A program made the translations under genes and the position numbers. A stretch of DNA of 64,000 nucleotides, taken from contig JAUSEG010000017.1 in assembly GCA_030650415.1 (NCBI GenBank), positions 16,885 through 80,884 of the forward strand. Reading direction: 5' to 3'. Below are positions 1-64,000 of this stretch, piece by piece (position 1 is the stretch's first letter; every line of letters starts with the position of its first letter). The DNA is from a bacterium. Its GTDB lineage: Bacteria; Patescibacteriota; Patescibacteriia; Patescibacteriales; GWC2-42-12. The notes under the pieces were generated by a model, which was not told the DNA's origin, made no database searches, and was given only the letters and a program-made list of their open reading frames with translations.

Positions 1-94
1 ATATCGTAGAATAGTTTTAAATTACATCGGCGAAAAAGATTCGACTGAAGTTTCAGAACAAAACGACTCTAAGCCAGAAGCTTCTTCACCCAGG

Positions 95-1615
95 ATGGTC
101 GATGGCGTTAATTTAAATAAAATTAATCGATTTGCGTCAAAAGAGAAAGGTAAATTTGAAAAAGCGCCCGCTCAAGGAGATCAGAAGGCCGTTTCCGGCA
201 GAAACCAGGAAGAATTGATAAAGTCTGGCGAAGAAGAGCGGTTAAGAGAGGCGATTAAACGGCAAGAAGAGGGAAGAAAAAAAATAAAAGAAGAAGAAAG
301 GCAATATCAAATAAATAAGGAGCAGGAAGAAAGAAATCGGCTGGAGCAGGAGGAGAGGCAAAGGCAAGAAAAAATCAGACTGGAGGAAGAGCGTATTAGA
401 CAGGAAAAAAATAAAGAGAAAGAAAGACAGAGGGCTGAAGAAACTAAGAAATTGGTAGAGAAGAAAAAATCAGAAGATCTAATAAAAGAAGAGCAAAAAA
501 AGGCTAAAGAGAAAATTAGGCTGGAAAGTGAAAAAATCGAAAAAGAGAAAGCTAAACAGCTTGAGATTATAAAGCAGAAGCGGGAGCTGGCTGAAAAAAA
601 ATTCCGCGAAGAGCGTGAGTTAATCAAGCAGGAAGAATTAAAGAAAAAAGAAATTGTCGAACAGGCTAAACGCCAGGCGCAAGAAAAAAAGCGAGCGGAA
701 GGCATTAAAAGGTATGAAGAAAGAATCAGGCTCGAGAAGCTTAAAGAAGAAGAAAATAGAAGAATTAGAGAAAATTTTCGCTTGGAAAGAATGAGGCGTA
801 GAGAAGAGATAAAGAGGCTAAGGCTGGAAATGAAAATAAAAAGGCAGGCGGAAAGGGAAAAACGCAGAATTAAACGGCGTCGGGCTTGGAAAAAAATGAA
901 GAAAAACTTTAATTTTAAATTAAGGATTCTGCTTCTTAGGCTTAAGCAAAACATTATTTATATAGTCTCGTTCTTAGCGGTTTCTTTGGCTATTATATAT
1001 ATAGTTTTTTGCTTGGCGGTTCTAAGGTTTAATAATGGTTTTATCGGTTGGGCGGCTAATTACCTGTCGGTGCCAGCGGTTATTACCAACCAGGGTATAG
1101 TAAGCTACAGCGATTATAGAAAAATTGAGGATGAAAATTATCTGAGATTAAGTTTAGCCGAGAAAAAAAATTATTTGTCCGAGTGGGTGGTTCTGCGGAA
1201 TTTAAGGAATAAATATCGAATTTCGACCGAATCATCAGACAATAATTTGGCCATAAGGTATGTTTTGGATAAAGATTTTAATCAGGTTGGATTGTCTAGA
1301 ATAAATAAAATTAATGAATTATTAAAAGGCGGCAGCGAGTTTGAATCGTTAGGCCGATACGCGGATGAATATAGCGACGGAGCTTATTATGATAGCGCGA
1401 GCGCGACAGAGAAATTCGGCTCTAAAGGACTAGGCTTAGTCATCGGCCAAACTAGCCAAATTATACCTCAAGCCAATGGTTATTATCTAGTAGAAAGAAT
1501 TGATGATAAAAATGGCCAGCTTGGCTTAAGATATCTTTTTATTGAAGCCAAGACTTTGGATCAGTATGTCCATGAAAAATTGAATAAAACCGGAGTGTTT
1601 ATTTTGGCTGACTAA
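95..1615 (+). CDS. Membrane-anchored protein with a Lys/Glu-rich coiled-coil N-terminal half and a degenerate parvulin/PpiC-like C-terminal domain; possibly 5'-partial
   Basis: 506-aa ORF. The frame stays open from nt 2 to the ATG at 95, so the true start may lie left of the window. About 250 aa of E/K/R-rich repeats, one hydrophobic helix (IIYIVSFLAVSLAIIYIVFCLAVL). C-terminal LLKGGSEFESLGRYADEYSD...GYYLVERID resembles PpiC-type PPIase domains. Confidence 0.6.
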   Translation: MVDGVNLNKINRFASKEKGKFEKAPAQGDQKAVSGRNQEELIKSGEEERLREAIKRQEEGRKKIKEEERQYQINKEQEERNRLEQEERQRQEKIRLEEERIRQEKNKEKERQRAEETKKLVEKKKSEDLIKEEQKKAKEKIRLESEKIEKEKAKQLEIIKQKRELAEKKFREERELIKQEELKKKEIVEQAKRQAQEKKRAEGIKRYEERIRLEKLKEEENRRIRENFRLERMRRREEIKRLRLEMKIKRQAEREKRRIKRRRAWKKMKKNFNFKLRILLLRLKQNIIYIVSFLAVSLAIIYIVFCLAVLRFNNGFIGWAANYLSVPAVITNQGIVSYSDYRKIEDENYLRLSLAEKKNYLSEWVVLRNLRNKYRISTESSDNNLAIRYVLDKDFNQVGLSRINKINELLKGGSEFESLGRYADEYSDGAYYDSASATEKFGSKGLGLVIGQTSQIIPQANGYYLVERIDDKNGQLGLRYLFIEAKTLDQYVHEKLNKTGVFILAD

Positions 1616-1630
1616 GAGAAATTTAATAAT

Positions 1631-1657
1631 CAGCTCCGACGTTTTGTCGGGGCTGAT
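1631..1657 (+). terminator. Rho-independent terminator-like hairpin after 95..1615
   Basis: cagctccgac-gtttt-gtcggggctg forms a 10-bp stem (one G.T), followed by attatttat, 16 nt after the stop codon. Confidence 0.6.
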
Positions 1658-1663
1658 TATTTA

Positions 1664-1739
1664 TGGAGCCGATGGTCGGGATCGGACCGACGACCTATGG
1701 TTTACGATACCATTGCTCTACCAGCTGAGCTACATCGGC
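1664..1739 (-). tRNA. tRNA-Thr (anticodon CGU)
   Basis: The reverse complement folds as a cloverleaf: acceptor GCCGATG/CATCGGC, D-arm GCTC-AGCTGGTA-GAGC, anticodon arm ATGGT-ATCGTAA-ACCAT, T-arm GTCGG-TCCGATC-CCGAC, encoded CCA. Confidence 0.9.
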
Positions 1740-1746
1740 AAACTTT

Positions 1747-2079
1747 CTAGACTATATCATATCTGGGCATAATATCAATAGCCGGTTCTTCGTAGGGGTG
1801 GAATTTTTTTACTTCGGAGATAATTTTCTCCACCAGATTTCGATGGCAAATAATTTCAATTAATTCTTCTTTCACTTCTTCCGGCAGTCCAATCTGGCCG
1901 ACAGACGGCTGCGCTCCTGGCTTCGGAAGGAAACGTCCGGTTTGTTTCATTGAACTGCTGCAATGTTCATAGTTTCCCTGCTGGCCGGCTCCAGCCCTGC
2001 CCAAAATTTCGCGGATTTTATCCGCGGCTTCAACCGGAACGGCAATACGGATTTTTACGAAAGCAGATTCTTTCAGCAT
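1747..2079 (-). CDS. Small protein resembling the PII-like insert module (COG3323) of NIF3/YqfO-family proteins
   Basis: The track ORF is 1747..2157. I prefer the internal ATG at 2079 (MLKESAFVKIRIAVP...) because it removes a 71-nt overlap with 2087..2824. GNYEHCSS...GRFLPKPGAQPSVGQIG..EEV.E..IE pattern recalled from COG3323 proteins. Confidence 0.5.
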   Translation of the reverse strand: MLKESAFVKIRIAVPVEAADKIREILGRAGAGQQGNYEHCSSSMKQTGRFLPKPGAQPSVGQIGLPEEVKEELIEIICHRNLVEKIISEVKKFHPYEEPAIDIMPRYDIV

Positions 2080-2086
2080 AGGAAAT

Positions 2087-2824
2087 TTATTTTTTGCCGT
2101 ATATCCCTTCTTCAATTTGTCGAACGCCTTGCTTCTCGGTTTCAACTGTTTTAGCATAGGCGTCTGAATTTCTCATGGCTTCTATGATTTTTTCGTATTT
2201 AGCATCTCGCGATATCAATATTTCTTCCGCTGGCAATAGGCGAATCTGTAATTCTTTTCCCTTTTTAAAGTAATCCCAAGATTCAAAAAAATCTTTATCA
2301 TCGGGTTTCAATCTTTTTGCCAATTCCTCTAAATGATCTAACATCGACCGGACTCTTGGGAAATGAATCTCGCCGGTAAGTATCGCAACGCTTCTCCAGC
2401 TGTTCCTTCTCGCCATTTTAACCATTTCAAGCAATTCGGTTAAAGTATTTGTAGATTTTTCCTCCAACTCAATAGTTTTTTCTGATACCCCCAATCTCTT
2501 AAGTTCTTGCGCGTATGTTTCGGCGAGAGTAGGTTCGTCTTCGTAGTCGTAGCTTGTGGTTACGAGTTTTATTTTAGGAAAAAATTGTGAAATTTCCGCG
2601 GCCGCGATAACGCGAGCATGTCCACCGCCCATGGAACCATGATTATCTAAACTACTGTAAGAATCAGCACGATACATTTTTTTTTCACCAAAATTTTTAT
2701 TCCTAGCGCTTGCGGATAAAATAAAAATAGCCTTTGCATCGTCTACCATTTCACCGTATTTTTTGACTTTATTTTTTTCAGTACTTTGTTCTAACTTAAA
2801 ATTTTGTAGTTCATTTTTTCTCAT
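2087..2824 (-). CDS. DUF218 (YdcF/SanA/ElyC-like) domain protein
   Basis: 245-aa ORF. GGGHARVIAAAE ... EEKSTNTLTELLEM ... VAILTGEIHFPRVRSML matches the S-x-N-T and H-x-x-R signatures I associate with DUF218. Confidence 0.5.
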   Translation of the reverse strand: MRKNELQNFKLEQSTEKNKVKKYGEMVDDAKAIFILSASARNKNFGEKKMYRADSYSSLDNHGSMGGGHARVIAAAEISQFFPKIKLVTTSYDYEDEPTLAETYAQELKRLGVSEKTIELEEKSTNTLTELLEMVKMARRNSWRSVAILTGEIHFPRVRSMLDHLEELAKRLKPDDKDFFESWDYFKKGKELQIRLLPAEEILISRDAKYEKIIEAMRNSDAYAKTVETEKQGVRQIEEGIYGKK

Positions 2825-2886
2825 AAATTTTGTTCATAGTTAAAGTATAAATTTGATTAACATTAATAAAAGAATATTCGCATAGG

Positions 2887-2957
2887 AGCGGGATACGAGA
2901 ATCGGACTCGCGTCTCCTGCTTGGGAAGCAGATGTACTACCATTGTACTAATCCCGC
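2887..2957 (-). tRNA. tRNA-Gly (anticodon CCC)
   Basis: Reverse complement: acceptor GCGGGAT/ATCCCGC, D-arm GTAC-AATGGTA-GTAC, anticodon arm TCTGC-TTCCCAA-GCAGG, T-arm GCGAG-TCCGATT-CTCGT, 71 nt, no encoded CCA. Confidence 0.9.
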
Positions 2958-2965
2958 CTATTATT

Positions 2966-3154
2966 AAATTCGAAATCCTAAATTTTAAACTCTCATCGCT
3001 ACGCGAGATCTGGCGTAGCCATGATAAACAAATACAATCCGCCAGCTGGCGGACAAAATTCTAAATAAACTCCTAGTATTTATTGATTAGTTTAGAGTTT
3101 GGAACATTTGAATTGGGAATTTGTTTAGGGTTTAGATATTAGAATTTAGAGTTT
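2966..3154. repeat. AT-rich word-repeat element (homologous to 39450..39583) carrying two nested GC-rich hairpin insertions
   Basis: Shares aaatcctaaa..aaactc / taaacaaatacaa / aaattctaa and ...gaatttgtttagg(g)tttagatattaga..tttagagttt with 39450..39583. It is interrupted by tcatcgctacgcgagatctggcgtagccatga (2993..3024) and the perfect palindrome tccgccagctggcgga (3038..3053). Confidence 0.8.
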
Positions 3155-3183
3155 ATTTGTAAGTATGTTATAATTATATTTGT

Positions 3184-4797
3184 ATGGTGAGACAAAGTCA
3201 AATTTTTGCAAAGATAATAGTATTCTTTCTAATATTACTGCTGGCTCAAATGGCCGGTGGTTTTATTTACGCTTCTGAACCGGCGGCGCAAGATGAAAAT
3301 TCGTTTTTCATTAATATTAATAAGGCCACCGCCGATAAGGGCTATGCCATAAAAGCTTTGGCCGGTCAGTTTAGCCTTTCTTTACCCAAGGGAATTTTAA
3401 AAGACGCTACCGGAGTGGAAATAAAAAAAGTTAATGAAGATATGGATTTGCCTTGGCAGCTGGAAAAATTAAGCGAAATTTATCAGTATGAAATTATTAA
3501 TAAAACGGCTTATGACGGTAAAAAACCGCTAACGGTTGAGATTAAATATAATCAAGCGTCTTATTACTATAAGCAAGTTTATTTTTACGACAAAAATTAT
3601 TCTTCTTGGCGGCCGCTTTCCTGCAAGGAAATTTTTGACAAAAGTTCCGTTAGATGCGAAGTGCCGTTTAATTTCGCCCGATTGGCCGTCTTCGCCAATC
3701 CCAATGTCTTAGCCATCGGCAAAGCCAGCTGGTATAGCTACAAAAAAGGCAACTTTACAGCCTCGCCGGATTTTCCCAAAGGTTCAAAATTGCGTGTCTA
3801 TAATTTGGATAACGGTAAATTTGTAGATGTGGTAGTCAATGACTTCGGGCCGGAAAGAAAATTGCATCCTGATCGGGTGGTTGACTTGGAAAAAACCGCT
3901 TTTAGTAAAATTTCCAATATAAAACAGGGAACCATTAAAGTCAGAGTTGAACTCATTTCTCTTGGAGTTAAGTCCGAAAGATTATTTGGCATAAGCAATC
4001 AGGGAGCAAAAAACCAACCGGTGATAACGGCTAAGTCGGCTATTGTTATGGATGAACAGACCGGAGATATTCTATGGCAGAAGAACGCGACCAGCACTCT
4101 ACCTTTAGCCAGTCTTACAAAACTCGTTGCTATTAGAGCTTTTTTAGATACCAGGCCGAGCTTGAATAAAATAGTCGCTTACAGTATTAGAGATGAAGAA
4201 TATAATTATGAATATGTAAATAAATGGGAGTCGGCCAGGTTAAAATTAGCCGACGGCGATACTCTAACCATCGAAGATTTACTTTACGCGGCCTTAGTGG
4301 GTTCAGCCAATAACGCGGTTGAAACCCTAGTGCGCTCGAGCGGTTTAACCCGCAGTGAATTTATTAAGAATATGAATGATCTAGCGGCCGGTTGGGGCGC
4401 GTCAGCGACTCATTTTATCGAGCCGACCGGCTTGGCGCTGGAGAATGTGAGTTCGGCTTATGATTATGCTATAATAAGTAAGGAGGTTTATACTCATCCG
4501 ATTATTCAGAAGGCCAGCACCATGTATAAATATAAATTTACCACTCTGAACACTAATAAAGCCCATACCATAGTTAATACCGATAAACTTTTAGAAGTCA
4601 GCAGTTTAAACATCACCGGCTCTAAGACCGGCTACTTGGACGAAGCGCAATATTGCTTAATGGCCAGAGCTGCCAATAAGAAAGGCGGGCAAGTTATCGC
4701 CGTTATCATGGGAGCGGATAGCCGAGAGAAAAGCTTTGCCGAAACCGAAGAGCTTTTAAAGTATGGATTAAAAAATTGGACGCTGGTTATTAAATAA
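3184..4797 (+). CDS. Fusion protein: RlpA-like double-psi beta-barrel domain plus D-alanyl-D-alanine carboxypeptidase (peptidase S11, PBP5-like)
   Basis: N-terminal hydrophobic signal. ASWYSYKKGNFTASPDFPKGSKLRVYNLDNGKFVDVVVNDFGP is RlpA/DPBB-like. The C-terminal half has SLTK (SxxK), SANN (SxN) and KTGY (KTG). Confidence 0.8.
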   Translation: MVRQSQIFAKIIVFFLILLLAQMAGGFIYASEPAAQDENSFFININKATADKGYAIKALAGQFSLSLPKGILKDATGVEIKKVNEDMDLPWQLEKLSEIYQYEIINKTAYDGKKPLTVEIKYNQASYYYKQVYFYDKNYSSWRPLSCKEIFDKSSVRCEVPFNFARLAVFANPNVLAIGKASWYSYKKGNFTASPDFPKGSKLRVYNLDNGKFVDVVVNDFGPERKLHPDRVVDLEKTAFSKISNIKQGTIKVRVELISLGVKSERLFGISNQGAKNQPVITAKSAIVMDEQTGDILWQKNATSTLPLASLTKLVAIRAFLDTRPSLNKIVAYSIRDEEYNYEYVNKWESARLKLADGDTLTIEDLLYAALVGSANNAVETLVRSSGLTRSEFIKNMNDLAAGWGASATHFIEPTGLALENVSSAYDYAIISKEVYTHPIIQKASTMYKYKFTTLNTNKAHTIVNTDKLLEVSSLNITGSKTGYLDEAQYCLMARAANKKGGQVIAVIMGADSREKSFAETEELLKYGLKNWTLVIK

Positions 4798-4812
4798 ATT
4801 CTTATTTGCATT

Positions 4813-5493
4813 ATGATAAAGTTAGAAAATATTTCAAAAATCTATCCGCCGGATATTAAAGCTCTATATAAAGTTAACCTGCATATTAAGCCGGGCGAAT
4901 TTGTTTCCATCGTCGGCCGATCAGGCACGGGGAAAACTACCTTAGTTAAACTTTTAATCGGCGAAGAAAGGCCGAGCCAGGGGAAAATTATCGTTGGCGG
5001 CTGGGATATTACCAATATCGGCCAAGCGGAAGTTCCGGTTTTGCGTCGGCAGATTGGCGTAGTTTTTCAGGATTTTAAATTGCTTAACCGCAAGACTTTG
5101 TTTGAAAATGTCTGCTTCGCTTTGCAGGTTTGCGGCGAACCGCAGAGTAAGATTAACGGCATTGTGCCCCAAGTTCTAAAGATTGTCGGTTTGGAGAATA
5201 AGATGCATCGCTATCCCTCAACCGTTTCCGGGGGCGAGCAGCAGCGCGCCGTGATCGCCCGCGCCTTAGTGCATCGGCCAAAGATTCTTTTAGCCGATGA
5301 GCCGACCGGCAATCTGGATTCTATCAACGCCGATGAAATTATTGAAATTTTGCAGAAGATTAATAAATTCGGTACGACCGTTCTGCTTGTTACCCATAAT
5401 CGTGATGTAGTTAATAAATTAAGAAAAAGAGTTATTACCATTGAAAATGGGCTAATCGTCGGCGATCAAGCGGTGGGAAAATATATATTATAA
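4813..5493 (+). CDS. ftsE: Cell division ATP-binding protein FtsE
   Basis: Walker A GRSGTGKTT, signature SGGEQQR, Walker B LLADEPT, 226 aa, upstream of ftsX. Confidence 0.9.
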   Translation: MIKLENISKIYPPDIKALYKVNLHIKPGEFVSIVGRSGTGKTTLVKLLIGEERPSQGKIIVGGWDITNIGQAEVPVLRRQIGVVFQDFKLLNRKTLFENVCFALQVCGEPQSKINGIVPQVLKIVGLENKMHRYPSTVSGGEQQRAVIARALVHRPKILLADEPTGNLDSINADEIIEILQKINKFGTTVLLVTHNRDVVNKLRKRVITIENGLIVGDQAVGKYIL

Positions 5494-5498
5494 AACCT

Positions 5499-5603
5499 TT
5501 AAAAACTTTTTAAGAAAAAGTTTTTAATATTTTCAAAAAATATATGGTATCAAATAAAAATCTTACAGCGAGCAAAGCTCTACGGCCGTAAGATTTTTAT
5601 TTG
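5499..5603. other. Two perfect hairpins in the ftsE-ftsX spacer
   Basis: ttaaaaacttttt-aag-aaaaagtttttaa (5499..5527, 13-bp stem). caaataaaaatcttac...gtaagatttttatttg (5551..5603, 16-bp arms). Confidence 0.7.
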
Positions 5604-5626
5604 ATGATTAATAAATATTATATTTT

Positions 5627-6541
5627 ATGTTTTTATTATCAATTTTAAGAGTCATAAAATTCAGCCTGCAAGACTTTGTCCGTAATATTTGGCTGTCGGT
5701 TATAACGATTATAATTATAGTTTTAGCTTTAATTTCCGTAAATCTTTTACTGGTGGTTAAAGTTTTGGGCACGGCAACCGTCAACGCGGTTAAAGAAAAA
5801 GTTGATATCAGCTTGTATTTAAAATCAGAGTCCGAGGAAAGCCGTATCTTAGCTTTAAGGAGTAAAATTAGTTCCCTGGGCTCGGTTCAAGAAGTTATAT
5901 ACATATCCAAGCAGGAAGCAATCGATAGTTTCAGGGAAAAGCATAAAAACAACCCGGAAATTTTAGCGGCGCTTCTGGAATTAGGCAGAAATCCGCTTTC
6001 TCCGAGCCTAGTAATTAAACCTAAGGATATAAATAATTACGAAGAATTAATTGTCAGCTTAAATAAGATTGATGATCAGCTGATTGAGTCAAGGAATTTT
6101 GACGATCACCGAGCCATGCTGGCAAAAGTTAATGATATTACCGAGAAGGCTTCCCGGGTCGGACTGGCGATCAGTTTGCTGTTTATTTTAATAACTATTC
6201 TGGTGGTTTATAATACGGTGCGCGTGGCTATTTATACTCATAAGAGAGAAATTGGCATTATGAAATTAGTCGGCGCTTCAAATTGGTTTATTCGCGCGCC
6301 CTATTTAATTTCCGGAATAATTTACGGCTTTCTGGGGGTAGTGGCGATAATAATTATTCTCTATCCGCTGCTAAGTTTTATTCAGCCATATCTCGAAGTT
6401 TTCTTTTACGGTTTTAAAGTGAATATTTTAGAATATTATAATAGTAATTTTTTTACAATTTTCGGCCTGGAATTTTTAGCCGTAACTTTAGTAAACTTTT
6501 TAGCCAGCTTAGTGGCGGTAGGGAAATATTCTAAAGTGTAA
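5627..6541 (+). CDS. ftsX: Cell division permease-like protein FtsX
   Basis: 304 aa: N-terminal TM helix, extracytoplasmic domain, three C-terminal TM helices. REIGIMKLVGAS motif; follows ftsE. Confidence 0.85.
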   Translation: MFLLSILRVIKFSLQDFVRNIWLSVITIIIIVLALISVNLLLVVKVLGTATVNAVKEKVDISLYLKSESEESRILALRSKISSLGSVQEVIYISKQEAIDSFREKHKNNPEILAALLELGRNPLSPSLVIKPKDINNYEELIVSLNKIDDQLIESRNFDDHRAMLAKVNDITEKASRVGLAISLLFILITILVVYNTVRVAIYTHKREIGIMKLVGASNWFIRAPYLISGIIYGFLGVVAIIIILYPLLSFIQPYLEVFFYGFKVNILEYYNSNFFTIFGLEFLAVTLVNFLASLVAVGKYSKV

Positions 6542-6557
6542 TTAGGATGATAGCCGT

Positions 6558-6686
6558 CTCTTTTTTCGTCAGTTAGCATTGTTCGGGCTGGAGGACGACT
6601 TTAGAACGATGGACTGGGTGGAAGTTAGGGAAAATCTAAAGTTTGCCGCCTGTAATTTAAAATGCTTAAAAGATGTTTTCGGTTAA
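6558..6686 (+). repeat. Direct repeat copy A (coding-like remnant ending ...DDFRTMDWVEVRENLKFAACNLKCLKDVFG*)
   Basis: About 95 nt align at about 85% identity with 8368..8463, and ttttttcgtca is shared further upstream. Both copies end in TAA in the same frame, and several differences are synonymous (gtt agg vs gtc cga = VR). Confidence 0.75.
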
Positions 6687-7633
6687 ACAAAATTAAACAA
6701 ATATCCAATAATAATTATACCGAGAGTAACCGTGCCAAAGAATATGGCCAGTAATTTCATTGTCATAACCCTTTTTAGCATTATTGCTTCCGGTAGTGAC
6801 AACCCGGCGATAGCCATCATAAAAGCTAAGGCAGTGCCCAAAGGTATGCCTTGAACGGTTAAGGCAAAAACGATTGGCACGAGAGTTGAACATCCGGCAT
6901 AAATCGGAACGCCAATTAAGGTAGCGATCGGCACGGCCCAGATTGAATTAATGCTAAGATAGTGCCTAAAGAAATCTACCGGAACATACCCATGTATTAA
7001 AGCGCCAATTCCTACGCCGATAGCAATAAACAACCAAAGTTTTTTGAAAGTGGTAAAACTCTCATTTAACGAATACTGGATCTTCCCCTCTATGCTCTTG
7101 GGTAGATATTCAAGAGACAGGATCTCTCCTCCGTTATCATCAAATTTCAAAATTATTTCTTTTTCTAATTTCATCTTGCCAATTATTAGGCCGGCAACAA
7201 CGCCTAGAATAATCCCAGCCAAAGCGTAAAGGGTGGCTATCCTCCAGCCAAAAGTTCCCCCTATTAGCACAAAGACAACTTCATTTACTAGCGGAGAAGT
7301 AATAATAAAGGAAAAGGCTATGCCCAGGGGCATTTCCGCTTTTAAAAAGCCGATAAAAATCGGGACAGACGAGCAAGAACAAAAAGGCGTAACCGCCCCA
7401 AGAATTGAAGCGGCAATATTTCCAATGCCAAATTTTTGTTTGGCGAATGTTTCTTTCAACTTATGCGGCGATAGAAACGTGCGGATAAAAGCAATTACCG
7501 CGATAATAGCTAAAACAAGAAGATATATTTTAACCGTGTCATAAACAAAAAAGTTTATACTGCTACCTGCCCTTGAGGCGGGATCAAGATGAAATATAGA
7601 ATAAACTAACCAATTGGCAAATTGCTGAATCAT
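6683..7633 (-). CDS. Permease, COG0701/DUF318 (YraQ/ArsP-like) family
   Basis: 316 aa, about 8 TM helices. The TPFCSCSSVP motif is typical of this family. Last gene of an ArsR-headed three-gene unit. Confidence 0.7.
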   Translation of the reverse strand: MIQQFANWLVYSIFHLDPASRAGSSINFFVYDTVKIYLLVLAIIAVIAFIRTFLSPHKLKETFAKQKFGIGNIAASILGAVTPFCSCSSVPIFIGFLKAEMPLGIAFSFIITSPLVNEVVFVLIGGTFGWRIATLYALAGIILGVVAGLIIGKMKLEKEIILKFDDNGGEILSLEYLPKSIEGKIQYSLNESFTTFKKLWLFIAIGVGIGALIHGYVPVDFFRHYLSINSIWAVPIATLIGVPIYAGCSTLVPIVFALTVQGIPLGTALAFMMAIAGLSLPEAIMLKRVMTMKLLAIFFGTVTLGIIIIGYLFNFV

Positions 7634-7643
7634 AAATTATATT

Positions 7644-7925
7644 TTAGCAACAGCTTTTATTAGTATCACTTCCGCAACAGTCTTTTTCCTCGGATTTTGG
7701 GTTGGTGTCACAAACACTATCCCCGCAACAGCTGCCGTCAGTTTTTTCAGAGCCTTTAAAAACATTCTTAACAAAATTTACAGCGGAAAATTCTTGTTTA
7801 ATATTTTTTGACTGGCATTTCGGGCAAGTAAATTTTTCGCTTTTACCCTCTTCTTTTTCCTTAATTGATGCCTTAACATCAAATACTTCGCCGCAGTCAG
7901 AACATTTGTAAGTGTAAGTTGCCAT
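7644..7925 (-). CDS. FmdB-type zinc-ribbon protein with Cys-rich (metallothionein-like) tail
   Basis: YKCSDCGEVF...FTCPKCQS gives CxxC...CxxC. The last 30 aa carry 8 Cys (SCCGDSVC...DCCGSDTNKSCC). Confidence 0.7.
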   Translation of the reverse strand: MATYTYKCSDCGEVFDVKASIKEKEEGKSEKFTCPKCQSKNIKQEFSAVNFVKNVFKGSEKTDGSCCGDSVCDTNPKSEEKDCCGSDTNKSCC

Positions 7926-7950
7926 AGATTTTAAGATTAATTAATAATTA

Positions 7951-8241
7951 TTAAAACGAATTGTCTTTTTTTACGTTCAAAATATTATCTATCGTTTTCT
8001 TCAATTCTATTAATGTTTTTTTGTTTAAAGAATAATATACCCATTTGCCATCTTTGCGGTCTACGATAAAACCACTTTCTCGTAAAATACCTAAATGGTG
8101 GGAAGTAAGATTTTGCGGCAAGCCAAATTTCTTAAAAATATTACAAACGCATTTTTCTCCGGAAGCCAAATAATTAATAATCTTGAAACGAATATTATTA
8201 CCTAATACGCAACAAAGTTCGTGTGATTTTTTTGATGTCAT
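7951..8241 (-). CDS. ArsR/SmtB-family metalloregulator
   Basis: 96 aa. ELCCVLGNNIRFKIINYL...CVCNI...LPQNLTSHHLGILRESGFI is a winged HTH with Cys pairs at the usual metal-site positions. Confidence 0.85.
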   Translation of the reverse strand: MTSKKSHELCCVLGNNIRFKIINYLASGEKCVCNIFKKFGLPQNLTSHHLGILRESGFIVDRKDGKWVYYSLNKKTLIELKKTIDNILNVKKDNSF

Positions 8242-8246
8242 ATTAT

Positions 8247-8268
8247 CATATCAAATTATATTGATATG
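8247..8268. promoter_or_regulatory. Candidate ArsR operator (8-6-8 perfect inverted repeat)
   Basis: catatcaa-attata-ttgatatg begins 6 nt upstream of the arsR-family start codon. Confidence 0.45.
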
Positions 8269-8278
8269 TTATCTTATT

Positions 8279-8463
8279 TTTATTTTTTCGTCAAATTAAT
8301 TATATTCTCTACCTGTAATTACAAAAAAGCGCTCTAATATTAGAGTGCTTTCTATTTACTCGGATTGGCCGACGACTTTAAAACGATGAATTGGGTTGCA
8401 GTCCGAGAAAATCTAAAGTTCGCCGCCTGTAATTTAAAATACTTAAAAAATATTGTTGGCTAA
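8279..8463 (+). repeat. Direct repeat copy B (remnant ending ...DDFKTMNWVAVRENLKFAACNLKYLKNIVG*)
   Basis: Second copy of the 6558..6686 repeat, with an extra ~50 nt that contains the palindrome ctctaatattagag. Confidence 0.75.
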
Positions 8464-8645
8464 GTCGTCGTTTATTGATTTAAACTTATCTTCAAGACAT
8501 AATTATTATAGATTAATAAGCCGGAAGTTACAATATATGGGCAAAATCAAAGAAAACATTTTCGAACTCCCAATAAATCGCTTACCTAACGAAAAAGCAG
8601 GCGTTTTATCACCTGCTCGTTCTGCATTGTTCGGGGACCAGGATT

Positions 8646-8798
8646 TTCACCCCGTCAAATAGTAAAGTTTTCTTCACATCGTTCGGGGACCAGGATTCGA
8701 ACCTGGATTAATGGCTTCAAAGGCCACTGTCTTACCATTGGACGATCCCCGAACGATATGAAGAAATTATATTAATAATTTTTATTTGACGGGGCAGG
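8646..8798 (-). mobile_element. Hairpin-bounded 153-nt element carrying a complete tRNA-Gln (family E, copy 1)
   Basis: Sense-strand termini are CCTGCCCCGTCAAATA ... TATTTGACGGGGTGAA (12-bp inverted repeat). The inner 13-bp stem TTCTTCATATCGT/ACGATGTGAAGAA flanks the tRNA. The termini match 22573..22676. Confidence 0.6.
8682..8752 (-). tRNA. tRNA-Gln (anticodon UUG)
   Basis: Acceptor TCGGGGA/TCCCCGA, anticodon arm GTGGC-CTTTGAA-GCCAT, T-arm CCAGG-TTCGAAT-CCTGG, 71 nt, discriminator A. Confidence 0.9.
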
Positions 8799-9104
8799 CC
8801 TGGATTAACGGCTTCAAAGGCCGCTGTCTTACCATTGGACGATCCCCGAATGTTGAGATGATTGTTAAATTATCTCTGGAAAACTAAGCAAAATCCCGAA
8901 AACTCGGGATATTGTTATCATAAAATATTATTTGATTTTTGTAAACCCCAGTTAAATATTTTTTAGCTATTATTAGCTTCGCCATAATAAAAGCGTATGT
9001 TTTGCTATCTGCTGTTGATATATTTATTTTTAACGGAGCGGGGTTGTTCTGGATTTTATTTTGAGCTATGATATAATATAAGATATAAAAAATAATTATA
9101 TTAT

Positions 9105-9422
9105 ATGCCAGAAAGACCCGAAGAACAATTAGATTTTTTTAATAGAACAGACAGGCAGCCGGCGCAGAAAAATGGCGCGGTAGAAGCTGGAGCGCAAAAA
9201 AGAGATAAAATGATACCGCCGATATTTAAGCCAGAAGATATAAAAAAAATTTTTGGTGAAAACGAAATAGCGCCGGCGGGAGAGTCTGAAAAAACCACTC
9301 CGGAAAAAAATGTTAGGGAGCCGAGAAGTCATCCGAGGAAGATGCCTTTGAATTCTGCTGAAAAAAGTTTAGGCTGGGCGGGTCGTTACTGGGGTAATAA
9401 CCCAGATGATTCTAAGCAATAA
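9105..9422 (+). CDS. Hypothetical low-complexity protein upstream of htrA-like gene
   Basis: 105-aa ORF ending 11 nt before the protease gene. An extended -10 (tgatataat, ~9069..9077) lies upstream. No recognisable domain. Confidence 0.35.
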   Translation: MPERPEEQLDFFNRTDRQPAQKNGAVEAGAQKRDKMIPPIFKPEDIKKIFGENEIAPAGESEKTTPEKNVREPRSHPRKMPLNSAEKSLGWAGRYWGNNPDDSKQ

Positions 9423-9433
9423 TTATTAATTTT

Positions 9434-10555
9434 ATGATAAAAAAATATTTTATAATTAGCGTGATGTTATTAGTCGGATTGATCGGCGGTTTATTTATTA
9501 ATTTTTATTTACCTAAAACGACCAGTGTGATAGCCGATAATCTGCGCTTGGATGATCAAGAAGCGACGATTAGGGCGATTAATAAAGTTATGCCCGCAGT
9601 AGTAAGCATAATTATAATTGATCAACAAATCTCGGTTAGCGTAGATTTAAATACCGGCCAGCAAACCGAGAAAAAGGATAAAGTTCAGAAGGGCTCCGGC
9701 ACCGGCTTTATTATTTCGCCGGACGGACTGATTTTAACCAATAAACATGTAGTTAGCGCGGGTAACGAAAAAACCGCTGAATACAGAGTAATTTTGAATT
9801 CAGGCAAGCAATATTACGCCCAGTTAATCGGCAAAGATCCGATAAATGATCTGGCGGTATTAAAAATTTTTGATAAAAACTTGCCCTTCGTGCAGTTAGG
9901 CGATAGCGATAAACTGCAGATTGGCACGACCGCCATCGCTATCGGCAATACTTTAGGCAGATATCAGAATAGCGCTGCTAAGGGCATAATCAGCGGTTTA
10001 GGCAGAAATATCGAGGCTTCAGATCAAAGCGGCAGTCTGACCGAAACTTTAGATAATGTTATCCAGACCGACGCGGACATAAATTTAGGCAATTCGGGCG
10101 GTCCGTTGGTTGATTTGGAAGGTAATATCATTGGTATAAACGTAGCTATCGATCAATCCGGTTCGTCAGTTGGTTTTGCCATTCCGATTAACGATGCCAA
10201 GCCGGTAATAAAGTCGGTGCGTGAACTCGGCCGCATTATTAGGTCGCGGCTCGGGATTAGATATCAGATGTTAACCCCGGAGATAGCAGCCGAATACAAA
10301 TTAGCTAAAGATAGCGGCGCCTGGATATCGACCAACGAAATCGGCGGCCCAGCGGTGCTCTCGGATTCGCCGGCCAATAAAGCCGGTTTGATTCCCAACG
10401 ATATAATTATGGAAATAAACGGCATAAAACTGCAAGGCAAAACTACCCTTATGTCAGTAGTTCAAAAATATAAGCCGGGCGATAAAATTGGTTTAAGAGT
10501 TTTTCGCGATGGGAAAATTATTATTTTAACGGCCATTTTGGATGAGTTTAGATAA
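9434..10555 (+). CDS. HtrA/DegP-family serine protease with PDZ domain
   Basis: N-terminal TM helix. Triad contexts TNKHVV, DLAVLKI, GNSGGPL. C-terminal PDZ (SPANKAGLIPNDIIMEINGIKL). Confidence 0.9.
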   Translation: MIKKYFIISVMLLVGLIGGLFINFYLPKTTSVIADNLRLDDQEATIRAINKVMPAVVSIIIIDQQISVSVDLNTGQQTEKKDKVQKGSGTGFIISPDGLILTNKHVVSAGNEKTAEYRVILNSGKQYYAQLIGKDPINDLAVLKIFDKNLPFVQLGDSDKLQIGTTAIAIGNTLGRYQNSAAKGIISGLGRNIEASDQSGSLTETLDNVIQTDADINLGNSGGPLVDLEGNIIGINVAIDQSGSSVGFAIPINDAKPVIKSVRELGRIIRSRLGIRYQMLTPEIAAEYKLAKDSGAWISTNEIGGPAVLSDSPANKAGLIPNDIIMEINGIKLQGKTTLMSVVQKYKPGDKIGLRVFRDGKIIILTAILDEFR

Positions 10556-10556
10556 A

Positions 10557-10662
10557 TTATGCCCTCCTTCCAAAGGAGGGGTAGGCCTGCCCGCAACGCT
10601 TCGCTTGCGAGGCGGGCGGGGGAGGTTTAAACCCCCTTAATCCCCCTTTTGAAGGGGGATAA
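10557..10662. repeat. Cluster of GC-rich hairpin modules
   Basis: ccctccttccaaaggaggg, gcccgc..gcgggc, and atccccctt-ttga-aagggggat are the same module types seen at 26976, 44293, 45221, 50403 and 59334. Confidence 0.8.
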
Positions 10663-10665
10663 AAT

Positions 10666-10944
10666 ATGATAGAAATAAATAATTTATTTAATAATATGGA
10701 ACAACCCGAATCAATAAAAAAAGGTCTAGAGATGGGACCTCCAGTAGAAAATATCCAACGAATCAATAAAGGAGAAAAACATTTTCAAATTTTTGCCGAT
10801 GTTAATGGTGAAAGGAGGTGGGTTTTAAGTTCTATCAATGGTGTAGTTACAATAAAGGGAGATCTTTGGTCGAAAAAAATGAAACGAAAAGTGGAAGAAT
10901 TTACTGGAGAAAAATTTGAAAATCCAAATATGGATTGGGCATAG
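10666..10944 (+). CDS. Hypothetical 92-aa protein inserted in front of the ABC ATPase gene
   Basis: Its first 7 codons plus 5 upstream nt (aaaatatgatagaaataaataattta) duplicate the start of the next gene (10952..10977, 25/26 identical). Confidence 0.45.
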   Translation: MIEINNLFNNMEQPESIKKGLEMGPPVENIQRINKGEKHFQIFADVNGERRWVLSSINGVVTIKGDLWSKKMKRKVEEFTGEKFENPNMDWA

Positions 10945-10956
10945 TAGAAATAAAAT

Positions 10957-11661
10957 ATGATAGAAATAAAAAATTTAACAAAAAAGTTTGGTCAAAACTT
11001 GGTTTTAGATAACTTAAGTTTTTCTGTGGCTAAAGGCGAAATCTTGGGTTTTCTCGGTCCGAATGGAGCCGGCAAGACTACGACCATGAAAATTATTACT
11101 TCTTTTTGGCCGGCGACGTCAGGCCAGATTTTAATCGACGGATTGGACACGGCCGTAAATTCCTTGGCTACGAGAAGAAAGATCGGCTATTTGCCGGAAA
11201 CTGTGCCGCTCTATGAGGATATGAGAGTTTTTGAATATTTAAAGTTTGTGGCGGAAATCCGCGGATTGGAAAAATTCAAGATTATGCCCAGATTAAAAGA
11301 AGTGGTTTCGCTTTGCGGTTTATCTAAGGTTTGGCGCCGGCCGATTGACGAGTTGTCAAAGGGTTTCCGCCAGCGCGTGGGCTTGGCTCAAGCGATTATG
11401 CATGAGCCGGATATTTTAATTTTAGATGAACCGACTACCGGTTTAGACCCGAATCAAATAGTGGAGATCCGCGATTTGATTAAAACCATCGGCCGAGAAA
11501 AAACCGTGATTTTTTCCACCCATATCTTAAGCGAGGTTAGCGCCACCTGTAATCGCGTGATAATTATTAATAATGGCAAGATTGTCGGGCAGGGGAGTCC
11601 GGCGGAGCTGGAGAAACAATACGGCAACCTGGAGCAGGCGTTTAGGGAATTAACGAAATAA
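10957..11661 (+). CDS. ABC transporter ATP-binding protein (ABC-2/GldA-like)
   Basis: Walker A GPNGAGKTT, signature LSKGFRQR, Walker B ILILDEPT. Heads a permease/GldG-like/DUF4340-like operon. Confidence 0.9.
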   Translation: MIEIKNLTKKFGQNLVLDNLSFSVAKGEILGFLGPNGAGKTTTMKIITSFWPATSGQILIDGLDTAVNSLATRRKIGYLPETVPLYEDMRVFEYLKFVAEIRGLEKFKIMPRLKEVVSLCGLSKVWRRPIDELSKGFRQRVGLAQAIMHEPDILILDEPTTGLDPNQIVEIRDLIKTIGREKTVIFSTHILSEVSATCNRVIIINNGKIVGQGSPAELEKQYGNLEQAFRELTK

Positions 11662-11688
11662 ATGAAAAATGGCAATACCGTCTTAATT

Positions 11689-11880
11689 GTCATTGCGGCC
11701 TCTGAGCCGCAATCCAGGAGTGAGCAGTAAAAATAAAAATATTATAATAAAAATTAATAGCAAGTAAAATGTTTAGAAGCGTTTTTTGATAACTCGTAGT
11801 TTGTGCGGTTTACTCCTGGATTCCGGCTTCGCCTGCCTGATGGCAGACTCTCCGCCTGCTGGCGGAGGCCGGAATGACAG
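11689..11880. repeat. GC-rich hairpin modules
   Basis: gtcattgcggcctctgagccgcaatccagga (11689..11719). ctcctggattccggcttcgcctgcc..ctccgcctgctggcggaggccggaatgacag (11813..11880). Confidence 0.8.
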
Positions 11881-11902
11881 TATAATAAACTTTAAATTAC
11901 CT

Positions 11903-12637
11903 ATGAATAAATTGCAGTATCTAAAAATTATCTATATACTCTTTAAGAAAGAATTAATGTCCTATTTTAATTCTCCCATCGCTTATATTTTTATCGGCGT
12001 ATTTTTAATCGTCGGCAATTGGCTATTTTTTAATGCTTTTTTTCTAATTGGGCAGGCGAGCGTTAGAAATTATTTTTCTCTCTTACCCTGGATATTTTTA
12101 TTTTTATCGCCGGCTATTACTATGCGACTCTGGGCCGAAGAAAAGAAAAGCGGTACGATTGAATTTTTATTGACTTTACCCGTAACTGATTGGCAAGTGG
12201 TCTTGGCTAAATTTTTTAGCGCCTTGGCTTTTCTATTTTTCAGCTTACTGCTTTCAATCAGCATACCGTTCTCCGTGGCCTGGCTCGGTAATTTAGATAT
12301 GGGTCCGGTAATCGGCGGTTATCTGGGCGCTTTATTTTTAGGCGGATCATACTTGGCTCTAGGTTTATTTATTTCCAGTTTGACAAAGAATCAAATTATC
12401 GCTTTTATTTTAGGTTTGGTGGCTTGTTTTACTGCTTTTATTATCGGCGCGGATTTTGTTTTAGCCGGCGCGCCGGCCGCGCTCGCGCCTTTGATGAAGT
12501 TTATTGGGTTAGGCAGCCATTTTAATAATATCGCCAGAGGCGTAATTGATACCAAGGATATAATTTATTATTTATCTTTTATATTTTTATTTCTCTGGCT
12601 TAATGTCAGGGTAATCGAGAAAAGAAGTTGGAAATAA
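11903..12637 (+). CDS. ABC-2 type transporter permease (GldF-like)
   Basis: The track ORF starts at 11786 inside repeat modules. The ATG at 11903 (MNKLQYLKIIY...) gives a 244-aa six-TM permease. Confidence 0.8.
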   Translation: MNKLQYLKIIYILFKKELMSYFNSPIAYIFIGVFLIVGNWLFFNAFFLIGQASVRNYFSLLPWIFLFLSPAITMRLWAEEKKSGTIEFLLTLPVTDWQVVLAKFFSALAFLFFSLLLSISIPFSVAWLGNLDMGPVIGGYLGALFLGGSYLALGLFISSLTKNQIIAFILGLVACFTAFIIGADFVLAGAPAALAPLMKFIGLGSHFNNIARGVIDTKDIIYYLSFIFLFLWLNVRVIEKRSWK

Positions 12638-12649
12638 TATTTTTTTATT

Positions 12650-14173
12650 ATGAAAATTAATAAATTTTTTGCCAAAGCCAATTTAAGCATTACCGTTGCT
12701 ATCGTCATCGGCATTTTAATCATGGTTAACTTTTTTTCTTATAATATATTTTATCGCTTTGATTTAACCCAGAACAAGGATTATTCAATTTCCAAAGTAA
12801 GTAAAAAAACCGTGGCCGATCTCCGGGATTTAGTAAACATCAAGGCCTACTTTTCCGCCAATCTGCCGTCGCAGTATCTTAGTTTAAGGCAGGAAGTTGG
12901 GGATATCCTTGATGAATACGCTAATTATTCGAGCGGAAAAATTAAAGTGGAATTTATTAGCCCCGGGGGCGACGAAACCGTTAAGCGCGATTTATATTTA
13001 GCCGGCATACCGGAATTGCAATTTAATGTTTTGGAAAAAGACAAATATCAGGTTGTAAATGGCTATTTAGGCATGATAATTAAATATGGCGACAAGTCGC
13101 AGGCCATACCGGTTATTGAGAGCACTCTTGACTTTGAATATCAAATTACCTCGGCCATTAAAAAATTAACTAATGATAAAATCGCCAATCTAGGTTTTTG
13201 GCAAGGCGCTGGAGCCTTGGATACGCAAAAAGATCTTACCGTAGCTTTTAAAAAACTGGAAGAAATATATAATGTCTCGGTTATAAATTTTATAGCAGAG
13301 AAAAAAATTCCCGACGACCTGGATACATTAATTATTATCGGTCCAAAAGAGCAGTTTAAAGACGAAGAATTAAAAGCCATTGATGCGTTTTTAATGAAAG
13401 GAAAATCTTTAATAATTTTGGCTGACGGGGTAACCGTTGATCAGGGTTTATCGGCTAAGAGCAACGATATCGGCCTGAATAAAATTTTAGAAAGCTGGGG
13501 GGTTAAACTTAACAACAATTTGGTGCTGGACGTTAATAATAGCCTGGCATCATTCAGCCAGGGCTTCGTTACTTTTTCAACCAACTATCCGTATTGGCCG
13601 AAGGTTATAAAGCCAGGCTTTGATCAGAATAACGTTGCCGTAGCCAGACTGGAGAGTTTGGTTTTACCTTGGACCTCTTCAATTGATGTAAATTCCGATA
13701 AAACAAAAAATTTAAAAATTTCACTTCTAGCTCAAAGTTCCGACAGAGCGATGGCGATAGCCGATAATTTTAATTTGTCGCCGCAAGCCGAAATAAAGAA
13801 TGGCGTTAGGGCTAAATTTAATTTGGCTATAGCCGCAACCGGCAGTTTCGCGAGCGCTTTCAATCAACCGAGTACGGGAGCCGGCCGCTTAATCTTAGTC
13901 GGGGACAGTGATTTTATTAATGATAATTTTTTGAGAAATTACCCGGATAATTTAGTCTTTTTTCAAAATGTGGTTGATAGTTTAGCTTTGGGCGATGATT
14001 TAATTTCCATTCGCTCAAAAGGGATAACCGAACGGCCGATTAAAGAAATAAGCGAATCGATAAAAGCCATGGTTAGATATGCCAATATTTTCGGAATAAC
14101 CGCGGTGGTTATATTATTTGGCTTAGCCAGATACTTTCTTAGAAGAAGAGGGAAGTTCGGGGAGGAGATATAA
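12650..14173 (+). CDS. GldG-like ABC-transporter auxiliary protein
   Basis: 507 aa with N- and C-terminal TM anchors around a large exposed domain. The position after the ABC-2 permease is typical of the GldG/ABC_transp_aux family. Confidence 0.7.
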   Translation: MKINKFFAKANLSITVAIVIGILIMVNFFSYNIFYRFDLTQNKDYSISKVSKKTVADLRDLVNIKAYFSANLPSQYLSLRQEVGDILDEYANYSSGKIKVEFISPGGDETVKRDLYLAGIPELQFNVLEKDKYQVVNGYLGMIIKYGDKSQAIPVIESTLDFEYQITSAIKKLTNDKIANLGFWQGAGALDTQKDLTVAFKKLEEIYNVSVINFIAEKKIPDDLDTLIIIGPKEQFKDEELKAIDAFLMKGKSLIILADGVTVDQGLSAKSNDIGLNKILESWGVKLNNNLVLDVNNSLASFSQGFVTFSTNYPYWPKVIKPGFDQNNVAVARLESLVLPWTSSIDVNSDKTKNLKISLLAQSSDRAMAIADNFNLSPQAEIKNGVRAKFNLAIAATGSFASAFNQPSTGAGRLILVGDSDFINDNFLRNYPDNLVFFQNVVDSLALGDDLISIRSKGITERPIKEISESIKAMVRYANIFGITAVVILFGLARYFLRRRGKFGEEI

Positions 14174-14180
14174 AATATAA

Positions 14181-14299
14181 AAATTTTCAATTTTCAATTT
14201 ATAATTTTCAAACAATTTTCAATGAATTAATTTCCAATTTAAAAATTGAAGAATTAAAACATTGTTTAAAAATTGAAAATTAGAAATTAGAAATTAATT
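14181..14299. repeat. AT-word palindromic element (family with 30598, 42991, 60927)
   Basis: aaattttcaattttcaattt..ttttcaaacaattttcaatgaatt ... aacattgtttaaaaattgaaaattagaaattagaaatt is an imperfect dyad directly after a + strand stop codon. Confidence 0.8.
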
Positions 14300-14304
14300 C
14301 TCTT

Positions 14305-15264
14305 ATGAATCGTAAAACATTAGTATTGGGCGGAGTATTAATAGCGCTTATAGCCCTGGCTTTCCTTTATCAAGGGCCTTTAAAAAAATGGCAAAATAGT
14401 TTAGGCAAACCGAGTAATTTTTTAGCTAAAATTGATTTAGCTAAAATTGATAAAATTGAAGTTATTTCCGGAAGTAATACCGTAGTTTTAAACAAGCAGG
14501 GAGGATTATCGGCCGGTTTGGCGCAAGCTACTTCGGCTGGCTCAGTAGAAACTAAATGGAAATATAATAATAGCAAAGATTTTTATGTTGATCCGGCTAT
14601 TATGGCAAAAGTTCTGGAAAGTTTAGATAAGGCGAAGACATCAGAGCTTGAACTAGTCAGTAATAACCCCGAAAGAAAAAGCGAATTTAAAATCGATAGC
14701 GCCGGTTTAACGGTTAGAGTCTATCAGGCCGATAAAAAGGTCGCTGATTTTATTATTGGCGGAGTGGCTAGCGGCGAATATGGCAGCTCTTATATATCAA
14801 CGCCGGAGTCGCGAGCCACCTACTTGGTTAGGGTTGATTTTATTGGCGCTTTTAGGCGGACTGAGTGGCGGGATTTAACGATTTTTTCAACCGCTCAGGA
14901 GAAATTAAATAAAATTAGATTCCAATATTCGAATCGTGAGTTTACAGTAGAATTAAAAGATGGTAAATGGGCCGGAATCTTGCCTCAAAAATTCGCAGTG
15001 AATAAAGAAAAAATTGAAAAAATAGCCCAAATTATGTCAAATTTAAAAGCCGTGGAAATTCCCGAGCAAACCTTTAGTAAAACCGGTTTAAATAAGCACC
15101 TCATAATTATAGAAGCAAAAGGCGAGGCGATTGATAATATATTGATGATCGGAGAAAATTTAGATGGGCGGTCATATGCCAAGAGAGGCGAGAGCGATAA
15201 TATATATTTAATAAATAAATCGGATCGGGATGAGCTGGATAAATGGATTTGGCAGCTGAAATAA
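14305..15264 (+). CDS. DUF4340-like protein (fourth gene of the GldG-type operon)
   Basis: 319 aa with an N-terminal TM anchor. Position and size match the DUF4340 proteins that usually follow GldG-like genes. Confidence 0.5.
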   Translation: MNRKTLVLGGVLIALIALAFLYQGPLKKWQNSLGKPSNFLAKIDLAKIDKIEVISGSNTVVLNKQGGLSAGLAQATSAGSVETKWKYNNSKDFYVDPAIMAKVLESLDKAKTSELELVSNNPERKSEFKIDSAGLTVRVYQADKKVADFIIGGVASGEYGSSYISTPESRATYLVRVDFIGAFRRTEWRDLTIFSTAQEKLNKIRFQYSNREFTVELKDGKWAGILPQKFAVNKEKIEKIAQIMSNLKAVEIPEQTFSKTGLNKHLIIIEAKGEAIDNILMIGENLDGRSYAKRGESDNIYLINKSDRDELDKWIWQLK

Positions 15265-15312
15265 TAAAAAAATAAAAAAACAAGTCTAGGGCTAAGGCTG
15301 GTTTTTTTATTT

Positions 15313-16650
15313 CTACTGGATCAGCAATTTATATAAACCCTCGATGTTGCCGACTTTACCGGAAAAATATAGAATGTCGCCATCGGCATTTAAGCCAAAA
15401 GATTCGATTAAATCGAATCTTGCCAATTCAACAATATTTCTTTTTTCTCTTTCATCCAACTCAATCGCGTTTATAGTCTGGCCGGTGGAATATATGATAT
15501 AATTTTTGTTTGGGTGCATGACGACGCTATTGATTTCTTCGCTTATTCTGGTTATTAAAGTTTGTTTTTTTGTTTCGAGATTGTACAGCCAGATTTCATA
15601 GTCTCCAGCGTACAATAAGAGGTTGTTATTAACCCAGAAAGTAGTTTTTACATTATTTATAACTTCTACCAAGGGCGAATAATTCGCGGCTAGCGGATTA
15701 ATCAGATAAAGAATTTTATGATCATTATCGTAAAGGTTAATTAAATTCTGTTCGGGGTTAATAAAAGAATAATTATTTGAGGCCGGTAGGTCGATATTTT
15801 TAATTTGCGCGCCGGTTTCTATATTTATAATTTCCAGCGAGCTGGCGGTTGGTTTCGATTGGTTAATTAAATATAGATAACGATCTTTAGTTAAGAAATC
15901 ATTAAATTTTTTATTGGCAATTATCTCGGTTGGTAAGTTAGCGCTGTTTAACCGGTAAATTGAAGTTTTGTTTTGAAAGTATAAGTTGTCGTTTTGCCAC
16001 TTATAATTAAGACCATCGAGAGGCTTATTCGGGCCGATGTTAATATTTAAATTATTTAAATCGTAAAGATAATTATCAATTATCAATTTTTGGCCATCGC
16101 CTGACCAGGTAATATTTTTTCCTTTAAGATTGTTTTGGCTGATCGATTTCTTCGTTTCATCTTCCAAATTTAAAAAAGTAATTTGGCCGGCGGATAAAAT
16201 CAAGGCTTGATTATTATTTGGTGATAAATTTATGGATTTAACTCCAGCCGGAGCGATCTGAATCGGCAGGTCGTTTTTAAACAAATAAATGTCTTCTATA
16301 AAGGTTGAAGCCCCGGGGTTGATAGACAATTTTTTTTGCCAGTTCCAGTAGCCATTAAGTTTAAGCGCCAGATCGTATTCTCCCGGCAGAAGGTTTTTAA
16401 TTTTTGCCGGCGTAGTGATAAAATCATTTTTATTGAATATGGAGCTGATGAGTTTTTTTTGAACCTGGCCGTTTATAAGTATTTTGGCGCCCCGCGGATT
16501 GGAGTCAACAATAAACATGCCGGTTCGCTGGATGAAAAAACCGTTTTTGCTTAATTTAAAACCCGCGGCGTAAAGCACAACGACCGGGGTAATTGCTAAA
16601 AACAGCAGTATAAAAATTAAACTAAGAATCCTTCTGACTTTTAATGTCAT
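15313..16650 (-). CDS. PEGA-domain protein with beta-propeller-like C-terminal region
   Basis: N-terminal TM helix. IVDSNPRGAKILINGQ...TPAKIKNLLPGEYDLALKLNGYWNWQKKLSI is PEGA-like. The remainder is beta-rich and repetitive. Confidence 0.6.
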   Translation of the reverse strand: MTLKVRRILSLIFILLFLAITPVVVLYAAGFKLSKNGFFIQRTGMFIVDSNPRGAKILINGQVQKKLISSIFNKNDFITTPAKIKNLLPGEYDLALKLNGYWNWQKKLSINPGASTFIEDIYLFKNDLPIQIAPAGVKSINLSPNNNQALILSAGQITFLNLEDETKKSISQNNLKGKNITWSGDGQKLIIDNYLYDLNNLNINIGPNKPLDGLNYKWQNDNLYFQNKTSIYRLNSANLPTEIIANKKFNDFLTKDRYLYLINQSKPTASSLEIINIETGAQIKNIDLPASNNYSFINPEQNLINLYDNDHKILYLINPLAANYSPLVEVINNVKTTFWVNNNLLLYAGDYEIWLYNLETKKQTLITRISEEINSVVMHPNKNYIIYSTGQTINAIELDEREKRNIVELARFDLIESFGLNADGDILYFSGKVGNIEGLYKLLIQ

Positions 16651-16662
16651 AGTTTAACTTAT

Positions 16663-17979
16663 TTAATTAACTCGTTCTATGTCCGTGCCGAGTTTATTTA
16701 ATCGTTCGCAGATATTTTCATAACCGCGATCAATTGAGTATGAATTATAAAGAATTGATTTACCCTTGGCCGCCAGCATGCATATAAGTAAATTTATTGC
16801 CGGTCTTAGAGCCGGCGGGCAAATTATTTTAGCGGGTTTCAATTTTGTTGGACCGCTGACCGTAACCCGATACTGATCGTGCATAAGGATCCTTGCCCCT
16901 AATTTATTTAATTCAGTATAATAGATTGCCCGATTTTCATAAACCCAATCATGCACGAGAGTTTGGCCCTTGGCTTGAGTTAGGATCGGCAGGAATAAAG
17001 GCAGATTATCAATATTTAAGCCGGGAAAGGGGCGACCGTAAATTTTATCCGGCAGGGCGATTAATTTTGAGGGCGTGATCTCTATGTTAACAAGTTTAAA
17101 TTGGCCGTTAGTAGATTTGTAGGCTCGGCTGATTTTTATTTTTTGGCCCATCAGGCTTAATTTTTCCAATTCCAGACTTAAAAATTCTATGGGGCAATGG
17201 GTGATTTTTAATTTTGAACCGGTGGTGATGGCAATAGAAATAAAAGCCATGGATTCTATCGGATCAGGCATAATCGGGTAATTAATCGGTTTCAGTTTTT
17301 TTACTCCGGTAATCCGCAGCTTAGTCGTGCCGATGCCTTTAATTTTTGCTCCGGCGCGGACTAAGAAGAAACACAAATCTTGCACCATATAATTAGGCGA
17401 AGCTAAATTTATTTCGGTTATGCCGGGCAGAAGAACAGCGGCTAAAATAGCATTTTCGGTAGCCGTATCTCCGGATTCGTACATAGTAAACTCTGCGCCT
17501 TTAGCCTTGCCTCGATTAACAAAGAATTGGTTGTTGATTTTTTTTACTTCAATGCCAAGATGCTTTAGGGCAATCATGTGCGGATTGATGGTTCTTTTCC
17601 CTAGCTTGCAGCCGCTGGTTTTCGGCAAAGAGAAATTTTTAAATATCGAAGATAGGGCGCCGATTAAGAGAATCGCCGATCTGGTTTTTTCATAAGACTC
17701 ACGGTTAATTTTTTTAAGAGAAATTTTACCGGAGTTTATGACTTCCAGTTTATTGCCCGAGAGCCAGGTTATTTTTAAACCAATGGAAGTTAAAATTTCT
17801 ATGATTCGGTTAACTTCTTCAATTCGCGGCATGTCTGTTAAAATAGTTTTTCCTTTGATTATCGGTAGGGCGCAAAGTATGGCCACGGCCGAATTTTTCG
17901 CCGAGTTGGTTTTAATCGTGCCATGCAGTTTACGACCGCCGTTTATAACGAAATTTGACATAAAGTTATTAAAAATCAA
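16663..17979 (-). CDS. murA: UDP-N-acetylglucosamine 1-carboxyvinyltransferase
   Basis: Collinear with E. coli MurA: GTIKTNSAKNSAVAILCA, active-site Cys context KTSGCKLGKRTINPH, C-terminal IDRGYENICERLNKLG. Confidence 0.85.
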   Translation of the reverse strand: MIFNNFMSNFVINGGRKLHGTIKTNSAKNSAVAILCALPIIKGKTILTDMPRIEEVNRIIEILTSIGLKITWLSGNKLEVINSGKISLKKINRESYEKTRSAILLIGALSSIFKNFSLPKTSGCKLGKRTINPHMIALKHLGIEVKKINNQFFVNRGKAKGAEFTMYESGDTATENAILAAVLLPGITEINLASPNYMVQDLCFFLVRAGAKIKGIGTTKLRITGVKKLKPINYPIMPDPIESMAFISIAITTGSKLKITHCPIEFLSLELEKLSLMGQKIKISRAYKSTNGQFKLVNIEITPSKLIALPDKIYGRPFPGLNIDNLPLFLPILTQAKGQTLVHDWVYENRAIYYTELNKLGARILMHDQYRVTVSGPTKLKPAKIICPPALRPAINLLICMLAAKGKSILYNSYSIDRGYENICERLNKLGTDIERVN

Positions 17980-17999
17980 AATTAAAATATTTATATTTT

Positions 18000-18158
18000 G
18001 TCATTGCGGCCTCCGAGCCGCAATCCAGGAGAAGAAGCAGGAGTGAGAAGATAAGAATGAAGCTAATTAAAGAAAGAAAATTTTGTTTGGCGCAATTTAT
18101 TTAGTGATTTATAGTTCGTTCAACTTCCTCCTGGATTCCCGCCTGCGCGGGAATGACA
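18000..18158. repeat. GC-rich hairpin modules
   Basis: gtcattgcggcctccgagccgcaatccagga (18000..18030). tcctggattcccgcctgcgcgggaatgaca (18129..18158). Confidence 0.8.
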
Positions 18159-18231
18159 AGATAGAATTATCATAGCTTAAACCGGGCGATTTTTCAAGGA
18201 TTTGGCAAGGTTTGTCCGTTTTACGCCAAAT

Positions 18232-18263
18232 AAAAAAGCGTTCGAGGTCGGAGTCTCGAACGC
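18232..18263 (-). terminator. Rho-independent terminator of 18290..18943
   Basis: Minus strand: gcgttcgag-actccgac-ctcgaacgc (9-bp stem) followed by tttttt. Confidence 0.75.
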
Positions 18264-18289
18264 GGTTTGTGAGTAAATTTTTGCCGCGA

Positions 18290-18943
18290 TTACTGCGCGT
18301 CAACGGTATAGAGGGCGGCTACCTTTTTTTCCGCCTTAAGCCAATCCTCCGTTGCTTGACCATCCTTCCTCTCCTGCCATAGGTGCTTTGCTCGTTCCGT
18401 CCTTTCGGTTAGGGAGGGGATGTGGCCACTTTCCTTGATAAACAGATCCCAGGCATCGCACCAATTGTGCTGGCTTCTGTCCTGTTCGTAGCGACTCCAG
18501 ATGTGTTGCGCTGCTTTGGCTACAAGTTCATTGAACTCGGAGCGGTTGACCAACGATTTCTCGGCACGCGAGATACGTTCAAGTGTGATGACTCCGTCTG
18601 CTGTCAGACAGAGCAGGATCTTGGCGCAGTGTTCGTGTGTCTCGCAGGCGCTGATGATGACCTTAACGCCCGGACAGAGGCAGATGTCAGGGATAGGGCC
18701 ATAACAGGCTTCGGGCTTGAACATGGCCACGATACGTTTTCCGGCCGCCAGGCATTGCGCGATGGCATGGATATGATGGTAGCCGTATGAGCTGCGTCCT
18801 CTTTGCCCGCACACGAAACAGGTGGCATCCGGGTTTTGCCCGTGATATTGTTGGAGACCGTACTTGTCGGTGTAGAAGTACTCGCCTTCAGAAGGTTTTA
18901 GATCTGCCAATTCGGCAGTGCCCGTAGAATTAGTTTCTATCAT
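18290..18943 (-). CDS. High-GC orphan: Cys/His-rich N-terminal domain plus DUF2934-like C-terminal repeat(s)
   Basis: 217 aa. CFVCGQ..GYHHIH..C...C..CLC...CETHEHC..C gives about 9 Cys and 6 His in 75 aa. C-terminal RAKHLWQERKDGQATEDWLKAEKKV resembles the DUF2934 motif (E.W...G...G...DW..AE). 57% G+C in line 18601-18660. Confidence 0.7.
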   Translation of the reverse strand: MIETNSTGTAELADLKPSEGEYFYTDKYGLQQYHGQNPDATCFVCGQRGRSSYGYHHIHAIAQCLAAGKRIVAMFKPEACYGPIPDICLCPGVKVIISACETHEHCAKILLCLTADGVITLERISRAEKSLVNRSEFNELVAKAAQHIWSRYEQDRSQHNWCDAWDLFIKESGHIPSLTERTERAKHLWQERKDGQATEDWLKAEKKVAALYTVDAQ

Positions 18944-19002
18944 GTTTCCTTTGTTCGTTGAGTTTTTGGTGTTTGTTTTCCCTCGTTTTTCCCTCCGCCC
19001 TC

Positions 19003-19031
19003 ATACTATCAACTCAACTGACACCTGTCAA
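19003..19031 (-). promoter_or_regulatory. Sigma70-type promoter of 18290..18943
   Basis: Minus strand: TTGACA-17 nt-TAGTAT about 60 nt upstream of the ATG. The leader ends ...actcaacgaacaaaggaaacATG. Confidence 0.5.
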
Positions 19032-19102
19032 TTCCAGTTAAATTTGGCAAAATGGATTTGCTTATGGTAAGATTAAGAAGTAAATATTAATTATAGTTTA
19101 TT

Positions 19103-20389
19103 ATGGATAAGGTTGATTTACCCGGCCAAATCATCACTCCGAAGAAACGCCGTAAAAGTAAAGTTTTGGGCGTTGTTTTATTATGTCTGATAATACTCGC
19201 CGTTTCTTTTAATGGCGGCATGATTTTCGCGCAGAAAAATGAGTTTATTAAATCGGCGAGCCTTAAGGAAGCTAATTACGCTGGCGGGGTTTATAATAAG
19301 TATGTAACGGCGCCGGCCAACAAGCTAACGCAGGACGTGGATTTTAATTTGTTCTGGAATGTCTGGGACATGCTTAAAGAAAAATATGTTGATAGGGATA
19401 AATTAGACGATAAAAAAATGTTTTATGGGGCGCTCAAAGGCTTGGTTCAATCAACCGGCGATCCTTACACCGTTTATATGGAGCCGAAATTAGCTAAAGA
19501 ATTTTCTAATGATTTGGCCGGAACCTTTGAAGGCATTGGCGCGGAAATCGGCAAGAAGAATGAAATTATAACTATTATCGCGCCGCTCGCCGACATGCCG
19601 GCGGAAAAAGCCGGTTTAAAATCCGGTGATAAAATTTATGCGATTGACGGCCAATCAACAGCCGGTTTGGAAATTGATGAAGCGGTCAGTAAAATCCGCG
19701 GCGCCAAAGGAACAGAAGTCACTCTAACTATTTACAGAGAAGGCTTTGAAGCCACTAAAGATTTTAAGATTACCAGGGACGCCATAATAGTTAAGAGCAT
19801 CAGAACCGAAATGTGGGATGATAAAATTTTTGTCATTACCATAACTAATTTTAACGACGATACGTCGGATTTGTTTAAGCGGGCGGTGCAATCGGCCGTG
19901 GAGAAAAATCCCAAAGGCATAATTTTAGATTTAAGGAATAATCCGGGCGGTTATCTTGAAACCGCTATTGACGTGGCCAGCGAATGGATTGAAAAAGGCG
20001 TGGTTGTTACCGAGCAGTTTAGTCCGGAGAAAAAAAATGAATATTTAAATCGCGGCCGGGCGCGCTTAAAAGATTATCCGACAGTGGTTCTAGTCAATCA
20101 GGGTAGCGCTTCGGCTTCGGAAATCGTGACCGGCGCGTTAAAGGATTATAAGAAAGCCACGGTTGTCGGCAAGAAGACTTTTGGCAAGGGTTCGGTTCAA
20201 ACTTTAGAAGAGCTTCAGGATAGCTCCTCGGTAAAAATTACCGTGGCTAAGTGGCTTACTCCAGGCGGCTATAATATTAACGAGCAAGGCATTATGCCTG
20301 ATATAGAAGTTGATTTTACCGCGGATGATTATGAAAAAAGCAAAGATCCGCAGATGGCTAAGGCGATAGAAATATTAAATAAGAAATAG
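19103..20389 (+). CDS. Carboxyl-terminal processing protease (peptidase S41) with PDZ domain
   Basis: N-terminal TM helix, PDZ (PAEKAGLKSGDKIYAIDG), S41 core LDLRNNPGG...NQGSASASEI...GKKTFGKG. Confidence 0.9.
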   Translation: MDKVDLPGQIITPKKRRKSKVLGVVLLCLIILAVSFNGGMIFAQKNEFIKSASLKEANYAGGVYNKYVTAPANKLTQDVDFNLFWNVWDMLKEKYVDRDKLDDKKMFYGALKGLVQSTGDPYTVYMEPKLAKEFSNDLAGTFEGIGAEIGKKNEIITIIAPLADMPAEKAGLKSGDKIYAIDGQSTAGLEIDEAVSKIRGAKGTEVTLTIYREGFEATKDFKITRDAIIVKSIRTEMWDDKIFVITITNFNDDTSDLFKRAVQSAVEKNPKGIILDLRNNPGGYLETAIDVASEWIEKGVVVTEQFSPEKKNEYLNRGRARLKDYPTVVLVNQGSASASEIVTGALKDYKKATVVGKKTFGKGSVQTLEELQDSSSVKITVAKWLTPGGYNINEQGIMPDIEVDFTADDYEKSKDPQMAKAIEILNKK

Positions 20390-20395
20390 ATAATT

Positions 20396-20606
20396 GTCAT
20401 TGCGAGCGACCATCTTCCTTTTGTCATTCCGGCCTCCGCCAGCAGGCGGAGAGCCTGCTCCGGCAGGCGAAGCCGGAATCCAGAAATTTGTTCGTGGCAC
20501 TGAATTCTGGATTCTCATGGCTACGCCAGATCTCGCGTAGCGATGACCGCCTGCGCGGGAATGACAAAGAGGAGATTGCTTCGTCGCTGAAGCTCCTCGC
20601 AATGAC
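20396..20606. repeat. Cluster of about 6 GC-rich hairpin modules
   Basis: gtcattgcgagc.., gtcattccggcctccgccagcaggcggag.., ggctacgccagatctcgcgtagc (reverse complement of the 2993 module), ccgcctgcgcgggaatgaca, ..ctcctcgcaatgac. Confidence 0.85.
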
Positions 20607-20620
20607 AGAAATATTTTAAT

Positions 20621-22270
20621 ATGGCAAACAAAAAAGCAGGCAGGGAGGTCAAGTACATTTTTGTCGTCGGCGGCGTAATGTCGGGTGTTGGCAAGGGCAT
20701 TACTTGCGCCTCGATCGGCCGGATTTTAGTTTCTAAAGGTTATAACGTCAGCGCCATAAAAATCGACCCATATATAAATGTGGATGCCGGCACCATGAAT
20801 CCGGTTGAGCACGGTGAAGTCTTCGTTACCGAAGACGGCGACGAGACCGATCAGGACGTTGGCAATTATGAAAGATTTTTAAACAAGAATATTTATCGAG
20901 AAAATTACATGACTACCGGCCGGATTTATTCCGCCGTTATAGCTAAAGAACGCAACCTCGAGTACGGCGGTAGATGCGTGCAGGTTGTGCCCGATATTCC
21001 TAATGAGGTTATAAAAAGAATTAAAAATGCCGCCGAGAAGAATAAAGTTGAAATAATGCTCATAGAAATCGGCGGCACGGTCGGCGAATATGAAAATCTG
21101 CTATTTTTAGAAGCGGCCAGAATTATGCATCTGGCTGATCCGGAAAATGTTTTATTTATTATGGTGTCATACCTGCCGGTGCCGTCAATCATCGGCGAGA
21201 TGAAGACCAAACCGACCCAGCACGCGGTCAGAGCGCTTAATTCGGCCGGCATTCAGCCGGATTTTATCGTGGCTCGTTCGATCGCCACGGTTGACGCGCC
21301 GCGCCGCCGGAAGCTGGCAATTTTTTGCAATATCCAGGAGAGCGACGTTATTAGCGCGCCGGACATAAAATCAATTTATGAAGTGCCGATTAATTTTGAA
21401 AAAGACAATTTAGGCGAGAGAATTCTAGAAAAATTCGGCCTGCCCGGAAAGAAAAAAGATTTAATTGATTGGCGGAAAATGGTAAAGAAGATTAAAAATG
21501 CCAAAAAGACGGTTAATATAGGCATAGTGGGAAAATATTTTTCGACCGGCGATTTTTGCCTGACCGATTCCTATATCTCCGTGATTGAAGCGATCAAGCA
21601 TGCCGGCGGAGCCAATAATTGCCAGCCGATTCTTCACTGGATAAACGCCGAAGATGTGGAAAAACAAGGGGTTAAAATTTTAAAGAAGCTTGACGGCATA
21701 ATCGTGCCCCAGGGCTGGGGTTCGCGCGGCGCTGAAGGCAAGATTAAAACCATTAAATACGCGCGCGAGAATAAGGTGCCGTATTTCGGTTTGTGCTACG
21801 GCATGCAGATGGCGGTGATTGAGTTCGGCCGCGACGTTTTAGGCTTTAAGGGGGCAAATAGTGAAGAGGTTGACCCGAAAACCGCTTACCCGGTAATTCA
21901 TATTATGCCCGGCCAGAAAGAATTGATTGCTAAAAAACAATATGGCGGAACGATACGTTTAGGCGGCTGGCCATGTAAAATTGTTCCCGGAACGCATTTG
22001 GCATCCGCTTACGCTAAGTTCGGCAAGAAGGGGACTATCTCGGAGCGTCATAGGCATAGGTATGAATTTAATAACTTATATCGCGAGCAATATGAAGAAG
22101 CCGGTTTGCGCGTCGCCGGCACTTCGCCGGACGGAAAAATTGTCGAAGCGATTGAAATTACCAATCATCCATTCTTTATCGGCACGCAATTTCATCCGGA
22201 ATATATTTCCCGTCCGCTTGACCCGCATCCCTTGTTCGTAGAGTTTATTAGGGTGTGCGGGAAGAAATAG
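20621..22270 (+). CDS. pyrG: CTP synthase
   Basis: 549 aa. N-terminal YIFVVGGVMSGVGKG synthetase domain and C-terminal glutamine amidotransferase (GLCYGMQ, HRHRYE). Confidence 0.97.
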   Translation: MANKKAGREVKYIFVVGGVMSGVGKGITCASIGRILVSKGYNVSAIKIDPYINVDAGTMNPVEHGEVFVTEDGDETDQDVGNYERFLNKNIYRENYMTTGRIYSAVIAKERNLEYGGRCVQVVPDIPNEVIKRIKNAAEKNKVEIMLIEIGGTVGEYENLLFLEAARIMHLADPENVLFIMVSYLPVPSIIGEMKTKPTQHAVRALNSAGIQPDFIVARSIATVDAPRRRKLAIFCNIQESDVISAPDIKSIYEVPINFEKDNLGERILEKFGLPGKKKDLIDWRKMVKKIKNAKKTVNIGIVGKYFSTGDFCLTDSYISVIEAIKHAGGANNCQPILHWINAEDVEKQGVKILKKLDGIIVPQGWGSRGAEGKIKTIKYARENKVPYFGLCYGMQMAVIEFGRDVLGFKGANSEEVDPKTAYPVIHIMPGQKELIAKKQYGGTIRLGGWPCKIVPGTHLASAYAKFGKKGTISERHRHRYEFNNLYREQYEEAGLRVAGTSPDGKIVEAIEITNHPFFIGTQFHPEYISRPLDPHPLFVEFIRVCGKK

Positions 22271-22273
22271 CTA

Positions 22274-22300
22274 TCATTGCGGGCTTGACCCGCAATCCAG
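22274..22300. repeat. GC-rich hairpin module
   Basis: tcattgcgggcttgacccgcaatccag. Confidence 0.8.
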
Positions 22301-22331
22301 TTTTTTGCTGATGCTAAAAAAAAACGGATTA

Positions 22332-22361
22332 TTTGACATCCGACTAAGTGGACGAGTATAA
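22332..22361 (+). promoter_or_regulatory. Near-consensus sigma70 promoter
   Basis: TTGACA (22332..22337), 18-nt spacer, TATAAT (22356..22361), 33 nt upstream of the 22395 ATG. Confidence 0.6.
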
Positions 22362-22394
22362 TATAAACATAATAATTTATTTTCAATCATAAAT

Positions 22395-22589
22395 ATGGCA
22401 AATAATATGACAATTGATGAATTGGCCGGAATGATAAAAGGAGAATTTGATAATGTTGGTGGAAAATTTGATAAAGTTAACGGTCGTTTTGATAAAATTG
22501 AAAGTGAAATGGCAAAAGGCTTTAAAGAATTAAAGGATGATCATGAGAAGCTTGAATTAAAAGTATCCAATGCCTGCCCTGTTAGATAA
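22395..22589 (+). CDS. Small coiled-coil protein, interrupted near its 3' end by a 104-nt element
   Basis: 64-aa ORF. The last 4 codons plus stop (CPVR*) lie inside element 22573..22676. See 22677..22747 for the displaced remainder. Confidence 0.6.
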   Translation: MANNMTIDELAGMIKGEFDNVGGKFDKVNGRFDKIESEMAKGFKELKDDHEKLELKVSNACPVR

Positions 22590-22676
22590 GTTTGATTTAT
22601 TGGAAAAATAAATTATTTAAATATATCGCTGTGATTAATTTGTGAAATATAAAGTCAATTTATCTAACGGGGTGAA
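22573..22676 (+). mobile_element. Hairpin-bounded 104-nt element (family E, copy 2, no tRNA)
   Basis: Termini CCTGCCCTGTTAGATAA ... TTATCTAACGGGGTGAA match those of 8646..8798, with two compensatory arm changes. The inner ATATCG/TGTGA flanks are also shared. Confidence 0.6.
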
Positions 22677-22747
22677 CCTATCGCTTTGAGTTGGTTGAAT
22701 TGCAAAAACGAGTGGAACTTTTAGAAAAGAAGGTTTTAAAGAGTTAA
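22677..22747 (+). other. Displaced 3' coding segment of the 22395 gene
   Basis: Deleting exactly 22573..22676 joins ...KVSNA to YRFELVELQKRVELLEKKVLKS* in frame (23 stop-free codons in AT-rich DNA, same heptad-like character). Confidence 0.5.
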
Positions 22748-22782
22748 AGAGCTGGCTTAAAAAAATAATAAAGAGAAATAAT

Positions 22783-23145
22783 ATGCTAGAGGAAAAAGAT
22801 ATTCAATCTATCGGAGAGTTGCTTGATAAAAAGTTAAAGAATCAAAAGGATGAAATTGTAGCTGAAATAGGGTCGGCAACGAGTGAAGCCTTTAGCGCTG
22901 TTGAAAGCAGTTTAGGAAAGCTTGAAACTAAGGTTGATAAATTAAGCGAAGAAATGTCGCTTCGTCCGACTTTAAATCAAATCATGAATTGGGGAGACAA
23001 AAAAATAGTCGCGCTGGAATTGGATATGGACAAGGTAAAGTATCTTCATCAAGAAGAGTTTAATAAACTGCCGCCGCAGGCGGAAATTAGCCGGAGATTG
23101 GTTGAATGCGGTTTAAAAGAAAAAACAGCGCATCCGGTTAAATGA
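22783..23145 (+). CDS. Hypothetical coiled-coil protein
   Basis: 120-aa ORF with no recognisable domain. It ends ...AHPVK* in a sequence (catccggttaaatga) loosely similar to family-E termini. Confidence 0.55.
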   Translation: MLEEKDIQSIGELLDKKLKNQKDEIVAEIGSATSEAFSAVESSLGKLETKVDKLSEEMSLRPTLNQIMNWGDKKIVALELDMDKVKYLHQEEFNKLPPQAEISRRLVECGLKEKTAHPVK

Positions 23146-23158
23146 TTTAATCATCTCT

Positions 23159-23293
23159 AAAAAAGCAAGCCCTTAATTAGGCTTGCTTTTTATATTTTCA
23201 GAAGTTTTATTTCGCTTGCGGTATTACGTTAACGATCTTGGTGGATACCAGCTCGCTATCATATTTCTTGATTTTCTTAGTGGTAAAAATGCG
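23159..23293 (-). pseudogene. Diverged duplicate of the rpmA 3' end plus its terminator (att-like island boundary)
   Basis: About 78% identical to 25686..25820. It encodes ...[26 protein letters not shown] versus the L27 end [26 protein letters not shown]. Terminator aagcaagcc-taattaag-ggcttgctttttt is retained. Confidence 0.8.
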
Positions 23294-23559
23294 GGCTCGG
23301 ACACGACAGAATCTAGATTTTCATATTGGAATGCGAAGGCGGAGGCTTTTTGAAAAAGTAAAATGGTGGTTGATTCAAAAATCAAAAAAAACCGAGCATC
23401 TCCAGTCGAGACACCCGGTCAAATGGTTACCCTAAGGGCATCCTAAAAAACTCGTCCGGTTGAAATTGTTTACACCGATGAACTTTGCTCTACGGATTCA
23501 CAAATTTATTGCAAACCCGATAAAGCAGGGAACCGAAGTTCCCTGAAACCGTCCGACCA

Positions 23560-23988
23560 TCAATTTAATGACGGGTCGACGGGCGTGACGGGAAGGCGAG
23601 GTGTTTGCGCTTTTGGTGCTTGCAGAACTGCCGTCATCAGTTTCGCAACTAGAATTGTTTCGGTGATGATGCAAAGCACAATCCCCAAAAAACAATTCCA
23701 GAACCTCGAGGGTGGACTGCCTCCAAGCATCCACGCATACCCAACAAAGCTCACAAAGAGCCCGACCAGTAGCACCACATAAAGCCGCTGGCGAAATTGC
23801 CTCTTGGCAAGTGCAAGGCTTACGCCCGCACCGATTCCCACAAATAATGTGGTGCGTGCCTCCCAAAGAGCCTTCGGCCAACTTTGGAGTTCGTCGAGCG
23901 CGAAGCTCGCTGTGAAAAACAGACCGCCCAAACCACAGGCGATTGTTCCGACAATTAACAGACCGATTTTGGTGTTTTTAGTATTCAT
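23560..23988 (-). CDS. Island gene A: 4-TM membrane protein
   Basis: The track ORF is 23560..24084. The ATG at 23988 (MNTKNTKIGLLIVGTIACGLGG...) avoids translating repeat R1. Four clear hydrophobic helices. Confidence 0.55.
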   Translation of the reverse strand: MNTKNTKIGLLIVGTIACGLGGLFFTASFALDELQSWPKALWEARTTLFVGIGAGVSLALAKRQFRQRLYVVLLVGLFVSFVGYAWMLGGSPPSRFWNCFLGIVLCIITETILVAKLMTAVLQAPKAQTPRLPVTPVDPSLN

Positions 23989-24049
23989 GCAATTTGCCGC
24001 CGTGCCATCACACCGAAGCAAGTTGCATGAATACTTGTTTAAAAGAACA

Positions 24050-24092
24050 AACTCTATGAATCCACCACACTTTGATGGACTCAATTGAGTGG
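24050..24092 (-). repeat. Island repeat R1 (imperfect palindrome)
   Basis: aactctatgaatccaccacactttgatggactcaattgagtgg, followed by the unique hairpin gggagattt..aaatccccc. Confidence 0.8.
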
Positions 24093-24189
24093 GAGATTTA
24101 TTTTGAAATCCCCCAAGATTTTGTGATGATTCTGTTGCCAGGTAATCACTCTACCCCGCGTGCCGAAGCCGCAGTGGAGCCGCTTTGGG

Positions 24190-24336
24190 CTAGGCCAGCA
24201 TGGACTCAGGCACAACCTTGAAGTTGGCCTCATCCACTGCCGCGCAATCATTCCGAAAGTCGCAGGCTTCGTCAAACAAAGCGAACGGCCCGGAATCCAG
24301 CATCCCATCGCGGGTGATGTAAAACGGAGCTTCCAC
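24190..24336 (-). CDS. Island gene B: 48-aa acidic protein (below the ORF-track cutoff)
   Basis: GTG start 8 nt after AGGAGG (24350..24345). Translation: VEAPFYITRDGMLDSGPFALFDEACDFRNDCAAVDEANFKVVPESMLA*. Confidence 0.45.
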   Translation of the reverse strand: MEAPFYITRDGMLDSGPFALFDEACDFRNDCAAVDEANFKVVPESMLA

Positions 24337-24363
24337 TCTTCTCACCTCCTTTCTTAAAGAACT

Positions 24364-24408
24364 GAACTCTATGAATCCGCAAAACTTTTTGTGGACTCAA
24401 TAAAGTGG
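24364..24408 (-). repeat. Island repeat R2
   Basis: gaactctatgaatccgcaaaactttttgtggactcaataaagtgg, followed by the hairpin ggatcaa-aagc-ttgatcc. Confidence 0.8.
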
Positions 24409-24532
24409 ATCAAAAGCTTGATCCGTTTCTCACAACTTTTTCTGGCATGTGACGCACAGGGATTTTTCATAATTTCCAACGCCTTCTTTTATTTATTCTC
24501 GCCGGAGGATTTCGAGTCAGGAAGTAGCCCAC

Positions 24533-24736
24533 CTACTTAATGAACCGTCGTAACCACTTGGGAATTTCCCAAAAGATTACGCAGGTCACTTCGTAAGGGT
24601 GGTGCTCACCTAATGTCTCGCGTTCACGACGCTCTGAATGGTACTTCGATTCATAAGCATCATTCTCGCTTTGACATCCGATGGACACCTGGCCACCTTT
24701 CCGCTTCGCCACATATGCAGTATGCAGCATCTGCAA
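24533..24736 (-). CDS. Island gene C: ~65-aa basic protein, start uncertain
   Basis: ORF ...MLHTAYVAKRKGGQVSIGCQSENDAYESKYHSERRERETLGEHHPYEVTCVIFWEIPKWLRRFIK*. First ATG at 24730. No clear SD. Confidence 0.35.
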   Translation of the reverse strand: MQMLHTAYVAKRKGGQVSIGCQSENDAYESKYHSERRERETLGEHHPYEVTCVIFWEIPKWLRRFIK

Positions 24737-24775
24737 CCAGCGCCACCACTTCTGGGCTTTACTGGTTTCTTCAAA

Positions 24776-24821
24776 GAACTCTATGAATCCACCACATCTA
24801 TGATGAACTCAATAAAATGGG
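24776..24821 (-). repeat. Island repeat R3
   Basis: gaactctatgaatccaccacatctatgatgaactcaataaaatggg, followed by the hairpin gggaatgt..acattccc. Confidence 0.8.
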
Positions 24822-24862
24822 AATGTTTGTTTGGCACATTCCCGAAAGCCGATTGAAACTGG

Positions 24863-25447
24863 TCAAGAAGATGGTTTTGTTTCAGTGACACTGACCATCT
24901 TTTGAAATCCTTCCTCGGTTACGAGGCCGGAGGCGATAGCCAGAGACGCGGCGGATCGTGCCGCACCTATACCGAAACCTCGCCTTTTCCCATTCATCTT
25001 TCCGAAGATGAATTGCGCCACTCGCTCCTGAAAGTCGATCTCCTCTGTCTGGTATTCAAGGCCGTGTTCAATAAAAAACCCGCTAATTAGACGAACGGCT
25101 TTTTTACCAACACCGCGGTAGTGAAGAAGCTGATAGTCGCTTTTACCACGGATGTCGCCGACTCGCTCAAACCCACACTTCGCCAACGGTCCAACGACCG
25201 AACCGGGGAAGACCTCTTCCAGCCGTAACATGTACAGCCCGACCCTGTCTCCCTTCAGCTTCTTTAATTTATTGGCTCGGGCGATTCGGGTTTCTGCCTC
25301 TTGGCGAATAGAACGTATCCGAGAAGAGGTAACCTTGAACCGATCAGCAATTGCCCTTACTTTCTCTCCGTTCGTCATTGCCGTCACAACGGCTTTTTCC
25401 CGATGGGTCAAGATTTCTAGGTTTTCGGCGCTGATATTAGTATTCAT
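24863..25447 (-). CDS. Island gene D: putative DNA-binding regulator (sigma70 region-4/LuxR-like HTH plus RpoA-CTD-like helix-hairpin-helix)
   Basis: LTHREKAVVTAMTNGEKVRAIADRFKVTSSRIRSIRQEA is an HTH. GPLAKCGFERVGDIRGKSDYQLLHYRGVGKKAVRLISGFF resembles alpha-CTD HhH. The 10-bp inverted repeat attgtgaat..attcacaat lies upstream. Confidence 0.55.
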   Translation of the reverse strand: MNTNISAENLEILTHREKAVVTAMTNGEKVRAIADRFKVTSSRIRSIRQEAETRIARANKLKKLKGDRVGLYMLRLEEVFPGSVVGPLAKCGFERVGDIRGKSDYQLLHYRGVGKKAVRLISGFFIEHGLEYQTEEIDFQERVAQFIFGKMNGKRRGFGIGAARSAASLAIASGLVTEEGFQKMVSVTETKPSS

Positions 25448-25736
25448 TGTTTTCCTTTTGTTTTTGTTGTTTGGTTAATTGTGAATCTAAAACCGGAAAA
25501 ATTCGAGTTCAAATTCACAATCAACCCAAAAGGAAAAAACTTAAGAATTCAAATTTAACTAGAGCATAAAATAATATAGCATATCTCATTCTGTTTGTCA
25601 ATACAAGTGGCAGTAAAATTATATATTTTAACTAAAATTAGCTAATTTATATTAATAGATTACGGATCAGAGGTCGCAATGACAATAAAAAAAGCAAGCC
25701 CAATTAAGAGTTTGCTTTTTTGTATTTTCAAAAGTT

Positions 25737-26021
25737 TTATTTCATTTGCGGTATGACATTGACGATTTTAGTGGCTACCAGTTTGCCATCGTATTTTTTT
25801 ATTTTTTTGGTGGTAAAGGTGACGAACCCGGCCACCATAGAGAATAGGGTATCGTCCTTGCCTTTTTCCACATTCTTGCCCGGCCGGTACTTAGTGCCGC
25901 GCTGGCGGATGATGATTGATCCGATTTTAGCGTAGCCGCCATCTTGGATTTTTACACCCAATCTTTTGCTTTGCGAATCGCGGCCGTAGACGGTTGAGCC
26001 GCCGGCTTTTTTATGCGCCAT
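25737..26021 (-). CDS. rpmA: 50S ribosomal protein L27
   Basis: [51 protein letters not shown] is the canonical L27 sequence. Confidence 0.97.
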
Positions 26022-26108
26022 ATGATAATAAATTAAAAATAAAGGTCAAAAACAGTTGCTATTTTTGACTATTTTAATATAACAAATGCCTATATGAATG
26101 TCAAGGGC

Positions 26109-26136
26109 TTGACATAAATTTACGGCATGTTATTAT
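26109..26136 (+). promoter_or_regulatory. Sigma70-type promoter of the FTR1 permease gene
   Basis: TTGACA (26109..26114), 16-nt spacer, TATTAT (26131..26136). SD taggag lies 9 nt before the ATG at 26171. Confidence 0.5.
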
Positions 26137-26170
26137 ATGAATACCAACTAATTTAGTAGGAGATTAAAAT

Positions 26171-26977
26171 ATGCTGGAAAGTTCTATAATATCATTCAGA
26201 GAAATCTTGGAAGCCTCTTTAGTAATCGGCATTGTTTTGAGTTATTTGGTTAAGATAAAACAAACTAAATACAATAATGTCGTTTATCTGGGCGTGGTCG
26301 CCGGCATAAGCGCGAGCATAGTCGGCGCTTTGATATTTAATCAAGTTGCCGGCGGATTTACCGGCCGAGCCGAGCAAATATTCGAAGGGATTACCATGCT
26401 GGTTGGCGCTTTTCTTTTGACCACCATGATATTATGGATGATGAAGCGGAAGCATGTTGCCAAAGAGCTGGAAGACAAAGTGACTGCGGAAATAAGCGAA
26501 GCGCATAAATTTGGTTTATTTTTATTAGTTTTTGTCGCTGTCTTAAGAGAAGGCATAGAAACAGTTATTTTTTTGGGAGCGGCCAGTTTTACTTCAACCG
26601 GCAATAGTTTGATTGGGGCTTTAGCCGGAATAGTGGCGGCGATTTTATTGGGCTACGCTATATTCGTTGGCTCGATGAAAGTCAATTTAAAAAAGTTTTT
26701 TAATATCACCAGCATATTATTAATTTTTTTTGCCGCCGGATTGGTCGCGCACGGGATTCATGAATTTGAGGAAGCCGGCATAATTCCCATAGTCATAGAG
26801 CAGGTCTGGGACACTAACTCTATCATAGATGAAAATGGGATGGTCGGCGGCGTCTTAAAGGGGCTATTCGGGTATAATGGCAATCCTTCATTAATCGAAG
26901 TGTCAGGTTATTTAATTTATCTGTTCTCTATCTTTACGCTTTGGAGGAACATAGAAAAAGTTCATAAAGTAATTTAA
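26171..26977 (+). CDS. FTR1/EfeU-family high-affinity iron permease
   Basis: Seven TM helices with two REXXE-type motifs (REILEAS, REGIETV). Confidence 0.85.
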   Translation: MLESSIISFREILEASLVIGIVLSYLVKIKQTKYNNVVYLGVVAGISASIVGALIFNQVAGGFTGRAEQIFEGITMLVGAFLLTTMILWMMKRKHVAKELEDKVTAEISEAHKFGLFLLVFVAVLREGIETVIFLGAASFTSTGNSLIGALAGIVAAILLGYAIFVGSMKVNLKKFFNITSILLIFFAAGLVAHGIHEFEEAGIIPIVIEQVWDTNSIIDENGMVGGVLKGLFGYNGNPSLIEVSGYLIYLFSIFTLWRNIEKVHKVI

Positions 26978-27016
26978 CCCCCCTTCCCCCTTTTGAAGGG
27001 GGTCAATAAAGTAAAT

Positions 27017-27418
27017 ATGATATTTTCCACTCGTTCAACTTACGGCTTGAGGGCGATGATAAACCTGGGCAGACAGGAGAAGCTCGGCAGCGTTTCTTTA
27101 ACCGCCATCGCCAAGGAAGAAAATATTTCTTTAAAATATCTGGAAAGGCTGTTTTCCAATCTGAAAAAAGCCGGCTTGGTTAAGTCGGTGAAGGGCGCGT
27201 CAGGCGGTTATTCCTTAGCCAGCCAAGCCGGGCAAATTAATATTTATGATATAATTAAAGCGCTGGAAGGCGAGCTTAATCCTTTCCACTGCACCGGTAA
27301 AAATGAAAAAATTTATTGCAACAGCCGGTGCAACTGCGAAGTTACTTATGTTCTTTCAAGAGTGGAAGAAGCTATCAGCCGGAGCTTAAAAGATATAAAA
27401 TTAGATCAACTATTATGA
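27017..27418 (+). CDS. Rrf2-family transcriptional regulator (IscR-like)
   Basis: The ATG at 27017 (MIFSTRSTYGLRAMINLG...) is preferred over the track's TTG at 26993, which lies inside a repeat module. Cys cluster CTGKNEKIYCNSRCNC. Confidence 0.85.
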   Translation: MIFSTRSTYGLRAMINLGRQEKLGSVSLTAIAKEENISLKYLERLFSNLKKAGLVKSVKGASGGYSLASQAGQINIYDIIKALEGELNPFHCTGKNEKIYCNSRCNCEVTYVLSRVEEAISRSLKDIKLDQLL

Positions 27419-28155
27419 AAATTTTAGCCGTAGTTATAAGTTTGTTAATATTCGCCACTCCGGCTTTGGCCGAAAATAAATTAGATAGCGATAACGACGG
27501 CGTGCCGGATAAAGATGAAATAGAAATTTATCATACTGATCCGAATAAGGCAGATACCGACGGCGACGGCTATAACGATTGGCGGGAATTAAATACCGGG
27601 TTCTCTCCACACAACCCGGCACAAGTGAAACTGGCGGATAATGACGCAGACAGCGACGGCTTGTCTGACAGAATGGAATTAAATTTTTATACCGATTTGA
27701 CTAACCCCGACACCGACGACGACGGCTATAAGGACGGAGAGGAAATAAAAACCGGTTACGATCCCTTGAATCCCCAAAGAGTAAAATTAACTAAAAAAAT
27801 TGAAGTTAATACCGGCCGAGAGCAAAAATTATATTATTTTTTAAGCGATGTCAGGATGGGAGAATTTAAAATTTCTTCCGGGAAAGCCAGTACAGCCACG
27901 CCCAAAGGAAATTTTAAGATAGACGGAAAAGCTTTGCGAGCTTGGTCAAGCTATGGACTTTGGATGCCCTACTGGATGAGTTTAAAAAACGGCTATTTCG
28001 GCATTCATGAATTGCCGGTTTGGCCAAACGGGGTTAAGGAAGGAGAAAATCATTTAGGCCTACCGGTTTCTCACGGCTGTATAAGGCTGGGCGTCGGGCC
28101 GGCAAAATTTTTATATGATTGGGCGCCGATCGGCACGGCAGTGAAGATATATTAG
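27415..28155 (+). CDS. L,D-transpeptidase (YkuD) with thrombospondin-type-3-like Ca-binding repeats
   Basis: The ATG at 27415 overlaps the Rrf2 stop (ATGA). Signal peptide MKILAVVISLLIFATPALA. DSDNDGVPD/DTDGDGYND/DADSDGLSD/DTDDDGYKD repeats. Catalytic SHGCIRL. Confidence 0.85.
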   Translation: MKILAVVISLLIFATPALAENKLDSDNDGVPDKDEIEIYHTDPNKADTDGDGYNDWRELNTGFSPHNPAQVKLADNDADSDGLSDRMELNFYTDLTNPDTDDDGYKDGEEIKTGYDPLNPQRVKLTKKIEVNTGREQKLYYFLSDVRMGEFKISSGKASTATPKGNFKIDGKALRAWSSYGLWMPYWMSLKNGYFGIHELPVWPNGVKEGENHLGLPVSHGCIRLGVGPAKFLYDWAPIGTAVKIY

Positions 28156-28192
28156 GTTATCAAAAAATTGAGAATTATTATAAAAAAATTAA

Positions 28193-29518
28193 ATGTCTAT
28201 GGTAAAAAATAAAAAAAATAATATAGCTAGAGTATATCTTGATAATGCGGCGACCACGCCGACAGCCAAGGAGGTTTTAAAAGCCATGACGCCATATTTT
28301 TTTGATGTTTTGGGTAATCCATCGGCTTTGCATTTTGACGGGCGCCGGGCAAAAGGCGCGCTTGGTTTGGCTCGGCAGCAAGTAGCAAAAATAATTAACG
28401 CGGAGTCCGCCGAAATAATTTTTTGCGGCAGCGGCACGGAGTCGGATAATCTGGCAATTTTAGGCGCGGCCAGATTATATAAGCCGAAAGGCGCCCATCT
28501 TTTGACGACCAATATCGAGCATCACGCCGTTCTGCATTCGGTTGAGCGCTTGGAAAATAAAGAAGGTTTTAAAGTCTCAATTTTGGGGGTTGAGGAAAAC
28601 GGGATTATAAATTCGAAGAAAATTTTTGCCAATATCAGTCCGGAAACCATTTTGATCTCCGTGATGTACGCCAATAATGAAATTGGAACGATTCAGCCGA
28701 TAAAAAAAATCGGCGGGTTAATTAAAAAATGGAAACAGAAAAATAATCGCGGGCCGACAGAGCCGCCGTTTTTTCATACCGACGCTTGTCAGGCGGCCGG
28801 ATATTTAGATTTAGACGTTAAAAAATTGGGTGTTGACCTTATGACCTTAAACGGCAGTAAAATCTACGGACCCAAGGGCGTGGGTGTGCTTTACGTCAGG
28901 CGAGGCATCAGTTTGGAACCGCTGATTTTTGGCGGAGGCCAGGAAAGAGGATTAAGATCAGGCACGGAAAATTTAGCCGGCATCGTGGGTTTTGCCAAAG
29001 CTTTGGAATTGGCGCAAAAAAATCGAAAGAAAGAAATTTCGCGATTAACGATTTTAAGAGACTACTTTTTTAAACAAATTTTGAAAAATATTCCCAAAAC
29101 CTTTATTAATGGAGATTTAAAAAATCGATTGCCCAACAACGTTAATGTTTCAATCTTGGATATTGAGGGTGAAGCGATGCTCTTATACTTGGATGAAGCG
29201 GGCGTAAGCGCTTCGACCGGTTCAGCCTGCGATTCATCGCGGCTTGAACCATCGCATGTTATTTTAGCCTTGGGGCGGCCCTATGAATACGCCCATGGCA
29301 GCTTGCGCTTTACTCTGGGCAAGCAAACGACTAAAAAAGAGATTGATTATACCGTAAAAGAGCTTAAAAGAGTAACGGAAAAATTAAGAAAGATTTCTCC
29401 GTTAAATTTTAAACTCGGAGAAGAAAAGTTGTTTTGTCCATCAAGAATTTTCGTCCAAGGCGGCCGGCCGCATTGGGAAAGGAAAAAAATAAATAAGCCA
29501 GCCGCTGTAAAGCCATAA
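28193..29518 (+). CDS. Cysteine desulfurase (NifS/IscS class V aminotransferase), with ~45-aa C-terminal extension
   Basis: VYLDNAATTP, HTDACQA, SGSKIYGPKG-type PLP-lysine context (LNGSKIYGPKGVG), active-site SASTGSACDS. Confidence 0.9.
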   Translation: MSMVKNKKNNIARVYLDNAATTPTAKEVLKAMTPYFFDVLGNPSALHFDGRRAKGALGLARQQVAKIINAESAEIIFCGSGTESDNLAILGAARLYKPKGAHLLTTNIEHHAVLHSVERLENKEGFKVSILGVEENGIINSKKIFANISPETILISVMYANNEIGTIQPIKKIGGLIKKWKQKNNRGPTEPPFFHTDACQAAGYLDLDVKKLGVDLMTLNGSKIYGPKGVGVLYVRRGISLEPLIFGGGQERGLRSGTENLAGIVGFAKALELAQKNRKKEISRLTILRDYFFKQILKNIPKTFINGDLKNRLPNNVNVSILDIEGEAMLLYLDEAGVSASTGSACDSSRLEPSHVILALGRPYEYAHGSLRFTLGKQTTKKEIDYTVKELKRVTEKLRKISPLNFKLGEEKLFCPSRIFVQGGRPHWERKKINKPAAVKP

Positions 29519-29592
29519 AAAAATAAATAATAATTTCACATGATAGTTTCTGCCGCGGAGTAATTTACATTAAATTAATAATGTTTTAAAAT

Positions 29593-30267
29593 ATGAAAAA
29601 AGTTAAAAAGAAAATTAATTTTAAAAGCGATGTCATGAACCAATCTACCGGCCAATCGTGGGTATATTCCGATGTCGTTAAAGACCATTTTTTTAATCCG
29701 CAAAATTTACTTTTAGAAGATCCTGAGCCGGGTGAATACGATGCCGTAGGCGAAGTAGGCAGCCCGGCCTGCGGCGATGTCATGAAAATGTGGGTTAAGG
29801 TGGATAAAAAAAGCGATAAAATTAAGGATTTGAGATGGCGAACCTTCGGCTGCGGTTCGGCAATCGCCGCCACCTCGATGTTTTCCGCGATGGTTAAAGA
29901 GGCGGGCGGGATGAAAATAAACCTGGCCTTAAAAATCAAGCCCCAAGATATCATGAAGAGATTGGGCGGACTGCCGGAGAGAAAAATCCATTGCTCGGTG
30001 CTCGCTGATAAAGCTTTTAGAAAAGCCATGAATAACTATTTTAGGGTCAGCGACCAGCCCCAGAGGATTATCGCTCTAAGCGGAAGAATTATTGATAAGC
30101 GGCTGAACATCACTGATAAAGATATTGAAGAGGCGGTTTTGGAAGGCGCGCGCAATTTAGTGGAGGTGCAAAGAAAATTAAAAGTCGGCGTAGGCGACAA
30201 AGCGGCCATACCCGAACTTGAGCAGCTTATAAGATTTTATGTGGAAAAATATTACGGTAAAGGATAG
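29593..30267 (+). CDS. NifU/IscU-type Fe-S scaffold with degenerate central-domain-like extension
   Basis: GSPACGDVM, FGCGSAIA and IHCSVLA are the three scaffold Cys contexts. The C-terminal ~80 aa is BFD-like in layout but lacks the Cys ligands. Confidence 0.85.
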   Translation: MKKVKKKINFKSDVMNQSTGQSWVYSDVVKDHFFNPQNLLLEDPEPGEYDAVGEVGSPACGDVMKMWVKVDKKSDKIKDLRWRTFGCGSAIAATSMFSAMVKEAGGMKINLALKIKPQDIMKRLGGLPERKIHCSVLADKAFRKAMNNYFRVSDQPQRIIALSGRIIDKRLNITDKDIEEAVLEGARNLVEVQRKLKVGVGDKAAIPELEQLIRFYVEKYYGKG

Positions 30268-30323
30268 CTTTATGTTTTAAAATAAAATTAGTAGAGTTAA
30301 TAAATTATTAAGTTAAAAAATTT

Positions 30324-30599
30324 ATGGTAAAAGCTAAAATTATAAAAAAAACCGACTCTGCCGAAGCAATTGTGGATAAAATAAAGAAAGTTATTGATCA
30401 AATCAGGCCGTCTTTGCAAATGGACGGAGGAGATGTCCAATTCATTGATTTTAACGCCGAATCCGGCCTGTTAAAAGTTGAGTTAATCGGTCATTGCGCT
30501 CATTGCCCGATGTCAACCGTAACTTTAAAGCAGGGGATTGAGGCGGAAATTATGCGAACCGTGCCGGAGGTTAAAGAGGTCAGAGCGGTGCAGATGTAA
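30324..30599 (+). CDS. NifU C-terminal (Nfu-type) domain protein
   Basis: 91 aa. IRPSLQMDGGDV...GHCAHCPMS CxxC motif. Confidence 0.85.
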   Translation: MVKAKIIKKTDSAEAIVDKIKKVIDQIRPSLQMDGGDVQFIDFNAESGLLKVELIGHCAHCPMSTVTLKQGIEAEIMRTVPEVKEVRAVQM

Positions 30600-30700
30600 A
30601 ATTTTCAATTATTAATGAATTAATTTTTAAATGTTTATTTATTTTTTGTTTGGAAATTAAAACATTGAGACATTGTTTAGAAATTGAAAATTAGAAATTT
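30598..30700. repeat. AT-word palindromic element (degenerate copy)
   Basis: aaattttcaattattaatgaattaattttt ... aacattgagacattgtttagaaattgaaaattagaaattt. Confidence 0.7.
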
Positions 30701-30758
30701 TTAACTTAAAAATATTATAAAAAAATATATTTATTTAGACCATAGCGCCACCACGCCG

Positions 30759-31910
30759 GTGGACAAGGCGGTTCTAAAAGCGATGTTACCGTATTTTTCC
30801 GATAAATACGGCAACGCTTCTTCGCTTCATGCTTTCGGCCAAATAGCCGCCAAGGCGGTTAATCAAGCGCGGGAGAATATCGCTAAATTATTAAATTGCG
30901 GGATCGAAGAAGTAATTTTTACTTCCGGCGCCACCGAAGCGGATAATTTGGCGGTTTTCGGCTTGGTCAACGCTTTAAGAAAAAATAACAATGATAAGCT
31001 TCATATTATAACTTCAGCGATCGAGCATCCGGCGGTGCTGGAACCGTTAAAAATATTAGCAGGTCAGGGAGTCGAAGTCACCTATTTGCCGGTTGGCAAG
31101 AGCGGCCTGGTTGATTTGGAAATTTTTAAAAAGTCCATCAAAGACAACACGGTTTTAGTTTCGATTATGTATGTTAACAGTGAAATCGGCATTATTGAGC
31201 CGATCAGGGAAATTGGTGAAGTCATTGAAAAAATTAATGCCGAGAGAGCAGGCCAAGGCGGTAAGAAAAGAATTTATTTTCATACTGATGCCGTTCAGGC
31301 CTTAAATTTTTTGGATTGCGACACCAAAAAACTTCATCTCGATCTTTTATCATTTTCCGGACATAAAATATATGGGCCTAAGGGAATAGGCGTTTTATTC
31401 GTTAAATCCGGCACACCGATTCAAGGTCTGCAATTGGGCGGCCACCACGAAAAAAATTTAAGAAGCGGCACCTTAAACGTTCCGGGCATCGTCGGCCTCG
31501 CTGAAGCCTTAAGAACTTGCTCACGGGACAGAGAAAAAAACAATAAGAAAATTTTAAAATTGAGAAATAACTTTGTCGCTGCGGTTAAAAAGCGAATAAA
31601 AAACGTGAGAGTAAATACCGATTTAAAAAAATCCACGCCGTCGCTGGCCAGTATTTCTTTTGTTGGCGCCGAGGGCGAATCGATCTTAATCGCTTTGGAT
31701 TTAAGCGGCGTGGCGGTTTCTACCGGCTCGGCTTGCGCTTCGGCGAGCCTAAAGGCCTCGCCGGTCTTACTCGCTATCGGTATAAAAGAAGAAACCTGCC
31801 ATAGCACCATAAGGTTCAGTTTCGGAAAAAATAATACTGAAGCTGAGGTTAAAAAAGTCTTAAAAATATTACCACCGATAATTGAGAGATTAAGGAAAAT
31901 GGCTCCCTAG
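30759..31910 (+). CDS. Second cysteine desulfurase (NifS-like); true start upstream and non-canonical
   Basis: The track starts at GTG 30759, but the conserved N-terminus IYLDHSATTP is encoded in frame at 30726..30758. That frame opens at 30705 and has no ATG/GTG/TTG; only ATT (30714) and ATA (30717) are available. Confidence 0.85.
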   Translation: MDKAVLKAMLPYFSDKYGNASSLHAFGQIAAKAVNQARENIAKLLNCGIEEVIFTSGATEADNLAVFGLVNALRKNNNDKLHIITSAIEHPAVLEPLKILAGQGVEVTYLPVGKSGLVDLEIFKKSIKDNTVLVSIMYVNSEIGIIEPIREIGEVIEKINAERAGQGGKKRIYFHTDAVQALNFLDCDTKKLHLDLLSFSGHKIYGPKGIGVLFVKSGTPIQGLQLGGHHEKNLRSGTLNVPGIVGLAEALRTCSRDREKNNKKILKLRNNFVAAVKKRIKNVRVNTDLKKSTPSLASISFVGAEGESILIALDLSGVAVSTGSACASASLKASPVLLAIGIKEETCHSTIRFSFGKNNTEAEVKKVLKILPPIIERLRKMAP

Positions 31911-31992
31911 CTTTTAATCAATTTGCAGTCAGTTTAATAAAAAACGCCTCCCTAGCTTTTAATCAATTTGCAGTCAGTTTAATAAAAAACGC
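31903..31992 (+). repeat. 45-bp tandem duplication spanning the nifS-like stop codon
   Basis: ctccctagcttttaatcaatttgcagtcagtttaataaaaaacgc occurs twice (31903..31947, 31948..31992). The third unit begins but runs into the terminator stem. Confidence 0.9.
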
Positions 31993-32024
31993 CTCCGTCA
32001 AAATTTGACGGAGGCGTTTTTTAT
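31984..32024. terminator. Bidirectional terminator hairpin
   Basis: aaaaaacgcctccgtcaaa-at-ttgacggaggcgtttttt is a perfect 13-bp stem with A/T runs on both sides, between convergent genes. Confidence 0.85.
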
Positions 32025-32025
32025 T

Positions 32026-32304
32026 TTAACGGAAGGGGCTAATTATATCATTGATTTTTTTTGGTTGAGTTTTTTCTGTAATTTTATCGATTATTGAATT
32101 AAATTTTTCTATGTCCACGGTATAGAGGGCGACCTTTCCCTGGAGAACGATGATTTTTTTAGATTGGGTGATGGTTTGATAGAAGTTCTTATACAAAAAA
32201 ATGGAAACGAAAATTAAAACGATGGAAGTTATAAAAATAATAATCACGGTCAGCCAGCTGGAGATTTTTTTTGGGGATAAATTCAATTGTTTTTTTGTTA
32301 TCAT
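32026..32304 (-). CDS. Small membrane protein, last gene of the pilus cluster
   Basis: The ATG at 32304 (MITKKQLNLSPKKISSWLTVIIIFITSIVLIFVSIFLY...) lies 2 nt after the upstream stop. The track's longer start overlaps pilO-like by 92 nt. Confidence 0.5.
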   Translation of the reverse strand: MITKKQLNLSPKKISSWLTVIIIFITSIVLIFVSIFLYKNFYQTITQSKKIIVLQGKVALYTVDIEKFNSIIDKITEKTQPKKINDIISPFR

Positions 32305-32305
32305 A

Positions 32306-32899
32306 TTATTCCCAGTAAGTGTCGGCATCAATAAGCATATTAATAACTCCGCTCTTGCCTGCGGTTTCCGTCTGATCCTGGTTAGTTGTTTTTTCATTGC
32401 CAGCGGCGGGTGTAAGTTCCAATGACTTTACATTAATATAATAGCTCAATGATTCTAAATTTATAAGATATTTTAGCTGATTATTAAAATTTCCATTGGT
32501 CGAAAGCTGCAAATTATTTTTTTGTAACTCTTGGTTTTCTATGTTTTTCGGCGAGCTTAAATTTATTTTTTGGCTTACCTGGCTGTTATTAGCTTCGTTT
32601 TCTATAGTGGTGATGAATTCCAGTTCGCGATTTTTATTAATAAAAATTTGATCCAGCGAACTTAATTTAGGTTCAATCTTTTTAAGATTTTCCGTCAGTT
32701 GCCTTAAACTGCTGCCTTTAATATACTTTTTTTCCAGATCCACCATTTGCTCTTCTATTTTTTGGCTCATGGTTTGTATATCTTCAATTGTCGGAACAAC
32801 GATAAAATAAATCAAACCGAAAATTATTAAAACAAAGCCGACTATCATAACAATAATCTTGTTTTTTAAACTGAATTTTTGGTACTTGCTAAGTATCAT
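32306..32899 (-). CDS. PilO-like pilus assembly protein
   Basis: 197 aa: N-terminal TM helix then coiled coil. Follows pilM and pilN in the canonical order. Confidence 0.45.
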   Translation of the reverse strand: MILSKYQKFSLKNKIIVMIVGFVLIIFGLIYFIVVPTIEDIQTMSQKIEEQMVDLEKKYIKGSSLRQLTENLKKIEPKLSSLDQIFINKNRELEFITTIENEANNSQVSQKINLSSPKNIENQELQKNNLQLSTNGNFNNQLKYLINLESLSYYINVKSLELTPAAGNEKTTNQDQTETAGKSGVINMLIDADTYWE

Positions 32900-32907
32900 A
32901 AAGATTC

Positions 32908-33471
32908 TTATAAGCTTGACAAATTAAGTTTGGCGTTAATTTCAAAGTCAATATTTTCTTTTTCCAGAATATTTTTAATCGGAAATTCAATATCTCTAAA
33001 ATAGTCGGCGTTCTCCATTTTTCCCTTAAAGTCCAGAAGACTGCTTCTAAGCTTAGCCTTGCCTTTGATTTTTATCGTTTGTGCCGCAGAATCAAGTTTA
33101 ATATAATAAAAATTAATATCAGGCGGCGTCATTTCGGCCAGATCTTTAATTAAGTTTGACCAGGGGATGAATTCGTTCTGAATTTTTACAATAAAATTTA
33201 ATTTATTGTTTATCTCTCGAACATTATTATTATAGCCCTGATTGGATTTTGTGACTAAGGTCGTCTGGCTGACGATTTCATTGAATTTTGACTGAAGGAT
33301 AACTCTTGCGACCAGAAGAACGATAGCAATGGCAATTATAATAATTATCAAAGTCAAATTAACGGTTTTTATAAAACTGTAAATATGGCGCAATTTGATT
33401 TCTTTTTTTTGTCCCGAAGAAATTAGGTTTAAAGTTAGCATAGTGGATGGCAATTTATCAATATTCGTCAA
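32908..33471 (-). CDS. pilN: PilN-like pilus assembly protein
   Basis: 187 aa. LNLISSGQKKEIKLRH then a TM helix is typical of the PilN N-terminus. It overlaps the pilM stop. Confidence 0.6.
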   Translation of the reverse strand: MTNIDKLPSTMLTLNLISSGQKKEIKLRHIYSFIKTVNLTLIIIIIAIAIVLLVARVILQSKFNEIVSQTTLVTKSNQGYNNNVREINNKLNFIVKIQNEFIPWSNLIKDLAEMTPPDINFYYIKLDSAAQTIKIKGKAKLRSSLLDFKGKMENADYFRDIEFPIKNILEKENIDFEINAKLNLSSL

Positions 33472-34639
33472 TGAAAATTCCTCTTAAAGCCAGCCCAATA
33501 GCGGTAGCATAAGCGGCGCTGGTGTTTTGTTTAATGGATAAACTTTTTTCTTCACACTTTGAATCGAGTTTAGGAGTTTTAATGTCGAGCACGTGTTTTT
33601 CTGTAAAGAATTTATTAAACCTGGCTTGGTCTTCGTTCAGGTTGGTTAAAGTGTCGGCTAGCCTTACCTCAACTGGCAATTCTTGGCCAATAATTTTTAC
33701 CAGATTGGTTATATTGGCGCCGCCGCCACTGAGTAAGATTTGATTTAACGCGCCGTGTTCGCAAAAGTAATTTTCATAATACTGAATGGCTTCTTTAATC
33801 TTTTCCACCAGATTTTTTACCGTATCGGCCAGGATTTCTTTAATTACCCCGTTAGCTTTAGTTTCATCCATGCCACAGATTATTTTAGCCTTTTCCGCCT
33901 GTTCTTTGGTCAGAGCCAGCGCCTTGGAAATTTTCGCAGTAACTTCTCCGCCGGAGATTGGCATGCTAACGGTAAAAAGAATGGTGTTATTGGAATAAAA
34001 AATCATGCAAGTATGATCGGCGCCAATATCAATCAAGCCGTAATTTATGCCGATTTCCGGTTTATTCTTAGTTCCGGAAATTAATGGTTTTAAATTGGGA
34101 GCCTCTTCTTTTAAGAGGCTCCGAGCGATAGCCGTCGGCTCAATTTCCAAGGCTACCGGGGATAGCTTCGCTTCATCAAGCATGGCCGTATATTGATCGA
34201 CTATTTCTTTGGGCGCGGCGCCGATTAAGATAAAATATTTTTCGGTTGTTTCTTTTATCACTTGCCAGTCGTAGTAAATCTCGCTTTTTGACAGCGGAAC
34301 ATGTTTTTCTATTTCACTGCCGATAATGTCGATTAAGGCATTAGGTGATTTTTGAACTTCAATTGATTTAATAAAAGTTTTTGATTCCGGCAAGCAGGCG
34401 ACCACTTCCTTGGAGCTGGTTTTACCGAAGGCGGGTGAGGAAACGATTTTTCTAATTGCCTTAATTAGTTCGGGTTTATTTATTATTTCGCCTTTATTAA
34501 TTGTATTTTTTGGCAAACTTAACTTTCCTAAGGCCTGGATGGTTATTTTATCCCTGACTTTGTTAAGTTGGACCAATTTTATGGATAAATCCGAAATATC
34601 TAAACCAATCGGGTAAGTTGAGTTATTAGTTAATATCAT
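33458..34639 (-). CDS. pilM: Type IV pilus assembly protein PilM (actin-like ATPase fold)
   Basis: The ATG at 34639 (MILTNNSTYPIGLDISDLSIKLVQL...). GLDIG-type phosphate motifs (IGLDISD, GLIDIGADHT, LLSGGGANI). Confidence 0.8.
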   Translation of the reverse strand: MILTNNSTYPIGLDISDLSIKLVQLNKVRDKITIQALGKLSLPKNTINKGEIINKPELIKAIRKIVSSPAFGKTSSKEVVACLPESKTFIKSIEVQKSPNALIDIIGSEIEKHVPLSKSEIYYDWQVIKETTEKYFILIGAAPKEIVDQYTAMLDEAKLSPVALEIEPTAIARSLLKEEAPNLKPLISGTKNKPEIGINYGLIDIGADHTCMIFYSNNTILFTVSMPISGGEVTAKISKALALTKEQAEKAKIICGMDETKANGVIKEILADTVKNLVEKIKEAIQYYENYFCEHGALNQILLSGGGANITNLVKIIGQELPVEVRLADTLTNLNEDQARFNKFFTEKHVLDIKTPKLDSKCEEKSLSIKQNTSAAYATAIGLALRGIFIDEY

Positions 34640-34668
34640 AGATATATTATACCATAAAAAACCGATAA

Positions 34669-35907
34669 TTAATATTCTTCCTCCCAATGTTCAACCGTCA
34701 TGACCGGGGAAATTGAGCTTACGCCCAGAGCCTCGTTGATTATACTGTTGTCGTAATAAATATTTATTGGCAGCCAAACGCTGGTGATGGTTAGCTTCCT
34801 GCCAATCAGGCCGCCGGTTATAGAATTAGTAAAACCCAGGGGCAGGCTTAAGAGATTAAATTGATCGTTGGCGTAAACTACGCCGGTAATATTGATGTTG
34901 CCGCTCCATAAATCAAAGTTGACCTTTCTTTTGGCGAAAATTCCCGATCGTTGCCCGGCTATTCTAGTAACAGTTAAGTGGCTGTTGCCGCAGCGTGATC
35001 CCCGGCAACGGCTAGAGGCAAGGTTAAAATCGCGGCCGGCGGCCAATAGTCCTTTAACGACTAAAGTTTGCGCTCCGTAAACATTTATATCGCCGTCAAC
35101 GTAAGTTATTGGCCCGTTTAAAGTTAGGTTTTGATTATTCTGCATTAGAGTGTCGAATTGAGCTTGCGTATAGACGACAGTGGCTCGATTTTTTAAAGAA
35201 TTGGCGTCGGTTGAATCGAAATCAATCGCCGGCATCTGAATAGGGGCTGCGGCCGGTTTATTGGGATCGTTAGCGGCATAGATTCTGCCGCCGACATTAA
35301 CGGTCGCGAGCCATGATTCAATGTATTGGTTAACGACGTTTAAATTTTCATCAACGTTAACGGTGCTCAAAAGCTTAATGTTATAAACATTGTTTGAGTG
35401 CGAGCCGCCATCATGAAAGTAAATATTGCTTAAAGCAATATCGACGTTGCCGTCGGCGTAAGAGGCGTTATTCCCTATGCCGGCTTGTCCCATAGCTCTG
35501 AAAACCGCGGTTTCGACTATTCTCTGGCTGGTAGCGCCATTATTTAATCCAATAGTGCCGGTGGAAATAATCGTGCCATGAGCCAGGCTGGTGTTGGTTA
35601 TAGTTACAGTGTATGAACCGTTGCCGGCGCCGAAGGGGTCGGTTCTTGAAAAAGTTATTGTCCAGCTCGGGTTAGTTTCAAAATTTTGTTTGTAGGCGGC
35701 GTCATTTTTTAATTTCCAAACCATCTCTTGGATGCCGGCTTCGGCCAAATAGTAAGTTTTTGCTCCCCAGGACTGGCTGATGGCGATTCGATTTTCTATT
35801 AAAGCGGCATCTAAAAGATAGACGGCTAAAAACATGATTGTCGTCATCAGTAAAATCGTCATGATTAACTCTATGCCTCGATGGTTTTTTATGATGGAAG
35901 TTTTCAT
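34669..35907 (-). CDS. Large pilus-cluster protein with pseudopilin-like N-terminal helix (PilX/minor-pilin-associated?)
   Basis: The ATG at 35907 (MKTSIIKNHRGIELIMTILLMTTIMFLAVYLL...). About 410 aa, Gly/Asn/Thr-rich and beta-rich. Confidence 0.4.
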   Translation of the reverse strand: MKTSIIKNHRGIELIMTILLMTTIMFLAVYLLDAALIENRIAISQSWGAKTYYLAEAGIQEMVWKLKNDAAYKQNFETNPSWTITFSRTDPFGAGNGSYTVTITNTSLAHGTIISTGTIGLNNGATSQRIVETAVFRAMGQAGIGNNASYADGNVDIALSNIYFHDGGSHSNNVYNIKLLSTVNVDENLNVVNQYIESWLATVNVGGRIYAANDPNKPAAAPIQMPAIDFDSTDANSLKNRATVVYTQAQFDTLMQNNQNLTLNGPITYVDGDINVYGAQTLVVKGLLAAGRDFNLASSRCRGSRCGNSHLTVTRIAGQRSGIFAKRKVNFDLWSGNINITGVVYANDQFNLLSLPLGFTNSITGGLIGRKLTITSVWLPINIYYDNSIINEALGVSSISPVMTVEHWEEEY

Positions 35908-35908
35908 A

Positions 35909-36514
35909 TCAATGATTTCTGCTATAAACCATGGTATCAAGCTCAAAAAGGTTTTTATTTTTAGCAAGTTTTATGTAAATATTGACTAAACCGCTAGCTC
36001 CCCAGAATTCTAAGCCGTTAAAGTATTCTCCGACCGTCTGATCGCTAATTATCAATTCCAGGGGCGAGTTGCCGGCTTGATCAACGCTGTTATAAGTAAC
36101 ATAGGTTTCCGGCTCATTGTTAAAATAATAAGCTTTTTGAACTCGGTTAAGGTTTGTTCCTTCAAGCCGGTATAAAATATAAGTAGTCAAACTGGTATTA
36201 TGGCCGTCCTGAAAAAATATTTGATTAATTGGCGGATTTCCCGGGTCAGTATCGGTTGGAGGCAGGGAAGAAACGATGGTTTCCGATTGGCGCAGTTCTC
36301 GCGAAAGCCGATCCAGGGCGACTCTGGCATTCTGGGTTAGCTCGGCTAGATTGGAATTTTTATTATAAGCAGACTGCGAAATGGTAAACATGCTGTTAAT
36401 TAAGAGAATTAAAACCACGAATAAAGATAAGCTGATCATTACTTCTATTAAAGTAAAACCTGCCGGACTTTTGACTTGGCTTTTGACTTTATTTTTTATA
36501 AAAATTTTATTCAT
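35909..36514 (-). CDS. Pseudopilin with prepilin-type N-terminal cleavage/methylation motif
   Basis: SPAGFTLIEVMISLSLFVVLILL is the G/FTLIE class III signal. Confidence 0.8.
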   Translation of the reverse strand: MNKIFIKNKVKSQVKSPAGFTLIEVMISLSLFVVLILLINSMFTISQSAYNKNSNLAELTQNARVALDRLSRELRQSETIVSSLPPTDTDPGNPPINQIFFQDGHNTSLTTYILYRLEGTNLNRVQKAYYFNNEPETYVTYNSVDQAGNSPLELIISDQTVGEYFNGLEFWGASGLVNIYIKLAKNKNLFELDTMVYSRNH

Positions 36515-36603
36515 TTTGCTTGCCCCGTTAAATTAATTATTTTCGGGGGAGGTTATTTATTGATAGGTATTTAATCGTTGTTATTTTTCGTCTATAGATT
36601 AGT

Positions 36604-37314
36604 TTATTTAACCGGGGTAAATTTAAAAGCTGATAAAGCCTGTTCGGCTTCCTTGGTGAATTCAGCCGACTCCTCGCTGTATTTTAAAATATAATTAAGA
36701 TTATTTTTTATTAATAAAATATAAATATTTTTTATTTTGGCCATAAAGTTATTTAAAGTTAACTTCGTTCCGGCAACCCCGGCCAGAACAATCGGCTCTT
36801 CGGTTAAAGAAACCAGTCCGGGATATTTTTTAGCCTCGGCTTTAGCCTGTTGAATTTCATTGTTGGTTTCGCCGGATATAACCTCAATAGTTATGGCGCC
36901 TTGCCCGTTTTTTGGCGGTACCGCGCCTAAGGAGATATTATTTTCCGCGCGAATTCTTATCGGCCAGTCCGGAGGGAAGTTAATTTCGTAAAAATAAGTA
37001 TAATTCTTATAATAGCCCGGCTTCGCATTAGGAATAGTTTGTTTTTCTACCGGTGGTGTAACCCTTTTTACTTCTTCGTTCGGCGCGGCTGTCGGATCGG
37101 TTTTTTTTGAAGCGGTTTGATTATTACTAACCGACGCCGTCTGATTTGAAGATCTGACGTCGGGGGTTTTATGAAGGTTAGCCGCTTTAGCTAAATCTTG
37201 CCTGACTTTATCATCTAAATATTCCGTGTAGCCTAAATAACCTAAAGCTATCAGGCCTAAAATTATCACTATATTTATAATTGAGATTCCGCCCCTGAGG
37301 TTTTTCATTACCAT
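36604..37314 (-). CDS. Hypothetical membrane-anchored protein in pilus cluster
   Basis: 236 aa with an N-terminal hydrophobic helix after RGG. No recognisable domain. Confidence 0.4.
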   Translation of the reverse strand: MVMKNLRGGISIINIVIILGLIALGYLGYTEYLDDKVRQDLAKAANLHKTPDVRSSNQTASVSNNQTASKKTDPTAAPNEEVKRVTPPVEKQTIPNAKPGYYKNYTYFYEINFPPDWPIRIRAENNISLGAVPPKNGQGAITIEVISGETNNEIQQAKAEAKKYPGLVSLTEEPIVLAGVAGTKLTLNNFMAKIKNIYILLIKNNLNYILKYSEESAEFTKEAEQALSAFKFTPVK

Positions 37315-37823
37315 TGGTTTATTAAAGTTGTCGTAACGTAAGTTTTTTCCGTCTTGGAAAAAGAATTAATATAGTAAACGGTAACAGTGATTTTTTTTAA
37401 ACCCAGATCAGCCGCGGAAATTCCTAAGTTGCCATCAACATATTGCGCCTGGGTTTGCCGCTGAAAATAATATAAATAGCTGGCCGGATCCAGGGATAAT
37501 TTATGTTTAACCTCAATCACGCCCGTTGCAATGTCGCCGTAACCCAAAGAATAAAGATGTTCGAGCTGGCTTTGCGCTAAGTATGAAGCCTTGGTGGAAT
37601 TTTCAGCGGTTTTATTAATCATTAGTCCGCGGGGGAATGAATAGGCTAAGCTGATAAAGACCATGGAAAAAATAAAGAAAGCCACCATGGTTTCAATCAG
37701 AGTAAACCCCGTTAGAGAACTTTTAATAGTTGACAGTATCTTTAATGACCGTCGATTTAAGTCGGTAGTATTCTCTAACGGGGTAAATCCTTTTTCTAAA
37801 TTTTGTTTATGGCAACTCAACAT
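37308..37823 (-). CDS. Pseudopilin (PilV-like) with prepilin-type motif
   Basis: SLTGFTLIETMVAFFIFSMVFISL. Unusually long (~45 aa) leader if the first ATG is used. Confidence 0.7.
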   Translation of the reverse strand: MLSCHKQNLEKGFTPLENTTDLNRRSLKILSTIKSSLTGFTLIETMVAFFIFSMVFISLAYSFPRGLMINKTAENSTKASYLAQSQLEHLYSLGYGDIATGVIEVKHKLSLDPASYLYYFQRQTQAQYVDGNLGISAADLGLKKITVTVYYINSFSKTEKTYVTTTLINQW

Positions 37824-38262
37824 AGCCGGAGGCTTTTATATTTATAGTAGAGGTTAGATTATTGATGTTTTTTAAGATTACTTGGCCGGCCTGGCTAACG
37901 CCTCCGTAAAAATTGTAATAAACGTAGTTGTTGCTTAGGCCGGTAACTTGCTGGTAGCTTATGTCTGCGTCAAAATTTACGGTTTTAAGCGTAGTCGTAG
38001 CGGTTTCGTCCAGCCTTTGAATCAGATATCTTTTATTGGCGCTGTCAAAATATACGACATGAACTTTTTGCTGCGTGACCGCCAGCTGCTGAGCATATCT
38101 TACGTCGCTAGCTAAATTGCGCGCCGTTCCATGAAGTTTTAAGTTCGGTTGATATTTTTTTATATAAGGCAAAGCTAAGGTGGATAAAAGAATGACAATA
38201 CCAAGCACAACCAACAAATCAATCAGCATGCCGCCTCTGGAATTTTGTTTTAATCGGACCAT
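37807..38262 (-). CDS. GspH/FimT-like pseudopilin
   Basis: NSRGGMLIDLLVVLGIVILL (variant signal with Asp at the usual Glu+5 position). LHGTARNLASDVRYAQQLAV is GspH-like. Confidence 0.6.
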   Translation of the reverse strand: MVRLKQNSRGGMLIDLLVVLGIVILLSTLALPYIKKYQPNLKLHGTARNLASDVRYAQQLAVTQQKVHVVYFDSANKRYLIQRLDETATTTLKTVNFDADISYQQVTGLSNNYVYYNFYGGVSQAGQVILKNINNLTSTINIKASGYVELP

Positions 38263-38275
38263 GTTATTATATCGG

Positions 38276-39439
38276 TTAAATAGCGGAAGTTAAGGAATAC
38301 ATCGGCATAATAATCGCTACGGCCATGCCGCCGACGACCAAGCCGAGGGTTAAGATTAAAATTGGCTCGATTATCGCCGGTAAATTATTCATAGTTTGAT
38401 CAATTTCTCCTTCATAAAACTCGGCTAATTCTTCAAGCACATAATCAAGTTCTCCGGTTTCCTCGCCGACCGCGATCATCTGGACGATTACCGGCGGAAA
38501 GAGTTTTGGATAATTGCCGACGACTTCGCTGATGGTGCCGCCCTTTTTAATTTTATCGCTCATGGTTAATAAGGCCTCGCGATAATGGGTATTGCCTAAA
38601 ACTTGCGCGGTAATTTGAAAGCTTTTAATAATCATGATGTCGGTTTTTAGGAGCGAACTTATAGTTCTGGCAAAGCGCGCCAAGTTTATTTTTTTTATAA
38701 TCGTACCGAAAATCGGCAGTTTAAGGAGGACGGCGTGAAAAATATATTTGCCCTTGGCCGTGCTTATAAGTTGTTTGAAGATCAAGATAAAAACGACCGC
38801 GCCAATTATATAAAGCGCGCCGTGAGCGACCAAGCTGTCGGAAAATTTAATCAAGATTTTTGTCGGTAAGGGCAGTTCGGCGTTAAAATCTTTAAACATG
38901 CCGGTAATCTTCGGCACCACCGCGACCATCATAAAAATTCCGATGCCGCACATGGCGATTAAGATGACAATCGGATAAGTCAGGGCGCCTTTTACTTTCG
39001 AAACCAGTTCGTGATTTTTTTTAAATTGAACATAGAGTTTTTTTAAAACTTCTTCGAGCTTTCCGGAAATTTCACCCGACTCGACCATATTGACGAACAG
39101 TTGGCCGAAGATTTTTTCATGGGGCCTTAAACTTTCGGTAAAGCTTGTGCCCTTTTCAACGTTTTTTGAGATTTCATTTATTACGCCGGAGAATCTTTTA
39201 TTCTTGGTTTGTTTAGCCAGGGTTTTCAGGGCGATCGATAAGGAGATGCCGGCTTTAAGCATGATTCCCAGATATTGAACGAAAAATAATTTTTCAGAAA
39301 TCGGTATGGTGGTAAATCTTTTGAACCAAAGGCCGACTTTATTGATTTTATCTTTATTTTGGTCGGACTCCTCCGTCGCGGTTGTTTTCGCGTCGGTTTC
39401 TTTTTGCTTTTCGTTTTGACTAGGTAAGTTTATTGGCAT
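38276..39439 (-). CDS. pilC: Type IV pilus platform protein PilC (GspF family)
   Basis: 387 aa, two GspF repeats, three TM segments. C-terminal EPILILTLGLVVGGMAVAIIMPMY. Confidence 0.9.
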   Translation of the reverse strand: MPINLPSQNEKQKETDAKTTATEESDQNKDKINKVGLWFKRFTTIPISEKLFFVQYLGIMLKAGISLSIALKTLAKQTKNKRFSGVINEISKNVEKGTSFTESLRPHEKIFGQLFVNMVESGEISGKLEEVLKKLYVQFKKNHELVSKVKGALTYPIVILIAMCGIGIFMMVAVVPKITGMFKDFNAELPLPTKILIKFSDSLVAHGALYIIGAVVFILIFKQLISTAKGKYIFHAVLLKLPIFGTIIKKINLARFARTISSLLKTDIMIIKSFQITAQVLGNTHYREALLTMSDKIKKGGTISEVVGNYPKLFPPVIVQMIAVGEETGELDYVLEELAEFYEGEIDQTMNNLPAIIEPILILTLGLVVGGMAVAIIMPMYSLTSAI

Positions 39440-39449
39440 ACTTTTATTT

Positions 39450-39583
39450 AAATTCTAAATTAAAAATCCTAAACTCTAAACAAATACAAAATTCTAATGT
39501 TCAAAATTCAAAACGAATAATTATTTTAGTAATTTGGATTTTGGTTATTAGAATTTGTTTAGGATTTAGATATTAGAGTTTAG
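39450..39583. repeat. AT-rich word-repeat element, uninterrupted homologue of 2966..3154
   Basis: aaattctaaattaaaaatcctaaactctaaacaaatacaaaattctaatg ... ttagaatttgtttaggatttagatattagagtttag. Confidence 0.8.
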
Positions 39584-39595
39584 TTTTTTGCCTTT

Positions 39596-41317
39596 TTACT
39601 CCTTAGTTACTCTCATAATTTCTTCGATGGTTGTTATACCGTTTTTGGCTTTAATAAAGCCATCCTCAATTATGGTCAGCATACCCTGTTTTTCCGCTTG
39701 TTTTTTTAGTTCCGCCGGAGCGGCTTTTCTTAAAATCAGTTCGGACATCTCATCGGTAACTTCCAGAGTTTCATAAATGCCCATTCTGCCCTTATAGCCG
39801 GAGCCGGAGCATTGCTTGCAGCCTTTGCCGCGGTAAAAAAGCAAGGATTCAATGCCGCGGCTGGCGTCGTTGATAATTTTTCTTTTTTCCAGGGTTTGCA
39901 TAATATTTTCTAAGTCAAGTTGTTTTTTTAATTCTTCAATTATCTGCTTGTCTAATTTATAGCTTTGAATGCAATTAGGGCAGATTTTTCTAACTAACCT
40001 TTGAGCGATAATTAAGTTGGTAGTAGAAGCCACTAAAAAGGCCGGCACGCCCATATCGGATAGTCTCGGCAGGGTGGTCACGGCGTCGTTAGTGTGTAAA
40101 GAGGACAGCACTAAGTGGCCGGTCATGGCGGCGTGAATGGCGATTTCCGCGGTTTCTTGATCGCGGATTTCTCCGACCATAATTATGTTCGGATCTTGCC
40201 TTAAAAAAGCCCTTAATCCGGAAGCGAAAGTATAGCCGATTTTCGGGTTGACCTGCGACTGGTTAACATGGGGCATGCGGTATTCAATCGGATCTTCGAT
40301 GGTAAGAATGTTAACCTCCGGAGTGTTTAAAATATTCATCACGGTATAGAGCGTGGTGGTTTTTCCCGAGCCGGTCGGTCCGGTGACTAAAGTCATGCCA
40401 TGCGGTTTAGAGATATTTCTTTTGATGGTTTCCAGGGCGGAAGGCTGGAGTCCGAGCTGCTCCAGAGTTAATACTTGAGCTTTTTCATTTAATAAGCGCA
40501 TGACGATTTTTTCACCGTCGAAGGTTGGGATAATGGAAACTCTGAAAGAAACTTTATAGTCTTTAGCGCTTATTTTAAAGCGTCCGTCCTGGGGCAGGCG
40601 ATGCTCATCAACTTTTAAATTGGCCAGAATTTTAATTCTGGCGATTATTCCCGGTTGGACATTTTTCGGCAGGGTCATGACGGTTTTTAAAATTCCGTCA
40701 ATGCGGTAGCGGGCCAGAATATCTTTTTCTTCCGGCTCAATATGAATATCGCTGGCGCCTTCGAAAACCGCGTACTCTAAAAAAGTATCAACGATTCTGA
40801 CGATTGGCAGGTTTTCCGCCAGTTTTTTTAAATCAGTGTCGTTCGGGTCAAGATTTTCGCTGGCTAATTCCTCAAATTCGGCTTTTAAATTTTTATGGTA
40901 TTGTTTTAAAGCTTCATCAAAGCTTTTTGGAGTAGTTAAATATATTCTTGGCAGAAGATTGGTTTTTTTCTTTATAAATTCAAAAATTTCAATATTTTCC
41001 GGATCAAGACAAGCGATTTTTATTTCTTTATCATCGGCGGAGAAGGCGATTATCTGTTGGGTTCCCGCAATCGGCTCGGGGATGCTTAAGAGTACGTCTT
41101 TTCTTATAATTTGGTCTTTTAAATTGATGAATGGCACTTTAAAATAACCGGCCGCGCTTTCGTATAAGGCGTCGGAGGCGATAATTTTTTTTTCAACCAG
41201 GTAGTTTTCTATGTCTTTTCCCAGCCTTTCCGCCTCTTTAATTAATTTTTCGAATTCCGTCGGCGGCATTATATCGGCTCTTTTTAAGATTTTTTTTAAT
41301 TGTTCGTTGGATAGCAT
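39596..41317 (-). CDS. pilB: Type IV pilus assembly ATPase PilB (GspE family)
   Basis: N-terminal T2SSE_N domain, Walker A GPTGSGKTTT, Asp/His boxes, C-terminal zinc site CPNC...CKQCSGSGYKGR. Confidence 0.92.
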   Translation of the reverse strand: MLSNEQLKKILKRADIMPPTEFEKLIKEAERLGKDIENYLVEKKIIASDALYESAAGYFKVPFINLKDQIIRKDVLLSIPEPIAGTQQIIAFSADDKEIKIACLDPENIEIFEFIKKKTNLLPRIYLTTPKSFDEALKQYHKNLKAEFEELASENLDPNDTDLKKLAENLPIVRIVDTFLEYAVFEGASDIHIEPEEKDILARYRIDGILKTVMTLPKNVQPGIIARIKILANLKVDEHRLPQDGRFKISAKDYKVSFRVSIIPTFDGEKIVMRLLNEKAQVLTLEQLGLQPSALETIKRNISKPHGMTLVTGPTGSGKTTTLYTVMNILNTPEVNILTIEDPIEYRMPHVNQSQVNPKIGYTFASGLRAFLRQDPNIIMVGEIRDQETAEIAIHAAMTGHLVLSSLHTNDAVTTLPRLSDMGVPAFLVASTTNLIIAQRLVRKICPNCIQSYKLDKQIIEELKKQLDLENIMQTLEKRKIINDASRGIESLLFYRGKGCKQCSGSGYKGRMGIYETLEVTDEMSELILRKAAPAELKKQAEKQGMLTIIEDGFIKAKNGITTIEEIMRVTKE

Positions 41318-41395
41318 GGGATGATAAAGTAAGAAGTTAGAAGTAAATTGATTATTTATATTATACCATAAATTATGTTTTTATGGAAAGGTAGT

Positions 41396-41476
41396 GTCTC
41401 GCAACTCGTAACTCGTAACCCATAACTCAAAATGCGATATTAAAGAGTTACGAGCTATGAGATGTGAGTTGTGAGA
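41396..41476. repeat. Palindromic word-repeat element (ctcgtaac type; sibling at 53007..53111)
   Basis: gtctcgcaactcgtaactcgtaacccataactc ... gagttacgagctatgagatgtgagttgtgaga. Confidence 0.75.
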
Positions 41477-41519
41477 AAAAAGGTTGCGAATTATGATATA
41501 AATATGGTAAATTATAGAG

Positions 41520-41933
41520 ATGGTAATTGATTGGTATAAATTATTGAATCATTTTCACCTTGGCCGGGCTAAGCTGGCCGAAGTCGCTTGGTATCTAATC
41601 GGCTTTGTTTATGTGCAAATTTATCTTTTATCTTTATTAAGTTTAAACGCGATTAATTGGTTTTTAGCTTATTATGTTAATAAAAATGTCAGTCAGAGCT
41701 TAGTAGTCTTGCATTATAATGTAAATTTAGGCGTGGATTTAATCGGTAATGTCAGGGATATCTACGTCATTCCTACTCTGGGTCTAGCTTTTATTGTGAT
41801 TAATTTACTTTTATTATTAAATATTTATCGCCGAAACCGATTTTTGATCCATTTATTATTTGGTTTTTCTTTATTGATTAATTTATTTTTAATTGCCAGC
41901 ACAATCTCCATATATTTGATTAATTTTAGGTAA
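41520..41933 (+). CDS. Hypothetical 4-TM membrane protein
   Basis: 137-aa hydrophobic ORF ending 3 nt before mraY. Confidence 0.5.
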   Translation: MVIDWYKLLNHFHLGRAKLAEVAWYLIGFVYVQIYLLSLLSLNAINWFLAYYVNKNVSQSLVVLHYNVNLGVDLIGNVRDIYVIPTLGLAFIVINLLLLLNIYRRNRFLIHLLFGFSLLINLFLIASTISIYLINFR

Positions 41934-41936
41934 TTT

Positions 41937-42986
41937 ATGTTTGATTTTTACATCATTAAAATTTTGCTTCTAACCGCCTCGGCTTTTATTTTTGCTATTC
42001 TTTGGACGCCGCTTTTAACCCATTATCTTTATAAATATAAAATGGGCAAGCAGATCAGGAATAACGGCAGTACGCCGGTTTATACAAAAATGCATGCTCA
42101 TAAGGGCGGTACGCCGACTATGGGCGGGATTTTAGTTTGGCTGACAGTTTTAATTTTTGCTCTGGTGTTTTATTATTTGGGTAAGTTTTTACCTTGGGAA
42201 ATTTTTAAACAGCTTAATTTTTTATCAAGAAGCCAGACCCTCTTGCCTTTGGGCGCTTTAATCGCCACGGCTTTAATCGGTTTGTTTGATGATTGGCTGG
42301 ATGTCAAGGGTAAAGGAATTTTGGGCGGCGGCGGTTTAAGGGTTAAGCATCGTTTGTTAATTTATACGGTAATTGCCGCTGTTGGCGCTTGGTGGTTTTA
42401 TTTTAAATTGGACTGGGATGTTTTCCATGTGCCATTTCTCGGCGATTGGCAATTGGGCTGGCCGTATATTTTAATTTTTATTTTTGTCTTGGTATCCACG
42501 GCTTTTTCGGTCAATGAGACTGATGGCCTGGACGGTTTGGCCGGCGGAGTGCTTTTGATTTGTTTTGCCTCTTTCGGCGTGATCGCTTTTTCCACCGGCA
42601 AATATGATCTAGCCACTTTCTGCGGCGTGATCGCCGGAGCGCTTTTAGCTTTTTTATGGTTTAATATAGCGCCGGCGCGTTTTATAATGGGTGATACCGG
42701 CGCCATGAGTTTAGGCATAACCTTGGGTGTTATTGCTATGTTAACTAACTCGGCGTTGATTCTACCGATTATCGGCCTGGTTTTTGTGATTGAATCAATC
42801 TCCGTGATTTTGCAACTTTCATCTAAAAAAATCAGAGGCAAGAAAATCTTTATTTCTTCGCCAATTCATCACCACTTTGAAGCTATGGGTTGGCCGGAAA
42901 CGAAAATTGTTATGCGTTTTTGGGTCATCGCCGGTATTAGCGCGGCCATCGGCCTGGTGATATTTTTGCTCGATAAGACGATGTAA
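41937..42986 (+). CDS. mraY: Phospho-N-acetylmuramoyl-pentapeptide transferase
   Basis: KGGTPTMGG, NETDGLDGLAGG, FMGDTGAM, HHHFE are MraY signatures. Confidence 0.95.
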   Translation: MFDFYIIKILLLTASAFIFAILWTPLLTHYLYKYKMGKQIRNNGSTPVYTKMHAHKGGTPTMGGILVWLTVLIFALVFYYLGKFLPWEIFKQLNFLSRSQTLLPLGALIATALIGLFDDWLDVKGKGILGGGGLRVKHRLLIYTVIAAVGAWWFYFKLDWDVFHVPFLGDWQLGWPYILIFIFVLVSTAFSVNETDGLDGLAGGVLLICFASFGVIAFSTGKYDLATFCGVIAGALLAFLWFNIAPARFIMGDTGAMSLGITLGVIAMLTNSALILPIIGLVFVIESISVILQLSSKKIRGKKIFISSPIHHHFEAMGWPETKIVMRFWVIAGISAAIGLVIFLLDKTM

Positions 42987-42990
42987 ATAC

Positions 42991-43077
42991 AAATTTTTAA
43001 TTTTCAATTCTCAATTTTCAATGAATGATCAATTCATTAATTTTCAATTGAAAATTGAGAATTGAAAATTAAAAATT
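42991..43077. repeat. AT-word palindromic element with perfect 31-bp arms
   Basis: aatttttaattttcaattctcaattttcaat ... attgaaaattgagaattgaaaattaaaaatt, starting 5 nt after the mraY stop. Confidence 0.9.
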
Positions 43078-43085
43078 ATTTTGTT

Positions 43086-44225
43086 ATGTCTTCACTTTTT
43101 GCCTGGTTCCATAAAATAATATCTTCAAGCAACAAGCATGATGAAGCCGATAAAGGCCTGCTCATTATTGTCGGAGCAATTTTGGTTTTCGGTCTTATCA
43201 TGCTGGCCAGCGCTTCTTCAATTATTTCTTATAACACCTACCATCAGGATAGCTATTTTATTTTGAAACATCAGCTTTTTGGTTTAATTTTAGGTCTCGG
43301 TTTTTTTTGGTTTTTTTCCAAAGTTGATTATCAAATTTGGCGCAAATACGCTTTATGGATGCTAGTCGCTTCGATCGGCTTGTTGCTGCTGGTTTTTATT
43401 CCCGGGCTCGCCGGCACCTGGGGGACGTCCAAAAGCTGGATAAATGTTTTTGGTTTTTCTTTGCAGCCGTCCGAATTCGTAAAAATTACCTTCTTGCTTT
43501 ATTTAGCCGCTTGGCTGGAAGGCAGGAAAAAACAGCTAGCCGAAGTGTCGCGCGGCATCGGGCCGTTTATGGTTATTTTAGGAGCGATCGCGCTTTTAAT
43601 GATATTGCAGCCGGATATGGGCACTCTAACAATTATCGCTTTGGCGTCGTTCATCGTTTATTTTATCGGCGGCGGCAGCGTAAAACATTTGGTGGCTTTA
43701 GTTTTATTAGGGCTAACGGCTTTAGTTATTATGGTGAATATTTATCCTTATCAGGCTAACCGATTTAAGTGCATGATGGATCCGTCTTTTTCTAAAAAGG
43801 AAATTTGCTATCAGATCAATCAATCTTTAATCGCGGTTGGTTCGGGTGGTTGGTTCGGCCGGGGTTTAGGCGCCTCCAGGCAAAAGTTTTCGTATTTGCC
43901 TCAAGCGCAGAACGACGCGATTTTTCCGATTATCAGCGAGGAGATCGGCTTTATTTTTTCCGTGGGTTTAATTTTATTATATTTAGCCCTGTTTCTTAAG
44001 GGCGTGGCCATCGCTAAAAAAGCGCCGGATGATTTCGGCAAGATTTTAGCTGTCGGCATAGTCAGCTGGATTACTTTGCAGGCCTTGATAAATATCGGCG
44101 GTATGGTTAATATTATGCCCATGACTGGCGTGCCTTTGCCGATGATTAGTTATGGCGGTTCAGCCATGATAGCGGCTCTGGCCTCTATCGGGATATTAGC
44201 TAATATTAGCAAGCAGGGGAAATAG
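43086..44225 (+). CDS. ftsW: SEDS-family peptidoglycan polymerase (FtsW by position between mraY and murG)
   Basis: The ATG at 43086 is preferred over the track's TTG at 43062, which lies inside the palindrome. LQPSEFVK, RQKFSYLPQAQNDAIF, PLPMISYGGS motifs. Confidence 0.85.
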   Translation: MSSLFAWFHKIISSSNKHDEADKGLLIIVGAILVFGLIMLASASSIISYNTYHQDSYFILKHQLFGLILGLGFFWFFSKVDYQIWRKYALWMLVASIGLLLLVFIPGLAGTWGTSKSWINVFGFSLQPSEFVKITFLLYLAAWLEGRKKQLAEVSRGIGPFMVILGAIALLMILQPDMGTLTIIALASFIVYFIGGGSVKHLVALVLLGLTALVIMVNIYPYQANRFKCMMDPSFSKKEICYQINQSLIAVGSGGWFGRGLGASRQKFSYLPQAQNDAIFPIISEEIGFIFSVGLILLYLALFLKGVAIAKKAPDDFGKILAVGIVSWITLQALINIGGMVNIMPMTGVPLPMISYGGSAMIAALASIGILANISKQGK

Positions 44226-44270
44226 AATTATGAATAATGAATCATGGATTATGATCAATAAGAACTAATT

Positions 44271-44361
44271 GTTATTGCGGACGCTGTTATTGCCCCCTTT
44301 AACAAAGGGGGTTAGGGGGATTTATTTTTTTGTCATGCCGGACTTGATCCGGCATCCAGGA
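44271..44361. repeat. GC-rich hairpin modules
   Basis: gcccccttta-acaa-agggggttaggggga and tgtcatgccggacttgatccggcatccagga. Confidence 0.8.
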
Positions 44362-44396
44362 GGTAGTCGAAATAATTTCGGTTTATCAATTTTTAT

Positions 44397-44792
44397 ATGG
44401 TTAGAAACGTTGCCGTAATAATTCTCTACGAAAAAAATAAAAAAATTTTACTTCAGCATAGAGCCGAAAATGCTAAAAGATTACCAGGATATTGGGGATT
44501 CTTTGGCGGCGGCGTAGAAGCGGGCGAAACGCCTGAGCAGGCGGTGCGCCGAGAAACCAGAGAAGAATTAAATTATGAGTTGGAGAATCCAAAGCTGGTT
44601 ATGACGCAGAAATTTACTTATAAAGGCGATGAAAATACCCAGTATGTGTTTATGGAAGAGTACGATAAAAATAAAAAATTGACGCTGGGCGAAGGGCAAG
44701 GCATGAAGTGGTATGACCTCGCGGAATTAGGCGAATTAAAGATTATAGATCATGACGCGAAAGTTTTAAAATATATTAAGGGCAAATATTAA
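44397..44792 (+). CDS. NUDIX hydrolase
   Basis: Nudix box [23 protein letters not shown]. Confidence 0.85.
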
Positions 44793-44804
44793 AGAATAAA
44801 TTAT

Positions 44805-45113
44805 ATGGCTAAAAAAATTAAATCAATTCATCCGGGTGAAATATTAAATGAAGAATTTTTAGTTTCTTTTAAGATCAGTCAATATCGTTTAGCTAAAGAT
44901 ATCGGGGTCGCTCCGCGCCGAATTAATGAAATCGTGCACGGTTCACGCGCCATCTCTGCGGACACCGCTCTCCGTTTAGGCAAATATTTTAATATTTCTC
45001 CTCAGTTTTGGCTTAACCTGCAATCGCGTTTTGACTTAGAAACAGAAGCGGAAGAGCTGGTTTACACGTTAAAAAACGAAGTAAAAATATTTAATAATTG
45101 CGTAACAGCTTAA
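44805..45113 (+). CDS. higA: HigA-family antitoxin (XRE HTH), no HigB partner seen
   Basis: IHPGEILNEEFL...SQYRLAKDIGVAPRRINEIVHGSRAISADTALRLGKYFNISPQFWLNLQ is the canonical HigA sequence. Confidence 0.85.
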   Translation: MAKKIKSIHPGEILNEEFLVSFKISQYRLAKDIGVAPRRINEIVHGSRAISADTALRLGKYFNISPQFWLNLQSRFDLETEAEELVYTLKNEVKIFNNCVTA

Positions 45114-45126
45114 AATATAAAGCAAG

Positions 45127-46380
45127 ATGAATTTTGAAAAAAATTATAAAATACTTTTTACCGGCGGAGGCACAGGCGGATCAGTGGCGCCGCTCTTGGC
45201 TGTGGCCGAGGAGTTGAATAATCCCCCTAACCCCCTTTATCAAGGGGGAAAAAATAAAACCCCCTCTAGCTCCCCCTTGTCAGGGGGAGAATACGAATTT
45301 CTCTGGCTGGGCACGAAGTTCGGGCCGGAGCGAGAGATGGTTGCTTCGGCGAGCTCCCCTCGGCCTGAGCTCGGGACGAAGGCAGCACAGGGGGCCGGAA
45401 TAAAATTTAGAGCGATTAACGGCGGAAAATGGCGACGGTATTTTTCTTTTAAAAATTTGCTGGATGTCGTAAAAATTAAATTAGGTTTCTGGCAAGCCTT
45501 TTTTATAATGTTAAAATGGCGGCCCGATCTGGTGATAAGCGCGGGCAGTTTCGTGAGCGTGCCGGTAATTTGGGCGGCTTGGTTTTTGCGAGCGCCGATT
45601 TTAATTCATCAGCAGGACGCGATGCCCGGGCTGGCTAATAAGTTGATGGCGCCGCTGGCGCGCGCGGTGACGGTTACTTTTGAAAAATCTTTGGCTGATT
45701 ATGGGAAAAAAGCGGTTTGGACCGGCAATCCGGTAAGAAATCAATTAAAAATTACAAATTACAAATTACGAATTAAAAATTTTAAAATTCAAGATGGTTT
45801 GCCAGTTTTATTGGTGTTAGGCGGGGGTACCGGAGCGATGGCAATTAATAAATTAGTGGAAGAGAGTTTAAGTGAATTGACCAAATTTTGCCAAATTATA
45901 CATGTTACAGGCAAGAATAAAAATTCCAGTGTCATTCTGGAGCCGAAGGCGATAGAATCCCATGGCTTAGAGTTGAAACAAGGAGATCCTATCGCTTCGC
46001 TGGCGCTACGCTCCAGGATGACAAACTATTTCGCTTTTGAATTTTTAGACGCGGAACGAATCGCTGGGGCGTTTAAACTGGCTGATGTAGTGGTAACGCG
46101 CGCCGGCCTGGGGTTTTTAACCGAATTATCATTTTTAAGTAAACCAGCCATAATTATTCCACTACCCGATTCACACCAGGAAGCCAACGCCGAGATGTTT
46201 AAAGAAGCGGCCATTGTTTTAGAGCAAAAAGATTTAAACGCTGAAAAATTTGTCGGCGAAATAAAAAATTTAATTGGCGATAAAGAATTGCAAAAGGAGT
46301 TAGGCGAAAAAATCGGGCGAGTGATGAAGCCGGGAGCTAATGAGGCGATGGTGAAGATAATTTTGGAGTTATTGAAATAA
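45127..46380 (+). CDS. murG: UDP-N-acetylglucosamine--N-acetylmuramyl-(pentapeptide) pyrophosphoryl-undecaprenol GlcNAc transferase, expanded by in-frame repeat modules
   Basis: FTGGGTGGSVAPLLAVAEEL, IHQQDAMPG, LVLGGGTGA, VVTRAGLGFLTEL. 417 aa versus ~355 typical. Confidence 0.9.
   Translation: MNFEKNYKILFTGGGTGGSVAPLLAVAEELNNPPNPLYQGGKNKTPSSSPLSGGEYEFLWLGTKFGPEREMVASASSPRPELGTKAAQGAGIKFRAINGGKWRRYFSFKNLLDVVKIKLGFWQAFFIMLKWRPDLVISAGSFVSVPVIWAAWFLRAPILIHQQDAMPGLANKLMAPLARAVTVTFEKSLADYGKKAVWTGNPVRNQLKITNYKLRIKNFKIQDGLPVLLVLGGGTGAMAINKLVEESLSELTKFCQIIHVTGKNKNSSVILEPKAIESHGLELKQGDPIASLALRSRMTNYFAFEFLDAERIAGAFKLADVVVTRAGLGFLTELSFLSKPAIIIPLPDSHQEANAEMFKEAAIVLEQKDLNAEKFVGEIKNLIGDKELQKELGEKIGRVMKPGANEAMVKIILELLK
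45221..45288. repeat. Two C5/G5 hairpin modules inside murG coding sequence
   Basis: atccccctaaccccctttatcaaggggga is near-identical to intergenic 59334..59365. Second module aaccccctctagctcccccttgtcaggggga. Translated PPNPLYQGGKNKTPSSSPLSGG. Confidence 0.85.
45344..45381. repeat. Imperfect GC hairpin inside murG
   Basis: cttcggcgagctc...gagctcgggacgaag, translated SASSPRPELGTK. Absent from the E. coli MurG alignment as I recall it. Confidence 0.55.
45931..46022. repeat. ~92-nt long-hairpin module inside murG
   Basis: gtcattctggagccgaaggcgatagaatcc...ggatcctatcgcttcgctggcgctacgctccaggatgac, translated VILEPKAIESHGLELKQGDPIASLALRSRMT. Confidence 0.8.
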
Positions 46381-46385
46381 ATTAT

Positions 46386-46550
46386 ATGGATATAAAATCA
46401 GTTGTTTGGAAAGAAGGCAAACATTATGTTTCGCAATGTTTAGAAGTTGATGTTTCGAGCTTCGGTGAAACCAAAAAAGAAGCTTTAACCATGTTGCAAG
46501 AGGCATTAGAATTATATTTTGAAGATACTCCGGTTTCTAAAAAAATTTAA
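46386..46550 (+). CDS. HicB-like (UPF0150) antitoxin, 54 aa, no HicA seen
   Basis: Below the ORF-track cutoff. MDIKSVVWKEGKHYVSQCLEVDVSSFGETKKEALTMLQEALELYFEDTPVSKKI* matches the HicB N-domain pattern (..G.Y.A......v...G.T.eEAl.n..eAl.l..e). Confidence 0.6.
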   Translation: MDIKSVVWKEGKHYVSQCLEVDVSSFGETKKEALTMLQEALELYFEDTPVSKKI

Positions 46551-46579
46551 GAAAATTTTAAATATTAAAAAATAATATT

Positions 46580-48028
46580 ATGGATAAAAATATTTTTGGC
46601 AATAAAATAAAATGGATTTGGACCATGAGAAAGTTAAATACGCCCTTATCGGTTTCCTCTTATCCCAAGGGCATAAAAATGGGTCAGGACTCTTTTAAGT
46701 ACCCTCTGCGTTTAAGCGCGACTTGGTATGACTACGGCGACATTTATTTTGACGAGGAGGAGATGAATTTAATCCGTGAATTTTTGAAATATAAAATAAA
46801 AAATGACCCGGCTTATCCTAATAAAATCGCCGAACAAATTTTTTCTTTGTCAAGAAGGATTGACCGATATGATGCCGGAGAGGTTGATAACAAAAATCTC
46901 AAACAGCTCATCGCTTTATTTAAAAACAGCGAAGAGTTATTTTTAAAAATGATTGGCTTTATGAGCTATCGCGGTTCGGTGCAAATGAGCGAGGTTTTAA
47001 GAGAGCAAATAGAGATGGTTTTAAAATACAAGCTTGCCGAAAGCAAGCCATTGAATTTATTCCAAATTTATTTAGAACGGCTTTCTTATCCTCTTTATAA
47101 AAGCGTGGTAGCCGAAGAGAAAAAATTTGTTTTGCGATTGGCAAAAGGCTTTAAAAGAATCTCTGAACAGGGGCGGGAGAAAAGAATAAATTTATATTTG
47201 GAAAAATTTGAGTGGCTCTCTTACCATTGGTTCGTTGGAATATCACCGAGTAAAACGCAAATAAAAGATAAGCTTAACAGGTTATCTTTAAATGTTGATC
47301 GGGAATTAACAAAAATTAAAATTGAACAGAAGAAAAACGAGGGCGAGGTGAAAAAAATTGTTAAAGAACTGAAATTTAGTTCAGCGGAAAAACTTTTGCT
47401 TAAACAATACAGAAGCTGGCTGTTTTTACGGACTTATGTAAAAGACAACCTTAATAAAATGGCTTTTAAGTCATTGCCGATCCTCTATGCCATTGCCGAG
47501 CAAAAACAAATTGAGCCTAAATTAATTCCTTTTTTGACATCAGAAGAAATTTATAATATTGAAAGTCTCGCAGCCAAGGAAATTAATAAATTAATCAATG
47601 AACGAAAAAATGGTTTTAGCGCCGGGATTATTGAAAATAAATTTAGTTTCCGAGCATTTAATAAAATGGCGGCACTCGAGAAAAACATAGATGAAACTAA
47701 AATTAAAGGATCAATCGCTTTTAAGGGTATAGTTCAAGGCATTGTAAAAGTTATTATGTCGCCCAAAGAACAAGGTGAACTTAAAAAAGGTGAAATTTTA
47801 GTTACTTCTATGACCACTCCGGATTTACTGCCGGCTATGGAACGAGCGATCGCTTTTGTTACTGACGAGGGTGGTATTACTTGCCATGCCGCAATTGTAG
47901 CGCGAGAAATGAAAAAGCCTTGCATAATTGGAACTAAGACAGCAACAAAAATTTTAAGAAATGGAGATCTTGTGGAAGTTGACGCGATAAATGGTTATGT
48001 AAATATAATTAAACGAAATGATGAATAA
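46580..48028 (+). CDS. PEP-utilizing enzyme mobile-domain protein (PpsA-related)
   Basis: The C-terminal GEILVTSMTTPDLLPAMERAIAFVTDEGGITCHAAIVAREMKKPCIIG is the phosphohistidine swivel domain. The N-terminal ~380 aa is unassigned. Confidence 0.75.
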   Translation: MDKNIFGNKIKWIWTMRKLNTPLSVSSYPKGIKMGQDSFKYPLRLSATWYDYGDIYFDEEEMNLIREFLKYKIKNDPAYPNKIAEQIFSLSRRIDRYDAGEVDNKNLKQLIALFKNSEELFLKMIGFMSYRGSVQMSEVLREQIEMVLKYKLAESKPLNLFQIYLERLSYPLYKSVVAEEKKFVLRLAKGFKRISEQGREKRINLYLEKFEWLSYHWFVGISPSKTQIKDKLNRLSLNVDRELTKIKIEQKKNEGEVKKIVKELKFSSAEKLLLKQYRSWLFLRTYVKDNLNKMAFKSLPILYAIAEQKQIEPKLIPFLTSEEIYNIESLAAKEINKLINERKNGFSAGIIENKFSFRAFNKMAALEKNIDETKIKGSIAFKGIVQGIVKVIMSPKEQGELKKGEILVTSMTTPDLLPAMERAIAFVTDEGGITCHAAIVAREMKKPCIIGTKTATKILRNGDLVEVDAINGYVNIIKRNDE

Positions 48029-48033
48029 ATCAT

Positions 48034-48561
48034 ATGAACCTAAAATCAAAAATTAGGGAAATACCGAATTGGCCAAAGCCGGGGATTAATTTTAAAGATA
48101 TTACCACGTTGTTAGAAGATAAAGCGGCTTTTAAAGAGGCGGTGGATAAGCTAGCCGCTCCATTTTTAGGACAAAAAATTGATAAAGTGGTGGGTATTGA
48201 CGCGCGCGGTTTTCTTTTGGCCGCTCCGGTCGCTTATAAATTAAATACCGGCTTGGCGGTTGTCCGAAAAAAGGGTAAACTGCCATTTCGTTCTATAAAG
48301 CAAGATTATACATTAGAATATGCCAGCAACACGGTTGAGATGCATGAAGACGCTATAAAGCCGGGCGAGAATGTGGTCTTGATTGACGACCTTTGCGCGA
48401 CCGGCGGCACGGCTCTAGCGGCCTGCGATTTAATAAAAAGGCTGGGCGGAAAGATTATCGGCGTGAGTTTTTTAATTGATTTGCCGTTTTTAGGCGGATC
48501 CAAAAAAATTAAAGAGCGCGGGATTGAAGTGCGAAGTTTAGTTGAATATGATAAGGAATAA
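48034..48561 (+). CDS. apt: Adenine phosphoribosyltransferase
   Basis: IPNWPKPGINFKDITTLL, PRPP motif VVLIDDLCATGGTA. Confidence 0.93.
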   Translation: MNLKSKIREIPNWPKPGINFKDITTLLEDKAAFKEAVDKLAAPFLGQKIDKVVGIDARGFLLAAPVAYKLNTGLAVVRKKGKLPFRSIKQDYTLEYASNTVEMHEDAIKPGENVVLIDDLCATGGTALAACDLIKRLGGKIIGVSFLIDLPFLGGSKKIKERGIEVRSLVEYDKE

Positions 48562-48572
48562 ATTATTTGTTT

Positions 48573-48778
48573 GTCATTGCGGGTTTGACCTCGTCATCGC
48601 TACGCGAGATCTGGCGAAGCCACGACAATCCATGAGGTAGCCGTAAGTAAGTGAATTTAATATAATATTTACAAAATAATCGTTCGTGACATTTAATTCT
48701 GGATTCCGGCTCGTAGGCCGGAATGACAGATAAGGAGATTGCTTCGCCACCCTGATTACAAGGGTGGCTCGCAATGAC
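48573..48778. repeat. Cluster of GC-rich hairpin modules
   Basis: gtcattgcgggtttgacc.., tcatcgctacgcgagatctggcgaagccacga (same module as 2993..3024), ctggattccggctcgtaggccggaatgaca, ..ggtggctcgcaatgac. Confidence 0.85.
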
Positions 48779-48789
48779 ATAATAAAAAT

Positions 48790-49575
48790 ATGAATAAAAT
48801 TAAAATCGCCATTATCGGGGGGAGCGGGCTTGATGACCCGGGCATTTTAAAAAATGCCAAAGCAGTTAATATCTCTACGCCTTTCGGCGCTTCGGCCTCG
48901 CCGTTAATTTGCGGGCGGATTGGCGACATTGAGGTAGTGGTGTTGGCTCGCCATGGCCAGAATCATACTTTTATGCCGACCAAGGTGCCGTATCGGGCTA
49001 ACGTTTGGGCTTTAAAAGAAGCCGGCTGCACGCATATTATCGCCACCACGGCCTGCGGTTCTTTAAAGGAAGAAATTAAACCGCGCGATTTAATATTTTT
49101 AGATCAGTTTATTGATTTTACAAAACATCGCAATCTAACATTTTTTGAAGATAAGGTGGTGCATACGGCCATGGCTGATCCATTTTGTCCGAGCTTAAGA
49201 GAAATTTTAATTAGAACCGCCAAAGAATTAAAATTATCTTGTCATGAAAAAGGAACTATTATAACTATCGAAGGCCCGAGATTTTCCACGCGCGCCGAAA
49301 GCCGTTATTTTAAAAGCATGAACGCGGACGTAATCAATATGTCAACTGTGCCGGAAGTAATTTTGGCGCGCGAGCTGGGTATTTGCTATGCCAGCGTGGC
49401 CATGGCTACCGATTATGACGCTTGGCGGGAAGGCGAAGAAGCGGTTACCTGGAAAATGGTTATGCAGGTTATGAAAGACAACGCCAATAATGTCGTGAAT
49501 ATTTTATTAAAGGCGATTCCGAAAATCGCCGCTGAATTGGCCGATGAAGAGTGCGAGCATTGCGGAGTGAAATAA
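48790..49575 (+). CDS. mtnP: S-methyl-5'-thioadenosine phosphorylase (MTAP-type purine nucleoside phosphorylase)
   Basis: IAIIGGSGL, LARHGQNHTFMPTKVPYRANVWALKEAG, VINMSTVPE. Confidence 0.85.
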   Translation: MNKIKIAIIGGSGLDDPGILKNAKAVNISTPFGASASPLICGRIGDIEVVVLARHGQNHTFMPTKVPYRANVWALKEAGCTHIIATTACGSLKEEIKPRDLIFLDQFIDFTKHRNLTFFEDKVVHTAMADPFCPSLREILIRTAKELKLSCHEKGTIITIEGPRFSTRAESRYFKSMNADVINMSTVPEVILARELGICYASVAMATDYDAWREGEEAVTWKMVMQVMKDNANNVVNILLKAIPKIAAELADEECEHCGVK

Positions 49576-49577
49576 AT

Positions 49578-51026
49578 ATGGATTTATCTAAAATCAAAAA
49601 AATTTATATGATCGGGATTAAGGGCGTGGGCATGACTATGCTCGCTCAGTATTTGCGCGGACAGGGAATGGAGATTTCCGGTTCGGATGGACCGGAAAAG
49701 TATATGACCGACGCGGTTCTGGAAGGCTGTGGCATCAAAGTAATTGAGAAGTTTGAGGTTAATAATCTGCCTAAGGACGCTGATTTGATAATTTATTCCA
49801 CCGCCTATTCTCCGGAAACGAATCTCGAGGTGGCCGCGGCTTTAAAAGGAAGAATCAAAGTTATGACTTATGCCGAGGCCTTAGGGGAAGTGTTTAACCA
49901 AAAATACGGCATCGCCGTGGTCGGTTCGCACGGTAAAACCACGATTACGGCCTGGCTGGGATATGTCCTAAATAAGTCCGGACTTGAGCCGAGCGTGATG
50001 GTTGGCGCCAGCGTACCACAGTTTAACGGCTGTTCGCTCGCGAGCAAATCGGATTATTTAATTATTGAAGCGGATGAGTACCAGAATAAATTGCAGTATT
50101 ACCGGCCCAGAGCCGTACTTTTAAATAATATTGATTACGATCATCCCGATTTTTTTCTCACCCGGGCTGATTATGAAAACGCTTACATAGAATTTATTAA
50201 AAAGATTCCGGCCAAGGGTTTTTTAGTGGCGAATTTCGACGATCCCTTAATTAGAAAAATTGCGCAAGTTAATTGCAAGGGCAAAGTCATAACTTACGCT
50301 ATAGACGAAGCGGCGGATTATGTCGCTTATGATATTAAAACCGATAATGGCAAGCAGTATTTTAAAGTTAAGCTTGGAGTGGAAGATGAGTTGGAAGATG
50401 AAAAATCCCCCCCACCCCCCTTTGTCAAGGGGGGAGATAAATTGGGCGACTTTTCAATTCAACTTTCCGGCCGACACAATATACTGAACGCTTTGGCCGT
50501 TATCGTAACTTGCGTTGAATTAAATGTTGAGTTATTTAAAATAAGAAAATATTTGGAAGAATTTTCCGGCACGGCCAGAAGAATGGAATTGAAAGGTGAG
50601 TTCAGGGGCGCCGCTATAATTGACGACTACGCGCATCATCCCACGGAAATTAAAGCCACAGTTGAAGCGGTACGGCAGAAATATGGCCGAAGGAAATTAA
50701 TTGTGGCATTTCACCCCCATACTTTTAGCCGCACTCGGGCGCTTTTCGACGACTTTGTAAAAAGTTTTGCCGGAGCCGACGAATTAATCGTTTTGGACAT
50801 CTACGGTTCGGCTCGCGAAAAACCGGGCGGAGCGCATAGCCGAGAGCTGGTTGATAAAATTGTCGCAAGAAATAAAGAATTAGAATCCAAGCAAACCGTA
50901 AAATATATTCCGACTCTGAAAGAATGCGAAGAATATTTAAGGGAACATGTCGAGAGAAATGACGTAGTAGTATTAATGGGCGCCGGTGATATATTCAGAG
51001 TGGGGGAAGATTTGGTAAAAAAGTAA
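49578..51026 (+). CDS. murC: UDP-N-acetylmuramate--L-alanine ligase, with one in-frame repeat module
   Basis: The ATG at 49578 (MDLSKIKKIYMIGIKGVGM). GSHGKTTITAW P-loop, DDYAHHPTEI. Confidence 0.92.
   Translation: MDLSKIKKIYMIGIKGVGMTMLAQYLRGQGMEISGSDGPEKYMTDAVLEGCGIKVIEKFEVNNLPKDADLIIYSTAYSPETNLEVAAALKGRIKVMTYAEALGEVFNQKYGIAVVGSHGKTTITAWLGYVLNKSGLEPSVMVGASVPQFNGCSLASKSDYLIIEADEYQNKLQYYRPRAVLLNNIDYDHPDFFLTRADYENAYIEFIKKIPAKGFLVANFDDPLIRKIAQVNCKGKVITYAIDEAADYVAYDIKTDNGKQYFKVKLGVEDELEDEKSPPPPFVKGGDKLGDFSIQLSGRHNILNALAVIVTCVELNVELFKIRKYLEEFSGTARRMELKGEFRGAAIIDDYAHHPTEIKATVEAVRQKYGRRKLIVAFHPHTFSRTRALFDDFVKSFAGADELIVLDIYGSAREKPGGAHSRELVDKIVARNKELESKQTVKYIPTLKECEEYLREHVERNDVVVLMGAGDIFRVGEDLVKK
50403..50434. 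repeat. C5/G5 hairpin module inside murC coding sequence
   Basis: aaatcccccccacccccctttgtcaagggggga, translated KSPPPPFVKGG. Confidence 0.8.
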
Positions 51027-51036
51027 AACTTTTATT

Positions 51037-51197
51037 GTCATTGCGAGCGATCCGCCTACTGGCGGAGAGCGCGGCAATCTCACGAACTCCATAACAATCA
51101 TAATACAATAGTGGCGATATTTAGCAAAATTTAGATATATGTGAGATTGCTTCGTCGTCCCCCACCAAACCTTGGTGGGGGACTCCTCGCAACGACA
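51037..51197. repeat. Cluster of GC-rich hairpin modules
   Basis: gtcattgcgagcgatccgcctactggcggag.., gagattgcttcgtcgtcccccaccaaaccttggtgggggactcctcgcaacgac. Confidence 0.85.
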
Positions 51198-51210
51198 AGA
51201 TAAAAAATAA

Positions 51211-53004
51211 ATGCCGGAAAAAAATTCAAGCCAAAAATTAAATAGGCAGCCGATTAATATGCGTCAGTTTTGGTCGAGGCTATGGCGGTTGATCTCGGCT
51301 TCGCAGCTGCAAATAAAGCATTTGTTTGTTTTGATATTGGCGGCTGAAAGTTTTCAGTTCGTCGGCCCCTATTTGCTTAAAAGAATTATTGACTTGGTGG
51401 CGGCTTTTAAAGTTGAAAATATCAAGAATATAATAATTTTAATTATTTTCATACTCTTAGTTGATTTAATTGCCAATTTAATAGATTATTTTAGCGATAA
51501 AAGAATTTATAAAATTACCATAGCGGCGGAAAAATATTTATCGATTAATGCTCAAAGAAAAATGGTTGATTTGGGCTTGGGCTATCACGAGAAAGAAAAT
51601 ACCGGCAATAAGATTTTTAAAATTCAGAGGGGTATCGATAAAATTATCGACTTAATGGAAAATTTTTTCTGGGAGGTGGGGCCGACGATTATCCAAACAA
51701 TTTTAACCGCTTTTATTTTATATATCGTGGATTGGCGCTTCGGTTTAATATTTACTTTATTTGTCCCAATTTTCGTGTATTTAACAGCTAAGTTAAATAA
51801 TGAAAGAGCTCCTTTAAGAATGCGCCGCCACGATATGTATGAAGAAGCGGCCGGTAAAATGGCTCAGGCCATAATTAACATCAATACCGTCAAATCATTT
51901 GTTCAGGAGGACCGAGAGGTCGGCGAGTTCAAAAAAATAAAGGATAATACCGAGAAAATCGCTTTGCTGGAATTTTTTAAGCTGTTGAATTTTAATTACG
52001 GAAGAACGGCGGTCATAACTGTCGGGCGGGTTTCAGTTATGTTATTTGGCGTTTATTTGGTTTGGATCGGTAATATTACTATCGGCAGTTTTGTTTTTAT
52101 CATAACCATCTCGGAAAAGGCCTTGATTTCTTTATTTAGAATCTCCCGGCTTTACGATAAGATTATGGATTCTAGCGAAGCGATTGATCGGCTGTATCAG
52201 CTGGAAAGCCAGAGCTTGGACATAGAAAATCCGGTTAACGGCCTGGCGGTTAAGGCTATCGCCGGTCAAATTGAGTTTAAGGATGTTAGCTTCGCCTACA
52301 AAGATAGCAGCCTCAAGGCTTTGGATAAGGTAAATTTTAAAATTAATTCGGGTTGCACTACGGCCTTAGTCGGTCCGTCCGGCGGAGGAAAAACTACCGT
52401 GGCGCGTTTAATCTATCGCCACTACGATCCGACCGGCGGACAAATTTTATTGGATAATCAGGATTTAAGAAACTATAACATCTATAATTTTCGCAAATTT
52501 TTAGCAATTGTGCCCCAAGAAGTGGAAATTTTTAACGAGAGCGTTAGAGATAACATTTCCTACGCCAGTCCGGCGGTAAGCATAAAAGCGGTAATCGCGG
52601 CCGCTAAGATTGCCAATGCCGAAGAATTTATTGATAGATTAAAAAGCGGTTATAAAACTTTAGTCGGCGAGCGCGGCATTAAACTTTCCGGCGGCCAGAG
52701 ACAGCGGCTAGGCATCGCCCGCGCCATCTTAGCCAATCCGCGAATTTTAATTTTTGACGAAGCCACCTCGAATCTTGATTCATACAGCGAAAAATTAATT
52801 CAGGAAGCTTTGGAAAGAATCAGTAAGGATCGAACGGTAGTTATTATCGCCCATCGGTTAAGCACGATTAGAAGGGCCGACAAAATTGTTGTTCTGGAAG
52901 ACGGCCGGGTGGCCGAGCAGGGAAGCCATCTGGAATTGGCCAAGATAGATGGCGGGTTGTACCGGGAATTACTAAAATTACAGCGCCTGGGAGATGTTGA
53001 TTAA
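51211..53004 (+). CDS. ABC exporter, fused permease/ATPase (MsbA/ABCB-like)
   Basis: Six-TM N-terminal domain. GPSGGGKTT, LSGGQRQRLGIARA, ILIFDEATS. Confidence 0.9.
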   Translation: MPEKNSSQKLNRQPINMRQFWSRLWRLISASQLQIKHLFVLILAAESFQFVGPYLLKRIIDLVAAFKVENIKNIIILIIFILLVDLIANLIDYFSDKRIYKITIAAEKYLSINAQRKMVDLGLGYHEKENTGNKIFKIQRGIDKIIDLMENFFWEVGPTIIQTILTAFILYIVDWRFGLIFTLFVPIFVYLTAKLNNERAPLRMRRHDMYEEAAGKMAQAIININTVKSFVQEDREVGEFKKIKDNTEKIALLEFFKLLNFNYGRTAVITVGRVSVMLFGVYLVWIGNITIGSFVFIITISEKALISLFRISRLYDKIMDSSEAIDRLYQLESQSLDIENPVNGLAVKAIAGQIEFKDVSFAYKDSSLKALDKVNFKINSGCTTALVGPSGGGKTTVARLIYRHYDPTGGQILLDNQDLRNYNIYNFRKFLAIVPQEVEIFNESVRDNISYASPAVSIKAVIAAAKIANAEEFIDRLKSGYKTLVGERGIKLSGGQRQRLGIARAILANPRILIFDEATSNLDSYSEKLIQEALERISKDRTVVIIAHRLSTIRRADKIVVLEDGRVAEQGSHLELAKIDGGLYRELLKLQRLGDVD

Positions 53005-53006
53005 GA

Positions 53007-53111
53007 AATCTCGTATCTCGTAACTCGCAACCCGCAGCTCAAACTCGCAGCCCATAACTTTTTTAGCTTTATATTTTGAGTTGTGAGCTATGAGCTATGG
53101 GTTGTGAGATT
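53007..53111. repeat. Palindromic word-repeat element (ctcgtaac type)
   Basis: aatctcgtatctcgtaactcgcaacccgcagctcaaactcgcagcccataac ... tgagttgtgagctatgagctatgggttgtgagatt. Confidence 0.75.
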
Positions 53112-53118
53112 CTAATAT

Positions 53119-53652
53119 ATGATAGCCAAAATTATCGCCAATATTTTATTTATTATTATGCTCGCGATCGCGCAAATCTCTTTTATCAGCGGTTTGCCCG
53201 GGGTGTTCGCCGATTTGAATCTGGTTTTAGTGATTTTAATTTTTATTTTGGGTTTCACGAGTTTTAATTTTGCCGCCTGGTGGTCGCTGGGCATCGGTTT
53301 TATGCTGGAAGTTTTTTTCTTTTTGCCATTCGGCGCCTATCTCGTCAGCTTGTCTCTGACTATTATTATCGCCAATTTTTTATTGAATTATTTTTTCACC
53401 AACCGTTCGCTTTATTCGTTTATGGCTTTAGTCGCTTTATCTACTATTTTTTACGAGTTGATAATTAATTCCATATCTTTGATATTTTTTGAAAATAATA
53501 AATATTTCTTTTTGGTTGACGCTCATTTTTGGATTTTAACTTTAAAGCAAATCGGTTTGAATTTATTATTTACCGTTTTTATTTATTATATATTACACAC
53601 CTTTGGCAGAAATTTAAGGCCGGTATTTCTAATAAGGAATAAAAAATATTAA
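53119..53652 (+). CDS. Polytopic membrane protein, possibly MreD-like
   Basis: 177 aa, about 5 TM helices. Size and position near PBP2 fit MreD. No diagnostic motif seen. Confidence 0.35.
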   Translation: MIAKIIANILFIIMLAIAQISFISGLPGVFADLNLVLVILIFILGFTSFNFAAWWSLGIGFMLEVFFFLPFGAYLVSLSLTIIIANFLLNYFFTNRSLYSFMALVALSTIFYELIINSISLIFFENNKYFFLVDAHFWILTLKQIGLNLLFTVFIYYILHTFGRNLRPVFLIRNKKY

Positions 53653-53670
53653 GTTTATTTATAATAAAAA

Positions 53671-53692
53671 AGGCGTCTCATCTGAAACGCCT
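53671..53692. terminator. Hairpin between convergent genes
   Basis: aggcgt-ctcatctgaa-acgcct preceded by aaaaa. Confidence 0.55.
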
Positions 53693-53713
53693 TGAGCAAT
53701 CGTTTAACTTAGA

Positions 53714-53950
53714 TTATCGCTTAAGTTGTTTGTACATTTGCTCAATTGAAAGATCTGATTCTGTTTTTCCATCAAACAGAATGACAGTATCTTTATTGGG
53801 CATAGTAAAGCGAAGTTGGATACGGTTAAATTCCATTGCTTCAGCCGCTATTCCGTCTACGAAAATTTTCCCTCCTTTGTTTACCAGTGTTACTTGTTTT
53901 ACTTTTGGCGTCCAGGCACCACACCACATTTCCGCGTTTGCTGTAATCAC
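53714..53950 (-). CDS. Hypothetical 78-aa protein
   Basis: GTG start 5 nt after GGGAGGA. Opposite strand to its neighbours. No recognisable domain. Confidence 0.5.
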   Translation of the reverse strand: MITANAEMWCGAWTPKVKQVTLVNKGGKIFVDGIAAEAMEFNRIQLRFTMPNKDTVILFDGKTESDLSIEQMYKQLKR

Positions 53951-54098
53951 GACTATCCTCCCTTCTTTTAGCTAATTATTTTTGTTTGTTGGCTTTATAT
54001 TATCAATGTATTTTTAAGTTGTCAATGGTATAAATTTTGATAAACCCCATGCGTTATTTGTAATATTTATAGCTAATTCGTAGATTTGTGTAAAATTT

Positions 54099-56057
54099 AT
54101 GATTTTACTAAAAAAACAATTTAAAAGAAGCGATCCTTTCGTTATTCAGGAGGGCAGTATCCGGTCTGGTAAATTAAAAAGGGATCAAGGCGCGTTTGAA
54201 TTGGTTGAGTCCCAATCTTCATATTCGGGCAGAAAAGAAACCATCGGCCGGAGTTTTGACGTCAATAAAATTTATAAAATAAATATAGTTTTGTTATTGT
54301 TTTTTTTCTTTATTCTCGGCCGAGCCGGCTGGCTGCAAATCGCTAAAGGCGGTTATTATTACGATTTAGCCGAAGGCAATCGCATCAGAGTCGAGAGAAT
54401 GGAAGCGAAGAGAGGTGTAATTTATGATCGATTAGGCCGGCCCTTGGTTAGGAATTCAGCCAATTTTTTATTATATTTTACGCCGGCTGATTTGCCTAAG
54501 GATAAAATTGAGCAAAAAAAGATTATTCAGAAAGTCAGCGAATATTTAGGCGATATCAAGCCGGAGGCAATCGCGGATTCTTTAAGTAAAATTAAAGTTA
54601 ATTCGCTAGAATCCTATCAACCTTTATTTATCGCCGATAATATTGACTATGACCGAGCCATGGCGCTTTATTTAGCGGCCGATAATCTGCCGGGCGTAAT
54701 TATAACCAATAAGACCAGGCGCGAATATAATTTATTCAGCCTGTCTTTATCTCATATTTTGGGTTATACGGGAAAAATCAATGACGCGGAATTAGTTAAA
54801 TTCGGCGGCGGCTATCTGCCGATTGATTATATCGGTAAAACCGGGATTGAGAATTTTTGGGAGAACGAGATGAAAGGAACGAACGGAAAAAAGCAAATTG
54901 AAGTCGATGCTCTAGGTAAGGAAAAAAAGATTATAAACCAAGAGCCGGGTGAAGACGGGCATAATCTGGTTTTATCAATTGACATTGAACTGCAGAAAAA
55001 ACTCGAAGAATCAATAATAAGTTCTTTAGAAAAGCTTCATTTAAATAAGGCTTGCGCTATCGCTTTAGACCCGAATAACGGCGAAGTCTTAGCCATGGTA
55101 AGTTTTCCTTCATACAACAATAACGACTTTGCTCATGGCCTGACGCAGGCCGAATATCAAAAAATTGCCGAGCATCCGGATCGGCCATTATTTAATCGCT
55201 GCGTTTCCGGCGAATATCCGTCCGGTTCGGTGATTAAGCCGGTGGTCGCGGTCGCGGCGCTTGAAGAAAAAATTATTAATGAAAATACCAGTTTTTTAAG
55301 TACCGGTGGAATAAAAATTGATCAATGGTTTTTTCCTGACTGGAAAGCGGGCGGGCACGGCTTAACTAATGTCAGGTCGGCCATTGCCAATTCGGTCAAT
55401 ACTTTTTTCTATTACATCGGCGGCGGCTACCAGGATTTTACCGGGCTCGGCCTTGATCGCATGGTGAAATATGAAAAATTATTCGGCCTGGACGCGCAAT
55501 CCGGCATAGATCTAATAGGCGAAGCCGATGGTTTTTTACCGACTAAGGATTGGAAGCTTCAGACTAAGGATGAAAGATGGTATATCGGCGATACTTATCA
55601 TGTGGCGATCGGGCAAGGCGATCTCTTAGTCACACCCTTGCAGGTGGCGGACTATACGGCGGTTTTCGCCAATGGCGGTTCTCTGTATCGTCCGCATTTA
55701 ATTAAACAAATTTTAAACAGTCAGGATAAAATTATCGGCGAAGTGGATAATAAGCCGATTAGAAGTAATTTCGTAAGCGCTAAAAATATTGAAATCGTCA
55801 GGCAGGGTATGCGCCAAACCATAACCTCGGGTAGCGCGCAGAGCTTGCAAGCCGTTCCCGTTCCCGTAGCCGGCAAGACCGGCACGGCGCAGTGGTCGAG
55901 CGTAAAGCCGACTCATGCCTGGTTCACCGGCTTCGCGCCTTATGACAAGCCGGAAATTGTCATAACCATTTTAATCGAGCAGGGCGGGGAAGGCAGTACG
56001 ACTGCCGTACCGATTGCTAAGGAAGTATTGAATTGGTATTTTAGCAGAAATCCTTAG
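54099..56057 (+). CDS. mrdA: Penicillin-binding protein 2 (class B transpeptidase)
   Basis: N-terminal TM helix, dimerisation domain, SGSVIKP (SxxK), SVN-type motif, KTGTAQ. Confidence 0.85.
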   Translation: MILLKKQFKRSDPFVIQEGSIRSGKLKRDQGAFELVESQSSYSGRKETIGRSFDVNKIYKINIVLLLFFFFILGRAGWLQIAKGGYYYDLAEGNRIRVERMEAKRGVIYDRLGRPLVRNSANFLLYFTPADLPKDKIEQKKIIQKVSEYLGDIKPEAIADSLSKIKVNSLESYQPLFIADNIDYDRAMALYLAADNLPGVIITNKTRREYNLFSLSLSHILGYTGKINDAELVKFGGGYLPIDYIGKTGIENFWENEMKGTNGKKQIEVDALGKEKKIINQEPGEDGHNLVLSIDIELQKKLEESIISSLEKLHLNKACAIALDPNNGEVLAMVSFPSYNNNDFAHGLTQAEYQKIAEHPDRPLFNRCVSGEYPSGSVIKPVVAVAALEEKIINENTSFLSTGGIKIDQWFFPDWKAGGHGLTNVRSAIANSVNTFFYYIGGGYQDFTGLGLDRMVKYEKLFGLDAQSGIDLIGEADGFLPTKDWKLQTKDERWYIGDTYHVAIGQGDLLVTPLQVADYTAVFANGGSLYRPHLIKQILNSQDKIIGEVDNKPIRSNFVSAKNIEIVRQGMRQTITSGSAQSLQAVPVPVAGKTGTAQWSSVKPTHAWFTGFAPYDKPEIVITILIEQGGEGSTTAVPIAKEVLNWYFSRNP

Positions 56058-56137
56058 CTCCTTCTTTCTTTATGGGTGAAGCAGGTTTTGTCTTAATAAA
56101 TTTTTATGCTAAAATATAAGCATAAACATAAATAACA

Positions 56138-56884
56138 ATGAATATGCTGGATAGCCTTATTTTGAACAAAAAATCCATAGAAAGTATTTATAAAACAATT
56201 AGCGAATACCACAAAAAACATTTAGTACAATTTGGAGTAAAATTGCCTAAACTTTATGCTTCTAAAAAGAAATTTACAAAAGACGCGCTAGTTTTAGTCT
56301 ATTTAGCATACGATTACCCAAATACTAGAAAAGTTAGTAAAGAGGAACTTACTAAATTTGTCAGGAGCCATTATCCAAATACAAACGATGTTCAGCAAGC
56401 CAGACATTTGGGCGCGCAAGCTGGCTGGTGGATAGTCGCGGGCGGACGAGATAATATTGTTTTAAAAATAGAAAGAGGTTCATATCAGCTTTATACATTA
56501 GAGCAACCCTATCCTGGATTTAAAAAGGGACACAGGATCGCAGAAACTGATGACTGGGGCACTATAAAAGAAAAATATAATTATCGTTGCGCTACTTGCG
56601 GTTCGCAAGAAGGCAAGCCGCACTTTCATTGGCCAGCGACAAAAACGATTTTAGAGAAATCACATATGGATCCGAACAAACCGCTTGTTCCTGGAAACAT
56701 TATTCCTCAATGCCAGAAATGCAACCGGGGCGACAGAAATAGATGGGTTTATGACGAAAAAGGCAGAGTTATAAAATTAGCAGATGGTAATTTTGTAAAA
56801 AATTTTGATAAAGAGGTAAAGAAAATAATTTATAGAATACTTTATAAAGAATTTAATGGAAAAAATCCAAATTTAAAAAAATGA
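56138..56884 (+). CDS. Putative type II restriction endonuclease, HNH (beta-beta-alpha-Me) type
   Basis: C-terminal CATCGSQEGKPHFHWPATKTILEKSHMDP...NIIPQCQKCNR has two CxxC pairs around His/Asn. Its stop overlaps the methylase start (ATGA at 56881..56884). Confidence 0.6.
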   Translation: MNMLDSLILNKKSIESIYKTISEYHKKHLVQFGVKLPKLYASKKKFTKDALVLVYLAYDYPNTRKVSKEELTKFVRSHYPNTNDVQQARHLGAQAGWWIVAGGRDNIVLKIERGSYQLYTLEQPYPGFKKGHRIAETDDWGTIKEKYNYRCATCGSQEGKPHFHWPATKTILEKSHMDPNKPLVPGNIIPQCQKCNRGDRNRWVYDEKGRVIKLADGNFVKNFDKEVKKIIYRILYKEFNGKNPNLKK

Positions 56885-57888
56885 AAAACAATAAATTTAT
56901 AAACAATATAATTTGCGCTGACACTTTAGAATTTTTACCTCAAATCGAAAGTGATTCTATTGATGTTGTTCTGACTGATCCTCCATATTTTTTAGATAAG
57001 CTTGATAATAATTGGGATTATGAAGAAGTGTCAAATCAAAATAACCAATACACGATAAAATCACTTCCCGCCGGAATGAAATTTGACAGAGAACAAGGTA
57101 AAAGGTTTTATGCCTGGTATTTGAAAATTTCTTATGAAATTTTTAGAATTTTAAAACCAGGCGGTTTTTTCTTTTCATTTTCTAGTCCTAGGTTGTATCA
57201 CAGGATGGCTTCCGCGATTGATGATGCCGGTTTTGAAATCAGAGATGCCTTTATGTGGCTATATACTCAAAATCAGGCCAAAGCGATGGGCGTTGATCAC
57301 TTTATTAAAAAAATGGATATAGATGAGAAAGCAAAAGAAAAAATTAGAGAAAAATTGAATGGTTGGAAAACCCCACAAATTAAATCATGCTTTGAGCCAA
57401 TCGCAATGGCGCAAAAACCAGCCGGTCAAACATATCTTAAAAATATGCTTGAACATGAAGTTGGATTGTTTAATACCAATTTCAGAATTGGCAACAATAT
57501 GTACCCGGCGAATGTTTTTACGGTAGATGAAATAAATGAGTTGGTTGATAGAGCCTTTTTATTGCCGAAACCGACAAAAAAAGAAAAAGGAGATTACAAT
57601 AACCACAAAACCGTTAAGCCCTTGGCTATTTGCGAGTATTTAATTAAATTATCGGCTTTTTCAAAAGACGCTGTTATATTAGATCCGTTTGTCGGTAGCG
57701 GGACAACCGCGGTGGCGGCCAAAAAGTTGGGTAAAAATTATATTGGCATTGACGCGAACGAAAAATATGTAAAAATTTCCGAGAGAAGATTAAAAGAATT
57801 AGATGAAAAATCTGGTTTATTTAAAAATGCAATGAATGTAGAAAAACAGGAAAAAATAAGTTTGCAAGCGCAACTGCAGATTGCCTAA
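56881..57888 (+). CDS. DNA methyltransferase, beta-class (N6-adenine or N4-cytosine)
   Basis: Motif IV VLTDPPYF precedes motif I FVGSGTTAVAA near the C-terminus (beta permutation). Confidence 0.85.
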   Translation: MKNNKFINNIICADTLEFLPQIESDSIDVVLTDPPYFLDKLDNNWDYEEVSNQNNQYTIKSLPAGMKFDREQGKRFYAWYLKISYEIFRILKPGGFFFSFSSPRLYHRMASAIDDAGFEIRDAFMWLYTQNQAKAMGVDHFIKKMDIDEKAKEKIREKLNGWKTPQIKSCFEPIAMAQKPAGQTYLKNMLEHEVGLFNTNFRIGNNMYPANVFTVDEINELVDRAFLLPKPTKKEKGDYNNHKTVKPLAICEYLIKLSAFSKDAVILDPFVGSGTTAVAAKKLGKNYIGIDANEKYVKISERRLKELDEKSGLFKNAMNVEKQEKISLQAQLQIA

Positions 57889-58112
57889 AATTAGATATAA
57901 GATACAAAAAATATGAAAACGAAAAAAGGAGCGGATAATATTACTTTTTTTAGTCTGCCATCGCGCGATCAAAAAAAAGATTATTAAAGCCGCGGTTAAA
58001 GCGGCGAATAAAGACCAAAGTAATTTAGTAATGTAATACGAAAAATCTTGTTGTGGCTTAAAGCCGGCTCACGGTTGCAGATAATTAAAAAAGAATTTGT
58101 AAAAATACTAAA

Positions 58113-58148
58113 AAATAAGGCGTGAATAACGGCCTTATTTTTTTTGTT
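58113..58148 (+). terminator. Rho-independent terminator of the R-M pair
   Basis: aaataaggc-gtgaataacg-gccttattt followed by tttttt. Confidence 0.7.
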
Positions 58149-58151
58149 TTA

Positions 58152-58178
58152 AAATAAAAAAGACCCGCCAGAGGTCTT
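58152..58178 (-). terminator. Terminator of 58222..59121
   Basis: Minus strand: aagacc-tctggcg-ggtctt followed by ttttatttt. Confidence 0.55.
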
Positions 58179-58221
58179 AGTGACATGGCGGGAAGCAGTT
58201 GGTCTGCTTAGTCCGTTGCGA

Positions 58222-59121
58222 TCAGGCGAGTTGGCTGGCGAGCCACTCGATGGCCTCTTGACGCGTCGCGAAGACGTTGGCTTCAGGGAAGCGTTTTTTG
58301 AGCACCTTCAGCGTCTGGTTCATGGCCTTGAGCGGATGCCCGGTTATGCCCTCAGTGTCGAAGACGACCACCGTGCGATTGGACTTGTCGTAGAGGGCCA
58401 TTGTGGCTTCAACCATTGAATAGGCCGAGAGCGGGTTGCCATCCTGTTTGGGATCGGCGATGTAGAAGACGAGATGGCTCGCCTCCGTCTTCGCCGCTTC
58501 TTCGCATCGCTGTGCCTCTTCGTTCCAGTCCTTGACGACCGGATTGAAAAGGGTTTCAGCCGACACGCCACGACCCACGAGGGATTCGATAAGACCGTCC
58601 CGCCAGTTGTTGTTCGCTGCCGTTCCATCCAGGAATACGAGCTTTTTGTTCATTTTGATTTTTTTGCTCTTCCTTTTCCCGTAGTACTTTGCCAGCGCCG
58701 CCTCGATGTCTTCACCGGACGCAACCTGCCAAGTAATTTCCGTATTCAGCAGATGCTCGAGCGAGTCCACGACGGCCAGGTCGGACGGATCCGCGATGGC
58801 GATGGTGAGCGCGTCGCCGTGTTTGTAAACGGGAACGACTCGATAGTTGCGGGCGATGTCCCTGCGGACGCTGGCGATGACCTCATCGTCAATCTTCATC
58901 TCACTCAGATTCACCACCTTCACGCCAAAGTGCGCCGCCAAGGCATGCATGATATTATCCTTCTGGATAATGTTATGGATTAGCATCCAATTCACGACCC
59001 CAACCCGACAATCACTCGCCGCCTCTCTGGCGGCCGCGACCTGTTTGGCGTTAACTAGGCCGAGATTTAGCAGCGAATCAATCAGATAATCTTTCCCTTC
59101 GCCTATAGACTGTTTTTTCAT
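58222..59121 (-). CDS. High-GC orphan: T2SSE_N/MshEN-type domain fused to nucleoside 2-deoxyribosyltransferase-like domain
   Basis: Residues ~10-150 are collinear with the PilB/GspE N-terminal domain (..HFGVKVVNLSEMKIDDEVIASV..ARNYRVVPVYKHGDALTIAIADPSDLAVVDSLEHLL..EITWQVASGEDIEAALAKYYG). After a Lys-rich linker, FLDGTAANNNWRDGLI...FNPVVKDWNEEAQRCE...YSMVEAT matches phage NDT-like proteins (FLGGT....WR..LI...FNPVV.DW...Q..E...YS..E). 58% G+C in line 58441-58500. Confidence 0.75.
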   Translation of the reverse strand: MKKQSIGEGKDYLIDSLLNLGLVNAKQVAAAREAASDCRVGVVNWMLIHNIIQKDNIMHALAAHFGVKVVNLSEMKIDDEVIASVRRDIARNYRVVPVYKHGDALTIAIADPSDLAVVDSLEHLLNTEITWQVASGEDIEAALAKYYGKRKSKKIKMNKKLVFLDGTAANNNWRDGLIESLVGRGVSAETLFNPVVKDWNEEAQRCEEAAKTEASHLVFYIADPKQDGNPLSAYSMVEATMALYDKSNRTVVVFDTEGITGHPLKAMNQTLKVLKKRFPEANVFATRQEAIEWLASQLA

Positions 59122-59201
59122 AGTTTTTTTGTTTTGTTTTACTCCGGCTTGTTTTTGCCGGATATTTTATTTAAGCATATTTTAAAATATTTGTCCAGCT
59201 T

Positions 59202-59262
59202 TTAGCACTCCCTTGACCCCGCATAACTCGCTACGCTCGTAAGCGGGGCAGGCAAGAGTGCT
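59202..59262. promoter_or_regulatory. Degenerate second CIRCE with its spacer expanded by a GC hairpin
   Basis: TTAGCACTC (59202..59210) ... AGAGTGCT (59255..59262) are separated by 44 nt containing the hairpin ccccgc...gcgggg (59217..59248). Confidence 0.45.
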
Positions 59263-59277
59263 TTTTTTATATGTAAA

Positions 59278-59304
59278 TTAGCACTCTTGACACGGGAGTG
59301 CTAA
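59278..59304. promoter_or_regulatory. CIRCE operator (HrcA binding site) overlapping a sigma70-type promoter
   Basis: TTAGCACTC-ttgacacgg-GAGTGCTAA is a perfect consensus. TTGACA lies inside the spacer and TATAGA 16 nt downstream. 67 nt upstream of hrcA. Confidence 0.9.
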
Positions 59305-59370
59305 TTAGTATAGAATGATAATATAGGAAATTAAATCCCCCTAACCCCCTTTGTTAAAGGGGGCAATTAT

Positions 59371-60057
59371 ATGGACAAACGGAAAGAATTAATTCTAAAA
59401 ACCATTATTAAAGAATACATAAAAACCGCCGCGCCCATCGGATCGGAAGGTTTGGTTGAGAAATACAATTTGGACATTTCCTCGGCCACGGTCAGGAATG
59501 AAATGGCGGATTTAGAGGAAGCCGGCTTTATAGCGCAACCGCATACTTCGGCTGGCCGCATTCCAACCGAGAAAGCTTATAATTTCTACTTAGAAAATTT
59601 AAGTGAAAAGAAATTAAGCGATAGCGAGGAGAAAATTTTTAAAGAAGTTTTGATAAAAAAAGAAGAAATAAATTTTAAGCAAGCGGCAAAGCTCATGGCC
59701 AAGATTTCCGGCAACGCGATTTTTTGGGCCTTTCACAAACATAATTTATACTATACCGGAGTATCTAATTTATTGCATCAGCCGGAATTTTCCCAAGCCG
59801 ATATGGTTTATGATATTTCAGGGTTGATTGATCGTCTGGACGAAATTATTAGTCAAATTTTTAACGACTTGAAATTCGGACCGCAAATTATGCTTGGGTC
59901 AAAAAATCCGTTCGGCGTTTATTGCAGTGTGGTGATCAGTAAATACCGGTTAGGCGACGATATCGGTTTAATCGGCGTTCTTGGTCCGATGCGGATGAAT
60001 TATGAAAAGAATTTAGCCTTAGTGAAATTTATAAATGATATATTAAATGAAAAATAA
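59371..60057 (+). CDS. hrcA: Heat-inducible transcription repressor HrcA (short form, 228 aa)
   Basis: KRKELILKTIIKEYIKTAAPIGSEGLVEKYNLDISSATVRNEMADLEEAGFIAQPHTSAGRIPTEKAY is the canonical HrcA wHTH. Confidence 0.85.
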   Translation: MDKRKELILKTIIKEYIKTAAPIGSEGLVEKYNLDISSATVRNEMADLEEAGFIAQPHTSAGRIPTEKAYNFYLENLSEKKLSDSEEKIFKEVLIKKEEINFKQAAKLMAKISGNAIFWAFHKHNLYYTGVSNLLHQPEFSQADMVYDISGLIDRLDEIISQIFNDLKFGPQIMLGSKNPFGVYCSVVISKYRLGDDIGLIGVLGPMRMNYEKNLALVKFINDILNEK

Positions 60058-60928
60058 TAATATGGGGGAAGAAAAAGAAGTTAATAATTTCGGTTGTAAA
60101 TACGCCATTTTTGGAGTAAGCGCGCTTATTTTTAATGAGGAAGGTAAGTTGTTCTTGGCTAAATCACCAAAATGGAAAAATTTATGGATGGTTCCGGGAG
60201 GCAAGGTTGAATTTGGCGAGAGTATGAGCGAAGCCTTAGAGCGCGAGGTTAAAGAAGAAACTGGTCTGTCCATAAAAGATATAAAATATTTGAACACTGT
60301 AGAATTAAACAGAACCGAAGAAAGACCAAATATGCACATGGTAGTTATGAGACATGTGACAAAGACTAGCGATAGCGAAGTGAAATTGAATGATGAACAC
60401 AGTAAATTTGATTGGCGCGCGCCCGAAGATTGGCTTAAAGAGAAAGATATACATCCCAGTATAAAGGAGACGATTGAATATTATTTAAATGAGTTTTTGT
60501 CAAAAAATGATCATGAAGGCCTGTATAAGCGCGCTTTAGCCGATTACCAGAATTTATTAAAGCAGACGGCCAAGGAAAAAATGGAATTTGCCATGTTCGC
60601 CAATGAAATAATGCTAAGAGAAATTTTGCCGGTTTATGACCATTTAAAAATGGCCATAGAGCATCATAATGAAGAGTCTAAAGATGAATGGTTGGCCGGC
60701 GTTAAACATGTAGTTAAACAATTTAAAGACGTTTTGGAAAAAATTGGCGTAACGGAAATTAAAACCGCGGGCGAAAAATTCGACCATAATTCAATGGAAG
60801 CGATAAAGAATGAAGAGACGGCTGATGAAAAATTGGACGGCCAAGTGGCTAAACAAATGAAAGCCGGGTACAAGTTGAATGGTAAAGTTATAGAAGCGGC
60901 TAAAGTAGTAGTTTACAAAGTGAAGTAA
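60047..60928 (+). CDS. grpE: Nudix hydrolase domain fused to nucleotide exchange factor GrpE
   Basis: Perfect Nudix box GKVEFGESMSEALEREVKEETGL at residues ~52-74. Residues ~150-293 are GrpE (YKRALADYQNLLKQ..LPVYDHLKMAIEH..GVKHVVKQFKDVLEKIGVTEI..GEKFDHNSMEAI..GYKLNGKVIEAAKVVV). Confidence 0.85.
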   Translation: MKNNNMGEEKEVNNFGCKYAIFGVSALIFNEEGKLFLAKSPKWKNLWMVPGGKVEFGESMSEALEREVKEETGLSIKDIKYLNTVELNRTEERPNMHMVVMRHVTKTSDSEVKLNDEHSKFDWRAPEDWLKEKDIHPSIKETIEYYLNEFLSKNDHEGLYKRALADYQNLLKQTAKEKMEFAMFANEIMLREILPVYDHLKMAIEHHNEESKDEWLAGVKHVVKQFKDVLEKIGVTEIKTAGEKFDHNSMEAIKNEETADEKLDGQVAKQMKAGYKLNGKVIEAAKVVVYKVK

Positions 60929-61046
60929 TTTTTAATTTTCAATTCTCAATTTTCAAACAATTTTCAATGACTTAATTTTCAATTAATCATTGAGAAATTG
61001 AAAATTAGAACATTGTTTGAAAATTAGAAATTAGAAATTAAAAATT
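60927..61046. repeat. AT-word palindromic element
   Basis: aatttttaattttcaattctcaattttcaaacaattttcaatgac ... gaacattgtttgaaaattagaaattagaaattaaaaatt. The left arm is nearly identical to 42991. Confidence 0.85.
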
Positions 61047-61125
61047 GAACCTAAGCGAAATAATAATTAAATTTATTTCCGCGATTAATTCTGGCAGATA
61101 GAATTGACGCGGAAGAGGAAATTAT

Positions 61126-61554
61126 ATGCCAATAATTAAATGGACGCCATTCCTCGAACCGTTTGAGGATATGAATAAAATGTTTGAAGATTATATGCCA
61201 GCTCGCGGCGGGTTTACCGGCTTAGTGCCGGCCGTGGACGTTTATCAGGATAAGGATAAGGTCTATGTGGAAACGCAACTCGCGGGAATAGATCCGGAAA
61301 AAGTTGATATTTCGATTGAAAATGACGTTCTGATTATTAAGGGAGAAAACGAAAAGAAATCTGAGGTGGAAGATAAAAATTATTATCGGAAAGAAATCAG
61401 ACGCGGCAGTTTTTACAGAAGCGTGCCTTTGCCGACCCATGTGATCGGCGAAAAGGCTTCGGCCGAAGCGGTGAACGGTATTCTGAAAATTTCCGTGCCG
61501 AAAGCGCCGGGAACGAAGCCGAAGACGATTAAAATTAAGACGGGGAAGAAATAA
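61126..61554 (+). CDS. Hsp20/alpha-crystallin small heat-shock protein
   Basis: PAVDVYQDKDKVYVETQLAGIDPEKVDISIENDVLIIKGE...GSFYRSVPLP...GILKISVPK. Confidence 0.9.
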   Translation: MPIIKWTPFLEPFEDMNKMFEDYMPARGGFTGLVPAVDVYQDKDKVYVETQLAGIDPEKVDISIENDVLIIKGENEKKSEVEDKNYYRKEIRRGSFYRSVPLPTHVIGEKASAEAVNGILKISVPKAPGTKPKTIKIKTGKK

Positions 61555-61585
61555 TTTAAAATTTAATTAATAAATAAAATAATTT

Positions 61586-61700
61586 TTGGATTCTCGCCAT
61601 CGCGGGAATGACAAAAGAAAAATAAATTAAAATAATTAATAAATAATTAAATTTGTCCTTGCCACGCGCCCCTGGATTGCGGGTCAAGCCCGCAATGACA
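61586..61700. repeat. GC-rich hairpin modules
   Basis: ttggattctcgccatcgcgggaatgaca and cccctggattgcgggtcaagcccgcaatgaca. Confidence 0.8.
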
Positions 61701-61737
61701 ATTAATACGGTCGCTGGCAATGATAGTAAAAAATATT

Positions 61738-63684
61738 ATGTCAAAAATTTTAGGAATTGATTTGGGGACCACTAATTCGGCCATGGCCATTATTGAAGGC
61801 GGACAGCCGAAAATTATTGAAAACGTTGAAGGCGCGAGAACCACGCCGTCTATCGTCGCGATTACGAAGAATGGCGAACGGTTGGTGGGGATGTCGGCTA
61901 AACGCCAGGGCGTAACCAATCCGGAAAATACGATATTCTCTATAAAACGCTTAATCGGCCGAAGCTTTGAAGATGAAGAAGTGCAACGCGATTTAAAGGC
62001 CATGCCGTATAAGATTATTAAAGCTAACGGCGGGGTTAAAGTATTGATTAGCGGCAAAGAATACACGCCGCAGGAAGTTTCGGCCATGATATTATCCAAG
62101 TTAAAAGCCGACGCTGAAGCGAAGATCGGCGAGAAAATTACCGAAGCGATTATTACCGTGCCGGCCTATTTTAATGACGCGCAAAGGCAGGCGACTAAGG
62201 ACGCGGGTAAGATCGCCGGGCTTGATGTGAAACGGATAATTAACGAACCGACGGCCGCGGCCTTGGCTTATGGCTTTGAAAAGAAAAAAGGCCAGCAAAT
62301 CGCGGTTTACGACCTGGGCGGCGGAACTTTTGATATTTCCATTCTGGATGTGAGCTCCGATACGGTAGAAGTTAAATCAACCAACGGCGACACGCACTTG
62401 GGCGGTGATGATTTTGACCAAAGAATAATTAAATGGATTATAGAACAATTTAAGAAAGATCAGGGCGCGGACTTATCTAAAGATCCCTTATCTTTACAAA
62501 GAATAAAAGAAGCGGCCGAGAAAGCCAAGATTGAACTTTCCACCATGCCGGAAACCGAAATCAATCAGCCATTCATTACGGTTGATCCGACCGGTCGGCC
62601 ATTGCACTTAGTTATGAAGATGACCAGAGCGAAACTAGAAGAGCTTACCGGTGATCTCGTGGCCGCGACCATCGCGCCGGTAAGAGCGGCTCTTAAAGAC
62701 GCGGGCGTTGACGTTAAAGATATTGAAGAAGTCTTAATGGTCGGCGGTATGACCCGCATGCCCCTAGTCTTAAAAACCGTTAAGGAATTTTTCGGTAAAG
62801 AACCGAACCTAACGGTTAATCCGGATGAGGTCGTAGCTTTAGGCGCGGCCGTGCAGGCCGGCGTTCTACAGGGTGATGTTAAGGATGTTTTACTTTTAGA
62901 CGTTACGCCTTTGACTTTAGGCATTGAAACTTTAGGCGGCGTGGCCACGCCTTTAATTGAAAGAAATACCACGATCCCGACTTCTAAATCGCAAGTATTT
63001 TCTACCGCGGCCGACGGCCAGACCAGCGTGGAAATTCATGTCTTGCAAGGCGAGCGCCCGATGGCCGGAGATAATAAAACCTTAGGCAGATTCATACTGG
63101 ACGGCATTCCGACCGCGCCGCGCGGCATACCGCAAGTTGAAGTGTCTTTTGATATTGACGCTAACGGCATTTTAAATGTTAAAGCCAAGGATAAGGCGAC
63201 CAATCGAGAACAAAAAATTACCATCACCGCCTCTTCCGGTTTATCCAAAGAGGAAGTGGAAAAGATGAAAAAAGAAGCCGAGCTTCATGCCGAGGAAGAT
63301 AAAAAGAAAAAAGAGCAGGTGGAAATAAAGAATCAGGCCGAGGCCGTGATTTTCCAGACGGAAAAGATGTTGAAGGAGGCCGGCGACAAGATCAAGGCGG
63401 AAGATAAAAAAGACTTGGAAGAAAAAATTGAAGCTTTAAAAAAGGTCAAAGACGGCGACCCTTCGGCAGGCTCAGGGCAGGTACTTGCTGAAATAAAAAA
63501 GGCTATGGACGAATTAAACGCCACGGCGCAGAAAATTGGCGCGGCCATGTACCAGTCCGCGCAAGGAGCGCAACCTGGAGCCGGAGCTATGCCGGGCGCG
63601 GAACAGGCAAACGGCGGCGCTGATGCCGGTGGAGAGAAAAAACAGGAAGGGCCGATTGAAGGCGAATTCACGGAGAAAAAATAA
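61738..63684 (+). CDS. dnaK: Molecular chaperone DnaK (Hsp70)
   Basis: The ATG at 61738 ([18 protein letters not shown]) is preferred over the track start 61720, which abuts a repeat module. DLGGGTFD and the full Hsp70 architecture are present. Confidence 0.98.
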
Positions 63685-63753
63685 TTGATTAAAATAAAAA
63701 GACGCCCGCGTGATTGCTGAAGTTAGGAACAATCGTGCGGGCGCGGAGAAGGA

Positions 63754-63921
63754 TTAATCCTGCGGAAAGAGACTTTTGCCGTGGGGGCAAACAAATGGTT
63801 CCTCTGACTGAGGCGGTTCCTTGCAATCAGGAAACGGCATTTGCCTTGAGGCAGATCTGGCTAGGCCAAGGACGAAAATAATGACCAAAGCCCCGATAGT
63901 TGAAAGGACAATCAGTAACAT
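63754..63921 (-). CDS. Small membrane-anchored Cys-containing protein in a GC-elevated islet
   Basis: The ATG at 63921 (MLLIVLSTIGALVIIFVLGLA...) lies 5 nt after AAAGGAA. The leader actcaaccaaaggaataaaATG resembles that of 18290..18943. TATAAT upstream. Confidence 0.45.
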   Translation of the reverse strand: MLLIVLSTIGALVIIFVLGLARSASRQMPFPDCKEPPQSEEPFVCPHGKSLFPQD

Positions 63922-64000
63922 TTTATTCCTTTGGTTGAGTGTTACAATTATAGTATCATACATAGTCTTTTATGTCAAAATTTAGCTAATTTTAGAGATG

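Follow-up and report, generated by a model that had tools for sequence, protein, structure and literature searches.

What makes the MurG protein of a Patescibacteria genome so long, and where did its additional DNA come from? The window, a 64,000-nucleotide stretch of DNA, is a Patescibacteria (Falkowbacteria-like) gene cluster for cell division and the cell wall, in which murG (45127..46380, + strand) is a single open reading frame (ORF). Its product has 417 aa, an excess of about 65 residues over the 352–358 aa of orthologues without inserts, and is the longest among the 81 orthologues compared. A first-pass annotation had noted the unusual length and attributed it to intergenic hairpin repeats inserted in frame into murG and murC. 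The observation proved real and the interpretation largely right: the quoted strings lie where they were placed and translate in frame inside one 417-aa ORF that is MurG. Its list of murG insertions (C5/G5 modules, a GAGCTC-centred segment and a long hairpin) stood, although a fifth segment, a heptamer array, had been overlooked. We consider it probable that both genes were colonised by small, non-coding dispersed repeats that form hairpins, belong to several families and also fill the spacers between genes.

Repeat-derived segments in murG and murC

The identity of MurG was established by Pfam GT28 N- and C-terminal domains, matches to PDB MurG sequences and an AlphaFold model (pLDDT 87) with 3s2u, 1nlm and 1f0k as top fold matches. 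The protein retains 28/28 family-invariant residues, and comparison with L082, the closest relative, gave a dN/dS of 0.094, indicating strong purifying selection outside the inserts; synonymous sites were saturated (dS 1.45). Five repeat-derived, in-frame segments occupy four sites (S1 to S4). In the AlphaFold model they sit between regular secondary-structure elements, at positions that coincide with dips in pLDDT (residues 31–50, 81–90, 211–220 and 261–300).

Site S1 holds two C5/G5 modules. S1a, AATCCCCCTAACCCCCTTTATCAAGGGGGA (45220..45249, + strand), is translated as NPPNPLYQGG in the loop between helix 17–31 and strand 56–62 and was missing from L010, L012, L015, L018 and L022 in the orthologue comparison. 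S1b, AAACCCCCTCTAGCTCCCCCTTGTCAGGGGGAG (45257..45290, + strand), is translated as KTPSSSPLSGG and forms a hairpin with an 8-bp stem (z = −2.95, folding compared with shuffles); nucleotide alignment revealed that the module at this position in L082 has the opposite orientation. S2 (45344..45388, + strand, boundaries uncertain by about 3 nt) is a 45-nt GC-rich quasi-palindrome of the form CTTCG.CGAGCTC...GAGCTCG..CGAAG, translated within VASASSPRPELGTKAAQ. The proposal of an inserted GAGCTC-centred hairpin held as far as the insertion is concerned, since S2 corresponds to a clean 45-nt gap in the nucleotide sequences of both L082 and L081, but its fold energy was no better than that of shuffles (z = −0.75) and its membership of a repeat family is weakly supported. 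A full second copy was not found in the window, and the S2 5′ motif TTGCTTCGNCR, a pattern picked post hoc, also occurs in three intergenic composites.

S3 (45743–45781, + strand), the overlooked segment, is a period-7 array, (AATTACA)x5.6, in the MurG interdomain linker, translated as KITNYKLRIKNFK. With a TRF score of 57 it is the top period-7 array of the window; the eight others scoring at least 39 are all intergenic (8/8). S4 (45930..46023, + strand) is a hairpin of 94 nt whose inverted termini are TGTCATTCTGGAGC...GCTCCAGGATGACA; its translation is VILEPKAIESHGLELKQGDPIASLALRSRMT. Its fold (−21.3 kcal/mol, z = −4.2) was equalled in stability by 0/200 shuffles, and its 5′ terminus, TGTCATTSYRG, occurs eight times in the window compared with 0.13 expected, seven of the eight in intergenic composite hairpins, in agreement with the earlier description of a long hairpin of about 92 nt in murG. 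L082 lacks S4 and shows a gap of about 81 nt in its place; L081 carries S4, and a 3-nt indel within it preserves the frame. Excision of S4 at the RNA level was considered and rejected: the length of the hairpin (92–94 nt) is not divisible by three, about 81 nt are inserted relative to L082 and the L081 indel is 3 nt, making read-through translation the simpler reading. The inserts are presumably translated in vivo; predicted tryptic peptides that span them include regions covering NNPPNPLYQGGK and AIESHGLELK.

The murC gene (49551..51026, + strand; translation probably begins with the ATG at 49578) was identified by Pfam Mur ligase N-terminal, middle and C-terminal domains and by PDB MurC matches. 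As claimed, it holds one in-frame C5/G5 module, AAATCCCCCCCACCCCCCTTTGTCAAGGGGGGAG (50403..50436, + strand), translated as KSPPPPFVKGG in a β-hairpin turn. The module region is a 17-residue gap relative to solved MurC 6cau, which, with the pLDDT dips in MurG, confirmed that the insert sites of both proteins are loops or linkers. The closest MurC orthologues (L001, L015, L012, L018 and L009) lack the module, and the same loop is filled by other repeat inserts in L004, L016, L022 and L036.

Dispersed repeats between and inside genes

GC-rich perfect hairpins were concentrated in spacers, with 2.43/kb outside genes compared with 0.42/kb inside in the window, and 1.06/kb compared with 0.26/kb across 81 loci, among which MurG was the richest in-gene family (0.56/kb; neighbours 0.03–0.37). 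When the list of in-gene hairpins was read by eye, three in murG and one in murC were assigned to a repeat family and 19 further ones in the window were not. Of the latter, 4/19 were rejected as in-gene cases and are intergenic composites: three within the ‘ORF’ 20375–20602, which is on the minus strand and probably spurious, and one at 11850, where the start is doubtful. A hairpin at 31741–31763 was likewise rejected as an insertion because it encodes a conserved active-site loop, …GSACASASLKASPVL…, presumably that of a NifS/IscS-like protein encoded by ORF 30759–31910.

The core motif of the C5/G5 module gave 12 strand-hits in the window compared with 0.04 expected, and a direct-repeat family (D7) connects copies at 45220, 50405, 59334 and 10630. 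The similarity of in-gene segments to intergenic copies thus withstood statistics, both for this motif and for the S4 terminus, and the reported near-identity between the murG module and the copy upstream of hrcA came to 90% (26/29). Beside three genic copies, the window holds four intergenic ones. The first (59332..59367, + strand) lies in the hrcA 5′ leader, the gene assignment of which was confirmed, and its G-run ends 7 nt upstream of the ATG. The second, a match at 44293 between ftsW and a NUDIX gene (44289..44321, − strand), is identical to the hrcA-leader module over about 36 nt but has the opposite orientation. A third (10630..10660, + strand) has its G-run 8 nt upstream of the start of ORF 10666, and the fourth, found by motif and hairpin listing (26978..27002, + strand), is directly 3′ of an FTR1 permease gene.

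The module is about 30–33 nt long, with two C-runs and one G-run; its stem and 5′ C-run are conserved, its loop is variable, and in its flanks conservation is limited to AA immediately 5′ and (A)A immediately 3′ of it. Its hairpin is not an intrinsic terminator, as no T-run follows 3′ in either orientation. In Rfam 15, no family reached the gathering score over the modules, where subthreshold matches all fell far below, and the only matches at threshold in the window were three tRNAs. No mention of the module sequence was found in the literature. Some copies form inverted doublets (L087 and L101), and in L001 and L016 other hairpins are nested within the module. At one MurG site, the module is read in different genomes as NPPNPLYQGG, as IPLTPFxKGG (two frames) and, antisense, as PLCIKGGRGD, arguing for a DNA-level element with no conserved peptide.

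Judged from its sequence, the module is not private to this genome and is conserved across phyla: at least 120 metagenome contigs, with GC contents spanning 0.31–0.61 and one of them from a Desulfobacterales genome, contain its 25 specified bases, and 107/126 copies are outside ORFs among the matches listed. S1a was identical between the window and L082 at 39/39 nt despite a dS of 1.45, which, together with the recurrence of the same module across phyla, is not how neutral junk behaves; this identity points to constraint, to homogenisation or to repeated insertion in the very recent past. Both observations, and the conserved stem and 5′ C-run beside a variable loop, favour the idea that the modules are functional cis-elements kept by selection, such as hairpins that sequester Shine–Dalgarno sequences, protein-binding sites, or pausing or mRNA-stability signals, with the murG and murC copies retained for function. 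Such a role would not preclude mobility of the modules, and it gains from their position: among the matches listed, an ORF starts 5–16 nt past the G-run in 24/134 copies, the hrcA leader included, a start density about 4.5 times that at 20–60 nt. We nevertheless regard selection for a cis-acting function as an unlikely account of the repeats, because about 80% of intergenic copies lie away from Shine–Dalgarno distance to a start codon, in-gene copies occur in both orientations, Rfam returned no match, the modules are distributed patchily among close relatives, and the same protein sites hold unrelated repeat families.

A related proposal, which we put forward only tentatively, combines the two properties. 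The roughly 33-nt unit AAATCCCCCTAACCCCCTTT-NNN-AAAGGGGGAA may be an undescribed cross-phylum miniature element that spreads horizontally or is read by widely conserved machinery, supplies a hairpin-sequestered Shine–Dalgarno sequence (in hrcA among others) and is absorbed in frame into essential proteins.

Gain, loss and recurrence among orthologues

Orthologue alignment demonstrated that the segments are not ancestral: S2, S4 and the murC module are missing from the closest relatives, relatives further removed are without S1 as well, and orthologues without an insert exist for each MurG site. Across 81 orthologues, MurG inserts of at least 4 aa cluster at the four sites, and among 80 orthologues these sites gain and lose repeats of differing families, in different frames and in both orientations, with at least 16, 7, 9 and 9 changes at S1, S2, S3 and S4, respectively, by Fitch parsimony. 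Orthologous S3 sites hold other heptamer families, including LATRNSQ, IPNPKSQ and FSIFNFQ. Copies of the S4 family were found in an intergenic position in L079, in murC of L022 (the 3′ half, with 36/39 identity counted by eye from the alignment output), at S3 of murG in L044 (a full copy) and at S4 of murG in L042. When each orthologue insert was searched by blastn-short against its own ±10 kb, scores were mostly no better than controls, and clear matches were restricted to L039 S3 (63 nt at 95%), L019 and L016, because the elements are too short and the spacers within ±10 kb too few.

Some features of individual sites would fit segments made locally rather than by mobile repeats, with slippage generating the heptamer arrays and template switching the S2 hairpin and perhaps others. 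In S2, the right half resembles an inverted copy of the left, and L010 has only the left part; at S3 of P0038/L008, LATRNSQT is tandemly expanded four-fold; and neither a target-site duplication (at S2 and S4) nor a transposase (within 1.5 kb of the module) was found. Local synthesis leaves unexplained, however, why C5/G5 modules are nearly identical between unrelated loci and between unrelated genomes, and why S4-family copies occur in different genes and genomes, and we consider it improbable as a general explanation. Least credible of all is that the segments are ancestral Pro/Gly-rich linkers under protein-level selection, or a pseudogene or assembly artefact, which the Pro-, Gly- and Ser-rich composition of the inserts, like that of disordered linkers, and the metagenome-assembled source might suggest but which the alignments already contradict, given closest orthologues without the segments, the same DNA read in differing frames and orientations, an ORF that stays open through five inserts with low dN/dS and intact invariant residues, and equivalent inserts in many independently assembled genomes.

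Candidate mechanism and known repeat systems

If murG and murC were colonised by dispersed repeats, the families involved (the C/G-run module of about 30 nt, hairpins ending in TGTCATT...AATGACA, 7-nt-period arrays and GC-rich quasi-palindromes) would repeatedly give rise to new copies in DNA, in either orientation and any frame. A candidate agent is an enzyme that acts in trans and recognises the hairpin; alternatively, the hairpin itself might mediate template switching or gene conversion. A search for a mobilising enzyme within 1.5 kb of the module, covering genome fragments only, found none: no protein family recurred there, the best occurring in 4/120 loci. Alignment of filled with empty sites revealed no target-site duplication at S2 or S4. 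Coding copies would survive purifying selection only if they comprise 3n bases, are free of stops and lie in permissive surface loops, where they may be neutral. Selection would thereby keep only in-frame, loop-located copies, as had been proposed, and an A-rich target preference (the Lys, Asn and Glu codons of loops) could contribute to the loop location. In MurG, the outcome would be four recurrent permissive sites and the additional residues, with an unchanged catalytic core.

By analogy of form, the closest counterpart of these repeats would be the Rickettsia palindromic elements (RPEs), in-frame palindromic repeats in genes that are about 100–150 bp long and encode a conserved peptide per family (Ogata et al. 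2000, summarised in PMC10969869). Both are palindromic dispersed repeats of a small-genome bacterium, found between genes and in frame in housekeeping genes at fold-compatible positions. Single families are both intergenic and genic here too, with 4 + 3 copies of the C5/G5 module in the window and an S4 family that behaves likewise (intergenic in L079). The present modules differ in being mostly 27–45 nt (9–15 aa), with only S4 reaching 94 nt; unrelated families share loops, nest and use several frames and orientations, and there is no conserved peptide. The host, moreover, belongs to the Patescibacteria rather than to Rickettsia.

REP/REPIN sequences, mobilised by RAYTs (Bertels and Rainey 2011, PMC3116915), offer a second comparison. 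They too are GC-rich imperfect palindromes of 20–40 nt, overwhelmingly extragenic and often in composite arrays, which the inverted doublets described above resemble. REPs, however, are essentially excluded from coding DNA, whereas modules here enter genes; REP families are species-specific, whereas the module has the same sequence across phyla; and the module carries a conserved unpaired 5′ C-run (AAATCCCCCTAA) in place of the REP 5′ tetranucleotide. RAYT genes are usually single-copy, and no RAYT-like neighbour was seen within 1.5 kb of the module in 120 module-bearing contigs, all of them fragments.

Bacterial MITEs with intragenic in-frame copies include ERIC, BOX and the Anabaena MITEs (PMC10969869). 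The resemblance lies in non-autonomous repeats able to form translational fusions with host ORFs, and in the terminal inverted repeats of the S4 family, which the C5/G5 module lacks; the module is also far below the usual MITE size, and no target-site duplication was identified at S2 or S4. The small dispersed repeats of cyanobacteria, reportedly described by Elhai et al. in 2008 as hairpins of about 21–27 nt, nested in other repeats and occasionally in genes, are similar in their very small size, nested modular build and occasional insertion into genes, and differ in sequence families and host phylum. To our knowledge, they have not been described as recurring in frame at hot-spots of a single essential enzyme, and literature searches on the candidate phyla radiation and Patescibacteria returned no account of repeats inserted in frame.

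The candidate phyla radiation is regarded as a group with streamlined genomes, about 1 Mb in size. Despite that image, this lineage tolerates hairpin repeats within essential peptidoglycan enzymes, extending the ‘selfish DNA in protein-coding genes’ of Rickettsia to a second, unrelated group with reduced genomes. The 81-orthologue comparison amounts to a natural insertion-tolerance map, with four sites in MurG and one main loop in MurC, which is useful for protein engineering and for reading length variation in metagenome proteins. Recurrent peptide strings such as PPNPLYQGG, ITNYELRI, LATRNSQ and VILEPKAIES in proteins of metagenome-assembled genomes are translated repeats, which matters for homology searches and domain annotation. 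The C5/G5 module, identical across phyla and frequently placed at Shine–Dalgarno distance, is on these grounds a candidate for an uncharacterised mobile or regulatory element, now directly testable. If mobile, the unit of about 33 nt would rank with the smallest mobile DNA units on record, and in Falkowbacteria-like genomes it would be one of several families that repeatedly remodel the four loops of MurG.

Insertions in MurG and MurC loops

Homologues of the window's MurG carry the labels Patescibacteria, Parcubacteria or Candidatus Falkowbacteria. In alignments with database homologues (first 29, then 120) and with 81 genomic orthologues, length variation was confined to the termini and four sites: S1 (window MurG residues 32-55), S2 (73-89), S3 in the interdomain linker (~205-222) and S4 (266-300). 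The first-pass annotation had described hairpin repeats inserted in frame into murG (45127-46380) and murC (49551-51026), giving a lengthened MurG. Its quoted strings and translations were all reproduced, and the segments were missing from close relatives, marking them as insertions. The observation is confirmed; its inventory lacked one insert, (AATTACA)x5.6 at 45743-45781. Basal MurG measures ~352 aa (orthologue loci L012 and L018), and the window's 417 aa is the observed maximum.

Nucleotide alignment with the closest orthologue, L082, left a clean 45-nt gap at S2 and a gap of ~81 nt at S4. The more distant L081 is without S2 and carries S4 at the same position, differing from the window by an internal 3-nt indel that preserves the frame. 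The first S1 module, S1a (45220-45249), is common to the window and L082 and identical at 39/39 nt although synonymous sites are saturated; the second is inverted in L082. The five closest MurC orthologues lack the murC module, and in alignment with the solved A. baumannii MurC its region forms a gap of 17 residues located at the turn of a β-hairpin. Other repeat inserts fill the same loop in L004, L016, L022 and L036.

The proposed placement of the inserts in loops or linkers agrees with an AlphaFold model of the window MurG (mean pLDDT 87), which has the MurG fold (top PDB matches 3s2u, 1nlm, 7d1i and 1f0k). Each insert is predicted to sit between regular secondary-structure elements, and pLDDT dips only at residue blocks 31-50, 81-90, 211-220 and 261-300, which are the inserts. 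All 28 columns invariant among the 120 homologues are kept, and the rest of the gene, with the four sites set aside, gives a dN/dS of 0.094 in comparison with L082 (dS 1.45).

Both genes lie in a cell-division and cell-wall cluster (window GC ~40%) with mraY (41937-42986), ftsW (43062-44225), a NUDIX gene (44397-44792), an HTH gene (44805-45113), an ORF with a PEP-utilising mobile domain (46580-48028), apt (48034-48561, named from ORF reading and synteny) and an MTAP-like gene (48790-49575, named from ORF reading). Upstream of murG, L082 has a HigB-like toxin gene and then a 102-aa HTH (HigA-like) gene (L082 3629-4237); in the window (44397-45113) the NUDIX hydrolase gene takes the toxin gene's place and the HTH gene is kept. 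The 482-aa ORF between murG and apt, whose sole domain is the C-terminal PEP-utilising one, has no counterpart at the syntenic position of L082; there apt comes directly after murG.

Repeat families within the window

The C5/G5 motif CCCCCTTN5AGGGGG gave 12 strand-hits in the window against 0.04 expected. In its repeat family, D7, the hrcA-leader copy (59334) scores 90% relative to the murG copy (45220), bearing out the near-identity noted earlier; the murC copy (50405) scores 83% and one at 10630 scores 79%. The module also occurs at 26978, on the minus strand at 44293 and as the second murG module, and the modules at 59332-59367 and 44289-44321 share ~36 identical nt, mutually inverted. These short hairpins fold with z from -1.5 to -3, because the shuffles retain the C and G runs. 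The long S4 hairpin, also proposed earlier, folds much better than its shuffles (z = -4.2, 0/200 shuffles as good); its 5' terminus, TGTCATTSYRG, occurs 8 times in the window against 0.13 expected, and 7/8 occurrences terminate large composite hairpins located between genes. The GAGCTC-centred hairpin of S2 stands as an insertion, but its folding energy was not significant against shuffles (z = -0.75).

The linker array (AATTACA)x5.6 is the top-scoring period-7 array of the window by TRF; the others scoring at least 39 (n = 8) are all intergenic and form arms of AT-rich inverted repeats. Since 3 x 7 = 21 nt, translated heptamer arrays become 7-residue periodic peptides, found in many orthologues' MurG linkers. 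Heptamer arrays at the MurG insertion sites of orthologues encode ITNYELRI, LATRNSQ, IPNPKSQ, FSIFNFQ or RMSDVGC.

GC-rich perfect hairpins occur at 2.43/kb outside window genes versus 0.42/kb inside, and at 1.06/kb versus 0.26/kb across 81 loci (1.23 Mb); block-shuffled window sequence gave 2-11 per 64 kb. Four of the 23 in-gene window hairpins were assignable to repeat families by reading, three in murG and one in murC. Across the 81 loci, MurG is the densest gene family (0.56/kb), followed by MurC (0.28), FtsW (0.19), MraY (0.13) and the ABC transporter (0.03).

Nearly every window spacer holds AT-rich inverted repeats with 7-nt-period arms (AATTTTC, TAAATTC, CTCGTAA and others), at 2965-2993, 14182-14297, 30677-30699, 39449-39513, 41398-41476, 42992-43077, 44225-44254, 53008-53099 and 60927-61046. 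Spacers are also filled by large composite hairpins (150-220 nt) whose termini are of the TGTCATTGCG...CGCAATGACA type and which have smaller hairpin modules nested inside them (11688-11880, 17999-18160, 20395-20612, 48572-48782, 51036-51200 and 61587-61700); they give rise to probably spurious ORFs (for example 20375-20602, minus strand). Just 3' of an ORF ending at 31910, a 45-nt unit repeated 2.2 times (96% identity; 31896-32025) overlaps a perfect 22-bp palindrome (AATAAAAAACGCCTCCGTCAAA / TTTGACGGAGGCGTTTTTTATT).

Recurrence across orthologues and contigs

Insertion is recurrent, and the elements behave as DNA-level units. The S1 module yields NPPNPLYQGG in the window, L001 and L082, IPLTPFxKGG with a one-base shift in L016, L019 and L081, and PLCIKGGRGD when antisense in L017 and L019; in L001 and L016 a different hairpin is nested within it. 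Unrelated repeat families occupy the same MurG sites in other orthologues. At S4, L019 murG (L019 10694-10756) carries a perfect palindrome with a 15-bp stem, translated GDPISKSEIGSP, and L023 carries TCCGCCAGCTGGCGGA, of which an intergenic copy lies near window position 3050. The window's S4 family has further members elsewhere: a complete hairpin between genes in L079, a full ~95-nt antisense copy in the S3 linker of L044 murG (10554-10650), and half-copies at S4 of L042 murG and in the L022 murC loop, the latter 36/39 identical to the window S4 3' arm by manual count. Fitch parsimony on presence/absence, using a neighbour-joining tree of 292 core columns, required at least 16, 7, 9 and 9 changes at S1, S2, S3 and S4, respectively.

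An exact-pattern scan (ATCCCCCTAACCCCCTTTN{3,4}AAGGGGG) found the ~29-nt C5/G5 module on at least 120 metagenome contigs (L084-L203; contig GC 0.31-0.61), with 107/126 copies outside ORFs among the matches listed. In-frame hosts include a cysteinyl-tRNA synthetase (in a loop after DFALWK) and a glycosyltransferase identified by weak, sub-threshold GT2-type family matches; the module is also carried by two large proteins that are apparently secreted and by a membrane protein whose TPR-like matches are weak. One module contig, L107, encodes a TypA 93% identical to Desulfobacterales TypA, and ClpA and topoisomerase VI subunit B are encoded on another, L103; neither contig resembles those of candidate phyla radiation members. 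A reverse-transcriptase-like ORF in L092 (167-745) has a module at its end.

Conservation covers the stem and the 5' C-run; loops vary, and flanking sequences are unrelated, sharing only AA 5' and (A)A 3'. Among the matches listed, an ORF starts 5-16 nt after the G-run in 24/134 copies (~18%), ~4.5x the density at 20-60 nt; examples include window 59345-59373 (hrcA) and 10642-10668, and copies in L005, L009, L104, L108, L114, L154, L185, L189, L199 and others. The G-run may act as a Shine-Dalgarno sequence sequestered in the hairpin, and might work as a thermosensor. Copies also lie upstream of dnaK and hsp20 on related contigs.

Upstream of hrcA (window 59202-59261 and 59278-59304) are a perfect CIRCE operator (TTAGCACTC-N9-GAGTGCTAA) and, directly 5' of it, a pair of CIRCE-like half-sites ~44 nt apart with a CCCCGC...GCGGGG hairpin between them, as if a repeat had inserted in the spacer of a CIRCE-like operator. 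In the same hrcA-grpE-hsp20-dnaK cluster, a single 293-aa ORF (60047-60928) fuses an N-terminal NUDIX domain to GrpE.

Proposed origin and retention of the inserts

The best-supported reading, which upholds the first-pass interpretation with qualifications, is that Rickettsia- or REP-like hairpin repeats enter coding DNA and that selection then filters the copies. Local slippage or template switching may be the source of S3 and S2. No target-site duplication was found in filled/empty nucleotide comparisons at S2 and S4, no recurrent gene family adjoins the module on the contigs bearing it, and no Rfam family matched the modules. Bases flanking the module (AAAT|module|AA) and S1 sites that are empty (for example GAACTAAAAAAT|GAA) suggest an A-rich target preference, which would alone bias insertion to Lys/Asn/Glu-rich surface loops.

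Among known systems, Rickettsia palindromic elements come closest (PMC10969869), and REP/REPIN elements (PMC3116915), MITEs and cyanobacterial small dispersed repeats share individual traits with these modules. The present case stands apart in several respects: the modules are very small and without a fixed encoded peptide, several families are stacked and nested in shared loops, dozens of genomes have the same hot-spots and one module is identical across phyla. Full-text literature searches turned up no account of such repeats in the candidate phyla radiation and none of the module sequence.

The preservation of S1a despite synonymous saturation, together with the sharing of the module beyond this lineage and its spacing from start codons, speaks against simple junk-DNA decay and in favour of constraint, homogenisation or a consensus unit that re-inserts frequently.
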